Below are positions 1 to 40,605 of a stretch of DNA of 40,605 bases, one piece after another (the stretch's first letter is position 1; each line of letters begins with the position of its first letter). The stretch is from a bacterium (GTDB lineage Bacteria; Omnitrophota; Gorgyraeia; Gygaellales; UBA12090): NCBI GenBank assembly GCA_004299495.1, contig SCPY01000069.1, forward strand, positions 1-40,605, written 5' to 3'. The notes beneath the pieces were generated by a model, which made no database searches, had not been told where the DNA came from, and was given only the letters and a program-made list of their open reading frames with translations. The position numbers were made by a program, and so were the translations under genes.

Positions 1-1
1 G

Positions 2-1096
2 GCGGAGCGGGAAGGAAAGCAGACCAAGCTCTTTAGATTAAACAATGCCTCCGCGCTTACGCTTAAAGAGTCTCTCTCCAGGGTATTAGGCCCGGACGGA
101 TCAATTGAGGCGGATGCCCGCTCCAATTCTTTGGTGGTTACGGATACCCTCTCGGTGATCAATAAAATAGAAGAAATAATCCCCTCTCTTGACAATCCCA
201 CCCCGCAGGTTTTAATCGAAACAAAACTTATAGAAACCACCTTAACCCGGTCGGATAAGCTGGGCATAGACTGGACAACCACCCTCAGCGCCACAGGAGC
301 CAAAAGGCCGACCACTCTGCCTTTTTCGCCTAAAGGCGACCGGTCGTGGATGGAAAACGTCTTTCCTCCGGGCCCGGCATCAAGCACGGACTTCCCTACC
401 GGGCATCCCTTTGGCTTTCCTACCGCCGTGAAAGGCGATTTCACGCTGGGCACCCTGGATGCCTCAAGCTTAAAGGCGGTCCTTGACGTGTTAAAAAGCC
501 GCACGAATACGCACCTGATTGCCAATCCGCGCGTGGTGGCACTCAACAACCAAAAGGCGCTTATCCACGTGGGCAAAGATGTCCCTATCCCCATTTATGA
601 AAGAAATGATTCTACCGGCAAGATGGAAATCACCGGCTGGTCAGAGGATGAAAAGGTGGGCGTTCAATTAGAGGTTACTCCCCAAATCAGCCCGGACGGG
701 CATATACGGCTGAAATTAAAACCCGAAGTAAGCAGCATTTCAGATTTTATAAAAATCGAGGGCGAAGACGCCGCTCCTATCACCGCGACCAGAACCGTGG
801 AAACAGAAGTATTGATCAGAGACGGACAAACTGTGGTTATTGGGGGATTAATCAAAGACGAGTCTTTTAACAAAGTAAGCAAGATTCCCATTCTCGGGGA
901 TATTCCTATTTTGGGGCTTCTCTTCACCCGAAAGGAGCTAGGCTCCACTTCAAGCCCGACGGAAAAAACCGACCTGCTCATTTTTGTTACCGCGCGCATA
1001 ATCAAAGACACCGACGAACCGCTCCTGGCGTATGAGAGCAATCTGATTACCTCGGCTCCCCATCCCTTCAAATTAGAGATGAGAGCTGTGCAATAA
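2..1096 (+). CDS. Secretin (PilQ/GspD/MshL family), 5'-truncated by the window edge
   Basis: Frame 2 is open from nt 2 (AEREGKQTKLFRLNNASALTLKESL...RSNSLVVTDT, an N1-type secretin domain) and runs into the ORF listed from 131. Secretin C-domain motifs: VVIGGLIKD, SKIPILGDIPILGLLF, DLLIFVTARII. Confidence 0.85.
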   Translation, partial: AEREGKQTKLFRLNNASALTLKESLSRVLGPDGSIEADARSNSLVVTDTLSVINKIEEIIPSLDNPTPQVLIETKLIETTLTRSDKLGIDWTTTLSATGAKRPTTLPFSPKGDRSWMENVFPPGPASSTDFPTGHPFGFPTAVKGDFTLGTLDASSLKAVLDVLKSRTNTHLIANPRVVALNNQKALIHVGKDVPIPIYERNDSTGKMEITGWSEDEKVGVQLEVTPQISPDGHIRLKLKPEVSSISDFIKIEGEDAAPITATRTVETEVLIRDGQTVVIGGLIKDESFNKVSKIPILGDIPILGLLFTRKELGSTSSPTEKTDLLIFVTARIIKDTDEPLLAYESNLITSAPHPFKLEMRAVQ

Positions 1097-1115
1097 AAGC
1101 GGGGCGGATTAACTT

Positions 1116-2396
1116 ATGAAAGATAAAAAGATATTCATCTTACTTGCCTTCGCGGGGATTATTATCTCTATCGTCTTCTTCGCGTCGCGGCCCGCGGAAA
1201 ATAGCGGGCGGCATCCCGGCTTAAGCGGCATAACTCAAGAGCCAAACATAGCTCAATTAGAATCGCAGGTTCAGCAGTTAAGGGGGCTGATTACCGCCTT
1301 TGTAGGCCTGAACCAATCTCTCAAGGCCTCATTTCAGGAGGAAAAAGAGCAAAGGGCCGCGCTGCAAGAGGCGCTTTCCGGGGCAAGCCTCCAGAACGAA
1401 TCTTTGAGCCGGGAATTAACCCGGGCCAGGGTCAGCTTAGAATTAACCCAGCCTATAAAACAAGGCATCGATAAAATACAAGATTCTCTCTCCGGATTAT
1501 CGCTTGCCCCCGGAAAAGAAAAAGAAATCAGCCGGCAGCTTTTGGATATCAGCCGCCAGCTGAAATTAGTAGACGCGCAGATTCCCAGCCTACTCAAGGA
1601 AAACGCCTCCTATAAACAGCTGGCAGACGCCACGCAGGGCCTGCTTAAAAAACAGGAAGAAGATATCCGCGCCCTAAGGAACGCCCTTGATGATGAAAAA
1701 ACCAGGGGGCAGGCGGCAAAAAATACCCAATCTCTTTCAGAACGAAAGAGCGCGGATTTTGAGAGAATAAAAAATAACCTCTTGGAAACCAACGCATCTC
1801 TGCACGCTGAAATCAACCGGTTAACCCAGACATTAAAAGATACCCGGAGTAAGCTTTCGCAGGCCGCCAAAGAAAAGGAAATCAGCAATACGCGGGAAGC
1901 CAAAATCCTCAGGCAGGATAACCGGAAGCTTCAGGAAGAGCTGAATCAGCTCCAAGAACAATTAGCGCGGCTCCAAAAAGATTCCGCGGCACTGCGCGAT
2001 GATTATGCCGCCGCGCGGGAAACGCTCAAAAACAATGAAGCCACCCTGGGCAGCAGGGCGGATAAAATATTGGTATTAGAAGAAACATTGGCTGGCATCC
2101 GAGAGCAATTATCGGTAATCCGGTCCCGCTACGGCGAGTTAGAAAAAGAATCCGCCGGACTAAGGGAGCAAAATGTAGCTGGGCAGTTAGAGCGAGAGGG
2201 CCTAAAAAGCCAATTAAGCCAATCCCGGCTTAAATTAAGCGGCTTAGAAAGCCGGTTTTCTCAAATCGGAGTTATCCTTGAGTCGCCGAAGCCGGCTGAA
2301 ACAACCCTGCCGAAAGAAGAATCCCGGCAGGAGGTAAAAAAGGTTGAGGTGGAATTATATCCCGCGGAAACCATAGCTCAGGAAACGGACAAATGA
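1116..2396 (+). CDS. Membrane-anchored long coiled-coil protein, function unknown, secretin-adjacent
   Basis: N-terminal hydrophobic helix (IFILLAFAGIIISIVFFA) followed by about 380 aa of Q/E/K/L-rich heptad-like sequence. Stop overlaps the next start (ATGA). Confidence 0.6.
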   Translation: MKDKKIFILLAFAGIIISIVFFASRPAENSGRHPGLSGITQEPNIAQLESQVQQLRGLITAFVGLNQSLKASFQEEKEQRAALQEALSGASLQNESLSRELTRARVSLELTQPIKQGIDKIQDSLSGLSLAPGKEKEISRQLLDISRQLKLVDAQIPSLLKENASYKQLADATQGLLKKQEEDIRALRNALDDEKTRGQAAKNTQSLSERKSADFERIKNNLLETNASLHAEINRLTQTLKDTRSKLSQAAKEKEISNTREAKILRQDNRKLQEELNQLQEQLARLQKDSAALRDDYAAARETLKNNEATLGSRADKILVLEETLAGIREQLSVIRSRYGELEKESAGLREQNVAGQLEREGLKSQLSQSRLKLSGLESRFSQIGVILESPKPAETTLPKEESRQEVKKVEVELYPAETIAQETDK

Positions 2397-3091
2397 GGAA
2401 TAAAGCTTACCTCCCTCTATTTTTTCTGTTCATCATTCACTGCTCACTGCTCACTGTTTGTCGCGCTCAACAGGATGGGGGGATTTCTCAAGAAGAAAAA
2501 GTGCAAAAGGCAAGGGAGCATTACGCCTCCGGAAAGGCCCTTCTTGAACAGGGAGACTACAAGGGCGCGGACGCGCAATTTAAAAAGGCGCAAGGCCTCC
2601 TTACCCAGGGCTCGTCATTACCGGCCCCGGAGGGGCTAGGCCAGCCGGCCGGCAGGCAGGCAATCCCTGCCGAGATCGCTTCGCCGCCCGCGGCTCCCGG
2701 CAATGGCCGCGCATCCGATACCCTTTCTGTTGCCAGGAAAGCCTGGGAAGCCGCCAAAAGAGGCGCGCCCGAGGAAGCTATATCATTTTATCAGCAAGCG
2801 ATTAATACCTGCGCGCCAAACTCCGACCTTTATTACAACCTGGCGCTTGAGTATCTCAAAACCAAGCGCTTCAGGGAAGCTGCCCAGGCTTTTAAGAGAG
2901 CCGTTCAGCTCAATCAGCGGGATAATGACGCCTATTTTAATTTAGCCGTATTGTATGAAAGCTACCTTAACGATAAAAAACAGGCCCTGAGTTATTACTC
3001 CCAATACCTAAAATACGCCTCCCCGGGCGATAATACCGCCGAAACAAAAGAATGGGTGCGCCAGATTAAAAAGGAATTAAAAGCGCGATGA
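2393..3091 (+). CDS. Secreted TPR-repeat protein (PilF/PilW/MshN-like pilus assembly factor)
   Basis: Signal-peptide-like N-terminus. TPR-like repeats (YYNLALEYLKTKRFREAAQAFKRAVQLNQRDNDAYFNLAVLYE). Translationally coupled on both sides. Confidence 0.55.
   Translation: MRNKAYLPLFFLFIIHCSLLTVCRAQQDGGISQEEKVQKAREHYASGKALLEQGDYKGADAQFKKAQGLLTQGSSLPAPEGLGQPAGRQAIPAEIASPPAAPGNGRASDTLSVARKAWEAAKRGAPEEAISFYQQAINTCAPNSDLYYNLALEYLKTKRFREAAQAFKRAVQLNQRDNDAYFNLAVLYESYLNDKKQALSYYSQYLKYASPGDNTAETKEWVRQIKKELKAR
2437..2457 (+). repeat. Heptanucleotide tandem repeat (TCACTGC x2 plus TCACTGT) in the TPR protein signal-peptide coding region
   Basis: Direct reading of 2437-2457. Confidence 0.85.
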
Positions 3092-4905
3092 AAGATGAAG
3101 AACTGCAAAATTTATTATTGAGCTGCGGCCTGCTTACCCCGGAAGAATTAAACAGGGCGGCCGAAGAAACCAAGAAGCTCAAACGCCCCCTGGAAAAGAT
3201 AATTGTGGCAAACCGCCTTTTATCCCAGAGCGCGCTTTACGAAACCGTTGCCAAACATTTAGGGTTTAATTATATCAGCCTGTCAAGCCTTCAGGCAGAC
3301 GAAGCGCTGCTCAAGATATTGCCGGCGGCGCTTGCCCGGCAAACGCTGGCAGTGCCGCTGAAGCTGGAAAACGGCACCCTGCACATCGCGATGGCCGATC
3401 CCGCCGACTTATACGCCATTGACCAGATACAACTGCAGACCGGCATGCCTTTAGAGGTATATCTTTCCGGTCCAGATGAGGTTAATGAAGCGCTCAGCCG
3501 GATTTATGCCGAGCGCGCGGCCTTTGGGGATTTCCTGGCCGGCATCGCCAAAGACCAGCCGCAGGCAAAAACCAAGGACGCGGCAACCGACGGCACGTCT
3601 ATAATTAAGCTCGTGGATTTGATTATCGCCCAGGCGGTAAGAGACCATGCCTCGGATATACACATCGAGCCGGAGCAGGAGGTAACCCGCGTCAGGTTCA
3701 GGATTGACGGCATACTCCACGAAATACCCTCTCCTCCAAAATCGTGGGAAGCGGCGATAATTTCCCGCGTCAAGGTTTTATGCGGTATGGATATCGCGGA
3801 AAATCGCGTTCCCCAGGACGGCCACTTTCAGGCGAAGGTTGACGATAAGATAATTGATTTTCGCGTCTCCACCATCCCCACCATTTACGGGGAAAATCTG
3901 GTAATGAGGATTCTGGACACCGCCTCGGTAATGATCGGCCTTGAGAAATTGGGGTTTGCCACCTACGAGGAAATGAAAAAATACGAGTCTCTTCTTTCCA
4001 AGCCCTACGGGATAATCCTTTCTACCGGCCCCACCGGAAGCGGCAAAACCACCACCCTTTATTCCGCGCTTATGCGGATAAACACTATAGATAGAAACAT
4101 TATCACTATTGAGGACCCGGTAGAATACCGCCTGGGGCTTATCCGCCAGATACAGGTTAATCCTAAGGCGGGAATTACCTTTGCCAGCGGCCTGCGGGCA
4201 ATCCTGCGCCAGGACCCCGACGTGATTATGGTCGGCGAAATCAGAGATCTGGAAACCGCCACCATTGCCATTCAGGCGGCGCTTACCGGGCATTTGGTGT
4301 TTTCTACCTTACACACTAACGACGCCCCTTCCGCGATTACCCGTTTAGTAAATATGGGTATTGAGCCGTTTCTGATTGCCGCCAGCCTTATCGGTGTGAT
4401 GGCCCAGCGGCTGGTAAGAATCATCTGCCCTGCCTGCAAGGAGTCCTATACCCCCTCCAGGGCGCTTTTGGAAAGGTGGGGCCTGAAAGACAGAGGAGAT
4501 ATCCTCTTATACCGCGGCAAGGGCTGCGAGCAGTGCAAAGGCACCGGCTATTGGGGCAGAATGGGCGCGTTTGAGCTGATGGCTATTGACGACGAATTAA
4601 GGGAAATGATTATCGGGGAGGGCTCAACGGTGCTTTTGCGCAAAAAGGCCCAGGAAAAGGGTATGCGCCTTTTGGCCGAAGACGCGGTAGCTAAGGCCCT
4701 AAAAGGCGTTACCACTATTGAAGAAATCGCCAGGGTCTGCGAGGAGCATATAGAGTTAAAACCCGCGGAGCAGGCGAAGGTAGAGCCTTACGCCAAAGGC
4801 GCTGCTGCCGATACAAAGCCACCGGCCCAAAAGGTTGAGGTAAAGTCCTCAGACTTTGAAGAATACCAAAAACGTGTAGCCAGCTGGTTAAGCAGGAAAA
4901 AATAA
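3088..4905 (+). CDS. GspE/PilB/MshE-family secretion ATPase with N-terminal T2SSE_N domain
   Basis: Walker A GPTGSGKTTT; Asp/His boxes (MVGEIRDLETA, TGHLVFSTLHTNDA); tetracysteine CPACK...CEQCKGTGY; N-terminal T2SSE_N-like 140 aa. Confidence 0.9.
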   Translation: MKDEELQNLLLSCGLLTPEELNRAAEETKKLKRPLEKIIVANRLLSQSALYETVAKHLGFNYISLSSLQADEALLKILPAALARQTLAVPLKLENGTLHIAMADPADLYAIDQIQLQTGMPLEVYLSGPDEVNEALSRIYAERAAFGDFLAGIAKDQPQAKTKDAATDGTSIIKLVDLIIAQAVRDHASDIHIEPEQEVTRVRFRIDGILHEIPSPPKSWEAAIISRVKVLCGMDIAENRVPQDGHFQAKVDDKIIDFRVSTIPTIYGENLVMRILDTASVMIGLEKLGFATYEEMKKYESLLSKPYGIILSTGPTGSGKTTTLYSALMRINTIDRNIITIEDPVEYRLGLIRQIQVNPKAGITFASGLRAILRQDPDVIMVGEIRDLETATIAIQAALTGHLVFSTLHTNDAPSAITRLVNMGIEPFLIAASLIGVMAQRLVRIICPACKESYTPSRALLERWGLKDRGDILLYRGKGCEQCKGTGYWGRMGAFELMAIDDELREMIIGEGSTVLLRKKAQEKGMRLLAEDAVAKALKGVTTIEEIARVCEEHIELKPAEQAKVEPYAKGAAADTKPPAQKVEVKSSDFEEYQKRVASWLSRKK

Positions 4906-5736
4906 TTGTACGAGCAATATTGGCAGCTTAAGGAAAAACCCTTTCAAAACACCCCTGACCCGCGGTATCTCTATTTATCCGGCCAGCACGAGGACGCCCT
5001 AATGAAACTAAGCTACGCCGTTACCCAAAATATGGGCTGCGGGATGCTCGTGGGGGTATTTGGCTGCGGCAAGACCCTCCTGGCAAACGCCCTGCTCAAC
5101 GACCTGGGCAGAGAGAGGGTGCGCTTTGCCTTCATTACCAGCCCCGCGAGCCTGGAAGCTCCGGAATTGCTGCGGGCGGTTGTGCGGGGGTTAAGCCCGC
5201 AGGCCCTGCCCGACAAAAAGAGCGACTTACTGGCTGACCCGCTTTTAGAAAAACTGAATACCATCCTTGTGGATAACGCGCGGGACGGCAAGGAAAATAT
5301 CGTCATTATTGATGAGACGCACACCATAGAAGACCCGCGGAGTTTTGAGCAGCTACGCCAGATTTTAAATTTTCAATCGGAGAATAAGTTTCTCCTGACC
5401 CTTTTGCTCTTCGGCCAGCCGGAGCTTAAAGAAAAGGTGGAAAATAATAAGCCCTTGGACCAAAGAGTGGCAATGCGCTGTTTTTTAAGCCCGCTTGGCG
5501 AGGATGATGTGGATAAATATATCCGCCACCGCCTGAAAGTCGCCGGAAGGCCGGAATCGGCAGAGCCTATTTTTGATAAAGAGGCGCTTAAGGCCATTGT
5601 TAAATACAGCGCGGGGATCCCCCGGCGCGTCAACACCCTCTGCGACCTGGTGTTAATGACCGGTTTCGCGCAAAAAGCGCAAAAAGCAGAACCGGAATTG
5701 ATTAGTTCGGTAATCAAAGACTTTAATTTAAGTTGA
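4906..5736 (+). CDS. ExeA/GspA/MshM-like AAA ATPase
   Basis: TTG start with an AGGA RBS. N-terminus MYEQYWQLKEKPFQNTPDPRYLY is typical of ExeA/MshM. P-loop-like GVFGCGKT and Walker B IVIIDE. Confidence 0.7.
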   Translation: MYEQYWQLKEKPFQNTPDPRYLYLSGQHEDALMKLSYAVTQNMGCGMLVGVFGCGKTLLANALLNDLGRERVRFAFITSPASLEAPELLRAVVRGLSPQALPDKKSDLLADPLLEKLNTILVDNARDGKENIVIIDETHTIEDPRSFEQLRQILNFQSENKFLLTLLLFGQPELKEKVENNKPLDQRVAMRCFLSPLGEDDVDKYIRHRLKVAGRPESAEPIFDKEALKAIVKYSAGIPRRVNTLCDLVLMTGFAQKAQKAEPELISSVIKDFNLS

Positions 5737-5783
5737 TCGCGAGTGCTCCTTTTCGTTTAAACTTATAACTTATAACTTGAATT

Positions 5784-7013
5784 ATGCCTACCTATATTTA
5801 TAAGGCCGCGGACAGCGCGGGAAAACTAGTCAAAGGCGAGATAGAGGCAGGAGGCGAGATAGAAGTCACTACCCATCTGGCAAAATTAGGGTATCTGCCC
5901 ATCAGCATCAGTTTTAAGGCCGAAAAGGCCAAGCCCGCCGCCGGGACAAAGCCTCTGACAGGGCCGGGCAGGGCCCATCCTCAGTCCTTGATTATCTTCA
6001 CCCGCCAGTTTGCCACCATTATCAAGGCGGGCATTCCCATTGTGGAGGGATTAGGAGTTTTAGCCGAGCAAATAGAAGACCCTGTCCTCAAAAACGCGCT
6101 TGCGCAGATTAGCCGCGATGTGGCAGGCGGCATCAGCCTTTCTCAGGCAATGGCAAAGCACCCCCGCGCCTTTAGCGAGCTGTATGTAAACACCGTGGTG
6201 GCCGGAGAAACTGCCGGGGTCCTGGAAAGCGTGCTCTCCAAGCTTTCCTATATGCTGGAAAATGACCACGACACCCGCACCAATATTATGGCGGCGCTGC
6301 GTTATCCGATAATGGTGGTTGTCGCGATGGTAATCGCGGTTATGGTGCTCTCGGTGTTTGTAATCCCTCAATTCGCCAAGATTTACCTGGAGGCCAAGAT
6401 GAAATTGCCTTTGCCTACCCAGGCTATGATTGCCTTCAGTAATACTTTAAGATTTCGCTGGTATATCCTCCTGCCCTCCATTGCCGGCTCATTCCTGCTC
6501 TTCAAATGGTATATCAACAGGCCTAAGGGGCGATTCTGGTGGGACGGGCTGAAATTTAAAATGGTTGTGGTGGGCGAAATCTACACCAAGATTACCATGC
6601 TGCGCTTCTGCTCCATGCTTAATGTGCTTTATCAGGCCGGGCTTCCCGTGCTTAAAACCATGGATATCGTGGGCATGACCATAGGCAACGCCGTATTAAG
6701 CAAAGAGGTGGAAAAGATAAAACGAGACCTTGCCGACGGTAAGGGCATATCGGGGGCGGTACTGGCGAGTAAATTCTTTCCCCGGCTGGTGGGCTTTATG
6801 ATTTCCGTGGGAGAAAAAAGCGGCTCGCTTACCACGATGCTGGATTCCCTCTATGATTACCTGAATTTGGAAGTAAAAACCGCCGTTAAGAATCTCACCA
6901 CCTTGATTGAGCCGATTATGACCGCGGTCCTGGGACTGGTGGTAATGGGAATGTGCCTAGCCATCTTCCTGCCCCTCTGGAGCATGATTGAGGTAATGAA
7001 GGGCGGAGGATAA
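5784..7013 (+). CDS. GspF/PilC/MshG-family inner-membrane platform protein
   Basis: 409 aa. Duplicated T2SSF-type cytoplasmic domains separated by TM helices. Typical N-terminus MPTYIYKA.D..GK...GEIEA. Confidence 0.88.
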   Translation: MPTYIYKAADSAGKLVKGEIEAGGEIEVTTHLAKLGYLPISISFKAEKAKPAAGTKPLTGPGRAHPQSLIIFTRQFATIIKAGIPIVEGLGVLAEQIEDPVLKNALAQISRDVAGGISLSQAMAKHPRAFSELYVNTVVAGETAGVLESVLSKLSYMLENDHDTRTNIMAALRYPIMVVVAMVIAVMVLSVFVIPQFAKIYLEAKMKLPLPTQAMIAFSNTLRFRWYILLPSIAGSFLLFKWYINRPKGRFWWDGLKFKMVVVGEIYTKITMLRFCSMLNVLYQAGLPVLKTMDIVGMTIGNAVLSKEVEKIKRDLADGKGISGAVLASKFFPRLVGFMISVGEKSGSLTTMLDSLYDYLNLEVKTAVKNLTTLIEPIMTAVLGLVVMGMCLAIFLPLWSMIEVMKGGG

Positions 7014-7036
7014 GTTTTTTAAGAGGAGATATCGCA

Positions 7037-7894
7037 ATGACGCCCTGCGCGGGATTAATCGTTGGCCTTATCGCTGTGCTTGCGGCCGGATTTTTTCTGC
7101 TCAAGAAATACTATGAAAAGAAAATCCGGGAAAAAGACAAGCTGGTAAAAGAGGTAGAAGCCCAACTGATCCAGACAGAAAAGATGGCCTCAGTGGGAAC
7201 CCTGGCCGCGGGCATTGCCCATGAGATAAACAACCCCTTAAGTTTTTTGATCAGCAACCTGGACGCCATGGCCAATTATGTGCAGTCCTTAAGCAAAGAG
7301 CCCTCGCTTGACGCGGGCCTGCGCAAAACCCTGCTGGAAGACTTCCGGCCGATGGCAACGGAATCTCTGGAAGGGGCCCTGCGCATAAAGAAAATCGTCT
7401 CGGACCTGCGCACCTTCTCCCGGCGCAGCGAAACCAAGAAGGTTTTATTGGATATCAATCAGATACTGGAATCCACACTTTCAATCGTCTGGAACGAAAT
7501 CAAATATAAGATTACCGTGGTCAAGGACTATCAGGCAAAATCCAGCATCCCGGCCGACCCTACCCAGCTATCCCAGGTGTTGTTGAATATCGTGCTTAAC
7601 GCCTCCCAGGCAATCTCCGATAAAGGCACTATCACGCTCGCCACCTCCGAAGATGAAAAAAATGTCTGTGTCAAAATCTCAGACACCGGAAGCGGCATCC
7701 CCAAGGAGGTATTGCCTAAGATATTTGACCCTTTTTTTTCCACAAAAAAAGCGGGAGCGGGGCTGGGGCTCTCTGTAAGCTATAATATCATAAAGCAGCA
7801 CGCGGGAGACCTCAAGGTGGAAAGCGCGCCCGGACGCGGCACCGTCTTTACCATCACCCTGCCTAAAAAATCCGGGGAAAACAAAACCCAATGA
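7037..7894 (+). CDS. Histidine kinase, single TM helix, no recognisable sensor domain
   Basis: H-box AHEINNPL; N-box LLNIVLNASQA; G1 DTGSGI; G2 GAGLGLS. Only about 7 residues precede the TM helix. Confidence 0.85.
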   Translation: MTPCAGLIVGLIAVLAAGFFLLKKYYEKKIREKDKLVKEVEAQLIQTEKMASVGTLAAGIAHEINNPLSFLISNLDAMANYVQSLSKEPSLDAGLRKTLLEDFRPMATESLEGALRIKKIVSDLRTFSRRSETKKVLLDINQILESTLSIVWNEIKYKITVVKDYQAKSSIPADPTQLSQVLLNIVLNASQAISDKGTITLATSEDEKNVCVKISDTGSGIPKEVLPKIFDPFFSTKKAGAGLGLSVSYNIIKQHAGDLKVESAPGRGTVFTITLPKKSGENKTQ

Positions 7895-7913
7895 TTCATA
7901 AAGGAGAACCGCT

Positions 7914-8300
7914 ATGATTAACTGGGACGAGAAGAGAAAATACAAGAGGGCATTTATTAAACTCGCGGTGGAATACCGGGGAAAAAACTTCTGGCAGATG
8001 GTAGAGGCAAATGATATCTCCGCAGGAGGGATGTTTGTGGCGACCGACAAGGTTGAGCCGGCCCAGACGAAAATAGAGGTCATCTTTGAGCTGGGAAAAG
8101 AGCCTTATAAAAAAACCATCCGCGCCGAAGGCGTGGTGGCCTGGAGCCGGGCGCAGGCCGCTAAAGACGAAAAAGGCGAAGCTGTACCCGCGGGCATGGG
8201 CATTATGTTTACCAAGACCTTTCCTTTTGTGTCAAAAGAGATCTTTGAAAACTTGTTAAAAGAGGCGGAACAGCAAAACAAACCTAAGAGCCAAGACTAA
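7914..8300 (+). CDS. Stand-alone PilZ-domain protein (c-di-GMP receptor type)
   Basis: Canonical RxxxR (RKYKR) and D/NxSxxG (NDISAGG) motifs at the normal spacing; 128 aa. Confidence 0.8.
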   Translation: MINWDEKRKYKRAFIKLAVEYRGKNFWQMVEANDISAGGMFVATDKVEPAQTKIEVIFELGKEPYKKTIRAEGVVAWSRAQAAKDEKGEAVPAGMGIMFTKTFPFVSKEIFENLLKEAEQQNKPKSQD

Positions 8301-8313
8301 GCCGGAGGGAAAG

Positions 8314-8886
8314 GTGTCCAAACATTCTATTCTGATCGTGGATGATGAGGTAAACATCCTGCACAGCTTAAGCCGTGTCTTGCGCGATGATGAGCGGGAA
8401 ATCCATACCGCATCCAGCGCGCCCGAGGCACTGGAAAAACTAAAAACCCTGCGCGCGGTTGATCTGGTTATCTCCGATAACAAGCTCCCCGACATCTCAG
8501 GCATAGATTTTTTAATTAAGGTAAAACAGCTTTATCCCGACAGCTTGCGGATATTGATTACCGGCTATCCCGACCTGGAGTCGGTCATCCGGGCGATAAA
8601 TAACGGCCAGGTATACCGCTTTATCACCAAGCCCTGGGATAACGAAGAATTTAAGCTGATCATAAATCAGGCGCTGGATTATTGCGATGTGCTAAGGGAT
8701 AACCGCGCCCTGATAAAAATTGCCAAAGAGCAGGCGGAGGCGCTTGCCGCGATGCAGAAAAAATATCCCCAGATTCCTAAGAGCGATTTTGATAAAAGCG
8801 GCATCTACATCATTGACGAGCGCAGGGTCTCGGAAACAGTCGCTGATTTCTTAAAAAAATATTATCCCAATACGCCCAAGACATAA
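8314..8886 (+). CDS. Stand-alone response-regulator receiver protein with a short C-terminal extension
   Basis: GTG start with a GGAGGGA RBS. Receiver signature residues: DDE, phospho-acceptor D in LVISD, and ITKPW. Confidence 0.8.
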   Translation: MSKHSILIVDDEVNILHSLSRVLRDDEREIHTASSAPEALEKLKTLRAVDLVISDNKLPDISGIDFLIKVKQLYPDSLRILITGYPDLESVIRAINNGQVYRFITKPWDNEEFKLIINQALDYCDVLRDNRALIKIAKEQAEALAAMQKKYPQIPKSDFDKSGIYIIDERRVSETVADFLKKYYPNTPKT

Positions 8887-8889
8887 ACA

Positions 8890-9726
8890 ATGCCAGATTT
8901 AGACGCGAAACTTGTCCAAGACGGATGGGTAAACCCGTATCAGCTAAGCCTTGCCAGGCAAGAGGCGGACAAATCAGGAAAATCCCTCTGGGCGATACTG
9001 ATAAAGTCCGGATTTATGTCTTTGGAAGACGTCACCGTATTCCTCGCCCAGGAAAGCGGGGTGGCTTATGTGGATACCGCGGATTATTCCCTTAACCCTG
9101 CCGCGGTACGCCTGCTTGATGAAGCTTTTTGCCGCCAAAATCTCGTCATCCCCTTATTTAAAATCAAGGAAACGCTGTTTATTGCCTGCGCCAACCCCCT
9201 GGATACGGAACTGATGGACGCGATAGCTAAAATGGCCGGTTGCGAGGTAACGCCCTTAATCGCCTCATCCGGATCAATTCTAAAGGCATTAAATTCTTTT
9301 TACGGGATTGAAGATAAAGTCTTTGAGTTAGACAGATTTATCACTAAGCAGGACCCGCTGGGAGGCCTTGCCTTCTGGAGGGAATCAGAACGCCTTCCGT
9401 TAAATATCCCGGTCAGCATCAAAATAGAAGACAGCAGCTTTTCCCTTCCGCATGCCGGCACCCTTGACGGCCATACCCGCGACATCTCGCGTAACGGCGC
9501 GGCAATCGGATTAGAGGTATTCATCTTCCTGCCTAAGGGAGTAAGCATTTCTCTGGAGTTCAGGCCGGATAAAAGCCTGACTGCCTCCGGAGAAGGTATT
9601 CGGGTAAAGGGAGAAACGGTATATTGCCGGATGGAAAAAGGCCAGCGCTATTTTCTGGGAGTGCGCTTCACCGACATTTCTGATGGGGCGCGCGACCGCC
9701 TTTTTGGCTTGGCAAAATCAAAATAA
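8890..9726 (+). CDS. T2SSE_N (secretion-ATPase N-terminal domain) fused to a PilZ domain, no ATPase core
   Basis: The N-terminal 140 aa parallels the N-domains of the two ATPases (NLVIPLFKIKETLFIACANPLD...ILKALNSFYG). The C-terminus carries RESER (RxxxR) and RDISRNG (DxSxxG). Confidence 0.7.
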   Translation: MPDLDAKLVQDGWVNPYQLSLARQEADKSGKSLWAILIKSGFMSLEDVTVFLAQESGVAYVDTADYSLNPAAVRLLDEAFCRQNLVIPLFKIKETLFIACANPLDTELMDAIAKMAGCEVTPLIASSGSILKALNSFYGIEDKVFELDRFITKQDPLGGLAFWRESERLPLNIPVSIKIEDSSFSLPHAGTLDGHTRDISRNGAAIGLEVFIFLPKGVSISLEFRPDKSLTASGEGIRVKGETVYCRMEKGQRYFLGVRFTDISDGARDRLFGLAKSK

Positions 9727-9743
9727 TCTATTTTGTCCTCGCC

Positions 9744-9771
9744 TTGACAGAGGCAATGCCTGTGGTATACT
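9744..9771 (+). promoter_or_regulatory. Sigma70-type promoter for the riboswitch leader
   Basis: TTGACA (9744-9749), 16-nt spacer, TATACT (9766-9771). Confidence 0.6.
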
Positions 9772-9823
9772 TACAGCAGATAAAGCAAATTATGCACTCT
9801 GACGAGCGGTAAGAAAAAATATA

Positions 9824-9915
9824 CCATTGAAAAAAGCAAACCACCCGTAAGGGTGGGGCGCAAAGCCTCCGGTCCGCAAAAGTAGCTGTAGCGGAAAGCG
9901 GGGCTGCCAAGGGCA
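9824..9915 (+). ncRNA. c-di-GMP-I (GEMM-I) riboswitch aptamer, boundaries approximate
   Basis: GCAAACCA, then hairpin CCACCC-GUAA-GGGUGG (GNRA loop), then GGCGCAAAGCCUCCGG ... GUAGCGGAAAGCGGGGCUGCC. This closely parallels the V. cholerae Vc2 aptamer core as recalled. Confidence 0.75.
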
Positions 9916-9927
9916 TAAGAAAAGAAT

Positions 9928-9958
9928 AAAGCCCCTGGCAAGAAGAAGGGCTTTTTTT
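9928..9958 (+). terminator. Intrinsic terminator forming the riboswitch expression platform
   Basis: AAAGCCC / GGGCTTT stem with a 13-nt loop and a T7 run. GCCAAGGGC (9906-9914) can pair with GCCCCTGGC (9931-9939) as an alternative structure. Confidence 0.55.
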
Positions 9959-10014
9959 GTGCCCCTGTACAATTTATGAACGTGCGGTTCGCGCAATGGA
10001 TAAAGGAGAAAACG

Positions 10015-11448
10015 ATGAAAAGGCAAAATTATCTTCAAAAGAGGAGATGTCCCGTTCTTATCGCTATGTTCATGTTCTCCGCGGTTATTGCCTGTGGCGC
10101 CGAAGAATCCATCACCGTAACCACCTATTATCCCTCTCCTTATGGGGTGTATAGCGAGATGCGCCTGTATCCCAAGAATAACCCTACTGCCTGCGATAAC
10201 AACCAGAGGGGGCTGATGTATTATGACCTTGCCGATAACAGGCTTAAGGTCTGTAATGGAACGCCTCCTTATCAAGACATCGGAGGAGGCTTCTGGGCAG
10301 CCAGCCCCTCAGGCCTTAATGATATCTACTATATTAATTCCGGAAACGTCGGCATCGGGACAAATAGCCCCGGGCAAAAACTGGTAGTTCAGGCCGCGGA
10401 TGCCTCATCTTCAACAGGAACCGGCCCAACGATATATCTTCAGTCAGATGCTGCTGCGACATTGAATAGGGGCGGTTCGGTGCTTTTCGGCGATACCGGA
10501 ACAGCCAGGGCAATGATAAAAGGGGCTTACGAAGGCGCGGGGAGTTCCGGATATTTGGCTCTCTCCACCAAAACATCCGCGAATGTGATGACAGAGGCTC
10601 TTAGGATTGACAGCGGCGGCAATATCGGCATCGGGACGCCGGGCCCGACCTCAAGGCTTCATGTGAATGGTAAGTCAAGGTTTAATGATCGGGTGGGAAT
10701 ATATTTTGGCCCGGACGATATTCCACCTGGGTGGGGAGGCGGCTTGGTGACCTGGGATGTTGTGGCCAAGGCCCAAATTAGAGCTAACTCGCTCTGTTTA
10801 GGCGGAAGCGTAGGCGGAAACGATTTAGGCACCTGCCGCAACAGTTGGCCAGGAGCAGCAAATGTCCTCACAAGCACCAATGGCCAGTATGCTCTGACTA
10901 TGCAGGATGATGGTAACGTTGTTCTCTACACGCCGTGGGGAGCTCGGTTTACAACAGGTACCTATAGCGGGAAATATGGGCCCTACTATCTCATGAGCGG
11001 CAACGGCAGGTATTATTTCGTTATGCAGGATGATGCCAATCTGGTGATTTATGATAACTGGACAGGGCAGCCGATATGGGCCACGAGTTGGAGCCCTGAT
11101 GGAGACTGGAGGCCATGGTTGTCAGATGCCAGGCTAAAGAAAGATGTTGCTCTTCTGGAAGGCGCATTGGCGAAGGTGATGCGGCTACGCGGAGTTGCGT
11201 TTTCCTGGAAGGATACTACGCATGGCGAAGGCCCGCAAGTCGGGTTGATCGCGCAAGAGGTGGAAAAGATTTTTCCAGAAGCAGTAACCACCGGAGGCGA
11301 CGGCTTCAAGCGCGTAGACTATGGACGGCTCGTTTCGCCCCTCATTGAGGCGATTAAGTCGCAGCAGATTGAGATTAAAAAGCAGGGAGAATCCATTCAA
11401 CAACTGCAAGAGGAGCTTAATAAGCTAAAATCAGAAAGCAAGATTTGA
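10015..11448 (+). CDS. Secreted (possibly lipoprotein) fibre protein: tail-fibre-like repeats, bulb-type lectin domain, C-terminal S74 intramolecular chaperone
   Basis: ATG at 10015 follows an AGGAG RBS. Signal peptide has a lipobox-like VIAC. Repeats GNVGIGTNSPGQKLVV and GGNIGIGTPGPTSRLHVNG. Two QxDxNxVxY motifs (QDDGNVVLY, QDDANLVIY). The tail SDARLKKDV...GLIAQEVEKIFPEAV...VDYGRLVSPLIEAIK is typical of Peptidase_S74. Confidence 0.75.
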   Translation: MKRQNYLQKRRCPVLIAMFMFSAVIACGAEESITVTTYYPSPYGVYSEMRLYPKNNPTACDNNQRGLMYYDLADNRLKVCNGTPPYQDIGGGFWAASPSGLNDIYYINSGNVGIGTNSPGQKLVVQAADASSSTGTGPTIYLQSDAAATLNRGGSVLFGDTGTARAMIKGAYEGAGSSGYLALSTKTSANVMTEALRIDSGGNIGIGTPGPTSRLHVNGKSRFNDRVGIYFGPDDIPPGWGGGLVTWDVVAKAQIRANSLCLGGSVGGNDLGTCRNSWPGAANVLTSTNGQYALTMQDDGNVVLYTPWGARFTTGTYSGKYGPYYLMSGNGRYYFVMQDDANLVIYDNWTGQPIWATSWSPDGDWRPWLSDARLKKDVALLEGALAKVMRLRGVAFSWKDTTHGEGPQVGLIAQEVEKIFPEAVTTGGDGFKRVDYGRLVSPLIEAIKSQQIEIKKQGESIQQLQEELNKLKSESKI

Positions 11449-11466
11449 GAGAAAAGGAGGTAGTCA

Positions 11467-11988
11467 ATGCGCCGAGTTATCGTAGTAAGCTGGCTGGCGG
11501 TTTTTCTCTGCATATCACAATCCTATGCCCAGGAAGTCCAGAAGAGCGCGCCCCGTAATCCAGAAAAATCCCAGCAGGCTTATAAGCAGATGCAGGAGAA
11601 TTACCAGCAGGGATTCAAGCGTGTGCAGGAAGAAATGCGTAAACGCCAGGAGCAGGAGCTTGAGCAGTTAAAACAAACTAACCCGCAAGTTTACCAGGAA
11701 CGTAAGGGCGCAATTGAGCGCCAGGATAAATTCCGGACCATCCTCTCTGATTTTCAAGCGGGAAAGCTCACGGCCGAGCAGGCTGAGAGCCAGCTTTTCC
11801 CTCTTATGAAATCGGAAATGCGCTACGAATTGGAAGGCCTCAATGAGCGGATTGCCTCACTTGAGAAACAACTGGATCTTCTAAAGAAAGCTAAGCAGGA
11901 TCCCGACCTGTTCGTTCGTCACCGGGTCAGGATTATGCTGGGTAAAGAGAAAGCGGCCCCGCAACAACCACCGAATTGGGGATATTGA
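11467..11988 (+). CDS. Secreted Q/E-rich helical protein, possibly Spy/CpxP-like
   Basis: Signal peptide (LAVFLCISQSYAQE); coiled-coil-like Q/E/K-rich body; a single LTAEQ (LTXXQ) motif. The functional call is weak. Confidence 0.4.
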   Translation: MRRVIVVSWLAVFLCISQSYAQEVQKSAPRNPEKSQQAYKQMQENYQQGFKRVQEEMRKRQEQELEQLKQTNPQVYQERKGAIERQDKFRTILSDFQAGKLTAEQAESQLFPLMKSEMRYELEGLNERIASLEKQLDLLKKAKQDPDLFVRHRVRIMLGKEKAAPQQPPNWGY

Positions 11989-12130
11989 TTTTCAAAAGAC
12001 AAAAACCCGGTAGCGCTTCTACCCATATTCATCCTTTGCGTTATCCTGTAAGTGGTATAGCATCCTTCCAGGGCAGATCATTTAATCTGCTAAACTAACT
12101 AAATTAAAATAAATTTTTGGCGAAAAAGAC

Positions 12131-12159
12131 TTGACAATTTATATTTAATACCCTATAAT
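12131..12159 (+). promoter_or_regulatory. Consensus sigma70 promoter at the head of pilus cluster 2
   Basis: TTGACA (12131-12136), 17-nt spacer, TATAAT (12154-12159). Confidence 0.65.
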
Positions 12160-12182
12160 ACCCTCAAATAGTATTAAATATA
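12140..12182. promoter_or_regulatory. 12-bp perfect inverted repeat bracketing the -10 box, candidate operator
   Basis: TATATTTAATAC (12140-12151) and GTATTAAATATA (12171-12182) are exact reverse complements separated by 19 bp. Confidence 0.5.
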
Positions 12183-12195
12183 TACAACCAAAACT

Positions 12196-12387
12196 ATGGT
12201 GAAATACGAGTTTTTTACCGCCGTCCAGGCGGCAAAAGAATTAGGCATCTCTAAACAGACGCTCTTCCGTTACGAAAAAAAGAGGGTCTTTCCTGCCCCC
12301 AGGCGCAACCTCATTAACCGCTGGCGCCAATACAGTTATGAGGATATAAACAAATTAAAAGAGATAATGCGAGGAAGTATTGGATAA
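12196..12387 (+). CDS. Small MerR/excisionase-type helix-turn-helix DNA-binding protein
   Basis: 63 aa. AAKELGISKQTLFRYEKKRVFPAP matches the HTH_17/MerR-like pattern. Confidence 0.65.
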   Translation: MVKYEFFTAVQAAKELGISKQTLFRYEKKRVFPAPRRNLINRWRQYSYEDINKLKEIMRGSIG

Positions 12388-12814
12388 GAGATTATTGCTT
12401 ATATCTGCTTTGGTGGTATTTTTATTTGCCGGCTGCGGAAAACAAGAACCTCCGGCTCCAGTTGATGAGGCGGATACGCCGGCAGCGGAATCTAGTGCCG
12501 GGCCGGAAAAAACAACCCGGGCATTGGCAGGACAAGAAGCGGATCCTGCTTCGGATGAGCTTACGCGCAATCCCTTTTTGAGCGCTGAAGAAGAAAGCGA
12601 ATTCCGGGACGCCGGCAAGGCAATCCCCCTGGACACTCTCACTCTTTCCGCGATACTCTATTCTTCCGCGGATAAAAGTAAAGCAATCCTGCAGGGCCGG
12701 ATTTTACAGAAAGGCGACAGCATAGGAGATAAGAAAATTATTGAGATACGTCCTGAGGCGGTTATTTTAAAAGATGCCGCCACAGAATACATAATCCGGT
12801 TAAAGAGTTTATAG
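12380..12814 (+). CDS. PilP-like lipoprotein (secretin-associated)
   Basis: TTG start with a GAGGAAG RBS. Lipobox LFAGC; RNPF motif; C-terminal beta-domain pattern (LTLSAILYSS..KAILQGRILQKGDSIGDKKIIEIRPEAVIL). Confidence 0.55.
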   Translation: MDKRLLLISALVVFLFAGCGKQEPPAPVDEADTPAAESSAGPEKTTRALAGQEADPASDELTRNPFLSAEEESEFRDAGKAIPLDTLTLSAILYSSADKSKAILQGRILQKGDSIGDKKIIEIRPEAVILKDAATEYIIRLKSL

Positions 12815-12822
12815 AGATTTGG

Positions 12823-13692
12823 ATGGCGATGAGATATTTAATTTTTACGGTTGTGATGTTTTTGGCTGCGGGCAATTTTATTTTTGCTCAAGAGGAATTG
12901 CAAGATTCCACGCCGTCAACGGGCAATGTAACTGCCGCGCCGGAAAATCCGCAAGTGCCGATGCCGGACGCTACCATTGAGCCGGAACCGATGATGGAAA
13001 TAAAACAGTTGGGCGCGGATAAACCGCTTTACGCTTTTGAATTAAGAGACGTGGAAATCGGAGACCTGCTTAGGGTCCTTGCTCACGATTATAAATTAAA
13101 CCTGCTGGTGGATAAAGATGTGTCGGGAAGGATTACCGCGAGCCTGAGCGCCATTTCCCTGGAAGAGGCCTTAGAGACTATCGCGGAGTCTCAAAACTTG
13201 AGCCTCAAAAAGAAAGGAAATGTCATTCGCGTAATCCCTAACATTATCACAAAAGTTTTTAAGCTTAAGTTTGTAGAGGCAAGGGAATTGCTGGAATCAT
13301 CCTCATCTTCAGAAGACGCATCTTCGGATGCTTCTGCCGCGTCTTCGGAAAGTGCCGCGGAAACAACTACAACCTCCGCAACCGCCGAAGATGAATCGGC
13401 GTCGTCCTCCGAAGAAGATTCCGCATCCGCGCAAGAGGCGAACACCATCTATGACCTGCTCTCCGATAAAGGTAAAATCCTGCTGGGTAAGCAACCCAAT
13501 TCCCTGGTGGTGATAGATTATCCGCCATACGTGGAGAAGATAGAGGCCTACATTAAAGAAGTTGACCAAAAGATGGCAAGCAAAGTCTTTAAGCTAAAAT
13601 ACCTTAGGGCCGCGGATGTGGTTGGGCAAAGCAATGCCGCTTCCGCGACAGATGCATCGGCCGGCACCAACACCACAACTACCGGCTCATAA
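12823..13692 (+). CDS. Secreted secretin N-terminal module protein: N0/STN-like domain, one N1 domain with an acidic Ser-rich insert, and the first strand-helix of a second N1 domain
   Basis: Signal peptide. FELRDVEIGDLLRVLAHDYKLNLLVDKDVSGRITASL..ISLEEALETIAESQNLSLKKKGNVIRVIP (N0-like). KVFKLKFVEARELL...NSLVVIDYPPYVEKIEAYIKEVD (N1). Ends KVFKLKYLRAADVV plus a low-complexity tail. No secretin C-domain. Confidence 0.7.
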   Translation: MAMRYLIFTVVMFLAAGNFIFAQEELQDSTPSTGNVTAAPENPQVPMPDATIEPEPMMEIKQLGADKPLYAFELRDVEIGDLLRVLAHDYKLNLLVDKDVSGRITASLSAISLEEALETIAESQNLSLKKKGNVIRVIPNIITKVFKLKFVEARELLESSSSSEDASSDASAASSESAAETTTTSATAEDESASSSEEDSASAQEANTIYDLLSDKGKILLGKQPNSLVVIDYPPYVEKIEAYIKEVDQKMASKVFKLKYLRAADVVGQSNAASATDASAGTNTTTTGS

Positions 13693-13693
13693 T

Positions 13694-14980
13694 ATGTTGA
13701 AAAAAATAGCTATAATTTTATGTTTTATGTTCATCGCTTCCCTATCCTCCGCGCAGGAGATAAGCGATAATATCAGAAGCCTTTTGTCCAGCCAGGGAAA
13801 GGTGCTCTATGGCAATGAGCCGAATTCAATTCTGGTGATTGACTATCCGGAAAATATCCAGCGCGTGGAGGAATACTTGGATACCGTGGATATCGCGCCC
13901 CAGCAGGTGCTGATTGAAGCCAGGGTGGTAGAGGTAAAACTGCAAAAGGAGCACGCCCTGGGCGTAAACTGGAAGGCCTTCGCGGACAAGGGCTATATTC
14001 CGATGGGCAGGTTTAAGGGGGGAGCGCTTACCGCCCTGGGAAGCATGCCATCCCCTCCACAGCAAACAATCGCCTATAAGCCCACTTTTTATCCTCCGCT
14101 GCAGTCCGCGACAGGCCAGGAATCTCCCTTTACCTTTTCTATTTTTGACGACAATATCAATATCGTGGTGCAGACGCTGGCAAGCGCCCTGGATACCGAC
14201 ATTCTTTCCGCCCCGAAAGTAACCACGGTAAATAACCGGGAGGCGGAAATCAAAGTCATTCAGCGCCTTCCCTGGGCCGAGCCCACCCTAACCGAATCCA
14301 CCAGCGGCTCATCCACCGCGGTTTCTGTTACCTGGGAAATTAATTATGAAGAGGTGGGTATCAAGCTTAAGGTGACCCCTATTATCAATGATGACGGAAA
14401 AATAAGCCTCGCCCTAATGCCTGAGGTAAGCGAGAAGACCGGAGACCTCACCCTCACCGCCACCCAGAGCGGCACCAGCATTAACTATACCGTGCCCATT
14501 ATTGATACCCGAAACGCGGCCACAAAAGTGGTTATCGGAAACGGCCAGACCCTGATTATCGGAGGCCTGATTAAGGATAAGAGCGCCAAGGGCGCCTCAA
14601 AAGTCCCCCTGTTGGGGGATATCCCTCTCTTGGGTTACCTTTTTAAGAGCATCAAGGACACGCAGGATAAAACCGAATTACTCATCTTTGTTTCGCCGAA
14701 AATCATCACCCCTGACGAGCTGATTTATATGTCGCGGGAGGAAAAAAACCTGGTGGATAAGGGATACCGCAAGGAAAGGCAAAAGCGGCAAGCCGCAACC
14801 CTCAAGCAGCAGGAAACGGCAAAATCAAAGGATGACCGGCTTAACGCAAAGCTTGATACCCTGTTAGATAAACAGGAAGAATTAGCGCGGGCCAGAAAAA
14901 ACCTGGAAGAAAAAATCATTAAAGAAGAAAAAAACCTGGAGCTCCTTGAGGAAGACAAAAAAACCCCGGAGAGAAGATGA
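13694..14980 (+). CDS. Secretin (PilQ/GspD family) with its own signal peptide, a partial N1 domain, a secretin C-domain and a K/E-rich coiled-coil tail
   Basis: The ATG at 13694 gives MLKKIAIILCFMFIASLSSAQE. NSILVIDYPENIQRVEEYLDTVD; QVLIEARVVEV; LIIGGLIKD...KVPLLGDIPLLGYLFK...ELLIFVSPKII. About 90 aa of charged coiled-coil at the C-terminus. Confidence 0.85.
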   Translation: MLKKIAIILCFMFIASLSSAQEISDNIRSLLSSQGKVLYGNEPNSILVIDYPENIQRVEEYLDTVDIAPQQVLIEARVVEVKLQKEHALGVNWKAFADKGYIPMGRFKGGALTALGSMPSPPQQTIAYKPTFYPPLQSATGQESPFTFSIFDDNINIVVQTLASALDTDILSAPKVTTVNNREAEIKVIQRLPWAEPTLTESTSGSSTAVSVTWEINYEEVGIKLKVTPIINDDGKISLALMPEVSEKTGDLTLTATQSGTSINYTVPIIDTRNAATKVVIGNGQTLIIGGLIKDKSAKGASKVPLLGDIPLLGYLFKSIKDTQDKTELLIFVSPKIITPDELIYMSREEKNLVDKGYRKERQKRQAATLKQQETAKSKDDRLNAKLDTLLDKQEELARARKNLEEKIIKEEKNLELLEEDKKTPERR

Positions 14981-14997
14981 CGCGCGCTGGATAGGCG

Positions 14998-15315
14998 ATG
15001 AAAAAATGCTTACATACGCTTTTAGCTCTTGGCATCGCGGGTTTTTATTGCGCGCGGAGTTCGGGGCCGGTTTTCTGCGCGCCCGATACGGCCCGGCGCA
15101 TCCAGCAAATAGAAAAAACGATTCTCCTGGAAGGCAAGGCCCTGAAAGGGCTTCAGGGGCGCTATGAGAATATTTTAAAAAGGCAGTGGCGGCTGCGCTC
15201 TTTCCTGGAGCAAAAAAAACGCCGGGATAGAAAGCGCGTCATTGAAAGCACGCTTGCCCGGATTAAGCGCTGGGAAGCCAAAGAAAAGTCAATGCGCGAA
15301 CTTTTAGAAAAATAA
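14998..15315 (+). CDS. Small secreted basic coiled-coil protein, unknown function
   Basis: Signal-peptide-like N-terminus; R/K/E-rich helical remainder; tightly packed between the secretin and the ATPase. Confidence 0.45.
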   Translation: MKKCLHTLLALGIAGFYCARSSGPVFCAPDTARRIQQIEKTILLEGKALKGLQGRYENILKRQWRLRSFLEQKKRRDRKRVIESTLARIKRWEAKEKSMRELLEK

Positions 15316-15320
15316 AGGTA

Positions 15321-16997
15321 ATGGCGGAAATCGGTTTTAAAAAAATAGGTGAAATTCTTATAGAGCAGGGATATATCAACCAATCCCAGCTTGCGCAGGC
15401 CCTGGAAGAGCAGAAGCTCACCGGCGAAAAGATAGGTGAGGTTTTAATCAAAAAGGGCTGGTTAAGCCAGGAGGAGCTGGACTTTGCCTTAAGCTCCCAG
15501 AAGGGCATTGCCCGCTTTGACCTTTCCAATTATATTATTGAATCGGCGGTTATCAAGCTGGTGCCGGAGGAGTTCGCGCGCAAGTATATGCTTATCCCGG
15601 TATTTTTAGTGGAGAATACCCTCACGGTGGCGATGTCCGAACCCTCAAACGTCTTTATTATTGACGAGCTGCAGCGCGTCACCAAGCTTATTGTTGAGCC
15701 GGTCCTGGCAGGAGAGCTGGATATCAAAAAGGGCCTTGACCAATATTACGGGGGCTCAGGCACCCTCGCGGAAATTATTTCCGGGTTAGATAAAACCAAG
15801 CTCGCCGAAGGCGAAAAATTAGGAGAAGAGGCGCCCATCATTAAAATCGTGAATTATCTTATTCTGCAGGCGGTGCAGGTAAAGGCCTCGGATATCCACA
15901 TAGAGCCGGAGGAGAAATTTTTGAATGTCCGCTACCGCGTGGACGGGATCCTCCGCCGCCAGCCTCCCCTGCCCAGGGACCTGGCGAGCGCGATTATCTC
16001 GCGTTTTAAAATTATGTCCGGGTTAGATATCTCGGAGAAACGCGTTCCCCAGGACGGCCGCATACTGATGAAATTCGGCGCCAAGGATATTGATTTTCGC
16101 GTCTCTACCTGTCCCACCCTGCACGGGGAGAATGTGGTCTTGAGGATCCTGGACAAAGGCGGCCTGGTGCTGGGCCTTGAGACCCTGGGATTTCCTGAGC
16201 GCGAACTAAAACTGTTCCAGGAGCTGATTCGTTCACCTTACGGCATCATCCTGGTTACCGGGCCTACGGGCAGCGGAAAAACCACCACTCTTTATTCCGC
16301 CTTACAAATACTGAATAAAGAAGATGTAAACATTATGACCGTGGAAGACCCCGTGGAATATCAGTTTCCCGGCATACGCCAGGTGCATGTCAATGTGAAG
16401 GCGGGGCTTACCTTTGCCAGCGCCCTGCGTTCTTTTTTAAGGCAGGACCCGAATATCATTATGCTCGGGGAAATCCGCGACCGAGAAACCGCGGAAATTG
16501 CCGTACAGGCGGCGCTCACCGGCCATCTGGTGCTTTCCACCCTGCATACCAATGATTCGCCCTCTGCGTTTAGCCGGCTTATTGATATGGGGGTTGAGCC
16601 TTTTCTGGTTTCGTCGTCCTTACTGGGGGTGCTTGCCCAGCGATTAATCAGGAAAGTCTGCGAGAAATGTAAGGTGTCGTTTAGCCCTACGGAAGAATCC
16701 TTAAGAAATCTCGGCCTGGAAGACAAAATAGGCAAAGATATCAAATTTGCCAGGGGAGGCGGCTGTAAATTGTGCAACTCAAGCGGATATAAGGGGCGCC
16801 TGGGAATTTATGAGCTCCTTAAGGTTACCCCGGCCATCCAGGAAGTAGTCTTAAAGAGGTCTTCGGCGGATGACATCCGGGCCCTGGCGATAAAAGAAGG
16901 GCTGGCGCCCTTAAGGCAGGGCGCCCTGGAAAAACTTATGTTAGGGCTGACCACCCCTGAGGAGGTGATGCGCGTTACCTTGGAATCCGGCCAGTAA
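15321..16997 (+). CDS. pilB: PilB/GspE-family assembly ATPase with tandem MshEN-type motifs
   Basis: Walker A GPTGSGKTTT; MLGEIRDRETA; TGHLVLSTLHTNDS; tetracysteine CEKCK...CKLCNSSGY. N-terminus has KIGEILIEQGYINQSQLAQALEEQ and KIGEVLIKKGWLSQEELDFALSSQ. Confidence 0.9.
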   Translation: MAEIGFKKIGEILIEQGYINQSQLAQALEEQKLTGEKIGEVLIKKGWLSQEELDFALSSQKGIARFDLSNYIIESAVIKLVPEEFARKYMLIPVFLVENTLTVAMSEPSNVFIIDELQRVTKLIVEPVLAGELDIKKGLDQYYGGSGTLAEIISGLDKTKLAEGEKLGEEAPIIKIVNYLILQAVQVKASDIHIEPEEKFLNVRYRVDGILRRQPPLPRDLASAIISRFKIMSGLDISEKRVPQDGRILMKFGAKDIDFRVSTCPTLHGENVVLRILDKGGLVLGLETLGFPERELKLFQELIRSPYGIILVTGPTGSGKTTTLYSALQILNKEDVNIMTVEDPVEYQFPGIRQVHVNVKAGLTFASALRSFLRQDPNIIMLGEIRDRETAEIAVQAALTGHLVLSTLHTNDSPSAFSRLIDMGVEPFLVSSSLLGVLAQRLIRKVCEKCKVSFSPTEESLRNLGLEDKIGKDIKFARGGGCKLCNSSGYKGRLGIYELLKVTPAIQEVVLKRSSADDIRALAIKEGLAPLRQGALEKLMLGLTTPEEVMRVTLESGQ

Positions 16998-17006
16998 GTC
17001 TTGCGC

Positions 17007-17035
17007 TTGACAATCTGTCCAGCATAAAGTATACT
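17007..17035 (+). promoter_or_regulatory. Sigma70 promoter of the major pilin gene
   Basis: TTGACA (17007-17012), 17-nt spacer, TATACT (17030-17035). A strong RBS, AAAGGGGGA, precedes the ATG at 17067. Confidence 0.6.
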
Positions 17036-17066
17036 TTCTTAGGGAGTCTTATAGAAAGGGGGAAAG

Positions 17067-17624
17067 ATGGGCAAGAAAAAAGGTTTTACCTTAATTGAAT
17101 TGATGGTGGTTATTGCCATCATCGCGGTGTTGGCCGCGGTGGTTGCTCCACAGGTTTTCAGGCAGGTGGCTAAAGGAAGGGCGGCTTCCGTAGAATCATT
17201 TTATAATTCGGTGAAAACCGCCGCAACCGGTTATTTCTCTGATACAAGCGTGTGGCCGGTAAGCTGTACCCAGATTACCTGTAATACTAATGCTGGTGTA
17301 AATGGCGGCTTTGTGCAACCCGCAACCGGAAACCCTAATTGGGATGGACCGTATATTGACAGGTGGCCAGGCGCGAACGCAAATCCTTTTGCGGGTAACT
17401 ATCAATGGACCAACGCCGCCGCCGGAGCGTGTTTTGGCGCCGCCGCCGGAGAAAGGTTTATTACCATAACTAACGTCGCACAGCTTGCGGACCGACAAAG
17501 AATTGACATAGCCATAGACGGAGGAACTACCAGCGGAACCGCCGGTAAGGTGCGCTATGGCAGCGGCTGCTTTGGAGGCGCCAACGTAGGAATTGTCGTT
17601 TCCCGCGATGGAGCTATAAACTAA
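17067..17624 (+). CDS. Major type IV pilin / pseudopilin (prepilin N-terminal cleavage-methylation domain)
   Basis: MGKKKG|FTLIELMVVIAIIAVLAAV. Own promoter and terminator. Several Cys pairs in the C-terminal half. Confidence 0.88.
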   Translation: MGKKKGFTLIELMVVIAIIAVLAAVVAPQVFRQVAKGRAASVESFYNSVKTAATGYFSDTSVWPVSCTQITCNTNAGVNGGFVQPATGNPNWDGPYIDRWPGANANPFAGNYQWTNAAAGACFGAAAGERFITITNVAQLADRQRIDIAIDGGTTSGTAGKVRYGSGCFGGANVGIVVSRDGAIN

Positions 17625-17662
17625 AAAGTCGCGGTTATAGTCTTTAAAATCGCGTTTATAAT

Positions 17663-17710
17663 GAAACCCCTCTTTTCACTTAACGATAATATGAAAAGAG
17701 GGGTTTTCTT
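17663..17710 (+). terminator. Intrinsic terminator after the major pilin gene
   Basis: 16-bp stem GAAACCCCTCTTTTCA / TGAAAAGAGGGGTTTC, followed by a short T-containing tail (TTCTT). Confidence 0.8.
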
Positions 17711-17724
17711 ATGCTGGGACGTTA

Positions 17725-17753
17725 TTGTAAATGGCCGCGGGTTATGCTATACT
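17725..17753 (+). promoter_or_regulatory. Candidate promoter for the minor-pilin operon
   Basis: TTGTAA (17725-17730), 17-nt spacer, TATACT (17748-17753), only 7 nt before the ATG at 17761. Confidence 0.35.
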
Positions 17754-17760
17754 AAATTTT

Positions 17761-18228
17761 ATGCCGCATCATCCAGTTTCTCGCGCGAAAGGTTTTACCC
17801 TCATTGAACTTATCGCGGTTATCGCCATTGTTGCTGTGGTATCCGGTATGTCCCTGGCGTCTTTCTCAACTTTAACCGGAGACCGGCTTACCGCTAATGC
17901 CCGAAAAATCGTCAGCGATCTCTGCTGGGCGAGGCAATTAGCCGCCGCCAAACACAGAAATCATATCGTGGTTTTTGATACCGCCGCGGAAAGCTATGTT
18001 ATCTACGATGATCTTGACGCGGACGCCTCTGCCGACCCGAGTGAAGAAATTAAGGAACAAATCTTAACTACAGGCATTGACCTGGTTTCAGTAACTCCTC
18101 CTACGGCCCAGCTTACCTTTGGCTTTCCTCTGGGCACAACCCAAACCAAAACCATCACCTTAAGTTCTCAAGGAAAAATAAGGGCCGTGGTAACTTTTGC
18201 TAACACAGGATATGTGCGGATACAGTAA
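17761..18228 (+). CDS. Minor pilin, GspH/FimT-like
   Basis: Leader MPHHPVSRAKG|FTLIELIAVIAIVAVV. The start at 17761 is preferred over 17731, which lies inside the candidate promoter. Confidence 0.7.
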   Translation: MPHHPVSRAKGFTLIELIAVIAIVAVVSGMSLASFSTLTGDRLTANARKIVSDLCWARQLAAAKHRNHIVVFDTAAESYVIYDDLDADASADPSEEIKEQILTTGIDLVSVTPPTAQLTFGFPLGTTQTKTITLSSQGKIRAVVTFANTGYVRIQ

Positions 18229-18646
18229 ATTCGCTGCGCACAACAAAAAAAGCTTTAGCCTCATTGAGGTCGCGGTGGCAATCGCGCTTTTGGCCCTGGT
18301 TTTCGGCGGGGCACTCGCGGTCTTTAGCCAGGGGGCCGTTGCTTCCAGAAAAACCCAGCAGCAGGCTGTGGCATATAGCTTGGCCCGGGCTTTTTTAGAG
18401 CAGCATTCCGACTGGAATAGCTTAGATATTCTCGATGGCAGCTTAGATGGCGCGGTAACAAATAGTACTTATGCAAATCCGCCCGCGCCGGCTGCTATTA
18501 ATAATATACTATACACGCCTTCGCTTGCGGTGTCGGACGGCCCGATTAACCCAACACAGCTTAAGCGCCTCGATATAACCATATCCTGGATGGATGGCGC
18601 TATTGCCAGAAACATCACCATTGCCACACTAAAGGCAAATTATTAA
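18212..18646 (+). CDS. Minor pilin, PilV/GspI-like, atypical Ser at position -1
   Basis: HNKKS|FSLIEVAVAIALLALVFGG. Start is ambiguous (18197 or 18212). Overlaps the previous gene. Confidence 0.6.
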   Translation: MCGYSKFAAHNKKSFSLIEVAVAIALLALVFGGALAVFSQGAVASRKTQQQAVAYSLARAFLEQHSDWNSLDILDGSLDGAVTNSTYANPPAPAAINNILYTPSLAVSDGPINPTQLKRLDITISWMDGAIARNITIATLKANY

Positions 18647-18704
18647 TCTATGAAAGCTTGCCGATATAGCGATACCCCGATAGAGACTGCAGGGCACCTC
18701 TAAT

Positions 18705-19388
18705 ATGAAAAATAATCTTACAGCGTATAGTAAAAGCAAAAATTTTTTTTACTCTTTCCTATCCGCTATCCGCTATCCGCTATCCGCTAAAGATGGGTTT
18801 ACTTTGCTTGAAGTAATAGTAGCCATTGCCGTCTTTGCCTTAATCGTAGCCGCGGCCGCGGGAACCTTTGCCACAATCCAAGCGGCCTGGCGAAAACAGA
18901 GAAACACCATAGACCTGGCGCAAAACGCGCGCTGGGCAATGGAGCGCCTGGCAAATGAAATAAGACACACTACTGCCGGCGGAGGTTGGGGCGATATCAC
19001 AATTCTGGCGGGAGGCAGAGGGGTGCGACTTGGAATAGATGCCGATGGCGATAGCGTTGTAGACACGCGCGTGGTGTTCTGGCGCGGAAATACCGCCTCT
19101 GACACAACAGGCCAGGGGCACCAGAATTATCTTTATAGGGGCATTGGGAATAATATTGCTCCGGCCTATCCTACACGCCAGCAATTAGCCAATTTTATTG
19201 TGAACAATCCTGATTTAGTAAATAATGCAACCGGCCTGCCTCCATCCGACGGCGCGATTGACCCGGTTTTTATTCTTAATGGCGGCTTGCTCAATATAGA
19301 GTTAACCGTCAGGCCAAGGCCGACTGCGGCTGTAGGCAGGGAAAACCGCGACTATACCTTAATGACGCGAGTAAGGGTGAGGAATTAA
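18705..19388 (+). CDS. Minor pilin, PilW/GspJ-like, with a long 30-aa leader
   Basis: AKDG|FTLLEVIVAIAVFALIVAAAAG; 227 aa. The leader coding region contains a T8 run and a 7-nt tandem repeat. Confidence 0.65.
   Translation: MKNNLTAYSKSKNFFYSFLSAIRYPLSAKDGFTLLEVIVAIAVFALIVAAAAGTFATIQAAWRKQRNTIDLAQNARWAMERLANEIRHTTAGGGWGDITILAGGRGVRLGIDADGDSVVDTRVVFWRGNTASDTTGQGHQNYLYRGIGNNIAPAYPTRQQLANFIVNNPDLVNNATGLPPSDGAIDPVFILNGGLLNIELTVRPRPTAAVGRENRDYTLMTRVRVRN
18759..18789 (+). repeat. Heptanucleotide tandem repeat (CTATCCG x4.4) inside the minor pilin leader coding region
   Basis: Units at 18759-65, 18766-72, 18773-79 and 18780-86, plus a partial unit. Preceded by a T8 run at 18743-18750. Confidence 0.9.
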
Positions 19389-19390
19389 TC

Positions 19391-19888
19391 GTGCGATTGC
19401 GCGCTAAAAAATCTCAGGCCCGCCTGGCTTCAGTCGGGCAGGCAATGCTTTTCGCCCTCTTTATTTTAGCGGTCTTTGGTGCGCTCTCCGCGGGCTTGGC
19501 GGCAATGTGGGAGTCCGAGATGCGCACCCGCGCCTCGGACCGGGACAGCTTAATCGCCTTGTATCTAACACAGGCTGGGATTGAGCGGGCAAAGATGCTG
19601 GTTCTTAGCGGTTACTGGGCTCCGGGAACCTATACTATCGCAAGCCAGAACGGCCTGGATGTTGCCGGCGATAATTATCAATTCCTCTACGACATAGGCA
19701 TAACCAACAGCGGCGGAACAGCCAGAACGCTCATAGGCACCGGCAGGGTTCTGGATTTATCCGGCAACGAGCTTGCGCGCAGGGAAATTCAAATAACTGT
19801 AAATGGAATATCTGACATCCTTCCTCTTGACGGATTGGATGATAATATGTCCGGCTCACCTCAAGCCTGGAGCTGGCGCGAAATATAA
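19391..19888 (+). CDS. PilX/GspK-like minor pilus component
   Basis: GTG start with a GAGGAA RBS. Hydrophobic N-terminal helix without a G|F cleavage motif. Position after the PilW-like gene. Confidence 0.5.
   Translation: MRLRAKKSQARLASVGQAMLFALFILAVFGALSAGLAAMWESEMRTRASDRDSLIALYLTQAGIERAKMLVLSGYWAPGTYTIASQNGLDVAGDNYQFLYDIGITNSGGTARTLIGTGRVLDLSGNELARREIQITVNGISDILPLDGLDDNMSGSPQAWSWREI
19415..19443. repeat. 29-bp hairpin-forming repeat, copy 1, in-frame in the pilX-like gene
   Basis: CAGGCCCGCCTGGCTTCAGTCGGGCAGGC, identical to 30014-30042; translated [10 protein letters not shown]. Confidence 0.9.
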
Positions 19889-19890
19889 CT

Positions 19891-21105
19891 ATGCAAAACT
19901 TTCTCTATAAAGCCCGGGATAATTTCGGCAAGGAGGTCCGCGGCACCATGATGGCGGACGGCGAAGCGGAGCTGGCGAATAAAATCTCTAATCTGGGTTA
20001 TTATCTTGTCCGCTATAAGGAAATAAGCGAAGCGCAGCAGCTTAAGGGCAGTAAAAAAGTTGCCCGGCTAAAAACCCCGGACCTGCTTAATTTTACAATA
20101 CACCTGGCTACGCTTATTGACTCCGGAGTCCCCTTGGCCGCGGCCTTACGCGAGTTGGCACAGGATGAAACCAAGGAAAATCTGCAGAAAATTATCGACG
20201 ATGTGCGCTATCGCGTGGAGGCCGGCTCTTCCTTAAAAGAGGCCCTTGCCTCGTCCCCGCGTTCTTTTCCTAAGCTATACACCGCGATAGTGGGCGCGGG
20301 AGAATCCACCGGCAAGCTTCCCGTCTGCCTGAATGAATTAGCCAGGCTTATTGACTGGCAATTAGAGTTGGGGGCAAAGGTAAGGGAGGCCGCTACTTAT
20401 CCGGTAATCCTTTTCTGCGTGATGCTGGGAGTAGTAACGCTTTTGATGGTAAAGATGATCCCCACCTTTAAGCCGATATTCAAAGAAATGAACATCCAGC
20501 TTCCCGGGCCCACCCAGTTTGTATTGAATGTGAGCGATTTTGTGCTCAACTGGTGGTGGATGATATTGGGGGCCGCGGTTTTATTGGTTGCCGGATATAT
20601 CGCCTATAACGCCACAGCCGGAGGCAGATACAGAATAGATAGCGTAAAGCTGCGCCTGCCCGTCCTGGGGGGCCTGCTGCGCAAAATTGCCCTCTCCAGG
20701 TTTTGCCACACCTTTGCCCTGGGGTTAAAATCCGGAGTCAATATTCTAACGGCTTTGGATTTGGCCAGCGAAGTGGTGGACAATGTCCGCATCAGGCGCT
20801 CTGTGGTAAAAGCCAGGGATTCCGTGAATGTGGGAGAAAAACTCGGCACGGCTTTTCAGGTGTCGGGCGAGTTTCCTCCGCTGGTAGTGCGCATGATTAC
20901 CGTGGGCGAGCAGTCCGGCTCGCTTCCCCAGACCCTGGATAAAGTCACCATTTTCTACGACCGGGAGGTCCCCTCTGCCATCAGGAAAATGTTTTCCCTT
21001 TTTGAGCCGGTGACAATCGTGTTCATGGCGGCGGTCGTAGGAGGAATTGCCGTGGCAATTTTCCTGCCCATGTTCAAAATAGCCGACGTTATCGGCGGAG
21101 GATAA
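19891..21105 (+). CDS. pilC: PilC/GspF-family platform protein
   Basis: 404 aa. N-terminus MQNFLYKARDNFGKEVRGTMMA; duplicated T2SSF domains; three TM segments. Confidence 0.88.
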   Translation: MQNFLYKARDNFGKEVRGTMMADGEAELANKISNLGYYLVRYKEISEAQQLKGSKKVARLKTPDLLNFTIHLATLIDSGVPLAAALRELAQDETKENLQKIIDDVRYRVEAGSSLKEALASSPRSFPKLYTAIVGAGESTGKLPVCLNELARLIDWQLELGAKVREAATYPVILFCVMLGVVTLLMVKMIPTFKPIFKEMNIQLPGPTQFVLNVSDFVLNWWWMILGAAVLLVAGYIAYNATAGGRYRIDSVKLRLPVLGGLLRKIALSRFCHTFALGLKSGVNILTALDLASEVVDNVRIRRSVVKARDSVNVGEKLGTAFQVSGEFPPLVVRMITVGEQSGSLPQTLDKVTIFYDREVPSAIRKMFSLFEPVTIVFMAAVVGGIAVAIFLPMFKIADVIGGG

Positions 21106-21114
21106 AGGCGCCTT

Positions 21115-22986
21115 ATGTCAACCTTTATAGGTATAGATATCGGCAGCCGCTATACGAAGGTGGTAGAGTTGGAGCATAGGCCTCAGGCCAAAGGGCTGCT
21201 GAATTGTTTTCTCTTTGCCACGCCATATTCTGCCCAGCCCCAACCGGGGCCAAGGCAGGTAGACCCGAAGCCTTTCTGGGATGAAATAACCCGCCGCGTT
21301 CCCTGGGAAAGGATAAAATCCGCCCGCGTCGGCGTAAGCCTTCCCGCGAACTCGGTAATGGCAACCACCCTGCTGGTTCCCCGGGTGGCTAAAAATGAAT
21401 TGCCTGTTGTGGCGCAAAACGAGGCAAGAAGAAAAATGATCCCCGCGTCAACGCCCGAGCATATCTTTGAAAGCTCGCTTGTGGGCGTGCGCATCGTAGC
21501 CAAGATCCCCCGCTTTGAGGTCCTGGTAATACGCTCGGAAAAACATTATGTCCGCCGGGTTTTAGAGCTTTTTAAACATGCCGGCACAAGCCCTTCGTCA
21601 ATCGCGCTTGCCCCCTGCGCCCTTTTTACGCTGGCTCCCGAAGAGGTTCTTAAAAAACAGGACGTAGACACCGCGTTTGTGGATATTGGCTTGCAATCCG
21701 TCAATACTTCTATAACCCGGGAAGGAAAGCTGGCATTTTTTAGAAACTCCTCTTATGGCCTCCAGGATATCATTCAGGACCTGTCCTTACGCCTGGGAAG
21801 GGCGGAGCCGGAGGTTGAGGAGATCATTAAAGAAATGGGGATCGTTGAGGTTGATTTTGATTTAAAAGACAAGGTGGCGGTTGCCGAAGAAATAATGCGC
21901 CAGAAGTATGAGGCGAGCCTAAAAAACCAAGGCGCTTCCCAGAAAGAGGAAATTAATCTTTTGGAGCTGCGCCTCCTCTGGCAGGCGCATATTGACCGGA
22001 TTGTTCACGAATTGCGGCGTTCCTTGAGCTATTACAAAGAACAGTCCGAAGGCCGCCGGGTAGAATATATCTACTTTTTGGGCGGCGGATGCCAGATAAA
22101 GAACCTGGTGAGCCTCTTAATGAAACAGGTGGGCGGCCAGGGAGAATCCATGCTCCCCCTTAAAGGCCTCAATCCGCCCCAGGGCAGCCCTGCCCAAGAC
22201 GCCAATTCCACCCCCATATTCAGCAACGCCTGCGCCCTCGCGCTTGGGCTTTCCCTTAAAGATAAGGGGGCCGCTATCATTAACTTTCTCCCTTGGGAGC
22301 TCAAAAAAAAAGAGGCGCTTGCCGCCAGGCGCCTGATTATCCTGTCGGTAAAATTTATTCTGGTTTTTCTCTTCAGCGCGACTTCCCTGGCGGCCTTTAT
22401 CAATAACCGCTCGGTAAGGTCCGCGATAAAAAAAGTGGACAGCGGCCTTGCTGAAGTCAAAAGCATTGCCGATGCCCTGAAAAACTTAAACCAGCGCGAT
22501 AAAAAAGTTAAGCTGGAATCAAGCCTGATTCAGCTCCTGATAGACGGACGCCCTGACCTTGGCGCGGTGCTTACGCGACTGGTAAAAGCTGTCCCGCAAG
22601 AAGTTTTACTGACGAGCGTCGTTATTGCTAAAGCCGGGCCTTCGGCCTATGCCGAGGCGCCGGAGGCAGCCGGCATCACGGAAGACGCCGAAGCAGGCGC
22701 CGAGGGCCCCGAGGCTTCCGGCGGTCAGGCGCCCCAGGAGGCATACGCGGCTATGAGCGCGCTAAGCGTGGAAATAAAAGCGGAGGTCTTCGCCGACTAC
22801 GAAACCGCGCTGGCCGTTGTCGCGCGGGTGCGCGAGAACTTAGAGGGCCCTCCCGCTCAGTTTAGAAATGTGCGGGCATCTTCCCTGGAGTTAGAGAAAA
22901 TTTCTCCCCTGTCTGCGGACAAAGCACTTCCCCTGACTCTGCCGATGAAAAGAAGCTTTACCGTCACCGCGGAGATCGCGCGATGA
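21115..22986 (+). CDS. PilM-PilN fusion protein with an acidic Ala/Glu/Gly-rich insertion in the PilN-like periplasmic part
   Basis: Actin-like ATPase start FIGIDIGSRYTKVVEL and YIYFLGGGCQIKNL. Then INFLPWELKKKE plus a TM helix (PilN signature). Then a low-complexity stretch AEAPEAAGITEDAEAGAEGPEASGGQAPQE. Confidence 0.7.
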   Translation: MSTFIGIDIGSRYTKVVELEHRPQAKGLLNCFLFATPYSAQPQPGPRQVDPKPFWDEITRRVPWERIKSARVGVSLPANSVMATTLLVPRVAKNELPVVAQNEARRKMIPASTPEHIFESSLVGVRIVAKIPRFEVLVIRSEKHYVRRVLELFKHAGTSPSSIALAPCALFTLAPEEVLKKQDVDTAFVDIGLQSVNTSITREGKLAFFRNSSYGLQDIIQDLSLRLGRAEPEVEEIIKEMGIVEVDFDLKDKVAVAEEIMRQKYEASLKNQGASQKEEINLLELRLLWQAHIDRIVHELRRSLSYYKEQSEGRRVEYIYFLGGGCQIKNLVSLLMKQVGGQGESMLPLKGLNPPQGSPAQDANSTPIFSNACALALGLSLKDKGAAIINFLPWELKKKEALAARRLIILSVKFILVFLFSATSLAAFINNRSVRSAIKKVDSGLAEVKSIADALKNLNQRDKKVKLESSLIQLLIDGRPDLGAVLTRLVKAVPQEVLLTSVVIAKAGPSAYAEAPEAAGITEDAEAGAEGPEASGGQAPQEAYAAMSALSVEIKAEVFADYETALAVVARVRENLEGPPAQFRNVRASSLELEKISPLSADKALPLTLPMKRSFTVTAEIAR

Positions 22987-23564
22987 AAATAGAAATCAAC
23001 AATAACCCGTTTTTCGCGAAAAACGCGATAGCGTTTTCTGTTATCGCTTTACTTTTCGCCTGCTTCTTGTGGCAGATAAGGGCAAATATCTCGCTGAAGC
23101 AGGAGCTCAATACAAAAAAGGATGAATTTAAAGAAGCCAAATCCGCGAGCAGACGCTTAAAAAAACTGCAGCAACAGATTCAAGGGCTGGAAGGGCGGGA
23201 GAAAACCGTAAACAGCATGGTCCCCCGCAACGAACAGCAGCCCCTGGGCCTGGTAAGAACGCTTAGCGGCCTTGCCGCGGACACCGGGCTTAAAAACGCG
23301 GCTTTTACGATAAAAGAGGGTAAGGCCGCCCCCTCTGGCGCGCAGGCAATGGAGACTCCCCTTCCCGCGGGGATAGGCTCCCTGCGCGTTGAAATGAGCT
23401 TTGAGTCCGCGCTGTCGCAGGCGCTTGATTTTTTGAAAAGGGCAGCCAGCATTGAGCGCGTAGTGGCGGTAGAAAAGGTCAAGATCGAGCGCAAAAAAGA
23501 AATCTTACCCCACCAAAAGGTAACGCTTGAGCTAGTTGCTTACACGTTCTCCGGTGAGAACTAA
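22983..23564 (+). CDS. PilO-like bitopic protein
   Basis: TM helix, then coiled-coil (KDEFKEAKSASRRLKKLQQQIQGLE), then a C-terminal alpha/beta domain. Start overlaps the PilMN stop (ATGA). Confidence 0.5.
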   Translation: MKIEINNNPFFAKNAIAFSVIALLFACFLWQIRANISLKQELNTKKDEFKEAKSASRRLKKLQQQIQGLEGREKTVNSMVPRNEQQPLGLVRTLSGLAADTGLKNAAFTIKEGKAAPSGAQAMETPLPAGIGSLRVEMSFESALSQALDFLKRAASIERVVAVEKVKIERKKEILPHQKVTLELVAYTFSGEN

Positions 23565-23573
23565 AATTTTTGC

Positions 23574-23601
23574 TTGCAAAGGGTTTTGGCTTTGTTATAA
23601 T
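23574..23601 (+). promoter_or_regulatory. Candidate dnaA promoter
   Basis: TTGCAA (23574-23579), 16-nt spacer, TATAAT (23596-23601). Confidence 0.45.
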
Positions 23602-23692
23602 ATAAACGCTATCTACCCGATATTCGGTGTTTATAATCCTCTTATAGAAATATATCGAAATTTAGCGAACGCGCGATTTTTTTGTCTCTCCG

Positions 23693-23716
23693 CGCCCCCG
23701 CCTTAAGGCGGGGGCG
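23693..23716. repeat. GC-rich perfect palindrome in the dnaA 5' region
   Basis: CGCCCCCGCC-TTAA-GGCGGGGGCG. Immediately followed by TGTGGAAAA (23717-23725), one mismatch from the reverse DnaA box TGTGGATAA. Confidence 0.6.
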
Positions 23717-23746
23717 TGTGGAAAAGCTGTGTAAATTGTAGAAACG

Positions 23747-25075
23747 ATGAATTTGCTTGAATCCTGGACGCAAGCCAAAGGCCTTCTTTTAGAAAATATC
23801 GGTAAGCCCTCTTACGAGGCCTGGATTAACCGCCTCAGCGCTCACGAAAACTCTCCCGGCGTCCTGTGCCTAAGCGCCCCCGATGAATTCTCCAAAGAAT
23901 GGGTGCGCGCGCACTACTCCGGAACAATAGAAAGCATCCTCAAAGACGTAACCAGAAGGCCTGTCAGGATAGAATTCTCCATTCAGGAGGAGGCGCCGCC
24001 AAACACAGCCGCTTTACCCGCGGCCGGCAGCCATCCCGAAAAAACTGCAGCCTCACCCGGCTTAAACCCCCGCTATACCTTTAACAATTTCGTGGTTGGC
24101 CCGTCCAACCGATTTTCCCATGCCGCCGCGATGGCGGTAAGCGAATCCCCGGCCAAGGTGTATAACCCGCTTTTTATTTACGGCGGCGTGGGCCTGGGGA
24201 AAACACACCTGATGCAGGCAATCTGCCACGCGATTCTGGAGCGCGGGGGCCGCGGCGTAAAAATATGCTATATCCCGTCGGAAAAATTCACCAACGAGCT
24301 TATTGACGCCATACAGCACCACTCCACCGCGCGCTTCCGGCAAAAATACCGCGGGGTGGATGTTCTGGTGATTGACGATGTGCATTTTATCGCCGGGAAA
24401 GAATCCACCCAGGAGGAGTTTTTTCACACCTTCAACACGCTCTACGACGCCCATAAACAAATTATCATCTCTTCGGACCGCATCCCCAAAGACATCTCAA
24501 ACCTGGAGGACCGGCTGGTGTCGCGCTTTGAGTGGGGGTTGGTTACCGACATACAGCCGCCGGACTTTGAGACACGGGTCGCGATCCTCAAGAAAAAAAT
24601 AGAACATGAGCCCACCCCTATTCCTAACGACGTTCTCTTTTTTATCGCCCAGTCGGTTAAAACAAATATCCGCGAATTGGAGGGGGCGCTAATCCGTGTT
24701 TTGGCGTATTCTCTCCTGGAAAACAAACCCATCAGCCTGGAATTAACCAGAGAGGTGTTAAAAGATTTTGTAAAAGAAAATAATAAAACTATCGGCATTG
24801 ACTTAATCCAAAAAGAGGTGGGGGCCTTTTTTAATCTCGCCCAGTCTGAAATAAAGGGCAGCCGGCGGGGCAGGAATGTGGTTTTCGCGCGCCAAGTGGC
24901 GATGTATCTATCGCGGGAGCTGACAGATTTTTCCCTGCCTGAAATCGGGGGATTTTTTGGCGGCAAGGACCACACCACGGTGCTGCACTCGTATAATAAA
25001 ATTAAGTCCGGGTTAGTTAAGGACATAAAGATGAAGGCGGATATAGAGAGAATTATCCAGAATATTAAACAATGA
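23747..25075 (+). CDS. dnaA: Chromosomal replication initiator DnaA
   Basis: YTFNNFVVGPSNRF, Walker A GGVGLGKTHL, VLVIDDVHF, and C-terminal domain IV (FGGKDHTTVLHSYNKI). Confidence 0.95.
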   Translation: MNLLESWTQAKGLLLENIGKPSYEAWINRLSAHENSPGVLCLSAPDEFSKEWVRAHYSGTIESILKDVTRRPVRIEFSIQEEAPPNTAALPAAGSHPEKTAASPGLNPRYTFNNFVVGPSNRFSHAAAMAVSESPAKVYNPLFIYGGVGLGKTHLMQAICHAILERGGRGVKICYIPSEKFTNELIDAIQHHSTARFRQKYRGVDVLVIDDVHFIAGKESTQEEFFHTFNTLYDAHKQIIISSDRIPKDISNLEDRLVSRFEWGLVTDIQPPDFETRVAILKKKIEHEPTPIPNDVLFFIAQSVKTNIRELEGALIRVLAYSLLENKPISLELTREVLKDFVKENNKTIGIDLIQKEVGAFFNLAQSEIKGSRRGRNVVFARQVAMYLSRELTDFSLPEIGGFFGGKDHTTVLHSYNKIKSGLVKDIKMKADIERIIQNIKQ

Positions 25076-25089
25076 ATCCACAGGTTATT

Positions 25090-25235
25090 CAACTTTTCAT
25101 TAAAGCTTGGCTGGTTAAAAATAAGCGTAATACCTGTAATATATTTAAACTTTCAACAGAAATAAAAACCCCTACTACTAATACTATTTAAGATACTTAT
25201 AAAAATAATTAATAGTAGTAAAATAAAAGGGAAAA
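25090..25235. other. AT-rich dnaA-dnaN intergenic region, candidate DNA unwinding element / part of oriC
   Basis: Visibly AT-rich (runs such as AAATAAAAACCCCTACTACTAATACTATTTAAGATACTTATAAAAATAATTAATAG). Only degenerate DnaA-box-like sites are present (GAATCCACA at the dnaA stop). Confidence 0.35.
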
Positions 25236-26324
25236 ATGAAATTCCAAGTAAACAAAGAAACCTTATTTAGTAATATCCAGGTTGTGCAGAACATTGTTAC
25301 CTCAAGGGCAAGCCTGCCAATACTATCCAACATTTTAATAGAGACAATGGATGGGAAAATACGGCTTACCGCTACCGATTTAGATATTGGAATATCTTGT
25401 GAATTTCCTGTGGATATTGTGGAAAGCGGAGCGATTACCGTTCCCTCTAAAAGGTTCGCGGATATAATTCATGAATTAACTAACAACAAAGTAACCATAG
25501 CCGCCAAAAAGAATAATACGGTGCATATCCAGAGTGAAAACTGCGAGTTTAAAGTGATGGGGCTGCCCAAAGACGAGTTTCCCAAGCTCCCTGAATTTAA
25601 AGACAAAGAAGCGGTTAGAATAGAGCAGCCGGTTTTAAAAGAAATCCTTACTCAGACCAGCTACGCGGTTTCTCATGACGAAACCCGTTATATTTTAAAC
25701 GGCATACTCTTTAAGATAGAAAATGATGTTCTCACTTTAGTGGCAACAGACGGCAGGAGGCTCGCCCTTACACAGAAAAAAATAAACAAAAGCGGCAACC
25801 AACAGTTTAAGGCGATTATCCCCTCAAAGGCAATCCACGAGTTAAATCGTAACCTGAAAGAAGAGGGCGACGCCCTGCTTACTTTTGGGGAAAATCAGGC
25901 ATTGTTTGACCTGGGGTCCATACGGATTATCTCACGGCTTATTGAGGGCGAATTTCCTGATTACCAGCAGGTTATTCCTAAGGAGGTAAAAGATAAAATC
26001 AGGATTAACCGCGAAAAGTTTCTTTTGGCGATTAAAAGGGCGGCGGTATTGTCCACCCTTGATTATCAGGCGGCCAAAGTAGAGGTTTTTAAGAACAAGA
26101 TTGTAATCTCAAAGTCCACTCCCGACATAGGAGAATCAAGGGAGGAGTTGGAGGCGGTATATTCGGGCAAAGAGCTGGTAGTGGGCTTTAACCCCGCTTA
26201 TCTCATAGACGCGGTAAAAAATCTCACCGATGAGGAAATCAGCCTTGAGGTGCTGGATTCGGAAAAGCCGGGGGTCATCAGAAACCCCGAGCATCTTTCT
26301 ATTGTGCTGCCGATGAGATTATAA
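25236..26324 (+). CDS. dnaN: DNA polymerase III beta sliding clamp
   Basis: 362 aa; MKF.V.KE.L...IQVVQNIV..R.SLPILSN.LIE pattern; LTATDL; position after dnaA. Confidence 0.93.
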   Translation: MKFQVNKETLFSNIQVVQNIVTSRASLPILSNILIETMDGKIRLTATDLDIGISCEFPVDIVESGAITVPSKRFADIIHELTNNKVTIAAKKNNTVHIQSENCEFKVMGLPKDEFPKLPEFKDKEAVRIEQPVLKEILTQTSYAVSHDETRYILNGILFKIENDVLTLVATDGRRLALTQKKINKSGNQQFKAIIPSKAIHELNRNLKEEGDALLTFGENQALFDLGSIRIISRLIEGEFPDYQQVIPKEVKDKIRINREKFLLAIKRAAVLSTLDYQAAKVEVFKNKIVISKSTPDIGESREELEAVYSGKELVVGFNPAYLIDAVKNLTDEEISLEVLDSEKPGVIRNPEHLSIVLPMRL

Positions 26325-26330
26325 ATTAAT

Positions 26331-30373
<4,043 letters not shown>

Positions 30374-30385
30374 AGATGAGGATAA

Positions 30386-32818
30386 ATGTATACCCGTAAC
30401 GAAAAAATAGTTCCGGTTTATATAGAGGACGAGGTCAAGGATTCTTACCTTAATTACGCGATGAGCGTGATTGTGGGCAGGGCCCTTCCGGATGTGCGCG
30501 ACGGCCTAAAGCCGGTGCACCGCCGCGTGCTTTTTGCCATGCAGGATCTCGGCTTAGAGCATAATAGGCCCTATAAGAAATGCGCCCGTATCGTAGGCGA
30601 GATCCTGGGAAAATACCACCCTCACGGCGATGTGGCGGTTTATGACACCTTAGTGAGGATGGCCCAGGATTTTTCTCTGCGCTATCCCCTGGTTGACGGA
30701 CAGGGGAATTTCGGATCGGTAGACGGGGACGCCGCGGCCGCGATGCGTTACACCGAGGCCCGTATGGATGCTATTGCCGAAGAGATGCTCGCGGACATTG
30801 AGAAGGATACGGTCAGCTTCGGGCCGAATTTTGACGCCTCGCTTAAAGAGCCGCTTTTGCTGCCGGCGAAGCTGCCCAGCCTTCTGGTGAACGGCTCAAG
30901 CGGCATCGCCGTGGGCATGGCTACCAACATTCCTCCGCATAACTTAAGCGAAGTCTGCGACGCCCTGATTTATCTGCTTGACCATTCCGATGCCGAGATA
31001 AAGGACCTGATGCGCTACGTCAAAGGCCCGGATTTTCCCACCGGAGCAATTATCTGCGGCAAAGGCGGGATAAAAGACGCCTATACTACCGGCCGCGGCA
31101 AGCTTACGGTGCGCGCCCGGGCTACCGTTGAACATCAGAAGAACGGCAAAGACCTGATTGTGGTTACGGAAATTCCTTATCAAGTCCAGAAGTCCTCCCT
31201 GATTGAGGCGATCGCCAATCTTGTGGATGATAAAAAGATAGAAGGCATCTCGGACATCCGCGATGAATCCGACAAAGAGGGAATGCGTATTGTAGTTGAA
31301 CTTAAGCGCGATATTGAGCCGCAGATTGTCCTAAACCAGCTTTTTAAGCACACCCAGCTAGAGACTACTTTCGGGATTATTATGCTGGCCCTGGTGGATA
31401 ACCGGCCGCGGGTCTTAAATTTGCGCCAGATACTTGATTGCTATATCGGCCACCGCAAAGTCATTATCCGCAGGCGCACCCAATTCGAGCTGGACAAAGC
31501 CCTAAAGAGGGCGCATATTTTAGAGGGCCTGAAGATTGCCCTGAAGTTTATCGACCGGATTATCAAGGTTATTAAAACCTCTAAGAGCGTGGAGGCCGCG
31601 CGGGAAAACCTGATGAAGGAATTCGGCCTTTCGGAACTTCAGGCCCAGGCAATACTGGAGATGCAGCTGCAGCGGCTTACCGCGCTTGAGCGCGACAAGA
31701 TTGACGCCGAATACGCCGAGCTCTTAAAGAAAATTGAGCTTTGCAAGGCCATCCTTGCCTCGGAGAAGAAAATAGAAGCCATTATTAAAGAGGAGCTTGA
31801 GGAGCTGAAGAAAAAATACGGAGATGAGCGCAGGACCGAGATCGTGGGAGAAGTCCAGGAGCTTGAGATCGAGGATTTAATCGCCGAGGAAGACGTAGTG
31901 GTTACTATCAGCCACGCGGGCTACATTAAGCGCCTTCCGGTAGCCGCCTATCGTAAACAGAAGCGCGGCGGAACAGGGTCTACGGGAGCCGAGGTAAAGG
32001 AGGAGGATTTCATTGAGCACCTTTTTGTGGCTTCCACCAAAGATTACCTTTTGATCTTTACCGATAAAGGCCAGGCCTACTGGCTTAAGGTCTATGAGAT
32101 CCCGCAGGGCAGCAGAACATCCAAAGGCAAGGCCATCGTTAATCTCTTGCAGGTAAAGCCGGAGGAAAAGATAGCCGCCACTATCCCGGTCAAGGAATTC
32201 TCCGCGGATAAATATTTAGTAATGGCGACCAAACTCGGCCTGATTAAGAAAACCTGTTTGGACGCCTATAGTAATCCAAGAAAAGGCGGGATTATCGGTA
32301 TAACCCTGGAAAAGAACGATGAGCTTATCGGCGTAGAGATGACCGACGGCAAGCAGGAGCTTTTGATAGGCACCAAAGAAGGAAAGGCGGTCCGGTTTCC
32401 CGAGGCACAGGCCAGGGATATGGGCAGGGGCGCTAAGGGCGTGCGGGGAATAAAGTTAGCCAAAAAAGACGAAGTTATAGCGATGATTATTGCCCAGAAA
32501 GAGGCCACCATCCTTACGGTTACCGAATTGGGTTTTGCCAAGCGCACCCCGTTTAAGGAATACCGCCTGACCCGCCGCGGGGGCAAAGGCATTATTAATA
32601 TCAGGGTTACCGATAAAAACGGCCTTGCCACAGCACTTAAAACCGTAAGCGATGAAGACGAGTTGATGGTGATCACGCAGAACGGAATGTTTTTACGCTG
32701 CGCGATAAAGGATATTCGCCCCACCGGAAGGGCCGCTCAGGGAGTGCGGCTAATTAAACTGGAAGACAAAGATAAGGTTTCTTGCGTCGCCCCGGTAATC
32801 GCCGAGGAAGAAGAATAA
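30386..32818 (+). CDS. gyrA: DNA gyrase subunit A
   Basis: [24 protein letters not shown]; catalytic AAMRYTE; C-terminal beta-pinwheel repeats; 810 aa. Confidence 0.95.
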
Positions 32819-32824
32819 ATATCA

Positions 32825-32898
32825 GACCCCATCGTCTAGCCTGGTCAGGACAAGAGCTTTTCAAGCTCTCGGCACGGGTTCAAATCCCGTTGGGGTCG
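32825..32898 (+). tRNA. tRNA-Glu (anticodon UUC)
   Basis: Acceptor GACCCCA/TGGGGTC; D-arm TCGTCTAGCCTGGTCAGGACA, as in bacterial tRNA-Glu; anticodon stem AGAGC/GCTCT with loop TTTTCAA; T-arm ACGGG-TTCAAAT-CCCGT. Confidence 0.85.
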
Positions 32899-32915
32899 CT
32901 TAAAATAGGTGCTCG

Positions 32916-34748
32916 ATGTGCGGCATAGTCGGTTATGTCGGCCAAAGGCCGGCCCAAGGCATTCTCTTAAGCGGCCTAAAGCGCTTAGAGTATCGCGGCT
33001 ACGACTCAAGCGGAATGGCTATGGTACTTTCCCGGAAGAATAGCATTTCTGTCAGAAAATCCGTAGGCAAAATAATCGTCCTGGAGAACCTCTTAAAGAA
33101 AAGGCCATTATCCGGCATGACCGGGCTGGCGCACTCGCGCTGGGCAACTCACGGCGCCCCCAATCAAATTAACGCCCATCCCCACCAGGATTGCACAGGC
33201 GAAATCGCCATAGTCCATAACGGAATAATTGAGAATTATGCTTCTTTGAAGGCGGCCCTGATAAAAGAGGGCCACCGTTTCGTAAGCCAAACCGATACCG
33301 AAGTCATCGCCCACCTGATTGAGAAATTTTATAAGGATGTTCCTCTTGAGGAAGCGGTGCGAAAGAGCCTATCGCAATTAACCGGCTCTTTTGCCATCGG
33401 AGTAATTTCCGGGAGAGAGCCGCATAAGCTTATCGGCGCCCGCCAGGGAAGCCCGCTGATTTTAGGCGTAGGCAAAAACGAGCAATTCCTGGCTTCCGAT
33501 GTCCCGGCGGTTTTAGGACATACCAAAGACATAATCTTCTTAGAAGAAAACGAACTGGCGGTATTGACTAAAGACAGCGTAGAGGTTACGGATTTAAAAG
33601 GCGCGCCCATTCGGAGAAACCCGGTGAGCATAAGCTGGGACATTGCCCAGGCCCAGAAGCAGGGCCACAAGCATTTTATGCTTAAGGAGATCAATGAACA
33701 GCCGGCCATAGCCGAGAACCTGCTTAAGATGCGCCTGAAAAATAGCGGGGTGTGCTTTGAAGAGCTGAGCATTTCCGAAGAAAATCTTAAAAGCATTAAA
33801 AGTATTTCCATTGTCGCCTGCGGCACCGCCTATCATGCCGGGCTGGTGGGAAAATATATTATAGAATCCCTCTGCGCCATCCCGGTCAACGTAGATGTCT
33901 CAAGCGAATTCAGATACCGCGATTTATTAATCGGCCGCGACTCTTTAGTAATCGCCGTCAGCCAGTCGGGAGAAACCGCGGATACCTTAGCCGGGGTAAA
34001 AACGGCGCGAAAACTTGGATGCTCAGTGCTCTCAATATGCAATGTGCTGGGCTCAAGCCTGACCCGGGAATCAGACGGAGTTATCTATACCCATGCCGGA
34101 CCGGAAATAGGCGTTGCCTCTACCAAGGCCTATACCGCCCAGCTTTTAACCTTTTATCTTTTCGCTCTTTACCTCGCGCAAATCAGAGATACCCTTAAGG
34201 CCCAAAAAATGCGCGAGCACATAGAAGATTTAAAAAAGATCCCCGGGCAGCTCGAAGAGATTTTAAAAAATCAGAAAGCAATTGCCGGCCTTGCCAGAAA
34301 GCACTCCCATTTCGGGTCATTCTTATATTTGGGAAGGCACCTGAATTATCCCTCAGCCCTTGAGGGGGCGTTGAAGCTTAAAGAGATTTCTTATATCCCC
34401 GCCGAGGGTTATGCCGCGGGCGAGATGAAACACGGGCCTATCGCGCTTATTGACGAATATCGGGCGGTGGTTTGTATTGTTCCCCGGTCGCATGTCTACG
34501 AAAAGATGATTTCCAATTTGCAGGAAATCCGCGCCCGGAAAGGAAAAATTATCGCCATAGCAAGCTCCGGGGATGAAGAAATCAAAAAACAGGCCAAAGA
34601 GGTAATCTATATACCCCCTTGCGATGAATTGTTTTCTCCGCTTCTCGTCGCCCTGCCTTTACAGTTAATCGCCTATCATATCGCGCTCAAGCGCGGATGC
34701 GACGTTGACCAGCCGCGCAATTTAGCCAAGAGCGTAACTGTTGAGTAA
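32916..34748 (+). CDS. glmS: Glutamine--fructose-6-phosphate aminotransferase
   Basis: MCGIVGY N-terminal nucleophile; two SIS domains; C-terminal DQPRNLAKSVTVE. Confidence 0.95.
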   Translation: MCGIVGYVGQRPAQGILLSGLKRLEYRGYDSSGMAMVLSRKNSISVRKSVGKIIVLENLLKKRPLSGMTGLAHSRWATHGAPNQINAHPHQDCTGEIAIVHNGIIENYASLKAALIKEGHRFVSQTDTEVIAHLIEKFYKDVPLEEAVRKSLSQLTGSFAIGVISGREPHKLIGARQGSPLILGVGKNEQFLASDVPAVLGHTKDIIFLEENELAVLTKDSVEVTDLKGAPIRRNPVSISWDIAQAQKQGHKHFMLKEINEQPAIAENLLKMRLKNSGVCFEELSISEENLKSIKSISIVACGTAYHAGLVGKYIIESLCAIPVNVDVSSEFRYRDLLIGRDSLVIAVSQSGETADTLAGVKTARKLGCSVLSICNVLGSSLTRESDGVIYTHAGPEIGVASTKAYTAQLLTFYLFALYLAQIRDTLKAQKMREHIEDLKKIPGQLEEILKNQKAIAGLARKHSHFGSFLYLGRHLNYPSALEGALKLKEISYIPAEGYAAGEMKHGPIALIDEYRAVVCIVPRSHVYEKMISNLQEIRARKGKIIAIASSGDEEIKKQAKEVIYIPPCDELFSPLLVALPLQLIAYHIALKRGCDVDQPRNLAKSVTVE

Positions 34749-34781
34749 TTAAGGGGTTATGCTTGCTTGCGGAAATTACTC

Positions 34782-34809
34782 TTGACTAAGCAAATTTAAA
34801 TGCTATAAT
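34782..34809 (+). promoter_or_regulatory. Sigma70 promoter of the pyr operon
   Basis: TTGACT (34782-34787), 16-nt spacer, TATAAT (34804-34809). Confidence 0.6.
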
Positions 34810-34825
34810 TAAATTAACCTTTAAA

Positions 34826-34845
34826 GGCCGGCCCTGAGAGGCCGG
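34826..34845 (+). promoter_or_regulatory. PyrR-binding hairpin (pyr attenuator anti-antiterminator type)
   Basis: GGCCGGCC-CUGAGA-GGCCGG, containing the CNGAGAGG core seen in PyrR binding loops. Confidence 0.6.
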
Positions 34846-34888
34846 AAAGGAATAAGATGATTACTAAAATAGTTGGTACGAGAAAAGC

Positions 34889-34922
34889 AACCCTTGGCGC
34901 GAAGAGCGCCCAAGGGTTTTTT
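34889..34922 (+). terminator. Attenuator terminator upstream of pyrR
   Basis: AACCCTTGGCGC-GAAG-AGCGCCCAAGGGTT followed by a T run, 6 nt before the pyrR ATG. Confidence 0.7.
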
Positions 34923-34927
34923 ATTAG

Positions 34928-35464
34928 ATGAAAGAAAAAGCCCCGGTGCTGGATAAGGAAATGATTTCCCGCGCCCTTGCGCGCATGGCTCATGAAATCA
35001 TTGAGCGTAACCGCGGCACAGAAGATCTGGTGATTGTGGGCATCCTTCGCCGCGGCGCCTATCTTGCCCGGCGGCTCGCCGAGTGCGTCAAAAAAATAGA
35101 CAACCGCCAGATACCCGTAGGCACAGTAGACATTACCCTATACCGCGACGACCTGACTATGCTTGCGGCTCAACCGGTAGTGCGTAAAACCGAGATCAAT
35201 TTTGATATTCAGGATAAAAAGGTGATCCTGGTTGACGACGTTTTGTATACCGGAAGGACCGTCCGCTCAGCCCTCTCCGAATTAATAGATTTTGGCAGGC
35301 CAAAATGCATTCAGCTTGCGGTTTTGATAGACCGCGGCCACCGGGAGCTGCCTATCCGCGCCGATTATGTGGGTAAAAACATCCCTACCTCGCAAAACGA
35401 AATCGTAGAGGTGCGCCTGGATGAAGAGGATGGCTTAGACGAAGTGGCGGTGGTAGAGCGATGA
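34928..35464 (+). CDS. pyrR: Bifunctional pyr operon regulator / uracil phosphoribosyltransferase PyrR
   Basis: 178 aa; [10 protein letters not shown]; PRPP motif [13 protein letters not shown]. Confidence 0.9.
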
Positions 35465-36396
35465 GCGGCTGGGCCAAGAAGGATTTGCTGGGGCTGGAAT
35501 ATTTAAGCAGAGAAGAAATAGAACTTGTTTTAGAGACCGCGGAGTCATTCAAAGAGGTTACTACCAGAGAGATTAAAAAGGTTCCGGCCTTACGCGGCAA
35601 AACCGTGGTCAACCTTTTTTACGAACCCTCTACCCGGACCCGCGTGTCTTTTGAGGTGGCGGCAAAGAGGCTGTCCGCGGATGTGATTAATATCGCGGCA
35701 GAGGCATCTAGCGTGCGTAAAGGTGAAACCCTGATTGATACCGGAAGAAATATAGAGGCCCTCAAGGCTGATATCGTGGTTATCAGGCATAGCTATTCGG
35801 GAGCGCCGGTTATATTAGCGCGAAACTTAAATATCAGCGTGGTCAATGCCGGAGACGGCTGGCACGAGCACCCCACCCAGGCGCTTTTAGACCTTTTTAC
35901 CCTGAAGGAAAAATTGGGCAGAATCGCCGGGATTAAGGTAAGCATTGTCGGAGATATCAGTCACTCGCGGGTGGCACGCTCCAATATCTGGGGTTTAACC
36001 AAATTAGGCGCGTTTGTTACAGTCTGCGCCCCTAAAATGCTTATCCCGCCGGGCATTGAGCGGATGGGGGTTTCGGTAACATCTTCCATAGACGAGGCGC
36101 TCAAAGACGCGGACGCGCTGAATGTCCTGCGTATGCAATTTGAGCGGGATGAGGCGGCGGCATTCCCGCAGGCATTTGAGTATTTCCGGCAATTCGGCAT
36201 TACCGAAGAAAGGCTGAGGAAAGCCGGGAAAAATATCGTGGTGATGCACCCCGGCCCGATTAACCGGGGTATTGAGATGGAAAGCAACGTTGCCGACGGC
36301 CCCAATTCGGTAATCTTAGAGCAGGTCACCAACGGCATCGCGGTAAGGATGGCGGTGTTGTTTTTGGTATCCCAGGCCAATGAGGCAAAGGCATGA
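35461..36396 (+). CDS. pyrB: Aspartate carbamoyltransferase catalytic subunit
   Basis: [21 protein letters not shown] motifs; 311 aa. Confidence 0.93.
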
Positions 36397-37724
36397 AGCT
36401 TTTAATCAAAAACGGCCGGGTAATTGACCCGGCAAATAATATAGACGAAACACTGGATATCCTGGTTGAGGATTCCCGGATAGCGGGGATAGAAAAAAAT
36501 ATCAAAAACGGCGCGCAAAAGGTAATTGATGCCGCGAATAAAATTGTCCTGCCCGGGCTGGTGGATATGCATGTGCATTTAAGGGAGCCGGGAAGGGAAG
36601 ATAAGGAAACGGTTTTTAGCGGCACCCTGGCGGCGCTAAAAGGCGGGGTTACCAGCGTCCTGGCTATGCCAAATACTCAGCCCGCGATTGACTCAACAGA
36701 AAATATCCGCCTGCTAAAAAATATTATTAAGGATACGGCGCAGGCGCAAGTGTATATTGCCGGCTCAATCACCAAAAACCGAAAAGGCGAGGAATTGGCC
36801 GATATCCAAAATCTAATAAAAGACGGGGCAGCGGCTTTTACCGATGACGGCGCCTCGGTGGAGAATGAAGAATTACTCTTAAACGCGCTAAAACTCGCAA
36901 AGGCAAACAAAAGCCTGATTATCTGCCACTGTGAAGATAAAACTCTTTCCGGCAAAGGGGTGATGAATCTGGGGTTCACCTCTACGCGTTTAGGCCTAAG
37001 AGGCATCTCCGGGGAATCAGAACATAAGCGCGTTGAAAGAGACGTTGCCTTAGCGCAAAAAATAGACTGCCCTATTCACATCGCCCACATCAGCTGTAAA
37101 GAATCGGTGGAGATAATTGCAGCGGCAAAGAAAAAAGGGATTAAGGTAACCTGCGATACCGCTCCGCATTATTTTTCCCTGGATGAGGAAGAGCTTCTGG
37201 GCTATGATGCCAATATGAAGATGAACCCGCCCTTAAGAACAAAAGAGGATGTTTCGGCGATAAGGCGGGCCTTAAAAGACGGCACCATAGATGCCATTGC
37301 CTCAGACCACGCGCCGCACACCATCAATGAAAAAGAGATTGAGTTTGACCGGGCGGAGTTTGGGGTAATCGGCCTTGAGACGGAATTGGCGGCAAGCGTT
37401 ACCGGGCTGGTGGATGCCGGCATATTGAATTGGATGGAATTGGTAAAGAAGATATCCTTTAATCCGGCAAAGATTTTAGGAACAAACAAAGGAAGTTTAA
37501 GCGTAGGCGCGGACGCAGACATAACGGTTGTTGCTCCGGATGTGGAATGGGCGGTTACCAAGAACGGCCTTGTATCTAAATCTAAAAATTCCTGCTTCCT
37601 GGGAAAAAAGTTGAAAGGCAGAGTGGAATATACGATTTACGGCGGGAATATTGTTTATCAGTTTTCATGTTCCCAGGGGCCCAGCGCGCGTATTGGCGGG
37701 GCAGCTGCCAAGGAAATATCTTAA
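36393..37724 (+). CDS. pyrC: Dihydroorotase
   Basis: DMHVHLREPG, metal-binding His residues, SDHAPH motif; coupled to pyrB (ATGA). Confidence 0.9.
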   Translation: MKLLIKNGRVIDPANNIDETLDILVEDSRIAGIEKNIKNGAQKVIDAANKIVLPGLVDMHVHLREPGREDKETVFSGTLAALKGGVTSVLAMPNTQPAIDSTENIRLLKNIIKDTAQAQVYIAGSITKNRKGEELADIQNLIKDGAAAFTDDGASVENEELLLNALKLAKANKSLIICHCEDKTLSGKGVMNLGFTSTRLGLRGISGESEHKRVERDVALAQKIDCPIHIAHISCKESVEIIAAAKKKGIKVTCDTAPHYFSLDEEELLGYDANMKMNPPLRTKEDVSAIRRALKDGTIDAIASDHAPHTINEKEIEFDRAEFGVIGLETELAASVTGLVDAGILNWMELVKKISFNPAKILGTNKGSLSVGADADITVVAPDVEWAVTKNGLVSKSKNSCFLGKKLKGRVEYTIYGGNIVYQFSCSQGPSARIGGAAAKEIS

Positions 37725-37729
37725 CTAAA

Positions 37730-38968
37730 ATGGAATTTGTCGCGGACTTTCATATTCACTCCAAATATTCGCGCGCTACCAGTAAGGATATGGATGTAGA
37801 GCATTTGGCTAAGTGGGCAAAGCTCAAGGGCATCCAGCTTATCGGCACCGGAGATTTTACCCATCATCTCTGGCTTGAGGAGCTTAAGAGTAAATTGGAA
37901 GATAAGGGAAACGGCCTCTACGCCTATAAAGGCGTAAATTTTATCCTGACCGCGGAAATAAGCTGTATCTATTCCAAAAATAATAAGGGTCACCGCATCC
38001 ATAACATTATTTTTGCCCCTTCTTTTAAAACCGTGGACAAAATCAACCACCATCTCGCCGCGATAGGCAATCTCGCCTCGGACGGCCGGCCGATCTTGGG
38101 GCTGGATGCCGCGGAACTGGCGCGGATTATTTTTAATATTGACCCTAACTGCTTTATTGTGCCGGGACACATCTGGACCCCATGGTTCAGCTTGTTTGGT
38201 TCGGCTTCCGGATTTGACAGGATTGAGGACTGCTTTGAAGAGCAGGCCCAAAACATCTATTGCCTGGAGACTGGATTGTCCAGCGACCCGGCAATGAACT
38301 GGCGCCTGAGCGCTTTAGACAGATTCAGCCTGATTTCTAACAGCGATTCGCACTCTCCCTCAAAAATCGGCCGGGAGGCAAATGTCTTTGACTGCGAAAT
38401 GAGCTACAAGGAAATCACCGATACGTTAAAAAATAAAGACAAGAAGAAATTTTTGTATACAATAGAGTTTTATCCCGAAGAAGGGAAATACCATTATGAC
38501 GGCCACCGCCTTTGCGGGGTTAGGTTTTCGCCTCAGGAAACTAAGCGCGCAAAAGGCATTTGCCCGAAATGCGGCAAGCGCCTGGTCATCGGAGTAATGA
38601 ACCGGGTAGACCAGCTTGCGGACAGGCCCGAAGGCTTTAGGCCGGACAACGCTATACCCTATAAGAACCTGATTCCTCTGGATGAAATTGTTGCTGAGGC
38701 AAAGGGAATGGGTAGGGCTTCTCAGGCGGTGGAGCATGAATACCGCGCCATTATCGCCAAATTCGGCACCGAATTTGAAGTCTTAGGCAAGGCACCCAAG
38801 GAAGATTTATTGAAGGGGATGGATGCCAGGATTGCCGATGCCATTATGCGGGTGCGCGAGGGAAGGGCGCATATTGCCCCCGGATATGACGGCGAATACG
38901 GAAAAATTTCCATCTTCGGGGATGACGATAAGCCCAAAAAACATGAAGAGCAGTTGAGTTTGTTTTAA
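37730..38968 (+). CDS. Endonuclease Q family protein (PHP domain plus Zn finger)
   Basis: The ATG at 37730 gives MEFVADFHIHSKYSRATSKDM. GTGDFTH, DGRPILG, PGHIWTPWFS, ISNSDSHSP, GKYHYDGH, CPKCGKRLVIGV, PGYDGEYGKI. This pattern matches archaeal EndoQ as recalled. Confidence 0.7.
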   Translation: MEFVADFHIHSKYSRATSKDMDVEHLAKWAKLKGIQLIGTGDFTHHLWLEELKSKLEDKGNGLYAYKGVNFILTAEISCIYSKNNKGHRIHNIIFAPSFKTVDKINHHLAAIGNLASDGRPILGLDAAELARIIFNIDPNCFIVPGHIWTPWFSLFGSASGFDRIEDCFEEQAQNIYCLETGLSSDPAMNWRLSALDRFSLISNSDSHSPSKIGREANVFDCEMSYKEITDTLKNKDKKKFLYTIEFYPEEGKYHYDGHRLCGVRFSPQETKRAKGICPKCGKRLVIGVMNRVDQLADRPEGFRPDNAIPYKNLIPLDEIVAEAKGMGRASQAVEHEYRAIIAKFGTEFEVLGKAPKEDLLKGMDARIADAIMRVREGRAHIAPGYDGEYGKISIFGDDDKPKKHEEQLSLF

Positions 38969-38969
38969 C

Positions 38970-39041
38970 GCGCCTGTGGCCCAATGGATAGGGCATCAGC
39001 CTCCGAAGCTGGTGGTACAGGTTCGACTCCTGTCAGGCGCA
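38970..39041 (+). tRNA. tRNA-Arg (anticodon CCG)
   Basis: Acceptor GCGCCTG/CAGGCGC plus discriminator A; D-arm GCCC-AATGGATA-GGGC; anticodon loop CTCCGAA; T-arm ACAGG-TTCGACT-CCTGT. Confidence 0.85.
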
Positions 39042-39194
39042 ATTTAATCCACAGTTAACAGAGCAAGTGGAGTAATTAGCCCATAAACTAAGCAAAAAAT
39101 TGGCAAAAGTGGTGGATATTATAGCTTATCACAGTCTTAGGGGTGCAATAAAGGCAATTCGCTTGGGTTTCAAGGCTTGTAGCGGATTAGATAT

Positions 39195-40307
39195 ATGAAA
39201 GCCATTTTCTTGTTAGAAGACGGGACGGTTTTTGAGGGAGAAGGCTTTGGGGCTAAGGGCGAGGCCTTTGGAGAGGTGGTTTTTAATACCTCAATTACCG
39301 GCTATCAGGAAATCATCACCGACCCTTCCTATAAGGGCCAGATTGTAGCCATGACCTATCCCCTAATCGGCAATTACGGAGTAAATGAGGAAGATATTGA
39401 ATCCTGTAAGCCCTGGCTTGAAGGTTTTGTGGTAAAGGAGCTAAGCGCCATTCGCTCTAATTGGCGCTCCACAATGAGCCTGGATGAGTATTTGGCAAAG
39501 CGCAATATCGTGGGAATCCAGGGTATAGACACCCGCGCGCTCACCCGCCTCTTGCGCCTTAAAGGGGCAATGCAGGGGGTGATTTCCACCCAAGACTTTG
39601 ATTTGGAGAGCTTAACGAAAAAACTCAAATCCGCGCCCCGGCTGGCGGGAGTGGATTTAGTCAGGGAAGTTACTTGTAAAGAACCTTACGTTTGGACAGA
39701 AGGCCGCAGGCCCAAGACAGCGGACAGGAAAAGATTTAAAGTAGCAGTTTTAGACTGCGGCGTGAAGTTTAATATCTTACGCAACCTATCCGGAGTTGGT
39801 TGTAAAGTTAAAGTGCTGCCTGCCCGGACTTCGGCAGAGGAGATATTAAAGCTTAAACCCGACGGGCTCCTGCTTTCTAACGGCCCGGGCGACCCCGAAG
39901 CGGTCAGCTATGTCATTGAAACCGCGCGTAACCTTTTAGGCAGGCTTCCCATATTCGGCATTTGCCTTGGCCATCAGATGCTGGGTTTGGCTTTAGGCGG
40001 CAAAACCTACAAGCTTAAATTCGGCCATCACGGAGGAAATCAGCCGGTGAAAGACCTAAAAACCGGCAAGGTGGCAATCACTGCCCAGAATCACGGTTTT
40101 AATGTGGATATGAAGACTATTCCCGGCAAGAATACGGTAATGACGCATATGAACCTGTATGATAATACTGCCGAGGGCCTGGAGAATAAAAGGCTTCGCT
40201 TTTTTAGTATCCAGTATCATCCTGAGGCGGGCCCCGGCCCCCACGATGCGAATTATTTGTTTGAGAAGTTTGTTCATTTAATGAGCGCAATAAAAACTAA
40301 AAACTAA
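39195..40307 (+). CDS. carA: Carbamoyl-phosphate synthase small (glutaminase) subunit
   Basis: [17 protein letters not shown]; catalytic GICLGHQ; GHHG; 370 aa. Confidence 0.93.
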
Positions 40308-40311
40308 CACT

Positions 40312-40605
40312 ATGCCCAAGCGCACAGACATAAAGAAAATCCTGATTATCGGCTCCGGCCCGATTATTATCGGCCAGGCCTGCGAGTTTGATTATTCCGG
40401 AACCCAGGCCTGTAAGGCCCTATGGGAGGAAGGCTTTAAGGTTGTCCTGGTAAACTCCAACCCCGCCACCATTATGACCGACCCGGAAACGGCTGACCGC
40501 ACCTATATTGAGCCGATTACGCCTGAGATGCTGGAAAAGATTATCCGCAAAGAAAAGCCGGATGCCCTGCTTCCCACCTTAGGCGGACAGACGGGTTTGA
40601 ATGTG
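40312..40605 (+). CDS. carB: Carbamoyl-phosphate synthase large subunit, 3'-truncated by the window edge
   Basis: [37 protein letters not shown]...[12 protein letters not shown]. Confidence 0.93.

Follow-up and report, generated by a model that had tools for sequence, protein, structure and literature searches.

The window analysed here is a stretch of 40,605 nucleotides (contig SCPY01000069.1 of assembly GCA_004299495.1, positions 1 to 40,605, forward strand) from an uncultivated bacterium of the GTDB lineage Bacteria; Omnitrophota; Gorgyraeia; Gygaellales; UBA12090. It holds, 3' of the platform gene of an MSHA-like pilus machine, the genes for a histidine kinase (HK), a stand-alone PilZ protein, a receiver (REC) and a protein in which an MshEN module is fused to a PilZ domain, hereafter the fusion (Table 1). 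All four ORFs that an earlier note had placed at 7037-9726 are present there on the + strand, their translations contain each of the motif strings it had read (RESER, RDISRNG, RKYKR and NDISAGG), and pilus machines, both of which encode PilM-fusion proteins, indeed lie upstream and downstream of the block. The genes of the block are separated by gaps of 3-23 bp, the start codon of the fusion gene following 3 nt after the REC stop codon, and the fusion gene is followed by a gap of 249 bp. Within this gap lies a promoter candidate (TTGACA, a 16-nt spacer and TATACT, with TG before the second hexamer) that likely marks the operon boundary after the fusion gene, a sequence match that is suggestive only, since shuffling predicts no fewer such sites than the region contains.

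Table 1 Features of the locus discussed in the text, with the evidence for each.
Feature	Position	Strand	Evidence or remark
ATPase1 (MshE/PilB/GspE-type), upstream MSHA-like machine	3088..4905	+	PF00437, PF05157; 605 aa
Platform protein (T2SSF/MshG-like), upstream machine	5784..7013	+	PF00482, 196 bits
Histidine kinase, membrane-anchored, without sensor domain	7037..7894	+	PF00512, PF02518; 285 aa
Stand-alone canonical PilZ	7914..8300	+	PF07238; 128 aa
RpfG-type receiver, without HD-GYP	8314..8886	+	PF00072; 190 aa
MshEN-PilZ fusion, last gene of the operon	8890..9726	+	PF05157, PF07238; 278 aa
Fusion, MshEN (N1D-like) module, residues 1-153	8890..9348	+	PF05157, PDB profile match, Foldseek
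Fusion, flexible interdomain linker, residues 154-163	9349..9378	+	low AlphaFold2 pLDDT
Fusion, PilZ beta-barrel and C-terminal helix, residues 164-272	9379..9705	+	PF07238, Foldseek
Fusion, RxxxR (R164-ESE-R168)	9379-9393	+	directly after the linker
Fusion, D198-I-S200-RN-G203	9481-9498	+	DxSxxG motif
Sigma-70-like promoter candidate	9744..9771	+	11/12 consensus positions
ATPase2, downstream pilus/T2SS-like machine	15321..16997	+	558 aa; NF053729 66.8

A Pfam profile search bore out the architecture proposed for the fusion, namely a T2SSE_N domain joined to PilZ without an ATPase core. PF05157 (MshEN) matches residues 57-142 with 71.9 bits (gathering cutoff 23.1) and PF07238 (PilZ) residues 164-272 with 46.7 bits (gathering cutoff 22.5), while the same search gave no match to PF00437 (T2SSE), the chain ending at residue 278 after the PilZ helix. 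Consistent with this, TIGR02538 aligns over profile positions 2-141 of 564 only, and assignment to the GspE/PilB/MshE secretion ATPases was rejected because PF00437, the N2 domain and the C-terminal ATPase domain are all absent. In the AlphaFold2 model (mean pLDDT 89.8) the N-terminal part adopts an MshEN fold, made of a four-helix ND0 and an alpha/beta ND1, and is tied by a flexible linker to a PilZ barrel, whose strands lie between residues 168 and 262 and are followed by a helix at 265-276. In the linker region mean pLDDT is 60 over residues 151-160 and 70 over 161-170, with values below 50 at 158-161, the low-confidence linker ending immediately before R164; with a pTM of 0.69 the model gives no reliable interdomain geometry. 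The N-domain profile matches the N-domains of PilB, MshE and PilF in the PDB (E = 2.4e-22), and Foldseek retrieved the MshE-c-di-GMP structure 5HTL (target TM-score 0.80) as well as X. citri PilB-N (7LKM). For the C-terminal half it retrieved MotI (5VX6), YcgR (5Y6G), VCA0042 (2RDE) and BcsA (4P00), with ligand-bound PilZ structures among them.

Investigating the two candidate ligand sites of the fusion, we found the MshEN motifs to be degenerate, as the earlier note had judged them: the score with NF053729, the profile of the MshE-type c-di-GMP motif, is 23.4, under the cutoff of 38. Motif I starts with D3-L-D5 and motif II with S32-L-W34 where R-h-G is canonical, so that D/S stand at position 1, D/W at position 3 and, further on, A/E at position 24 of motifs I/II, with spacing and hydrophobic positions retained. 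In the GSPII-A domain of Thermus PilF, Ser at position 1 of motif II abolishes c-di-GMP binding, which is about 10-fold weaker when the Gly at position 3 is Ala (PMC12002112); in XpsE, G11V is among the changes by which binding was lost (PMC5013675). The MshEN module of the fusion is thus predicted not to bind the ligand, and its classification as a c-di-GMP receptor in the sense of Wang et al. 2016 failed on both the motif positions and the NF053729 score. Other fusions score 14.0 and 19.0 and a fourth gives no match (cutoff 38). In a motif census of 98 fusion-family sequences, none has Arg at position 1 of either motif; the Gly position is occupied by Trp in 88 of the 98 and by Gly in none for motif II, and by Glu in 82 and Gly in one for motif I.

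The PilZ half shows the opposite pattern. Its R164ESER168 and D198ISRNG203 motifs are intact, as previously claimed, and sequence and model together show the features of a canonical (type I) PilZ receptor (RxxxR, [D/N]xSxxG, beta-barrel and C-terminal helix), so that this is apparently a working c-di-GMP-binding domain. RxxxR is present in 98/98 family members and D/NxSxxG in 89/98, the deepest members included. Two further assignments were rejected, that to the non-binding PilZ proteins of the Xanthomonas/Pseudomonas type, as both motifs are present, and that to the YcgR-like PilZN-PilZ effectors, as MshEN stands in the N-terminal position and the search reported no PilZN family.

The fusion family comprises about 100 clusters at 90% identity, all of whose named members are labelled Omnitrophota except four, and was found in 19 of 185,579 species genomes. 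Across approximately 98 sequences its length is 269-297 aa, and identity goes down to about 25%; about 30 representatives at 50% identity align with the fusion end to end, and both domains are carried by all 72 aligned full-length homologs (272-298 aa). Little or no variation is seen at residues Y60, Y66, P88, F90, N102 and P103 of the N-domain. Its identity to the N-domain of either neighbouring ATPase is low, about 19-34%; scoring 54-89 bits against the ATPase2/PilB type and 20-58 bits against the ATPase1 type, it is closer to the former, so the partners of ATPase1 are not specifically indicated by it. The idea that the ORF is a degenerate remnant of an ATPase gene (a pseudogene or mis-called ORF), which the earlier note had named as the test of its proposal and which draws on nothing beyond the ATPase-type N-domain, deserves next to no credence: it is refuted by the family-wide length and domain conservation, the low identity to the neighbouring N-domains, the absence of T2SSE-like sequence 3' of the fusion gene and the confident AlphaFold2 model. 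Judged by its sequence relatives, the fusion is a conserved protein family and not a truncation.

The HK has PF00512 (36.5 bits) and PF02518 (98.2 bits) matches, a TM helix at about residues 5-23, a coiled coil, the phospho-acceptor His62 and N/D/F/G boxes; these catalytic boxes are kept in 18 orthologs, which identifies it as a two-component histidine kinase, and the N-terminal hydrophobic helix recurs in orthologs with a cleanly called start codon. The Pfam search found no PAS, GAF or HAMP domain, and a single hydrophobic helix is seen at the N-terminus, in line with the sensor-less kinase described earlier. Membership in the NF038348 (T2SS_HK) subfamily was rejected (248 bits against a cutoff of 450), the best stretch of this 574-position model, which includes sensor regions, covering the kinase core only (399-573). 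The stand-alone PilZ (PF07238, 31.4 bits) carries R8-KYK-R12 and D34-I-S36-AG-G39; all 19 orthologs share the first Arg and the DxSxGG core, and at least 80% of them also have the second Arg. The receiver (PF00072, 74.8 bits; D10, D11, D55, T83 and K106) matches NF053512 over profile positions 1-143 of 422 only, corresponding to REC and linker, and in the PDB it best matches the REC domains from the REC-HD proteins 3HV2 and 2RJN. A full RpfG-type REC-HD-GYP regulator was rejected, as both HD and HD-GYP domains are absent and only 3 nt separate the end of the gene from the fusion. The earlier description of a receiver without output domain holds insofar as no known output domain is present, but it overlooked the RpfG-type character and a C-terminal tail of about 70 aa, conserved in 19 orthologs, which may serve as output.

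Considering the operon context, the position between two pilus machines is true of the window but incidental. Of the group A and B loci, 25 extend far enough upstream to be judged, and in all 25 the fusion gene or the HK-PilZ-REC-fusion block lies 3' of the MSHA-like platform gene (T2SSF). In every relative that carries it the block closes the upstream MSHA-like operon at its 3' end, whereas the downstream neighbours differ by locus (second machine, dnaA, recA or pilin genes). Likewise, the four-gene signalling block exists in the window but is not an obligatory unit: the trio is confined to one subclade, group A (19 loci), in which a kinase and response-regulator pair adjoins the fusion, and is lacking in the eight divergent loci of group B, where the fusion follows the platform gene directly without HK, PilZ or REC. 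The two deepest members, group C, are found outside a motor operon, with pilins and genes resembling pilS and pilR as neighbours.

The two ATPases of the window differ in their MshEN motifs. ATPase1 (PF00437, 454.6 bits; PF05157, 77.8 bits) reaches 27.7 with NF053729, under the cutoff of 38, and its orthologs 27.7-35.8; Gly3 is missing from both motifs in 17/17 full-length orthologs as well as in L030 and L031, and a C-terminal peptide, EYQKRVASWLSRKK, is conserved. Since the ortholog scores come not far under the cutoff, weak non-canonical c-di-GMP binding by ATPase1 is conceivable. ATPase2 lies well above the cutoff of 38, as do its orthologs (61.7 and 67.3), and each of its MshEN motifs fits 11/11 relaxed positions with the canonical 5-residue spacer, orthologs from six loci retaining 21-22 of 22 motif positions. 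This asymmetry, with the motifs lost in ATPase1 and perfect in ATPase2, is the most informative context of the fusion and was absent from the earlier note. No GGDEF, EAL or HD-GYP domain was found among the + strand ORFs of at least 110 aa in the window, and in this set, as the earlier note had it, genes that make or degrade c-di-GMP are lacking. REC-GGDEF genes are close to the fusion locus in L002 and L030, and together with the intact ATPase2 motifs they indicate that c-di-GMP signalling is present in fusion-bearing organisms.

Beside the observed architecture, predicted fold, motif status, family conservation, operon membership and ATPase asymmetry, we infer c-di-GMP binding, a domain closure, a docking partner and a sign of regulation, and consider, with a probability of roughly 55%, that the fusion is a dedicated accessory type IV pilus subunit in Omnitrophota, whose PilZ domain senses c-di-GMP while the MshEN module docks, control having been outsourced from ATPase1. 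The PilZ half would bind c-di-GMP via RxxxR at the interdomain linker and D/NxSxxG on the barrel, and the ligand at the linker would re-orient the N-domain against the barrel, by analogy with YcgR, MotI and PlzD. The MshEN half would be the output: as it keeps the ATPase N1 fold with the c-di-GMP pocket lost, it would dock in a c-di-GMP-dependent manner at an ATPase-N1-type site, either on the PilM-PilN protein or on ATPase1, and thereby gate pilus extension. Because ATPase1 lacks the MshEN c-di-GMP motifs, control of the upstream machine would be supplied in trans through the fusion, while ATPase2 would sense c-di-GMP in cis. The HK, the RpfG-type receiver and the second PilZ would have been inserted ahead of the fusion in the subclade of the window, adding a phosphorylation input and a second c-di-GMP receptor. 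The N1 domain of PilB, GspE and MshE contacts PilM/GspL-type platform proteins and PilZ-type cofactors.

Several known systems share parts of this arrangement. The N-terminal fold of the fusion is common to V. cholerae MshE, M. xanthus PilB, C. perfringens PilB2 and Thermus PilF; the MshE-class ATPases, of which ATPase2 is a straightforward member, also share the pilus/MSHA-like operon context and c-di-GMP as presumed signal, but in the fusion the pocket is destroyed, the ATPase core is lacking and the ligand site has moved to the appended PilZ. YcgR, MotI (DgrA) and PlzD (VCA0042) have, like the fusion, a C-terminal PilZ barrel with RxxxR in the interdomain linker; in these three effectors, ligand bound there re-orients the N-domain and creates a motor-binding surface. 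In contrast to these, the fusion has an MshEN and not a PilZN/YcgR_N domain, and its presumed target is a pilus/T2SS-like machine, not a flagellar stator or rotor. In the X. citri PilB-PilZ-FimX system (7LKM, 7LKN and 7LKO), a c-di-GMP-blind ATPase N-domain receives its input in trans via a PilZ-fold protein at ND0/ND1, and the PilB(12-163)-PilZ crystal structure is a precedent for a PilZ protein touching an ATPase N1 domain (PMC8389850). The fusion covalently joins the two folds that meet in this complex, but there PilZ is without binding motifs and the FimX EAL domain is the sensor, whereas the fusion has canonical PilZ motifs, no FimX-like protein is encoded near it, and its MshEN is a polypeptide separate from the ATPase. 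P. aeruginosa PlzR-PilZ-PilB provides a small, c-di-GMP-linked accessory protein that modulates the extension ATPase via an N1-domain cofactor (PMC11461919). PlzR differs in that its c-di-GMP link is reported to run through the promoter, it has no MshEN module and its gene lies outside the pilus operon.

The same domains could also act by competition, the free MshEN module filling the PilM/GspL-type N1 docking site and blocking the motor, with c-di-GMP-bound PilZ exposing or sequestering it. In T2SS ATPases the ND1 core binds GspL/EpsL, and the fusion retains this core with its near-invariant residues; the PilM-fusion proteins of both machines and the resemblance of the N-domain to ATPase2/PilB would fit as well. 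We nevertheless regard a competitive decoy as unlikely, since an inhibitor as the fixed, tightly packed last gene of its target operon is less parsimonious than a subunit, and its target would be ambiguous, synteny tying the fusion to the first machine and sequence similarity being greater to the ATPase of the second. Inhibitors of pilus assembly of the PlzR type do exist (PMC11461919). The decoy differs from the accessory-subunit reading in sign and partner only and equals the inhibitory form of the hypothesis in the earlier note, in which the fusion might be either a decoy or an adaptor.

Distinctly unlikely is a role as a two-component regulator, in which the fusion would bind the adjacent kinase or receiver and tune phosphotransfer by c-di-GMP, with pilin or pilus gene expression as the final output. 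A kinase without sensor domain must get its input from somewhere, the gene is set close behind REC, and a kinase and response-regulator pair stands beside the fusion in the group A loci, as does a different, PilS/PilR-like pair in both group C loci. Against this, the eight group B loci have neither kinase nor receiver adjoining the fusion, the receiver of the window has no DNA-binding domain, and no MshEN fold that binds a kinase is known to us. These group B loci also bear on a c-di-GMP-independent structural or chaperone subunit that would stabilise or localise ATPase1, its PilZ motifs being ancestral and not required: in six of the eight the second PilZ motif has decayed, its G replaced by A, I or Y, in a protein still full-length and unchanged in position, which suggests that the core role of the fusion may not need c-di-GMP in every lineage. 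Non-binding PilZ proteins are established PilB cofactors, as in Pseudomonas and Xanthomonas (PMC8389850, PMC11461919). The retention of RxxxR throughout the family and of D/NxSxxG in nine-tenths of it, however, is difficult to account for unless most lineages are under selection for ligand binding, and makes a ligand-independent subunit very improbable.

Beyond the accessory subunit, a more far-reaching version, which we consider speculative and rather improbable, is that the fusion is a ligand-switched, free-standing N1 copy choosing which motor engages the platform, so that one messenger reciprocally gates two type IV filament machines in a host-dependent nanobacterium. At one c-di-GMP level the fusion would occupy or bridge the PilM-PilN docking site, such that the sensor-blind ATPase1 can, or cannot, engage, while the ATPase2 machine responds in cis. 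If true, this would be a natural system separating the N1 docking function from the motor, a function poorly understood in PilB-type ATPases.

The coupling of the N1 (MshEN/GSPII) domain of extension ATPases to the pilus platform is recognised as poorly understood, as is the effect on motor output of c-di-GMP bound there. Most structures lack this flexible domain (PMC11656802). The fusion family represents a natural dissection of this problem, with a motor-less N1 domain whose pocket is disabled wired to a well-understood PilZ switch, in an operon whose own ATPase is also without the pocket and with a paralogous machine that keeps it next door, an arrangement that yields testable predictions on trans versus cis c-di-GMP control. 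It also offers a first entry point to pilus regulation in the uncultivated phylum Omnitrophota, in which pili are thought to be important for cell-cell attachment, although its practical value is modest unless biochemistry follows.

MshEN is known as a portable module outside secretion ATPases, occurring in NfrB (GT-MshEN), in REC-, HD-GYP-, CheA-, CheX-, cyclase- and STK-MshEN proteins and in the stand-alone PA3740, and PilZ is not among the partner domains listed (Wang et al. 2016, PMC5013675). MshEN-PilZ, an architecture for which our literature search found no paper, adds to this list, and whereas MshEN is the c-di-GMP sensor in the listed cases, in the fusion it is predicted to be non-binding and is paired with a second, different receptor domain. 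One MshEN and HD-GYP-type protein (P0231) was also among our homology matches.

The four ORFs at 7037-9726 form a compact block on the + strand with intergenic gaps of 19, 13 and 3 bp, and the kinase ORF (HK) at its head begins 23 bp past the preceding platform gene. A Pfam search recovered the kinase, PilZ, receiver and MshEN domains in these ORFs as the earlier note had assigned them, the motif strings RESER, RDISRNG, RKYKR and NDISAGG were all found in the translations, and no T2SSE ATPase domain was matched in the 278-aa MshEN-PilZ ORF (hereafter the fusion). Domain matches on both sides also bear out the two pilus machines described there: upstream lie genes for a secretin, a coiled-coil protein, a TPR protein, a MshEN+T2SSE ATPase (ATPase1), an AAA_22 protein and a T2SSF platform protein, and downstream genes for a second secretin, another MshEN+T2SSE ATPase (ATPase2), pseudopilins, T2SSF, a PilM fusion and PilO, the remainder of the window being occupied by dnaA-dnaN-gyrB-gyrA and housekeeping genes. 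Likewise, no GGDEF, EAL or HD-GYP gene was present among the + strand ORFs of at least 110 aa in the window.

Coordinates of features in the window and at relatives' loci (L numbers); Pfam scores of the four block ORFs are above gathering thresholds
Feature	Coordinates	Strand	Product	Domains and remarks
First secretin	131-1096		321 aa	463-508 aa in orthologs
ATPase1	3088-4905		605 aa	MshEN, T2SSE
ATPase1 C-terminal extension	4741-4902		~55 aa (residues ~552-605)	Also in L001, L002, L006-L009, L011-L016, L022, L024, L025, L027, L030, L031
Platform gene	5784-7013			T2SSF
HK	7037-7894	+	285 aa	HisKA 36.5 bits; HATPase_c 98.2 bits
Stand-alone PilZ	7914-8300	+	128 aa	PilZ 31.4 bits
Receiver	8314-8886	+	190 aa	Response_reg 74.8 bits
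Fusion	8890-9726	+	278 aa	MshEN 71.9 bits (residues 57-142); PilZ 46.7 bits (residues 164-272)
First gene past fusion	9976-11448		490 aa	Peptidase_S74 64.3 bits (C-terminal)
Second secretin, two ORFs	12823-13692; 13616-14980			77-nt overlap
ATPase2	15321-16997		558 aa	MshEN, T2SSE
PilM-fusion protein	21115-22986		623 aa	NF045709 47.9 bits (cutoff 650)
dnaA-dnaN-gyrB-gyrA	23747-32818			
Low-G+C bin	25001-26000			Mostly dnaN; G+C fraction 0.38
gyrB	26624-30373		1249 aa	Intein_splicing (residues 444-868)
Split secretin, L001	13772-14689; 14691-15983			
Two-hydrophobic-segment ORF	L001 8812-9018; L002 8812-9030; L030 8758-8961; L031 8500-8709		67-72 aa	By tblastn also in L015, L019-L022, L026, L027
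REC-GGDEF gene, L002	13473-14429	-		
REC-GGDEF gene, L030	14451-15410	-		
Deepest fusions with HAMP-PAS kinase, sigma-54 regulator and pilin genes	L028 4413-9092; L029 3273-7869			P0114, P0111

The fusion belongs to a conserved, lineage-restricted and uncharacterised protein family. A word-indexed search of 5.8 billion proteins matched 74 clusters, of which 70 are 272-298 aa long and four are shorter fragments, with both Pfam domains in all but three and only Candidatus Omnitrophota/Omnitrophica among the taxon names given. An exhaustive profile search of 1.84 billion 50%-identity representatives gave 16,847 matches; about 30 of the best 150 were full-length (269-297 aa), nearly all others among these 150 covered the MshEN part alone and a few short fragments the C-terminal half, and it is possible that unrelated, independent MshEN+PilZ fusions occur elsewhere among the 16,847. 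With one genome per species, the family was present in 19 of 185,579 genomes, 15 labelled Omnitrophota/Omnitrophica and four being MAGs labelled Planctomycetales or Planctomycetia. Searches with P0114, one of the deepest members, alone and with a five-sequence profile returned no further deep-clade members. The earlier note had itself named a truncated ATPase remnant as the alternative to its reading; this is ruled out by the conservation of a full-length two-domain family in relatives and by the low identity (only ~19-34%) of the fusion N-domain to that of either neighbouring ATPase.

Which half of the fusion senses c-di-GMP was addressed by a motif census over an alignment of 98 family sequences. 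The PilZ motif RxxxR is kept in all 98 and the full [D/N]xSxxG in 89. The MshEN half retains helix spacing and hydrophobic positions, and its ligand-contacting positions are systematically substituted: the Arg of position 1 occurs in none of the 98 (D/N/E/S/G/T in motif I, S/T/P/N in motif II), the Gly of position 3 in one for motif I (Glu in 82) and in none for motif II (Trp in 88), and the canonical Gln of position 24 has mostly given way to Ala in motif I and to Glu in motif II. NF053729, the NCBIfam model of the MshE-type c-di-GMP motif with a cutoff of 38, scored 23.4, 14.0 and 19.0 on three of four fusions and did not match the fourth. We read these substitutions as inactivating because mutational work on Thermus PilF GSPII-A backs that reading: there, binding is abolished by Ser at motif-II position 1, and Gly to Ala at position 3 lowers affinity ~10-fold (PMC12002112). 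In XpsE, binding was lost via G11V and other changes (PMC5013675). The assignment of PilZ as the probable sensor and of MshEN as the ligand-blind half, which the earlier note had proposed, is thus well supported at the sequence level.

An AlphaFold2 model of the fusion, built from a 72-sequence alignment (mean pLDDT 89.8, pTM 0.69), places a helical ND0 and, after it, an alpha/beta ND1 in residues 1-153; residues ~154-163 form a low-confidence linker, the strands of a beta-barrel lie within 168-262, and a C-terminal helix occupies 265-276. Foldseek matched the N-half to c-di-GMP-bound MshE (5HTL, target TM-score 0.80), X. citri PilB-N (7LKM) and Thermus PilF GSPII domains, and the C-half to the PilZ domains of MotI, YcgR, VCA0042, BcsA and Alg44. 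By sequence and fold the fusion is a predicted canonical PilZ receptor, and it lacks the defining features of a MshEN c-di-GMP receptor, a secretion ATPase, a Xanthomonas-type PilZ and a PilZN-PilZ protein.

The motors of the two machines differ in the same motif. ATPase2 carries two perfect relaxed-consensus MshEN motifs with the canonical five-residue spacer and scores 66.8 with NF053729 (orthologs 61.7 and 67.3; 21-22 of 22 positions matched in six loci), whereas ATPase1, at 27.7, and its orthologs, at 28.4-35.8, do not reach the cutoff. Every ATPase1 ortholog examined is missing the position-1 Arg and has no position-3 Gly in either motif (Q/E/K in motif I, E in motif II). With these motifs lost in ATPase1 and intact in ATPase2, it is the machine without a canonical c-di-GMP-sensing ATPase that always carries the PilZ-tipped N-domain protein.

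This association with the upstream machine holds across relatives. Among 29 non-redundant loci, window included, we distinguished three arrangements. In the 19 loci of group A, to which the window belongs, the order is T2SSF, HK, in some loci a small two-TM ORF, PilZ, REC and fusion; group B (eight loci; 37-44% identity from six loci scored by tblastn) has T2SSF, sometimes the small ORF, and then the fusion, often followed by a pilin gene, with kinase, PilZ and receiver all absent. The four-gene signalling block is hence a subclade-specific elaboration. In group C, comprising the two deepest members, genes for a histidine kinase with HAMP and PAS domains and for a sigma-54 response regulator come after the fusion, and then one or two pilin genes, a pilS/pilR/pilA-like layout which hints at an origin of the family in a T4aP gene cluster. 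These two proteins, P0114 and P0111, come from Omnitrophota MAGs and are encoded directly 5' of the kinase.

The common MSHA-like operon, in which genes for a PilM-PilN fusion, PilO and a T2SSB-like protein come ahead of the secretin where its start is visible, precedes the fusion in all 25 group A and B loci with enough upstream sequence. Downstream, the second machine follows in several loci, dnaA directly in four, recA in one, and pilin, TPR or REC-GGDEF genes in others; in the window, the 249-bp gap 3' of the fusion contains an 11/12 sigma-70-like promoter match with extended -10. Given the constant upstream operon and the variable downstream neighbour, we assign the fusion to the first machine's operon. 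Its place between two machines, with which the earlier note had framed the block, is a local accident, and the same variability removes the positional argument for a block that bridges or coordinates both machines.

Taken together, the fusion joins a predicted ligand-blind N1-type module (the N-terminal domain of extension ATPases) through a flexible linker to a canonical PilZ domain with its RxxxR at that linker, and it is conserved in a pilus operon whose ATPase has lost its c-di-GMP motifs. In two-domain PilZ effectors such as YcgR, MotI and PlzD, c-di-GMP bound at the linker re-orients both domains; by analogy, binding at the linker of the fusion would re-orient MshEN relative to PilZ. N1 domains contact GspL/EpsL/PilM-type proteins and, in Xanthomonas, PilZ (PMC8389850, PMC11656802), and the MshEN module may accordingly be the output, docking at the ATPase N1 docking site. 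We therefore favor, at slightly better than even odds (about 0.55), an accessory subunit that responds to c-di-GMP and provides, in trans, the control missing from ATPase1; its sign could go either way, as recruiting adaptor or competing decoy, with PilM-PilN or ATPase1 as partner. Caution is advised since the second PilZ motif is eroded in six of eight group-B loci, since the group C fusion adjoins pilS/pilR-like genes rather than a motor, and since the fusion N-domain is more like PilB/ATPase2-type N-domains. No compensation of the eroded PilZ by ATPase1 was seen: MshEN motifs were not regained at these loci, where group-B ATPase1 orthologs are equally degenerate (15-17 of 22 positions).

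Control of type IV filament motors by c-di-GMP through PilZ-type adaptors is already known, and the fusion is a variant thereof. Three known systems come closest to it: MshE-type ATPases share the fold of its N-half, with c-di-GMP sensing in cis; the PilB-PilZ-FimX system of Xanthomonas delivers the input in trans to a motif-less ATPase N-domain via a PilZ-fold protein; and YcgR-like effectors have the PilZ switch in the same position. Wang et al. (2016) list REC, HD-GYP, CheA, CheX, cyclase, Ser/Thr kinase and glycosyltransferase as MshEN partners, and their supplement has "PilZ" solely in column headings of one count table (PMC5013675). The literature searched contained no naming of the MshEN-PilZ architecture and nothing specific on Omnitrophota pili or c-di-GMP; in the ComFB paper, Omnitrophota come up solely in connection with a ComFB-CheR fusion, which is unrelated. 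As a dissection of the N1 domain made by nature, the fusion is neat and comes with a paralogous control built in, though conceptually it is no surprise to the field.

Regarding the remaining block proteins, HK orthologs keep the H-box (His62 in AHEINNPL) and the N, D, F and G boxes. The kinase had been described as essentially sensor-less, which agrees with the absence of PAS, GAF and HAMP from every ortholog and with the single hydrophobic helix, with essentially zero extracytoplasmic residues, that comes first where the start is cleanly called. T2SS_HK, its top NCBIfam match, falls far short of cutoff, with the best-scoring stretch covering the kinase core only. Across 19 orthologs of the stand-alone PilZ, neither the DxSxGG core nor the first Arg of RxxxR varies, and the second Arg of that motif is kept in at least 80%. 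The receiver retains D10, D11, D55, T83 and K106 and most resembles RpfG-type REC-HD receivers (NF053512 profile positions 1-143 of 422; PDB 3HV2, 2RJN), without an HD-GYP domain. The claim that it has no output domain stands for known domains; it carries a conserved C-terminal tail of ~70 aa, for which a PDB sequence search found no match beyond about residue 170 and Pfam nothing credible. Best equivalog matches are AtoS and ZraS for the kinase and include AtoC and NtrC for the receiver, compatible with a putative cognate pair.

Several further features were observed. A total of 11 non-redundant loci carry the conserved ORF with two hydrophobic segments, which sits between HK and PilZ in those of group A and between T2SSF and fusion in those of group B; the window does not have it, its HK-PilZ gap being only 19 bp and tblastn giving no match. 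Two relatives have a REC-GGDEF gene a few kb downstream of the fusion beside large TPR proteins, which may be a local source of c-di-GMP and has no counterpart in the window. The C-terminal extension of ATPase1, which ATPase2 lacks, consists of a variable Pro/Ala/Lys-rich spacer and a conserved end peptide, (S/T)(D/E)(F/I/L)xEYQKR(V/I)AxWLSRKK, at which the fusion, or the TPR protein whose gene directly precedes that of ATPase1, might dock. The first secretin is short and has no PilM/PilO genes ahead of it; the contig, identical in extent to the window (40,605 bp), starts inside the MSHA-like operon. The second secretin is split into a STN/Secretin_N part (~290-305 aa) and a Secretin part (~430-454 aa), and since this recurs in relatives it looks genuine rather than a frameshift error. 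For the second machine's PilM-fusion protein there is also a match, far below cutoff, to Amuc_1101, a family of PilM-like proteins of pilus complexes. The first gene past the fusion has its own strong promoter-like site, and its product combines a hydrophobic, signal-peptide-like N-terminus with an intramolecular-chaperone domain of tailspike/endosialidase type, unusual near pilus genes. After the second machine, the dnaA-dnaN-gyrB-gyrA genes place the window at the chromosomal replication origin region, where G+C drops in one bin from the ~0.50 found elsewhere. The gyrB product contains an intein just ahead of Toprim, and in L004 gyrB lies in pieces with a weak intein match.

Follow-up and report, generated by a model that had tools for sequence, protein, structure and literature searches.

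Does the leader ahead of a fibre gene in an uncultured Omnitrophota bacterium sense cyclic di-GMP, and would the bound ligand switch that gene on or off? The bacteria of the phylum Omnitrophota are tiny and may depend on hosts, and no riboswitch work on the phylum was found in the literature that we searched. The leader lies in a contig of 40,605 nucleotides that was analysed at its full length (the window). An earlier note, made from the sequence alone, had described it as a c-di-GMP-I (GEMM-I) riboswitch with a terminator/antiterminator platform, and every sequence feature that the note listed was found where it had been placed. On balance, we think it likely that this RNA is truly a cyclic-dinucleotide riboswitch of class I (GEMM-I fold), acting as an OFF switch through transcription termination. 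As such it belongs to an already known class, and a single nucleotide of its ligand pocket departs from that class. The locus comprises the following features:

9744-9771 (+): sigma-70-type promoter (TTGACA 9744-9749, 16 nt, TATACT 9766-9771, extended -10 TG)
9778-9823 (+): 5' leader before the aptamer, about 46 nt, conserved in the aligned orthologs
9824-9913 (+): GEMM-I (c-di-GMP-I fold) aptamer, from the cmscan match and RNAalifold of three orthologs
9824-9829 with 9908-9913 (+): aptamer P1, CCAUUG with CAAGGG, five pairs and one A.G mismatch
9835 (+): equivalent of Vc2 G20, a ligand-pocket nucleotide; A here, directly 5' of GCAAACC (cmscan alignment)
9836-9842 (+): the sequence GCAAACC
9836-9837 with 9860-9861 (+): short aptamer helix, G9836-C9837 with G9860-C9861
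9841-9856 (+): aptamer P2 hairpin, CCACCC-GUAA-GGGUGG, with a GUAA loop
9857-9872 (+): the sequence GGCGCAAAGCCUCCGG
9862 (+): equivalent of Vc2 A47; A, canonical (cmscan alignment)
about 9864-9905 (+): aptamer P3
9898-9908 (+): the sequence GCGGGGCUGCC
9907 (+): equivalent of Vc2 C92; C, canonical (cmscan alignment)
9906-9914 with 9931-9939 (+): antiterminator hairpin, GCCAAGGGC with GCCCCUGGC, 8 of 9 pairs, dG -12.1 kcal/mol
9928-9958 (+): intrinsic terminator, AAAGCCC 9928-9934 with GGGCUUU 9948-9954, U7 at 9952-9958, -8.2 kcal/mol
10004-10017 (+): ribosome-binding site AAGGAG (10004-10009) and conserved ATG (10015), from the sequence
10015-11448 (+): secreted fibre gene, 477 aa (Pfam PF13884, E 1.2e-17; PDB phmmer; motifs)
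11467-11988 (+): co-transcribed ORF, 173 aa, with signal peptide and coiled coil

The aptamer and the gene it precedes

Two related contigs of Omnitrophota (L009 and L137) carried the same leader; they were reached via orthologs of the upstream MshEN-PilZ gene, and the protein neighbouring the leader was 96% (L009) and 88% (L137) identical to that of the window. Covariation was drawn from these orthologs because no GEMM leader was present where the closest homologs of the fibre are encoded (L004 and L006-L008). Searching GTDB representative genomes with the fibre protein itself returned only distant lectin-domain matches, and there were no fibre homologs at 120 metagenomic loci that had the same aptamer core. 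An exact-sequence look-up of the window MshEN-PilZ protein found nothing on record, and that of the window PilZ protein led to a Logan contig (L138). The promoter, which the earlier note had called near-consensus, agreed with the consensus at 11 of 12 positions; both hexamers and the TG were invariant in L009 and L137, while spacer and flanks differed in the leader alignment. Transcription would start near 9778.

When the whole window was scanned with cmscan, positions 9826-9912 (+) matched clan CL00126, with RF03167 scoring 62.0 bits (gathering score 59, E 2e-12), which is far above chance for the GEMM-I clan. A second CL00126 match, scoring at least its own gathering score, was masked by clan competition and is almost certainly RF01051. 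A score below the RF01051 threshold (gathering score 35) had been proposed earlier as grounds for rejecting the class, and as far as the scan output goes this did not occur: the clan match reached a gathering score, that of RF03167, while the score for RF01051 itself was hidden by the competition, so that only the RF03167 score is displayed for the window aptamer. The orthologous aptamers scored 69.9 bits (L009) and 64.3 bits (L137). RNAalifold of the three leaders reproduced P1, P2 and P3, with 31 pairs, 2 of them compensatory, several wobble-preserving and few broken. The compensatory pairs were a C-G to U-A change in P2 and a G-C to A-U change in P3, and the GNRA loop that caps P2 varied from GUAA to GUGA. 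Fold and clan match thus both agree with the GEMM-I (c-di-GMP-I) class named in the earlier note. We also considered a phage origin of the aptamer, which was rejected after a scan of IMG/VR with the aptamer core pattern (0 matches).

The first gene behind the leader was, as had been noted, a lectin-fibre gene, on the evidence of PF13884, PDB phmmer matches and motifs. Its start at ATG 10015 aligned with the L009 start, whereas an upstream ATG at 9976 was unconserved, and the Logan gene call yielded the same 477-aa product. The protein has a signal peptide and, over ~130 aa, an N-terminal domain that is common to paralogs in L004, L006 and L007. Its stalk is a Gly-rich beta-helix, its bulb-type lectin domain spans about residues 284-360 and contains QDDGNVVLY and QDDANLVIY, and its S74 intramolecular chaperone carries SDARLK at residue 370. 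Matches in the PDB included agglutinin 1npl (3.9e-10), Bdellovibrio Bd2133 (8ond, 8e-8), pyocin L1 and the T4 long tail fibre (6f45); B_lectin was undetected by Pfam even at E up to 1, and the lectin was detected by the PDB sequence search. With its signal peptide, ~130-aa N-terminal domain, beta-helix stalk and SDxxxK chaperone, the features by which MAT fibres are defined (PMC10769870), the product is predicted to be a MAT-like S74 fibre. No family matched the 173-aa ORF that follows; an ORF 44% identical to it adjoins the fibre genes in L004, and it is also present in L005. On the other side of the leader, the adjacency to PilZ and MshEN(T2SSE_N)-PilZ genes pointed out earlier was borne out, and the c-di-GMP-binding motifs were intact: RxxxR and D/NxSxxG are retained in the PilZ proteins, and MshEN-type motifs in the T2SSE ATPase. 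Riboswitch and fibre gene together form a lineage-specific insertion, and the type IV pilus locus that received it has many PilZ and MshEN domains.

The ligand pocket and position 20

In Vc2, A47 intercalates between both ligand bases, and the second guanine of the ligand is Watson-Crick paired to C92 (PMC6140456); what G20, A47 and C92 do, and what follows from G20A, is described in PMC6140456 and PMC6456294. All three nucleotides were present in L009 and L137. In the window, A47 and C92 were retained and position 20 was A, so the parallel with the Vc2 core drawn in the earlier note held for the fold, GCAAACC, A47 and C92 and failed in the pocket at position 20, where the A had been overlooked. 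Since G occupied this position in both orthologs and in 119 of 122 aptamers with the same core, A20 is a recent, derived G-to-A change in the window copy, arising after the split from relatives with a 96%-identical neighbouring protein. It is a single-base feature in a metagenome-assembled genome whose closest relatives carry G, and might instead stem from an error of assembly or sequencing, or represent a minor allele, in a population that is truly canonical G20 c-di-GMP-I. This is extremely unlikely, as A9835 was reproduced in a separate assembly (Logan contig L138, SRR8426592) with an identical GAAAAAAGCAAACC, although SRR8426592 may be the same read set as that behind the genome, and an adjacent U-to-A difference and further substitutions point to real divergence from L009.

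A20 is the signature of GEMM-Ib aptamers, which are cGAMP-responsive or bispecific (PMC6140456), so it cannot simply be assumed that the leader responds to c-di-GMP with the sensitivity of Vc2. With G20A, Vc2 binds c-di-GMP at 53 nM instead of in the picomolar range and binds cGAMP more tightly than before, at 120 nM, and the natural A20 aptamer Cbe 1-2 favours c-di-GMP (30 nM versus 463 nM for cGAMP; PMC6140456). Across published G20A and natural A20 RNAs, c-di-GMP is still bound, more weakly (30-700 nM), and 3',3'-cGAMP is also accepted. By analogy with Vc2 G20A and the natural A20 aptamers, A20 should cut c-di-GMP affinity by orders of magnitude in the window scaffold and admit 3',3'-cGAMP; binding of both ligands at tens to hundreds of nM, as in these RNAs, is the best available predictor of how the window RNA would behave. 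Because both orthologs carry G20, the ancestral ligand of the leader was presumably c-di-GMP, and the richness of the locus in PilZ and MshEN receptors makes c-di-GMP most probably the physiological ligand still.

Alternatively, G20A might have reassigned the leader to 3',3'-cGAMP altogether, as a cGAMP-selective GEMM-Ib switch through which the fibre gene answers cGAMP and not c-di-GMP. The A at position 20 fits such a switch, as cGAMP recognition requires A20 and A20G returns Gmet_0970 to c-di-GMP (PMC6456294, PMC6140456). We nonetheless consider it very unlikely. G20 in the closest two leaders points to a single, recent substitution within a scaffold for c-di-GMP, the same substitution makes Vc2 bispecific rather than cGAMP-selective and Cbe 1-2 prefers c-di-GMP, the neighbouring genes encode c-di-GMP receptors, and none of the ORFs on the 40.6-kb contig was found to encode a GGDEF, Hypr GGDEF or CD-NTase protein; the predicted OFF polarity is also at odds with the Geobacter ON switches. 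A broader proposal is that the window captures a ligand-specificity change in the wild, in which one G-to-A substitution makes the leader of a fibre gene bispecific or cGAMP-responsive in Omnitrophota. We regard it as distinctly unlikely; if true, it would be a first step of evolution from GEMM-I to GEMM-Ib outside Geobacter, accompanied by re-tuning of terminator and antiterminator, and the affected leader would belong to a prey- or host-binding fibre gene.

The expression platform and its polarity

The terminator/antiterminator platform described in the earlier note was recovered in nascent folds, with the antiterminator forming part of the minimum free energy (MFE) structure when transcripts end at 9940-9958. 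This hairpin takes up C92, the P1 3' strand and the 5' arm of the terminator; its use of the first two makes it incompatible with the ligand-bound aptamer. In the window, the mutually exclusive states came to -44.0 kcal/mol (P1 with terminator) and -51.3 kcal/mol (antiterminator). The AAGGGU/GCCCUU pairing equivalent to the antiterminator was kept in L009 and L137, and the three-helix arrangement that couples the platform to P1 was conserved across the three orthologous leaders. Covariation in the alternative helices was read from these three leaders only. A long hairpin at 9911-9964 (-21.9 kcal/mol) that overlaps P1 was rejected as a terminator, as no U-tract follows it.

The OFF polarity proposed earlier would follow from this geometry, in which the P1 3' strand is shared between P1 and the antiterminator. 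The promoter at 9744-9771 would start transcription. Were no ligand bound as the polymerase passed ~9940, the P1 3' strand and C92 (9906-9914) would pair with 9931-9939, and this antiterminator would block the GCCC/GGGC terminator with its U7 tract, so that the fibre gene (10015-11448) and the 173-aa ORF would be transcribed. If ligand were bound, P1 (9824-9829/9908-9913) and C92 would be locked into the aptamer, 9931-9939 would be freed, the terminator would form with 9948-9954 and transcription would halt at the U-tract. C. difficile is known to have class-I OFF switches that use termination (PMC6366702), and the polarity in vivo is probably OFF here as well.

The same aptamer could also serve as an ON switch or in translational control, the ligand raising fibre expression. 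ON switches are found among Geobacter GEMM-Ib and some class-I RNAs (PMC6456294, PMC6366702), including class-I switches before adhesins (Bc2, B. thuringiensis), and c-di-GMP usually favours adhesion. Moreover, in L009 and L137 the aptamer with terminator was already the thermodynamic minimum without ligand, which means that the OFF model requires kinetic control. We searched for a terminator strand overlapping the aptamer, as an ON architecture would have, and found none; aptamer and terminator can coexist, and the aptamer has a single competing helix, which is in competition with the terminator too. The ribosome-binding site lies ~50 nt past the terminator and has no conserved sequestering helix. 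Control in the ON direction or at translation is thus quite unlikely, and we retain the OFF reading.

Within the OFF model, the platform of the window has drifted from those of its relatives. Its terminator is weaker (-8.2 kcal/mol, against -12.6 in L009 and -11.7 in L137) and its antiterminator stronger (-12.1, against -7.9 and -9.3, respectively). The L009 terminator hairpin has 9 pairs and was detected by a simple terminator scan; that of the window was missed because its 13-nt loop exceeds the 8-nt maximum of the scan. A20, the weaker terminator and the stronger antiterminator would all favour less ligand-dependent repression, that is, a higher threshold or leakier fibre expression. Taken further, these three ways in which the window differs from L009 and L137, independent of one another and all derepressing in direction, might mark a decaying or functionally relaxed riboswitch whose pocket, terminator and antiterminator changes leave the fibre essentially constitutive in the window lineage. 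Non-functional, less conserved c-di-GMP riboswitches are known in C. difficile (PMC6366702). Such decay seems unlikely here, however, as the remaining aptamer is intact and still above the gathering score, all changes in paired regions preserve pairing, the U7 tract and terminator core are kept, and G20A RNAs bind c-di-GMP at tens of nM. The finding extends cyclic-dinucleotide riboswitches of a validated class to Omnitrophota and would tie second-messenger control to a lectin-tipped, phage-like fibre resembling the prey-recognition fibres of Bdellovibrio. The pair of G20 leaders (L009 and L137) and the A20 window copy, otherwise near-identical, form a natural experiment, and this set could reveal how a pocket mutation and platform drift affect ligand range and threshold.

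Comparison with known systems

The closest counterparts of the regulated gene were the mosaic adhesive trimer (MAT) fibres of Bdellovibrio bacteriovorus (S74 subgroup). Like them, the window fibre has a signal peptide, the conserved ~130-aa N-terminal domain, a stalk built as a Gly-rich beta-helix (8ond, E 8e-8), a tip domain for adhesion and the SDxxxK motif in its S74 chaperone. MAT fibres are ~1000 aa, whereas the window fibre is much shorter (477 aa) and carries a bulb-type lectin tip. Riboswitch control of MATs is unreported in PMC10769870, where the term 'c-di-GMP' is absent.

Among riboswitch families, the c-di-GMP-I-GGC variant (RF03167) gave the top-scoring covariance model for the window aptamer, above its gathering score. 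Weinberg et al. in 2017 are said to have used 'GGC' to name the three pocket bases. The RF03167 consensus is CGCGAAGCC, with G at the A47 position, whereas the window has CGCAAAGCC, with A, and thus lacks the variant nucleotide. Approximately half of the ordinary A47/G20 aptamers that we tested also matched RF03167 best, and because canonical A47 aptamers exceed its gathering score, a best match to this model is not diagnostic. The variant assignment was rejected on both grounds, and the lesson for annotation is that a best RF03167 match does not prove variant status and that pocket nucleotides should be read directly.

The Geobacter GEMM-Ib switches (Gs1761, Gm0970) resemble the window in having A at position 20 on a GEMM-I fold and control by a transcription terminator. 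They differ in that A20 in the window is a single recent substitution, unconserved among the orthologous leaders, in that they are ON switches while the window is predicted to be OFF, and in that no cGAMP synthase is visible on the window contig. Vc2 G20A and natural A20 RNAs are likewise c-di-GMP-type scaffolds with A20; Vc2 G20A was engineered, whereas the A20 of the window is a natural change amid near-identical wild leaders.

Many of the 120 metagenomic relatives have a GAAA-type 11-nt receptor in P3, which the P3 of the window lacks, and its loop is GUAA. The window most resembles c-di-GMP-I itself (RF01051; V. cholerae Vc2 and Clostridioides difficile Cd1), in the three-helix fold with GNRA-capped P2, the core of GCAAACC and ACGCAAAGCC type, the A47 and C92 equivalents and the location ahead of a surface or adhesion gene, in its 5' leader. 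With the class-I switches of C. difficile it would also share a terminator-based OFF platform. It differs from RF01051 in the A at position 20, in its Omnitrophota host and in having a lectin-tipped S74 fibre as its target.

Leader elements and family assignment of the aptamer

The leader features described in the earlier note were all found in the window sequence, upstream of the fibre gene.

Features of the leader and of the genes that follow it
9744-9749 and 9766-9771, + strand: promoter, TTGACA, 16 nt, TATACT, with TG upstream of TATACT; 11 of 12 consensus positions
9824-9829 with 9908-9913, + strand: possible P1, CCAUUG with CAAGGG
9836-9842, + strand: GCAAACC, preceded by an A-rich joining segment
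9841-9856, + strand: hairpin CCACCC-GUAA-GGGUGG (P2)
9857-9872, + strand: GGCGCAAAGCCUCCGG
9898-9908, + strand: second hairpin, closed by GCGGGGCUGCC
9906-9914 with 9931-9939, + strand: alternative helix, GCCAAGGGC with GCCCCUGGC, complementary at 8 of 9 positions
9928-9934 with 9948-9954, + strand: terminator, AAAGCCC with GGGCUUU, then U7 at 9952-9958
10004-10009 and 10015, + strand: Shine-Dalgarno AAGGAG and ATG
11467-11988, + strand: secreted coiled-coil ORF of 173 aa, following the fibre gene

When the whole 40.6-kb window was scanned against all 4227 Rfam families, only three matches reached gathering level. Two were tRNAs and the third, at 9826-9912 (+), belonged to the c-di-GMP-I clan (CL00126; 62.0 bits, E 2e-12), with RF03167 (c-di-GMP-I-GGC, gathering score 59) as its model. 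One further overlapping CL00126 match, lower-scoring but reaching its own gathering score, was masked by clan competition. This was almost certainly RF01051 (c-di-GMP-I), because the gathering score of that family is only 35 and every test aptamer with RF03167 as best match had such a masked match. Judged by the masked hit, the aptamer on present evidence does not fall below the RF01051 gathering threshold, under which the earlier note would have abandoned its riboswitch reading.

The 'GGC' in the name of RF03167 reportedly stands for three pocket bases, as attributed to Weinberg et al. in 2017. Assignment of the window to this variant was rejected, as it carries the parental CGCAAAGCC core where the RF03167 consensus reads CGCGAAGCC in the cmscan alignment. 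We also evaluated 20 metagenomic aptamer hits from 19 loci (one with two aptamers), 19 of the 20 having parental CGCAAAGCC. RF01051 and RF03167 were each the best match for about half of them, and a best match to RF03167 does not discriminate variant from parental aptamers. Aptamers with G20 and A47 (Vc2 numbering; A47 lies in CGCAAAGCC), found in a subset of loci L017-L058, often exceeded the RF03167 gathering score and took that model as best match; Rfam clan competition will therefore over-call the 'GGC' variant in automated annotation.

A lectin-fibre cassette inserted in a pilus locus

DnaA (23747-25075) was identical to NCBI TAN62310.1, and its named relatives at 60-72% identity were all Candidatus Omnitrophota. 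All genes lay on the + strand and included two type IV pilus/T2SS-like clusters (secretins, T2SSE ATPases with MshEN N-domains, T2SSF, pilins and PilM/PilO), dnaA, dnaN, gyrB, gyrA and pyrimidine biosynthesis genes. GyrB (26624-30373, 1249 aa) contained an intein between its GyrB and Toprim domains (Pfam Intein_splicing, about residues 444-868); GyrB of the related locus L012 was 809 aa. Directly upstream of the leader were genes for a histidine kinase, a PilZ protein, a response regulator and an MshEN-PilZ protein. In both PilZ domains, RxxxR and D/NxSxxG are intact and spaced as expected. Two PilB/MshE-like ATPases each carried an MshEN N-domain. In the ATPase at 15321-16997, the KIGExLIxxG...Q motif occurred twice in tandem, as is typical of MshEN domains that bind c-di-GMP; a simple pattern search found no such motif in the other (3088-4905). 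RNA and protein c-di-GMP receptors are co-localised, as had been proposed from the upstream PilZ genes.

Orthologs of the MshEN-PilZ gene formed a graded series across Omnitrophota metagenomes. A merR-like gene (window counterpart at 12196) came next in the relatives with 83% and 64% identity, and dnaA in one with 71%. By alignment, window 9727 to about 12120 is an insertion of about 2.4 kb that separates the MshEN-PilZ stop codon from the promoter of the merR-like gene and contains the leader promoter and riboswitch together with the fibre gene and the 173-aa ORF. The same insertion was present in L009 (JGI 3300045502) and L137 (Logan SRR22388038), whose MshEN-PilZ proteins are 96% and 88% identical to that of the window and whose aptamers scored 69.9 and 64.3 bits in Rfam. 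It was absent from L010 and L014-L016, and L012 ran straight to dnaA, without the whole second pilus cluster. At the loci of the few fibre-protein homologs, no GEMM element was found. In the three-way alignment of the window, L009 and L137, the promoter hexamers and TG were invariant while the flanks varied, which supports the promoter call. Covariation in homologous leaders, proposed earlier as a check, was present in these three: RNAalifold recovered P1, a two-pair helix, P2 and P3, with two compensatory pairs (C-G to U-A in P2; G-C to A-U in P3), G-C pairs replaced by G-U at several positions, and a P2 loop changed from GUAA to GUGA.

From the conserved ATG at 10015 the fibre ORF encodes 477 aa with a signal peptide; NCBI TAN62294.1 (490 aa) uses an ATG at 9976, but the later start, which has the Shine-Dalgarno, is the conserved one, since the upstream codon is ACG in L009. 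The N-terminal domain (about 130 aa) recurs in tandem paralogs of other genomes. One such locus (L006 1-8800, NCBI GCA_040961635.1) held at least five or six, most with S74 C-termini, an array resembling the multi-gene MAT family of Bdellovibrio, and no GEMM element. 'Lectin-fibre' proved a fair description by sequence matching: Gly-rich repeats matched the beta-helix stalk of Bdellovibrio fibre Bd2133 (8ond, E 8e-8), a bulb-type lectin domain at about residues 284-360 with two QxDxNxVxY motifs matched daffodil and snowdrop agglutinins (E 3.9e-10) and also pyocin L1, and a Peptidase_S74 intramolecular chaperone followed (Pfam E 1.2e-17; SDxxxK motif SDARLK at 370). Pfam detected no lectin domain in the fibre. 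The same architecture is described for the S74 subgroup among the 'mosaic adhesive trimer' fibres of Bdellovibrio, fibres linked to prey recognition (PMC10769870); the window fibre is a much shorter version. The 173-aa protein matched no Pfam family. A 44%-identical counterpart lies beside fibre genes on an unrelated contig (L004 2510-2998; family size about 165-173 aa), and such proteins may be fibre-specific accessories or chaperones.

A ligand pocket with A at position 20

The Vc2 pocket is defined by three nucleotides: G20, paired to the Hoogsteen edge of one ligand guanine; A47, intercalated between both ligand bases; and C92, in a Watson-Crick pair with the second guanine (PMC6140456; PMC5888326). 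We located G20 as the unpaired base directly 5' of G21-C22 of GCAAACC, A47 as the first A after CGC in CGCAAAGCC, and C92 as the C just 5' of the P1 3' strand; the cmscan alignment gave A9835, A9862 and C9907. The Vc2-like reading of the earlier note thus holds for the GEMM-I clan and the A47 and C92 equivalents, but position 20 is A, and a canonical c-di-GMP-I aptamer was rejected.

L009 (GAUAAAGGCAAACC) and L137 (GAAAAAGGUAAACC) both have G20 where the window (GAAAAAAGCAAACC) has A20. Because L137 is the outgroup to the window and L009, A20 appears to be derived in the window lineage. A JGI metagenome scan with the core pattern GCAAACCNNNCGNAAGNNNGGGGCGCAAAGCCNCCGG, leaving position 20 free, returned at least 120 loci; among those listed, L009 and the window, position 20 was G in 119 of 122, A in two (the window and L058) and C in one. 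L058 (2419-2504; RF01051, 77.3 bits) was the sole other A20 among the matches listed, and L019 (6367-6452) had the C. The Logan contig L138 (SRR8426592), from an independent assembly, was identical to the window through 9865, including A20, which is no assembly slip of the NCBI MAG, although SRR8426592 may be the MAG's own read set. L138 ends and L005, from the same accession, starts within the aptamer core with an 18-nt overlap (TAAGGGTGGGGCGCAAAG, window 9848-9865). This break suggests an assembly-graph branch, possibly from other copies of the conserved core in the sample.

G20 to A is the distinguishing change of the cGAMP-binding GEMM-Ib aptamers of Geobacter (PMC6140456), and A20G turns Gmet_0970 from cGAMP-selective to c-di-GMP-selective (PMC6456294). 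Wild-type Vc2 binds c-di-GMP at picomolar concentrations and cGAMP at 10 uM, and engineered G20A binds them at 53 nM and 120 nM. For Gs1761, the preference for cGAMP over c-di-GMP is only about threefold under the conditions of that study, the natural A20 aptamer Cbe 1-2 prefers c-di-GMP (30 nM) to cGAMP (463 nM), and P1 composition is a suspected contributor to selectivity (PMC6140456). By analogy with these published RNAs, A20 therefore predicts a gain of cGAMP binding and the loss of several orders of magnitude of c-di-GMP affinity, and would not by itself predict cGAMP selectivity. Full re-assignment of the riboswitch to cGAMP is possible but unsupported: the change is only one step old, single G20A changes yield bispecific RNAs, the genes of the locus are geared to c-di-GMP, and the 40.6-kb contig encodes neither a cGAMP synthase nor any other nucleotide cyclase.

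Expression platform and predicted polarity

We folded nascent transcripts from the inferred start at 9778. For 3' ends from 9940 to 9958, the minimum-free-energy fold contained the 9906-9914/9931-9939 helix. This antiterminator uses C92, the P1 3' strand and also the terminator 5' arm, and, because the first two are consumed, it excludes the ligand-bound aptamer; aptamer and terminator do not overlap and can coexist. In this classic four-segment scheme, the P1 3' strand would pair with either the P1 5' strand or segment C, and segment C alternatively with segment D, followed by the U-tract. From this mutually exclusive pairing, ligand binding would favour termination. The same arrangement occurred in L009 and L137 (AAGGGU with GCCCUU; AGCCCUUA with UAAGGGCU, then U-tracts), and a consensus terminator scan called the L009 terminator. 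The terminator/antiterminator platform proposed earlier is thus borne out by folding and comparison, and its OFF polarity is supported by the pairing logic. Termination-type OFF control is the rule among functional class-I riboswitches of C. difficile (PMC6366702), and ON examples of class-I/GEMM-I switches exist too (PMC6366702; PMC6456294). We consider OFF the probable polarity here.

Predicted stabilities (kcal/mol)
Terminator: window -8.2; L009 -12.6; L137 -11.7
Antiterminator: window -12.1; L009 -7.9; L137 -9.3

In L009 and L137, aptamer plus terminator is the global minimum even without ligand, so regulation there would have to be kinetic, as in many OFF riboswitches.

Other features of the leaders were also seen. 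The A-rich J1/2 segment GAAAAAAGC (9829-9837, including A20) is fully complementary (9 pairs) to GCUUUUUUU (9950-9958), which lies within the terminator 3' arm and U-tract. This helix is present in the minimum-free-energy fold of the transcript ending at 9958, is improved by A20 relative to L009, and probably reflects nothing more specific than an A-rich joiner and a U-tract in one transcript. Between terminator and RBS, L009 has a second strong hairpin (2769-2795; 12 pairs, CCUUUCCCACC-UAC-GAGGUGGGGAAGG, then UUUCUCU); the window, 18 nt shorter in this region, lacks it. The leaders of L009 (2602-2630) and L137 (1503-1530) also contain a second promoter-like site, TTGACA-16/17-TACTAT, whose -10 overlaps the P1 5' strand; the window counterpart (about 9799-9827) has a degenerate -35, CTGACG.

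The window thus differs from L009 and L137 in three respects, the A20 pocket mutation, a weaker terminator and a stronger antiterminator, all of which are predicted to reduce ligand-dependent repression. Complete loss of riboswitch function is possible, but substitutions across the aptamer preserve pairing, which argues that selection is still acting on it. Read most simply, the leader is a c-di-GMP OFF switch that has acquired a higher threshold or turned leaky in the window lineage; cGAMP cross-reactivity, incidental or adaptive, would accompany this.

The main gain over the earlier note is the corrected reading of the ligand pocket, together with the support that the orthologs lend to the OFF platform. 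This class of riboswitch, its A20 variants and OFF control through a terminator were known before. Only three points are new: the host phylum (Omnitrophota), the regulated gene, which encodes a MAT-like lectin fibre and sits with its riboswitch in a cassette inserted into a pilus locus, and the G20/A20 contrast between near-identical natural leaders.

Follow-up and report, generated by a model that had tools for sequence, protein, structure and literature searches.

The 40,605-nucleotide stretch of DNA analyzed here (the window) encodes a secretin divided between two adjacent genes, and its best overall explanation, which we consider probable, is a two-polypeptide secretin whose second N1 domain (N1b) is completed in trans by a β1 strand from the first protein. 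Type II and type III secretion, type IV pili and filamentous phage all rely on secretins as their gates in the outer membrane, and well-studied secretins carry the pore and the platform-contacting periplasmic rings on a single chain. In the window, one domain has undergone gene fission to yield the split.

The first gene (ORF1) encodes a putative signal peptide (aa 1-22), a disordered stretch (aa 23-66), an N0/STN domain (about aa 67-140) and a complete N1 domain, N1a (aa 143-250), followed by the β1-α1' segment of N1b and a tail, and it stops with TAA at 13690-13692. The second (ORF2, 13694-14980 on the forward strand, 428 aa) lies in the +1 frame relative to ORF1 and opens with the ATG at 13694; a longer program-made ORF at 13616-14980 is the same gene stretched to an earlier upstream ATG. 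Translational coupling of ORF1 and ORF2 across the TAA-T-ATG junction is likely. RNA-seq coverage consists of a single 182-nt contig inside ORF1, too small to bear on co-transcription. At the far end of ORF2, a K/E-rich tail occupies the position of an S-domain.

Table 1 Features of the split secretin genes and their neighborhood in the window.
Feature	Position	Strand	Detail	Basis
Lipoprotein	12380..12814	+	Lipobox LFAG, cut before C; C-terminal HR-like domain	Weak Pfam
ORF1, N-terminal secretin module	12823..13692	+	289 aa	
S/T/E/A low-complexity insert	13294..13434	+	ORF1 aa 158-204	Within helix α1 of N1a
β1-α1' of split N1b	13582..13626	+	KVFKLKYLRAADVVG, ORF1 aa 254-268	Conservation; strand in composite model
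Disordered hypervariable C-terminal tail of ORF1	13627..13689	+	ORF1 aa 269-289	Entropy 2.78; pLDDT <50
Gene junction TAA-T-ATG	13690..13696	+	One base (T13693) between stop and start	
Signal peptide of ORF2	13694..13753	+	MLKKIAIILCFMFIASLSSA, cut before QE	Sequence features
N1b remainder, α1''-β2-β3-α2	13754..13891	+	ORF2 aa 21-66	Pfam Secretin_N positions 10-69 only
Pore region of ORF2	13892..14725	+	Pfam Secretin aa 165-338 plus preceding linker/strands	Pfam
K/E-rich helical C-terminal tail of ORF2	14726..14980	+	ORF2 aa 345-428	Sequence; helix in model
Small protein	14998..15315	+	105 aa, hydrophobic N-terminus	3/42 related loci; poorly conserved
GspE/PilB ATPase	15321-16997	+		Pfam
Five pilin-like genes	17067-19888	+		Pfam
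GspF/PilC	19891-21105	+		Pfam
PilM-like	21115-22986	+		Pfam
PilO-like	22983-23564	+		Pfam

Sequence comparisons indicate that this secretin is genuinely encoded by two genes, as the original prediction had it, and that the arrangement is ancient in its lineage. By comparison of assembled contigs, the window agrees letter for letter over 13300-13950 with a Logan contig assembled independently (depth 22), without an indel across 13560-13760, the interval for which read support had been named as a check; related strains differ by substitutions only, with zero indels in the junction region. Among family loci drawn from GTDB species representatives, the same two-ORF arrangement recurs at 40 of 43. 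Stand-alone ORF1 homologues number more than 180 (245-357 aa), only 4 of the 82 ORF1 clusters (50% identity, E<=1e-30) are not short, and proteins of the ORF2 type (385-446 aa) are, like those of the ORF1 type, abundant down to ~40-50% identity, the two types carrying adjacent locus tags in NCBI MAGs. Family motifs mark both sides of the break, with [RK]VFKLKY[LI]xAxD[VI]VG followed by a variable tail at the end of ORF1 and xSxNIxxLLSSxGKVLYG after the signal peptide at the start of ORF2; the window matches both. Since the split is conserved over the whole lineage, the two parts probably join up once they have been exported.

The placement of the two ORFs in different frames, one base apart, could also be read as a single secretin gene broken by a frameshift (a pseudogene) or by a sequencing or assembly error. 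We give this reading a negligible probability, in agreement with the original argument against a frameshift pseudogene, given the identical independent assembly, the absence of indels in related strains, the varied junctions of the 40 split species-level loci, the conserved ORF2 signal peptide and the strong conservation of both halves, ORF1 and ORF2. Production of one full-length secretin through programmed frameshifting or stop-codon read-through would likewise fit the adjacency of the ORFs, the 13 of 36 parsed junctions at which ORF2 starts in the ORF1 frame, and loci such as L013 and L017 where a lone stop stands between the reading frames. However, across the 35 split loci with a parsable junction, the stop may be TAA, TAG or TGA, ORF2 may lie in any of the three frames relative to ORF1, and the gap ranges from -29 to +69 nt, and because the junctions vary in this way from species to species we reject programmed recoding as very improbable. 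Further against it, the compared junctions share no conserved slippery site, many ORF2 starts in the parsed split loci are preceded by a Shine-Dalgarno-like GGAGG, and read-through would bury a hydrophobic signal peptide within a periplasmic domain.

The signal peptide claimed for ORF2 bears inspection across the family. By heuristic reading, the N-termini of both ORF1 and ORF2 resemble type I signal peptides, with K/R ahead of a hydrophobic core and putative cleavage between IFA and QE in ORF1 and between SSA and QE in ORF2. Among 112 ORF2 homologues with a full N-terminus, a hydrophobic core is kept in 110, the preceding K/R in 109 and a small-x-small site in 111. The putative cleavage site of these homologues lies a median of 9 residues from the LLSS motif, and in ORF2 itself it falls only ~3-4 residues ahead of α1''. 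A lipoprotein signal at the ORF2 N-terminus was rejected on reading the sequence, as no lipobox-like pattern precedes Cys10, itself an unconserved residue. We also set aside the idea that the two signal peptides descend from one ancestor, for which their shared AQE motif is uninformative, given that an unrelated secreted protein (11467-11988) also has YAQE.

Profile matches place the break inside N1b. In ORF1, Pfam matches STN at aa 92-139 (27.4 bits, slightly below the 28.4 cutoff) and Secretin_N at aa 143-250, the latter spanning profile positions 1-66 of 69, and N0 matches the PilQ N0 in PDB entries 3jc8, 4av2 and 4ar0. In ORF2, the Secretin domain (PF00263) is found at aa 165-338 (E=3.2e-47), with PDB matches to GspD/XcpQ (5wln, 1.6e-33) and PilQ (6w6m, 1.6e-32). 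The Secretin_N match of ORF2 (aa 19-71) begins at profile position 10, so the first strand is absent from this protein, and the missing positions 1-9 are present at the end of ORF1. The original description thus stands on its main points: the break lies within N1, ORF1 ends in the strand-helix followed by a low-complexity tail, and the two N1 remainders are paralogous, with 19 of 37 residues identical by direct reading.

Conservation around the break is sharply uneven. Within the ORF1 family no part is better conserved than the β1-α1' segment, with a mean top-residue frequency of 0.82 and an entropy of 0.78 bits, compared to 0.76 and 1.05 bits for N0, and purifying selection appears to act on this 15-residue fragment, flanked as it is by a hypervariable tail. 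In the window the tail comprises 21 aa rich in S/T/A/N, and those of relatives run from 9 to 55 aa and are S/T-rich or acidic; it is the remnant of an intradomain linker. The intact paralogous domain N1a carries a 47-aa insert at exactly the site that corresponds to the N1b gene break, and this insert is hypervariable (entropy 2.44, occupancy 0.63 across 120 homologues). Within helix α1, the break falls in a loop that is disordered and tolerates insertions. The insert at the break-equivalent position is an addition to the earlier description.

We combined these comparisons with AlphaFold2 models of the divided domain. In a composite construct joining ORF1 aa 245-289 covalently to ORF2 aa 21-78, the structured parts reach pLDDT 92-95 in the order β1-α1'-[disordered]-α1''-β2-β3-α2, with the β1 segment forming a strand (pLDDT ~92) and the break placed in a disordered loop. 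The best Foldseek matches of this composite are the N1 domains of HofQ, PilQ, XcpQ and EscC, with an rmsd of 2.0 Å over 89 columns to that of XcpQ. As the construct was linked and its alignment consisted mostly of the intact paralogous N1a domain, the composite speaks to fold compatibility, not to binding in trans. In a full-length linked model, for which the alignment was deep only for ORF2 and held 4 sequences for the ORF1 part, scores were poor throughout ORF1 and β1 was an undocked, low-confidence helix. The N1b remainder scored pLDDT 83-94 in this model, and 83-95 over both.

An alternative is that the ORF1 segment does not complete N1b at all. The same machine could operate with a truncated ORF2 N1 that folds and oligomerizes alone, leaving β1-α1' to engage the HR-domain lipoprotein, the ring of a neighboring protomer or peptidoglycan-associated factors; the confident N1b remainder modeled with no docked β1 is compatible with this, as are the free half N-domains of the eukaryotic mitochondrial type II system, whose pairing is likewise unproven (PMC8134430). 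We nonetheless judge this rather unlikely, since ORF2 lacks precisely the Secretin_N positions found at the ORF1 end, the composite adopts a canonical N1 fold, and fused orthologues unite exactly these two pieces as one Secretin_N domain. Taking β1 conservation, the fused orthologues and the composite fold together, we infer, with good support, that ORF1 and ORF2 would rebuild the N1 fold in trans, with β1-α1' proposed as the complementing strand. Reconstitution in trans, as originally put forward, is supported indirectly in these respects; the linked model in which β1 did not dock, with so few ORF1 sequences behind it, speaks neither for nor against it.

Natural fusions provide a useful comparison to the split form. 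Fused orthologues occur at three of the 43 related loci (L024, L029, L037), and ~700-aa fusions (P0225, P0227, P0238, L024, L037) show this domain layout with N1b uninterrupted. Versions with a single N1 domain exist in both fused (L029, P0183, P0216, P0222) and split (L016, L040) form. All three fused loci have a PilP-like gene upstream, as do most split loci, and in L024 and L037 the downstream genes include one for GspE. In a rough neighbor-joining tree with 60 bootstraps, L024 nested inside the split clade in 60/60 replicates and a fused taxon was basal in only 2/60; on this rough tree, fused forms appear to sit within the split clade. Such functional re-fusions suggest that permanent attachment of the two parts is tolerated.

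The genes around the split secretin point to the machine that it serves. Judged by its genes, this is a T2SS/T4P-like type IV filament system comprising 15321..23564 and the secretin genes, with a T2SS-like content of E-G-H-(I,J,K-like)-F-L/M-like. The locus lies beside dnaA/dnaN/gyrB; the host is an uncultured groundwater bacterium, and its nearest relatives bear the label Candidatus Omnitrophota. Directly upstream of ORF1, the lipoprotein matches T2SSB (6e-5) and CdsD_C (2.6e-5), both under the curated Pfam cutoffs, and a homologue occupies this position in 36 of 42 related loci, fused loci included. By analogy, it is a candidate PilP/GspB/GspC-HR-type partner of the secretin N0. The small protein between ORF2 and the ATPase gene has zero Pfam matches.

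From these elements we infer an assembly path, including the export of each protein, their docking and stoichiometry, and the binding of N0 to the lipoprotein. The ORF1 and ORF2 genes would probably be co-transcribed and translationally coupled, and each product would probably leave the cytoplasm via Sec, directed by a cleavable signal peptide of its own. ORF2 would build the multimeric outer-membrane pore, its mature N-terminus bearing three quarters of a ring-building N1 (α1''-β2-β3-α2) without the first strand, and ORF1 would form a periplasmic module of N0 and complete N1a whose C-terminus gives the missing β1 and half-helix. Docking by β-strand complementation would then produce one KH-like N1 and a non-covalent link between pore and N0, and N0 would in turn bind the upstream HR-domain lipoprotein, connecting the pore to the inner-membrane platform in analogy to PilQ-PilP and GspD-GspC/GspB.

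The original prediction further envisaged the N0 module as an exchangeable subunit; such an adaptor could serve alternative pores per ORF1 or alternative ORF1s per pore. The sole hint of this comes from a distant, PilQ-like Nitrospirota locus (L068), where the gene for an AMIN-N0-β1 protein precedes a tandem pair of secretin paralogues that lack β1, so that one N0-β1 protein stands alongside two pores. By its domain layout, L068 has the same split design as the window; a related-locus search with its pore protein as query returned only L068 itself. Set against this, the window and 40 related loci each contain one ORF1 and one ORF2, adjoining or overlapping, the N1 of the other secretin in the window (1-1096) is intact, so that a donor strand would be superfluous, and the functional re-fusions suggest tolerance of permanent attachment. 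Tight adjacency and likely translational coupling favor ORF1 as a fixed 1:1 partner, and we regard exchange as improbable; were it to occur, the pore could be coupled to the inner-membrane platform and uncoupled from it in a regulated way.

A broader reading, in which a secretin N1 is stably split at an insertion-tolerant loop and two separately exported proteins rebuild it in the periplasm through β-strand complementation, leaving the pore-platform link non-covalent, is one that we advance tentatively, as possible rather than probable. A non-covalent link of this kind could potentially permit ordered assembly, regulation or, as L068 hints, sharing between alternative pores. If the breakpoint is the same in Omnitrophota, Nitrospirota and the mitochondrial GspDN2/3, the loop would be a recurrent site of Secretin_N fission. 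What distinguishes the present case is a cut within one domain, kept under selection lineage-wide, for which natural re-fused controls exist. It offers a ready system in which to study N-domain ring assembly and the separability of pore insertion from platform docking, as well as how a gene fission inside a domain, accompanied by the acquisition of a second signal peptide, can become fixed. There is also a practical consequence for annotation. ORF1-type proteins are labeled 'hypothetical', 'FecR domain-containing' or 'secretin and TonB N-terminus domain protein', and ORF2-type proteins resemble truncated secretins, so that automated system finders may misjudge such machines.

Members of the secretin superfamily have a Sec signal peptide and form an outer-membrane multimer of 12-15 subunits. 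ORF2 contains the pore domain of this superfamily, and the order of signal peptide, N0/STN, N1-type domains and pore is shared with PilQ, GspD/XcpQ/PulD and HofQ. Unlike in these single-chain secretins, however, N0, N1a and β1 of N1b reside on ORF1, the chain being cut inside N1 into two proteins, each with its own predicted signal peptide, and the N1 domains bear long disordered inserts in helix α1. The PilQ of type IVa pili has one or more N-terminal AMIN domains and works with PilM/N/O/P and the ATPases PilB/PilT. Pfam finds no AMIN match in ORF1 or ORF2, which sets them apart from PilQ, and across the window it finds PilM-like and PilO-like proteins, a weak PilP-like lipoprotein and one PilB/GspE ATPase, but no PilT. 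The GspD of type II systems has an N0-N1-N2-N3 array and an S-domain/pilotin, and its partner GspC has HR and PDZ domains. The split secretin differs in having just two domains of the N1 type and, as HR-like partner candidate, a lipoprotein; Pfam detects no S-domain, pilotin or PDZ in the window.

Secretins in more than one piece have precedents. In the rhizobial T3SS, RhcC1 (NolW) and RhcC2 are encoded by N- and C-terminal secretin genes conserved in their lineage, which are dispersed or interrupted by other genes and regulated differently, the significance of the split being unexplained (PMC3574062, PMC3973906); the genes in the window, in contrast, are adjacent, probably coupled and set in a type IV filament context. 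The mitochondrial T2SS has its secretin in several polypeptides, with GspDN3 and GspDN2 as N- and C-terminal Secretin_N halves (PMC8134430). This eukaryotic system is encoded in the nucleus by dispersed, highly divergent genes and has neither N0 nor GspC, whereas the window holds a bacterial operon that keeps N0, fuses the C-terminal half-domain to the pore, has predicted Sec signal peptides on both halves and counts natural re-fused orthologues among its relatives; the half-domain principle alone is common to the two. Completion of an incomplete β-sheet by a foreign strand also recalls donor-strand complementation in chaperone-usher pili and engineered split proteins of the split-GFP type, by analogy only, since the chaperone-usher fold is Ig-like and unrelated to the KH-like N1, for which complementation is here proposed. 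Split secretins are thus already known from Rhc and mitochondrial GspD/GspDN, and a split within a domain between adjacent bacterial genes of a type IV filament machine would appear to be a new variety.

The secretin locus is divided between two adjacent genes, ORF1 (the N-terminal module) and ORF2 (signal peptide, N1 remainder and pore), whose features are collected in the table. ORF1 carries a complete N1 domain, N1a, and ends in KVFKLKYLRAADVVG followed by 21 low-complexity residues. Judged by sequence, KVFKLKYLRAADVVG supplies the first strand and half-helix (β1-α1') absent from the N1 domain of ORF2, N1b, of which ORF2 keeps α1''-β2-β3-α2. The original prediction described this divided domain accurately and overlooked that N1a is interrupted by 47 low-complexity residues (aa 158-204) at the point in helix α1 that corresponds to the cut in N1b. 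The N1b break therefore lies in a loop already tolerant of large insertions. At the C-terminus of ORF2, the position normally occupied in secretins by the S-domain is taken by an 84-aa K/E-rich helical tail (14726-14980), and in one subclade (L031, L032, L033, L062) the ORF2-type protein is extended to 700-790 aa by a large additional region at its C-terminus.

Features of the split-secretin operon, its neighborhood and the composite N1b model
Feature	Position	Strand	Details
MerR-type HTH protein	12196-12387	+	63 aa; gene overlaps start of PilP-like lipoprotein gene; operon head
Lipoprotein upstream of ORF1			weak HR-domain signal (T2SSB, CdsD_C)
ORF1	12823-13692	+	289 aa; TAA stop at 13690-13692
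STN/N0	ORF1 aa 92-139		Pfam; N0 mean top-residue frequency 0.76, entropy 1.05 bits
Secretin_N (N1a)	ORF1 aa 143-250		Pfam, profile positions 1-66
β1-α1'	ORF1 aa 254-268		mean top-residue frequency 0.82, entropy 0.78 bits
Tail after β1-α1'			mean top-residue frequency 0.30, entropy 2.78 bits
ORF2	13694-14980	+	428 aa; ATG at 13694, one base past ORF1 TAA, +1 frame
Secretin_N (N1b remainder)	ORF2 aa 19-71		Pfam, profile positions 10-69 only
Secretin pore	ORF2 aa 165-338		Pfam, E=3.2e-47
Small protein downstream of ORF2			hydrophobic N-terminus
Pilin-like genes			five, one GspH-like
PilM-like gene			623 aa; PilO-like gene adjoins
dnaA, dnaN, gyrB, gyrA	dnaA 23747, dnaN 25236, gyrA 30386		after split-secretin operon
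Composite β1	residues 8-13		pLDDT about 92
Composite α1'	residues 19-23
Composite disordered loop	residues 26-42		pLDDT below 50
Composite α1''	residues 43-55
Composite β2	residues 61-64		pLDDT 93-95
Composite β3	residues 70-75		pLDDT 93-95
Composite α2	residues 77-90		pLDDT 93-95

Assembled contigs, rather than raw reads, argue against an assembly or indel error at the junction: a Logan contig assembled independently from groundwater metagenome data (k-mer depth 22) agrees base for base with the window over 13300-13950, and related-strain contigs (90-95% identity, three other runs) span the junction with substitutions only and zero indels. In database searches, stand-alone proteins of ORF1 type numbered more than 180 (245-357 aa, identity down to about 40-50%); the best 120 ORF2-type matches, mostly 385-446 aa, reach down to about 52% identity; named matches are nearly all Candidatus Omnitrophota MAGs, with consecutive locus tags. 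An exhaustive profile-free ORF1 search gave 82 clusters (50% identity) at E<=1e-30, all but four short, with ordinary long secretins as the weaker matches beyond. Scanning one genome per GTDB species recovered 43 loci with both halves, of which 40 share the two-ORF arrangement, adjacent and on the same strand, and three (L024, L029, L037) are fused into one chain. Separately, in L064, L067 and L074 (Auribacterota; a MAG labelled Actinomycetota), two secretin genes lie in tandem, each of full length (665-802 aa); these are tandem duplications, not splits.

Among the 36 split loci whose junction was parsed, ORF1 ends in TAA (21), TAG (8) or TGA (7), and all three relative frames are present (16, 13 and 7 loci); the gap from ORF1 stop to ORF2 start spans -29 to +69 nt in 35 loci, the mis-parsed L015 being set aside. 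This variety of stops, gaps and frames rules out a conserved signal for frameshifting or read-through and, together with GGAGG-like motifs ahead of many ORF2 starts, fits two independently translated genes. A 182-nt wastewater RNA-seq contig identical to part of ORF1 (13137-13317) is a weak hint of its transcription, or possibly DNA carry-over.

The signal peptide proposed for ORF2 itself recurs across its family when judged by sequence heuristics, with a hydrophobic core in 110 of 112 homologues, K/R before the core in 109 and a small-x-small site in 111. All but a few of the homologues listed start with M-K/R, cleavage is typically placed at xYA↓QE, and an invariant LLSSxGKVLYG motif lies a median of 9 residues past the putative ORF2 site.

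We then considered the orphan strand. In an alignment of 120 homologues, β1-α1' is the best-conserved segment of ORF1, a degree of preservation that a vestigial fragment would not show. In a model of the full-length linked ORF1-ORF2 chimera, the N1b remainder and pore reached pLDDT 83-95 on an alignment deep for ORF2, and the ORF1 part, covered by only 4 sequences, was poor throughout with β1 undocked, so that this model is uninformative about the strand. We also modeled a 103-residue composite domain, joining ORF1 aa 245-289 directly to mature ORF2 aa 21-78, from a 98-sequence family alignment. Its top Foldseek PDB matches were the N1 domains of HofQ, PilQ, XcpQ, EscC and GspD, with an rmsd of 2.0 Å over 89 columns to XcpQ N1; KH domains ranked next. 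The predicted fold shows the two fragments together encoding one complete N1; as its alignment is dominated by the intact paralogue N1a, the model is no proof of binding in trans.

Fused orthologues contain the same domain in one piece. The homologous proteins P0225, P0227 and P0238 (689-700 aa) and loci L024 and L037 run from signal peptide through N0, N1a with its insert and N1b to the pore, the fused forms reading ...EVFRLKYLSAAEIVG, an S/T-rich linker and SKVLELLSPEGKVLFGQEPNS... as one continuous N1b. An upstream PilP-like gene is common to L024, L029 and L037, and a downstream GspE gene was seen in L024 and L037. Versions with one N1 are either fused (L029, P0183, P0216, P0222) or split (L016, L040); in L016, a 181-aa protein (signal peptide, N0, β1, acidic tail) is separated by one base from the pore gene. 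In a rough neighbor-joining tree of the pore core (60 bootstraps), the split-secretin family was monophyletic in 60/60 and L024 nested in 60/60, and just 2/60 placed a fused taxon in the basal lineage. Most parsimoniously, a single fission at the family base was probably followed by a few re-fusions, for which in-frame deletion of the stop codon and signal peptide would suffice.

We propose that ORF1 and ORF2 would be made in similar amounts, because their genes are adjacent or overlapping, and that each would be exported by Sec and its signal peptide cleaved. ORF2 would build the outer-membrane pore with an incomplete N1b exposed, and insertion of the C-terminal β1-α1' of ORF1 would complete this domain, tethering N1a and N0 and, via these, the inner-membrane platform; the two ends of the former intradomain loop would survive as the variable ORF1 tail and the ORF2 N-terminus. 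We regard such complementation in trans as quite likely. The original interpretation of a split secretin with N1 rebuilt from two chains largely stands, but the idea of an exchangeable N0 subunit finds no direct support in this lineage, which has a single tightly linked ORF1/ORF2 pair and tolerates re-fusion.

The operon runs from the MerR-type HTH gene through the lipoprotein, ORF1, ORF2, the small protein, a GspE/PilB ATPase, pilins and GspF/PilC to the PilM-like and PilO-like genes. Comparison with solved structures (ORF2 with GspD 5wln, 1.6e-33, and PilQ 6w6m, 1.6e-32; the ORF1 N0 closest to PilQ) does not decide between T2SS and T4P. In PilP, GspC and GspB, the HR domain is the part that binds the N0 domain of the secretin (for OutB, see PMC9239104), and by analogy the upstream lipoprotein is a likely candidate for the N0 partner of ORF1. 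A second secretin, cut by the left window end (1-1096, + strand, 3' part), serves as an in-genome unsplit control, since its N1 (TKLFRLNNASALTLKESLSRVLGPDGSIEADARSNSLVVTD...) is continuous. With the genes that follow it to 7013 (coiled-coil protein, TPR protein, MshE-type ATPase, MshM/ExeA-like AAA_22 protein, GspF), it looks like an MSHA-like pilus system. A block at 7037-9726 (+) encoding a histidine kinase, a PilZ protein, a response regulator and an MshEN and PilZ protein without ATPase domain suggests c-di-GMP control of the two pilus systems. The gene between these systems (9976-11448, +) encodes 490 aa, hydrophobic at the N-terminus and ending in a Peptidase_S74 domain (1.2e-17), an intramolecular chaperone known from phage tail spikes and endosialidases; its motifs QDDGNVVLY and QDDANLVIY we take to recall bulb-type lectins, which Pfam does not report. 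The 1249-aa gyrB product (26624-30373, +) has an intein (Intein_splicing, aa 444-868) between its GyrB and Toprim domains, and the flanking dnaA, dnaN and gyrA place the window at the replication-origin region.

A counterpart occurs in Nitrospirota. Locus L068 (MAG JAADIA010000035.1, 1724-5651) encodes a 579-aa AMIN, TPR and N0 protein ending ...PVTKAYKLKYGIRTIRQVAPTLLGKQQEVN, that is, in β1, an ending common to the four full-length relatives read. Four bases on are two tandem signal-peptide-bearing secretins (352 and 372 aa), both β1-less with Secretin_N matches from profile positions 13 and 8, and then a pilin gene. From these features we read L068 as a PilQ-like secretin of the same split design. 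As its pore proteins are as distant from ORF2 (about 28% identity) as unsplit secretins are, a breakpoint common to Omnitrophota and Nitrospirota would be either very old or recurrent.

Our literature search, weak evidence given its thin coverage of subscription journals, turned up no report of a divided secretin from Omnitrophota or from type IV filament systems of bacteria, and a wide-ranging account of how such systems evolved mentions gene fission for TadB/TadC only (PMC6668835). Split secretins as such have been described before. In rhizobial-type T3SS, the secretin is split into RhcC1/NolW and RhcC2, whose genes are dispersed and whose division has no known significance (PMC3574062, PMC3973906). 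Some protists have a mitochondrial system derived from the T2SS in which GspDN3 corresponds to the N-terminal half of a Secretin_N domain and GspDN2 to its C-terminal half (PMC8134430).
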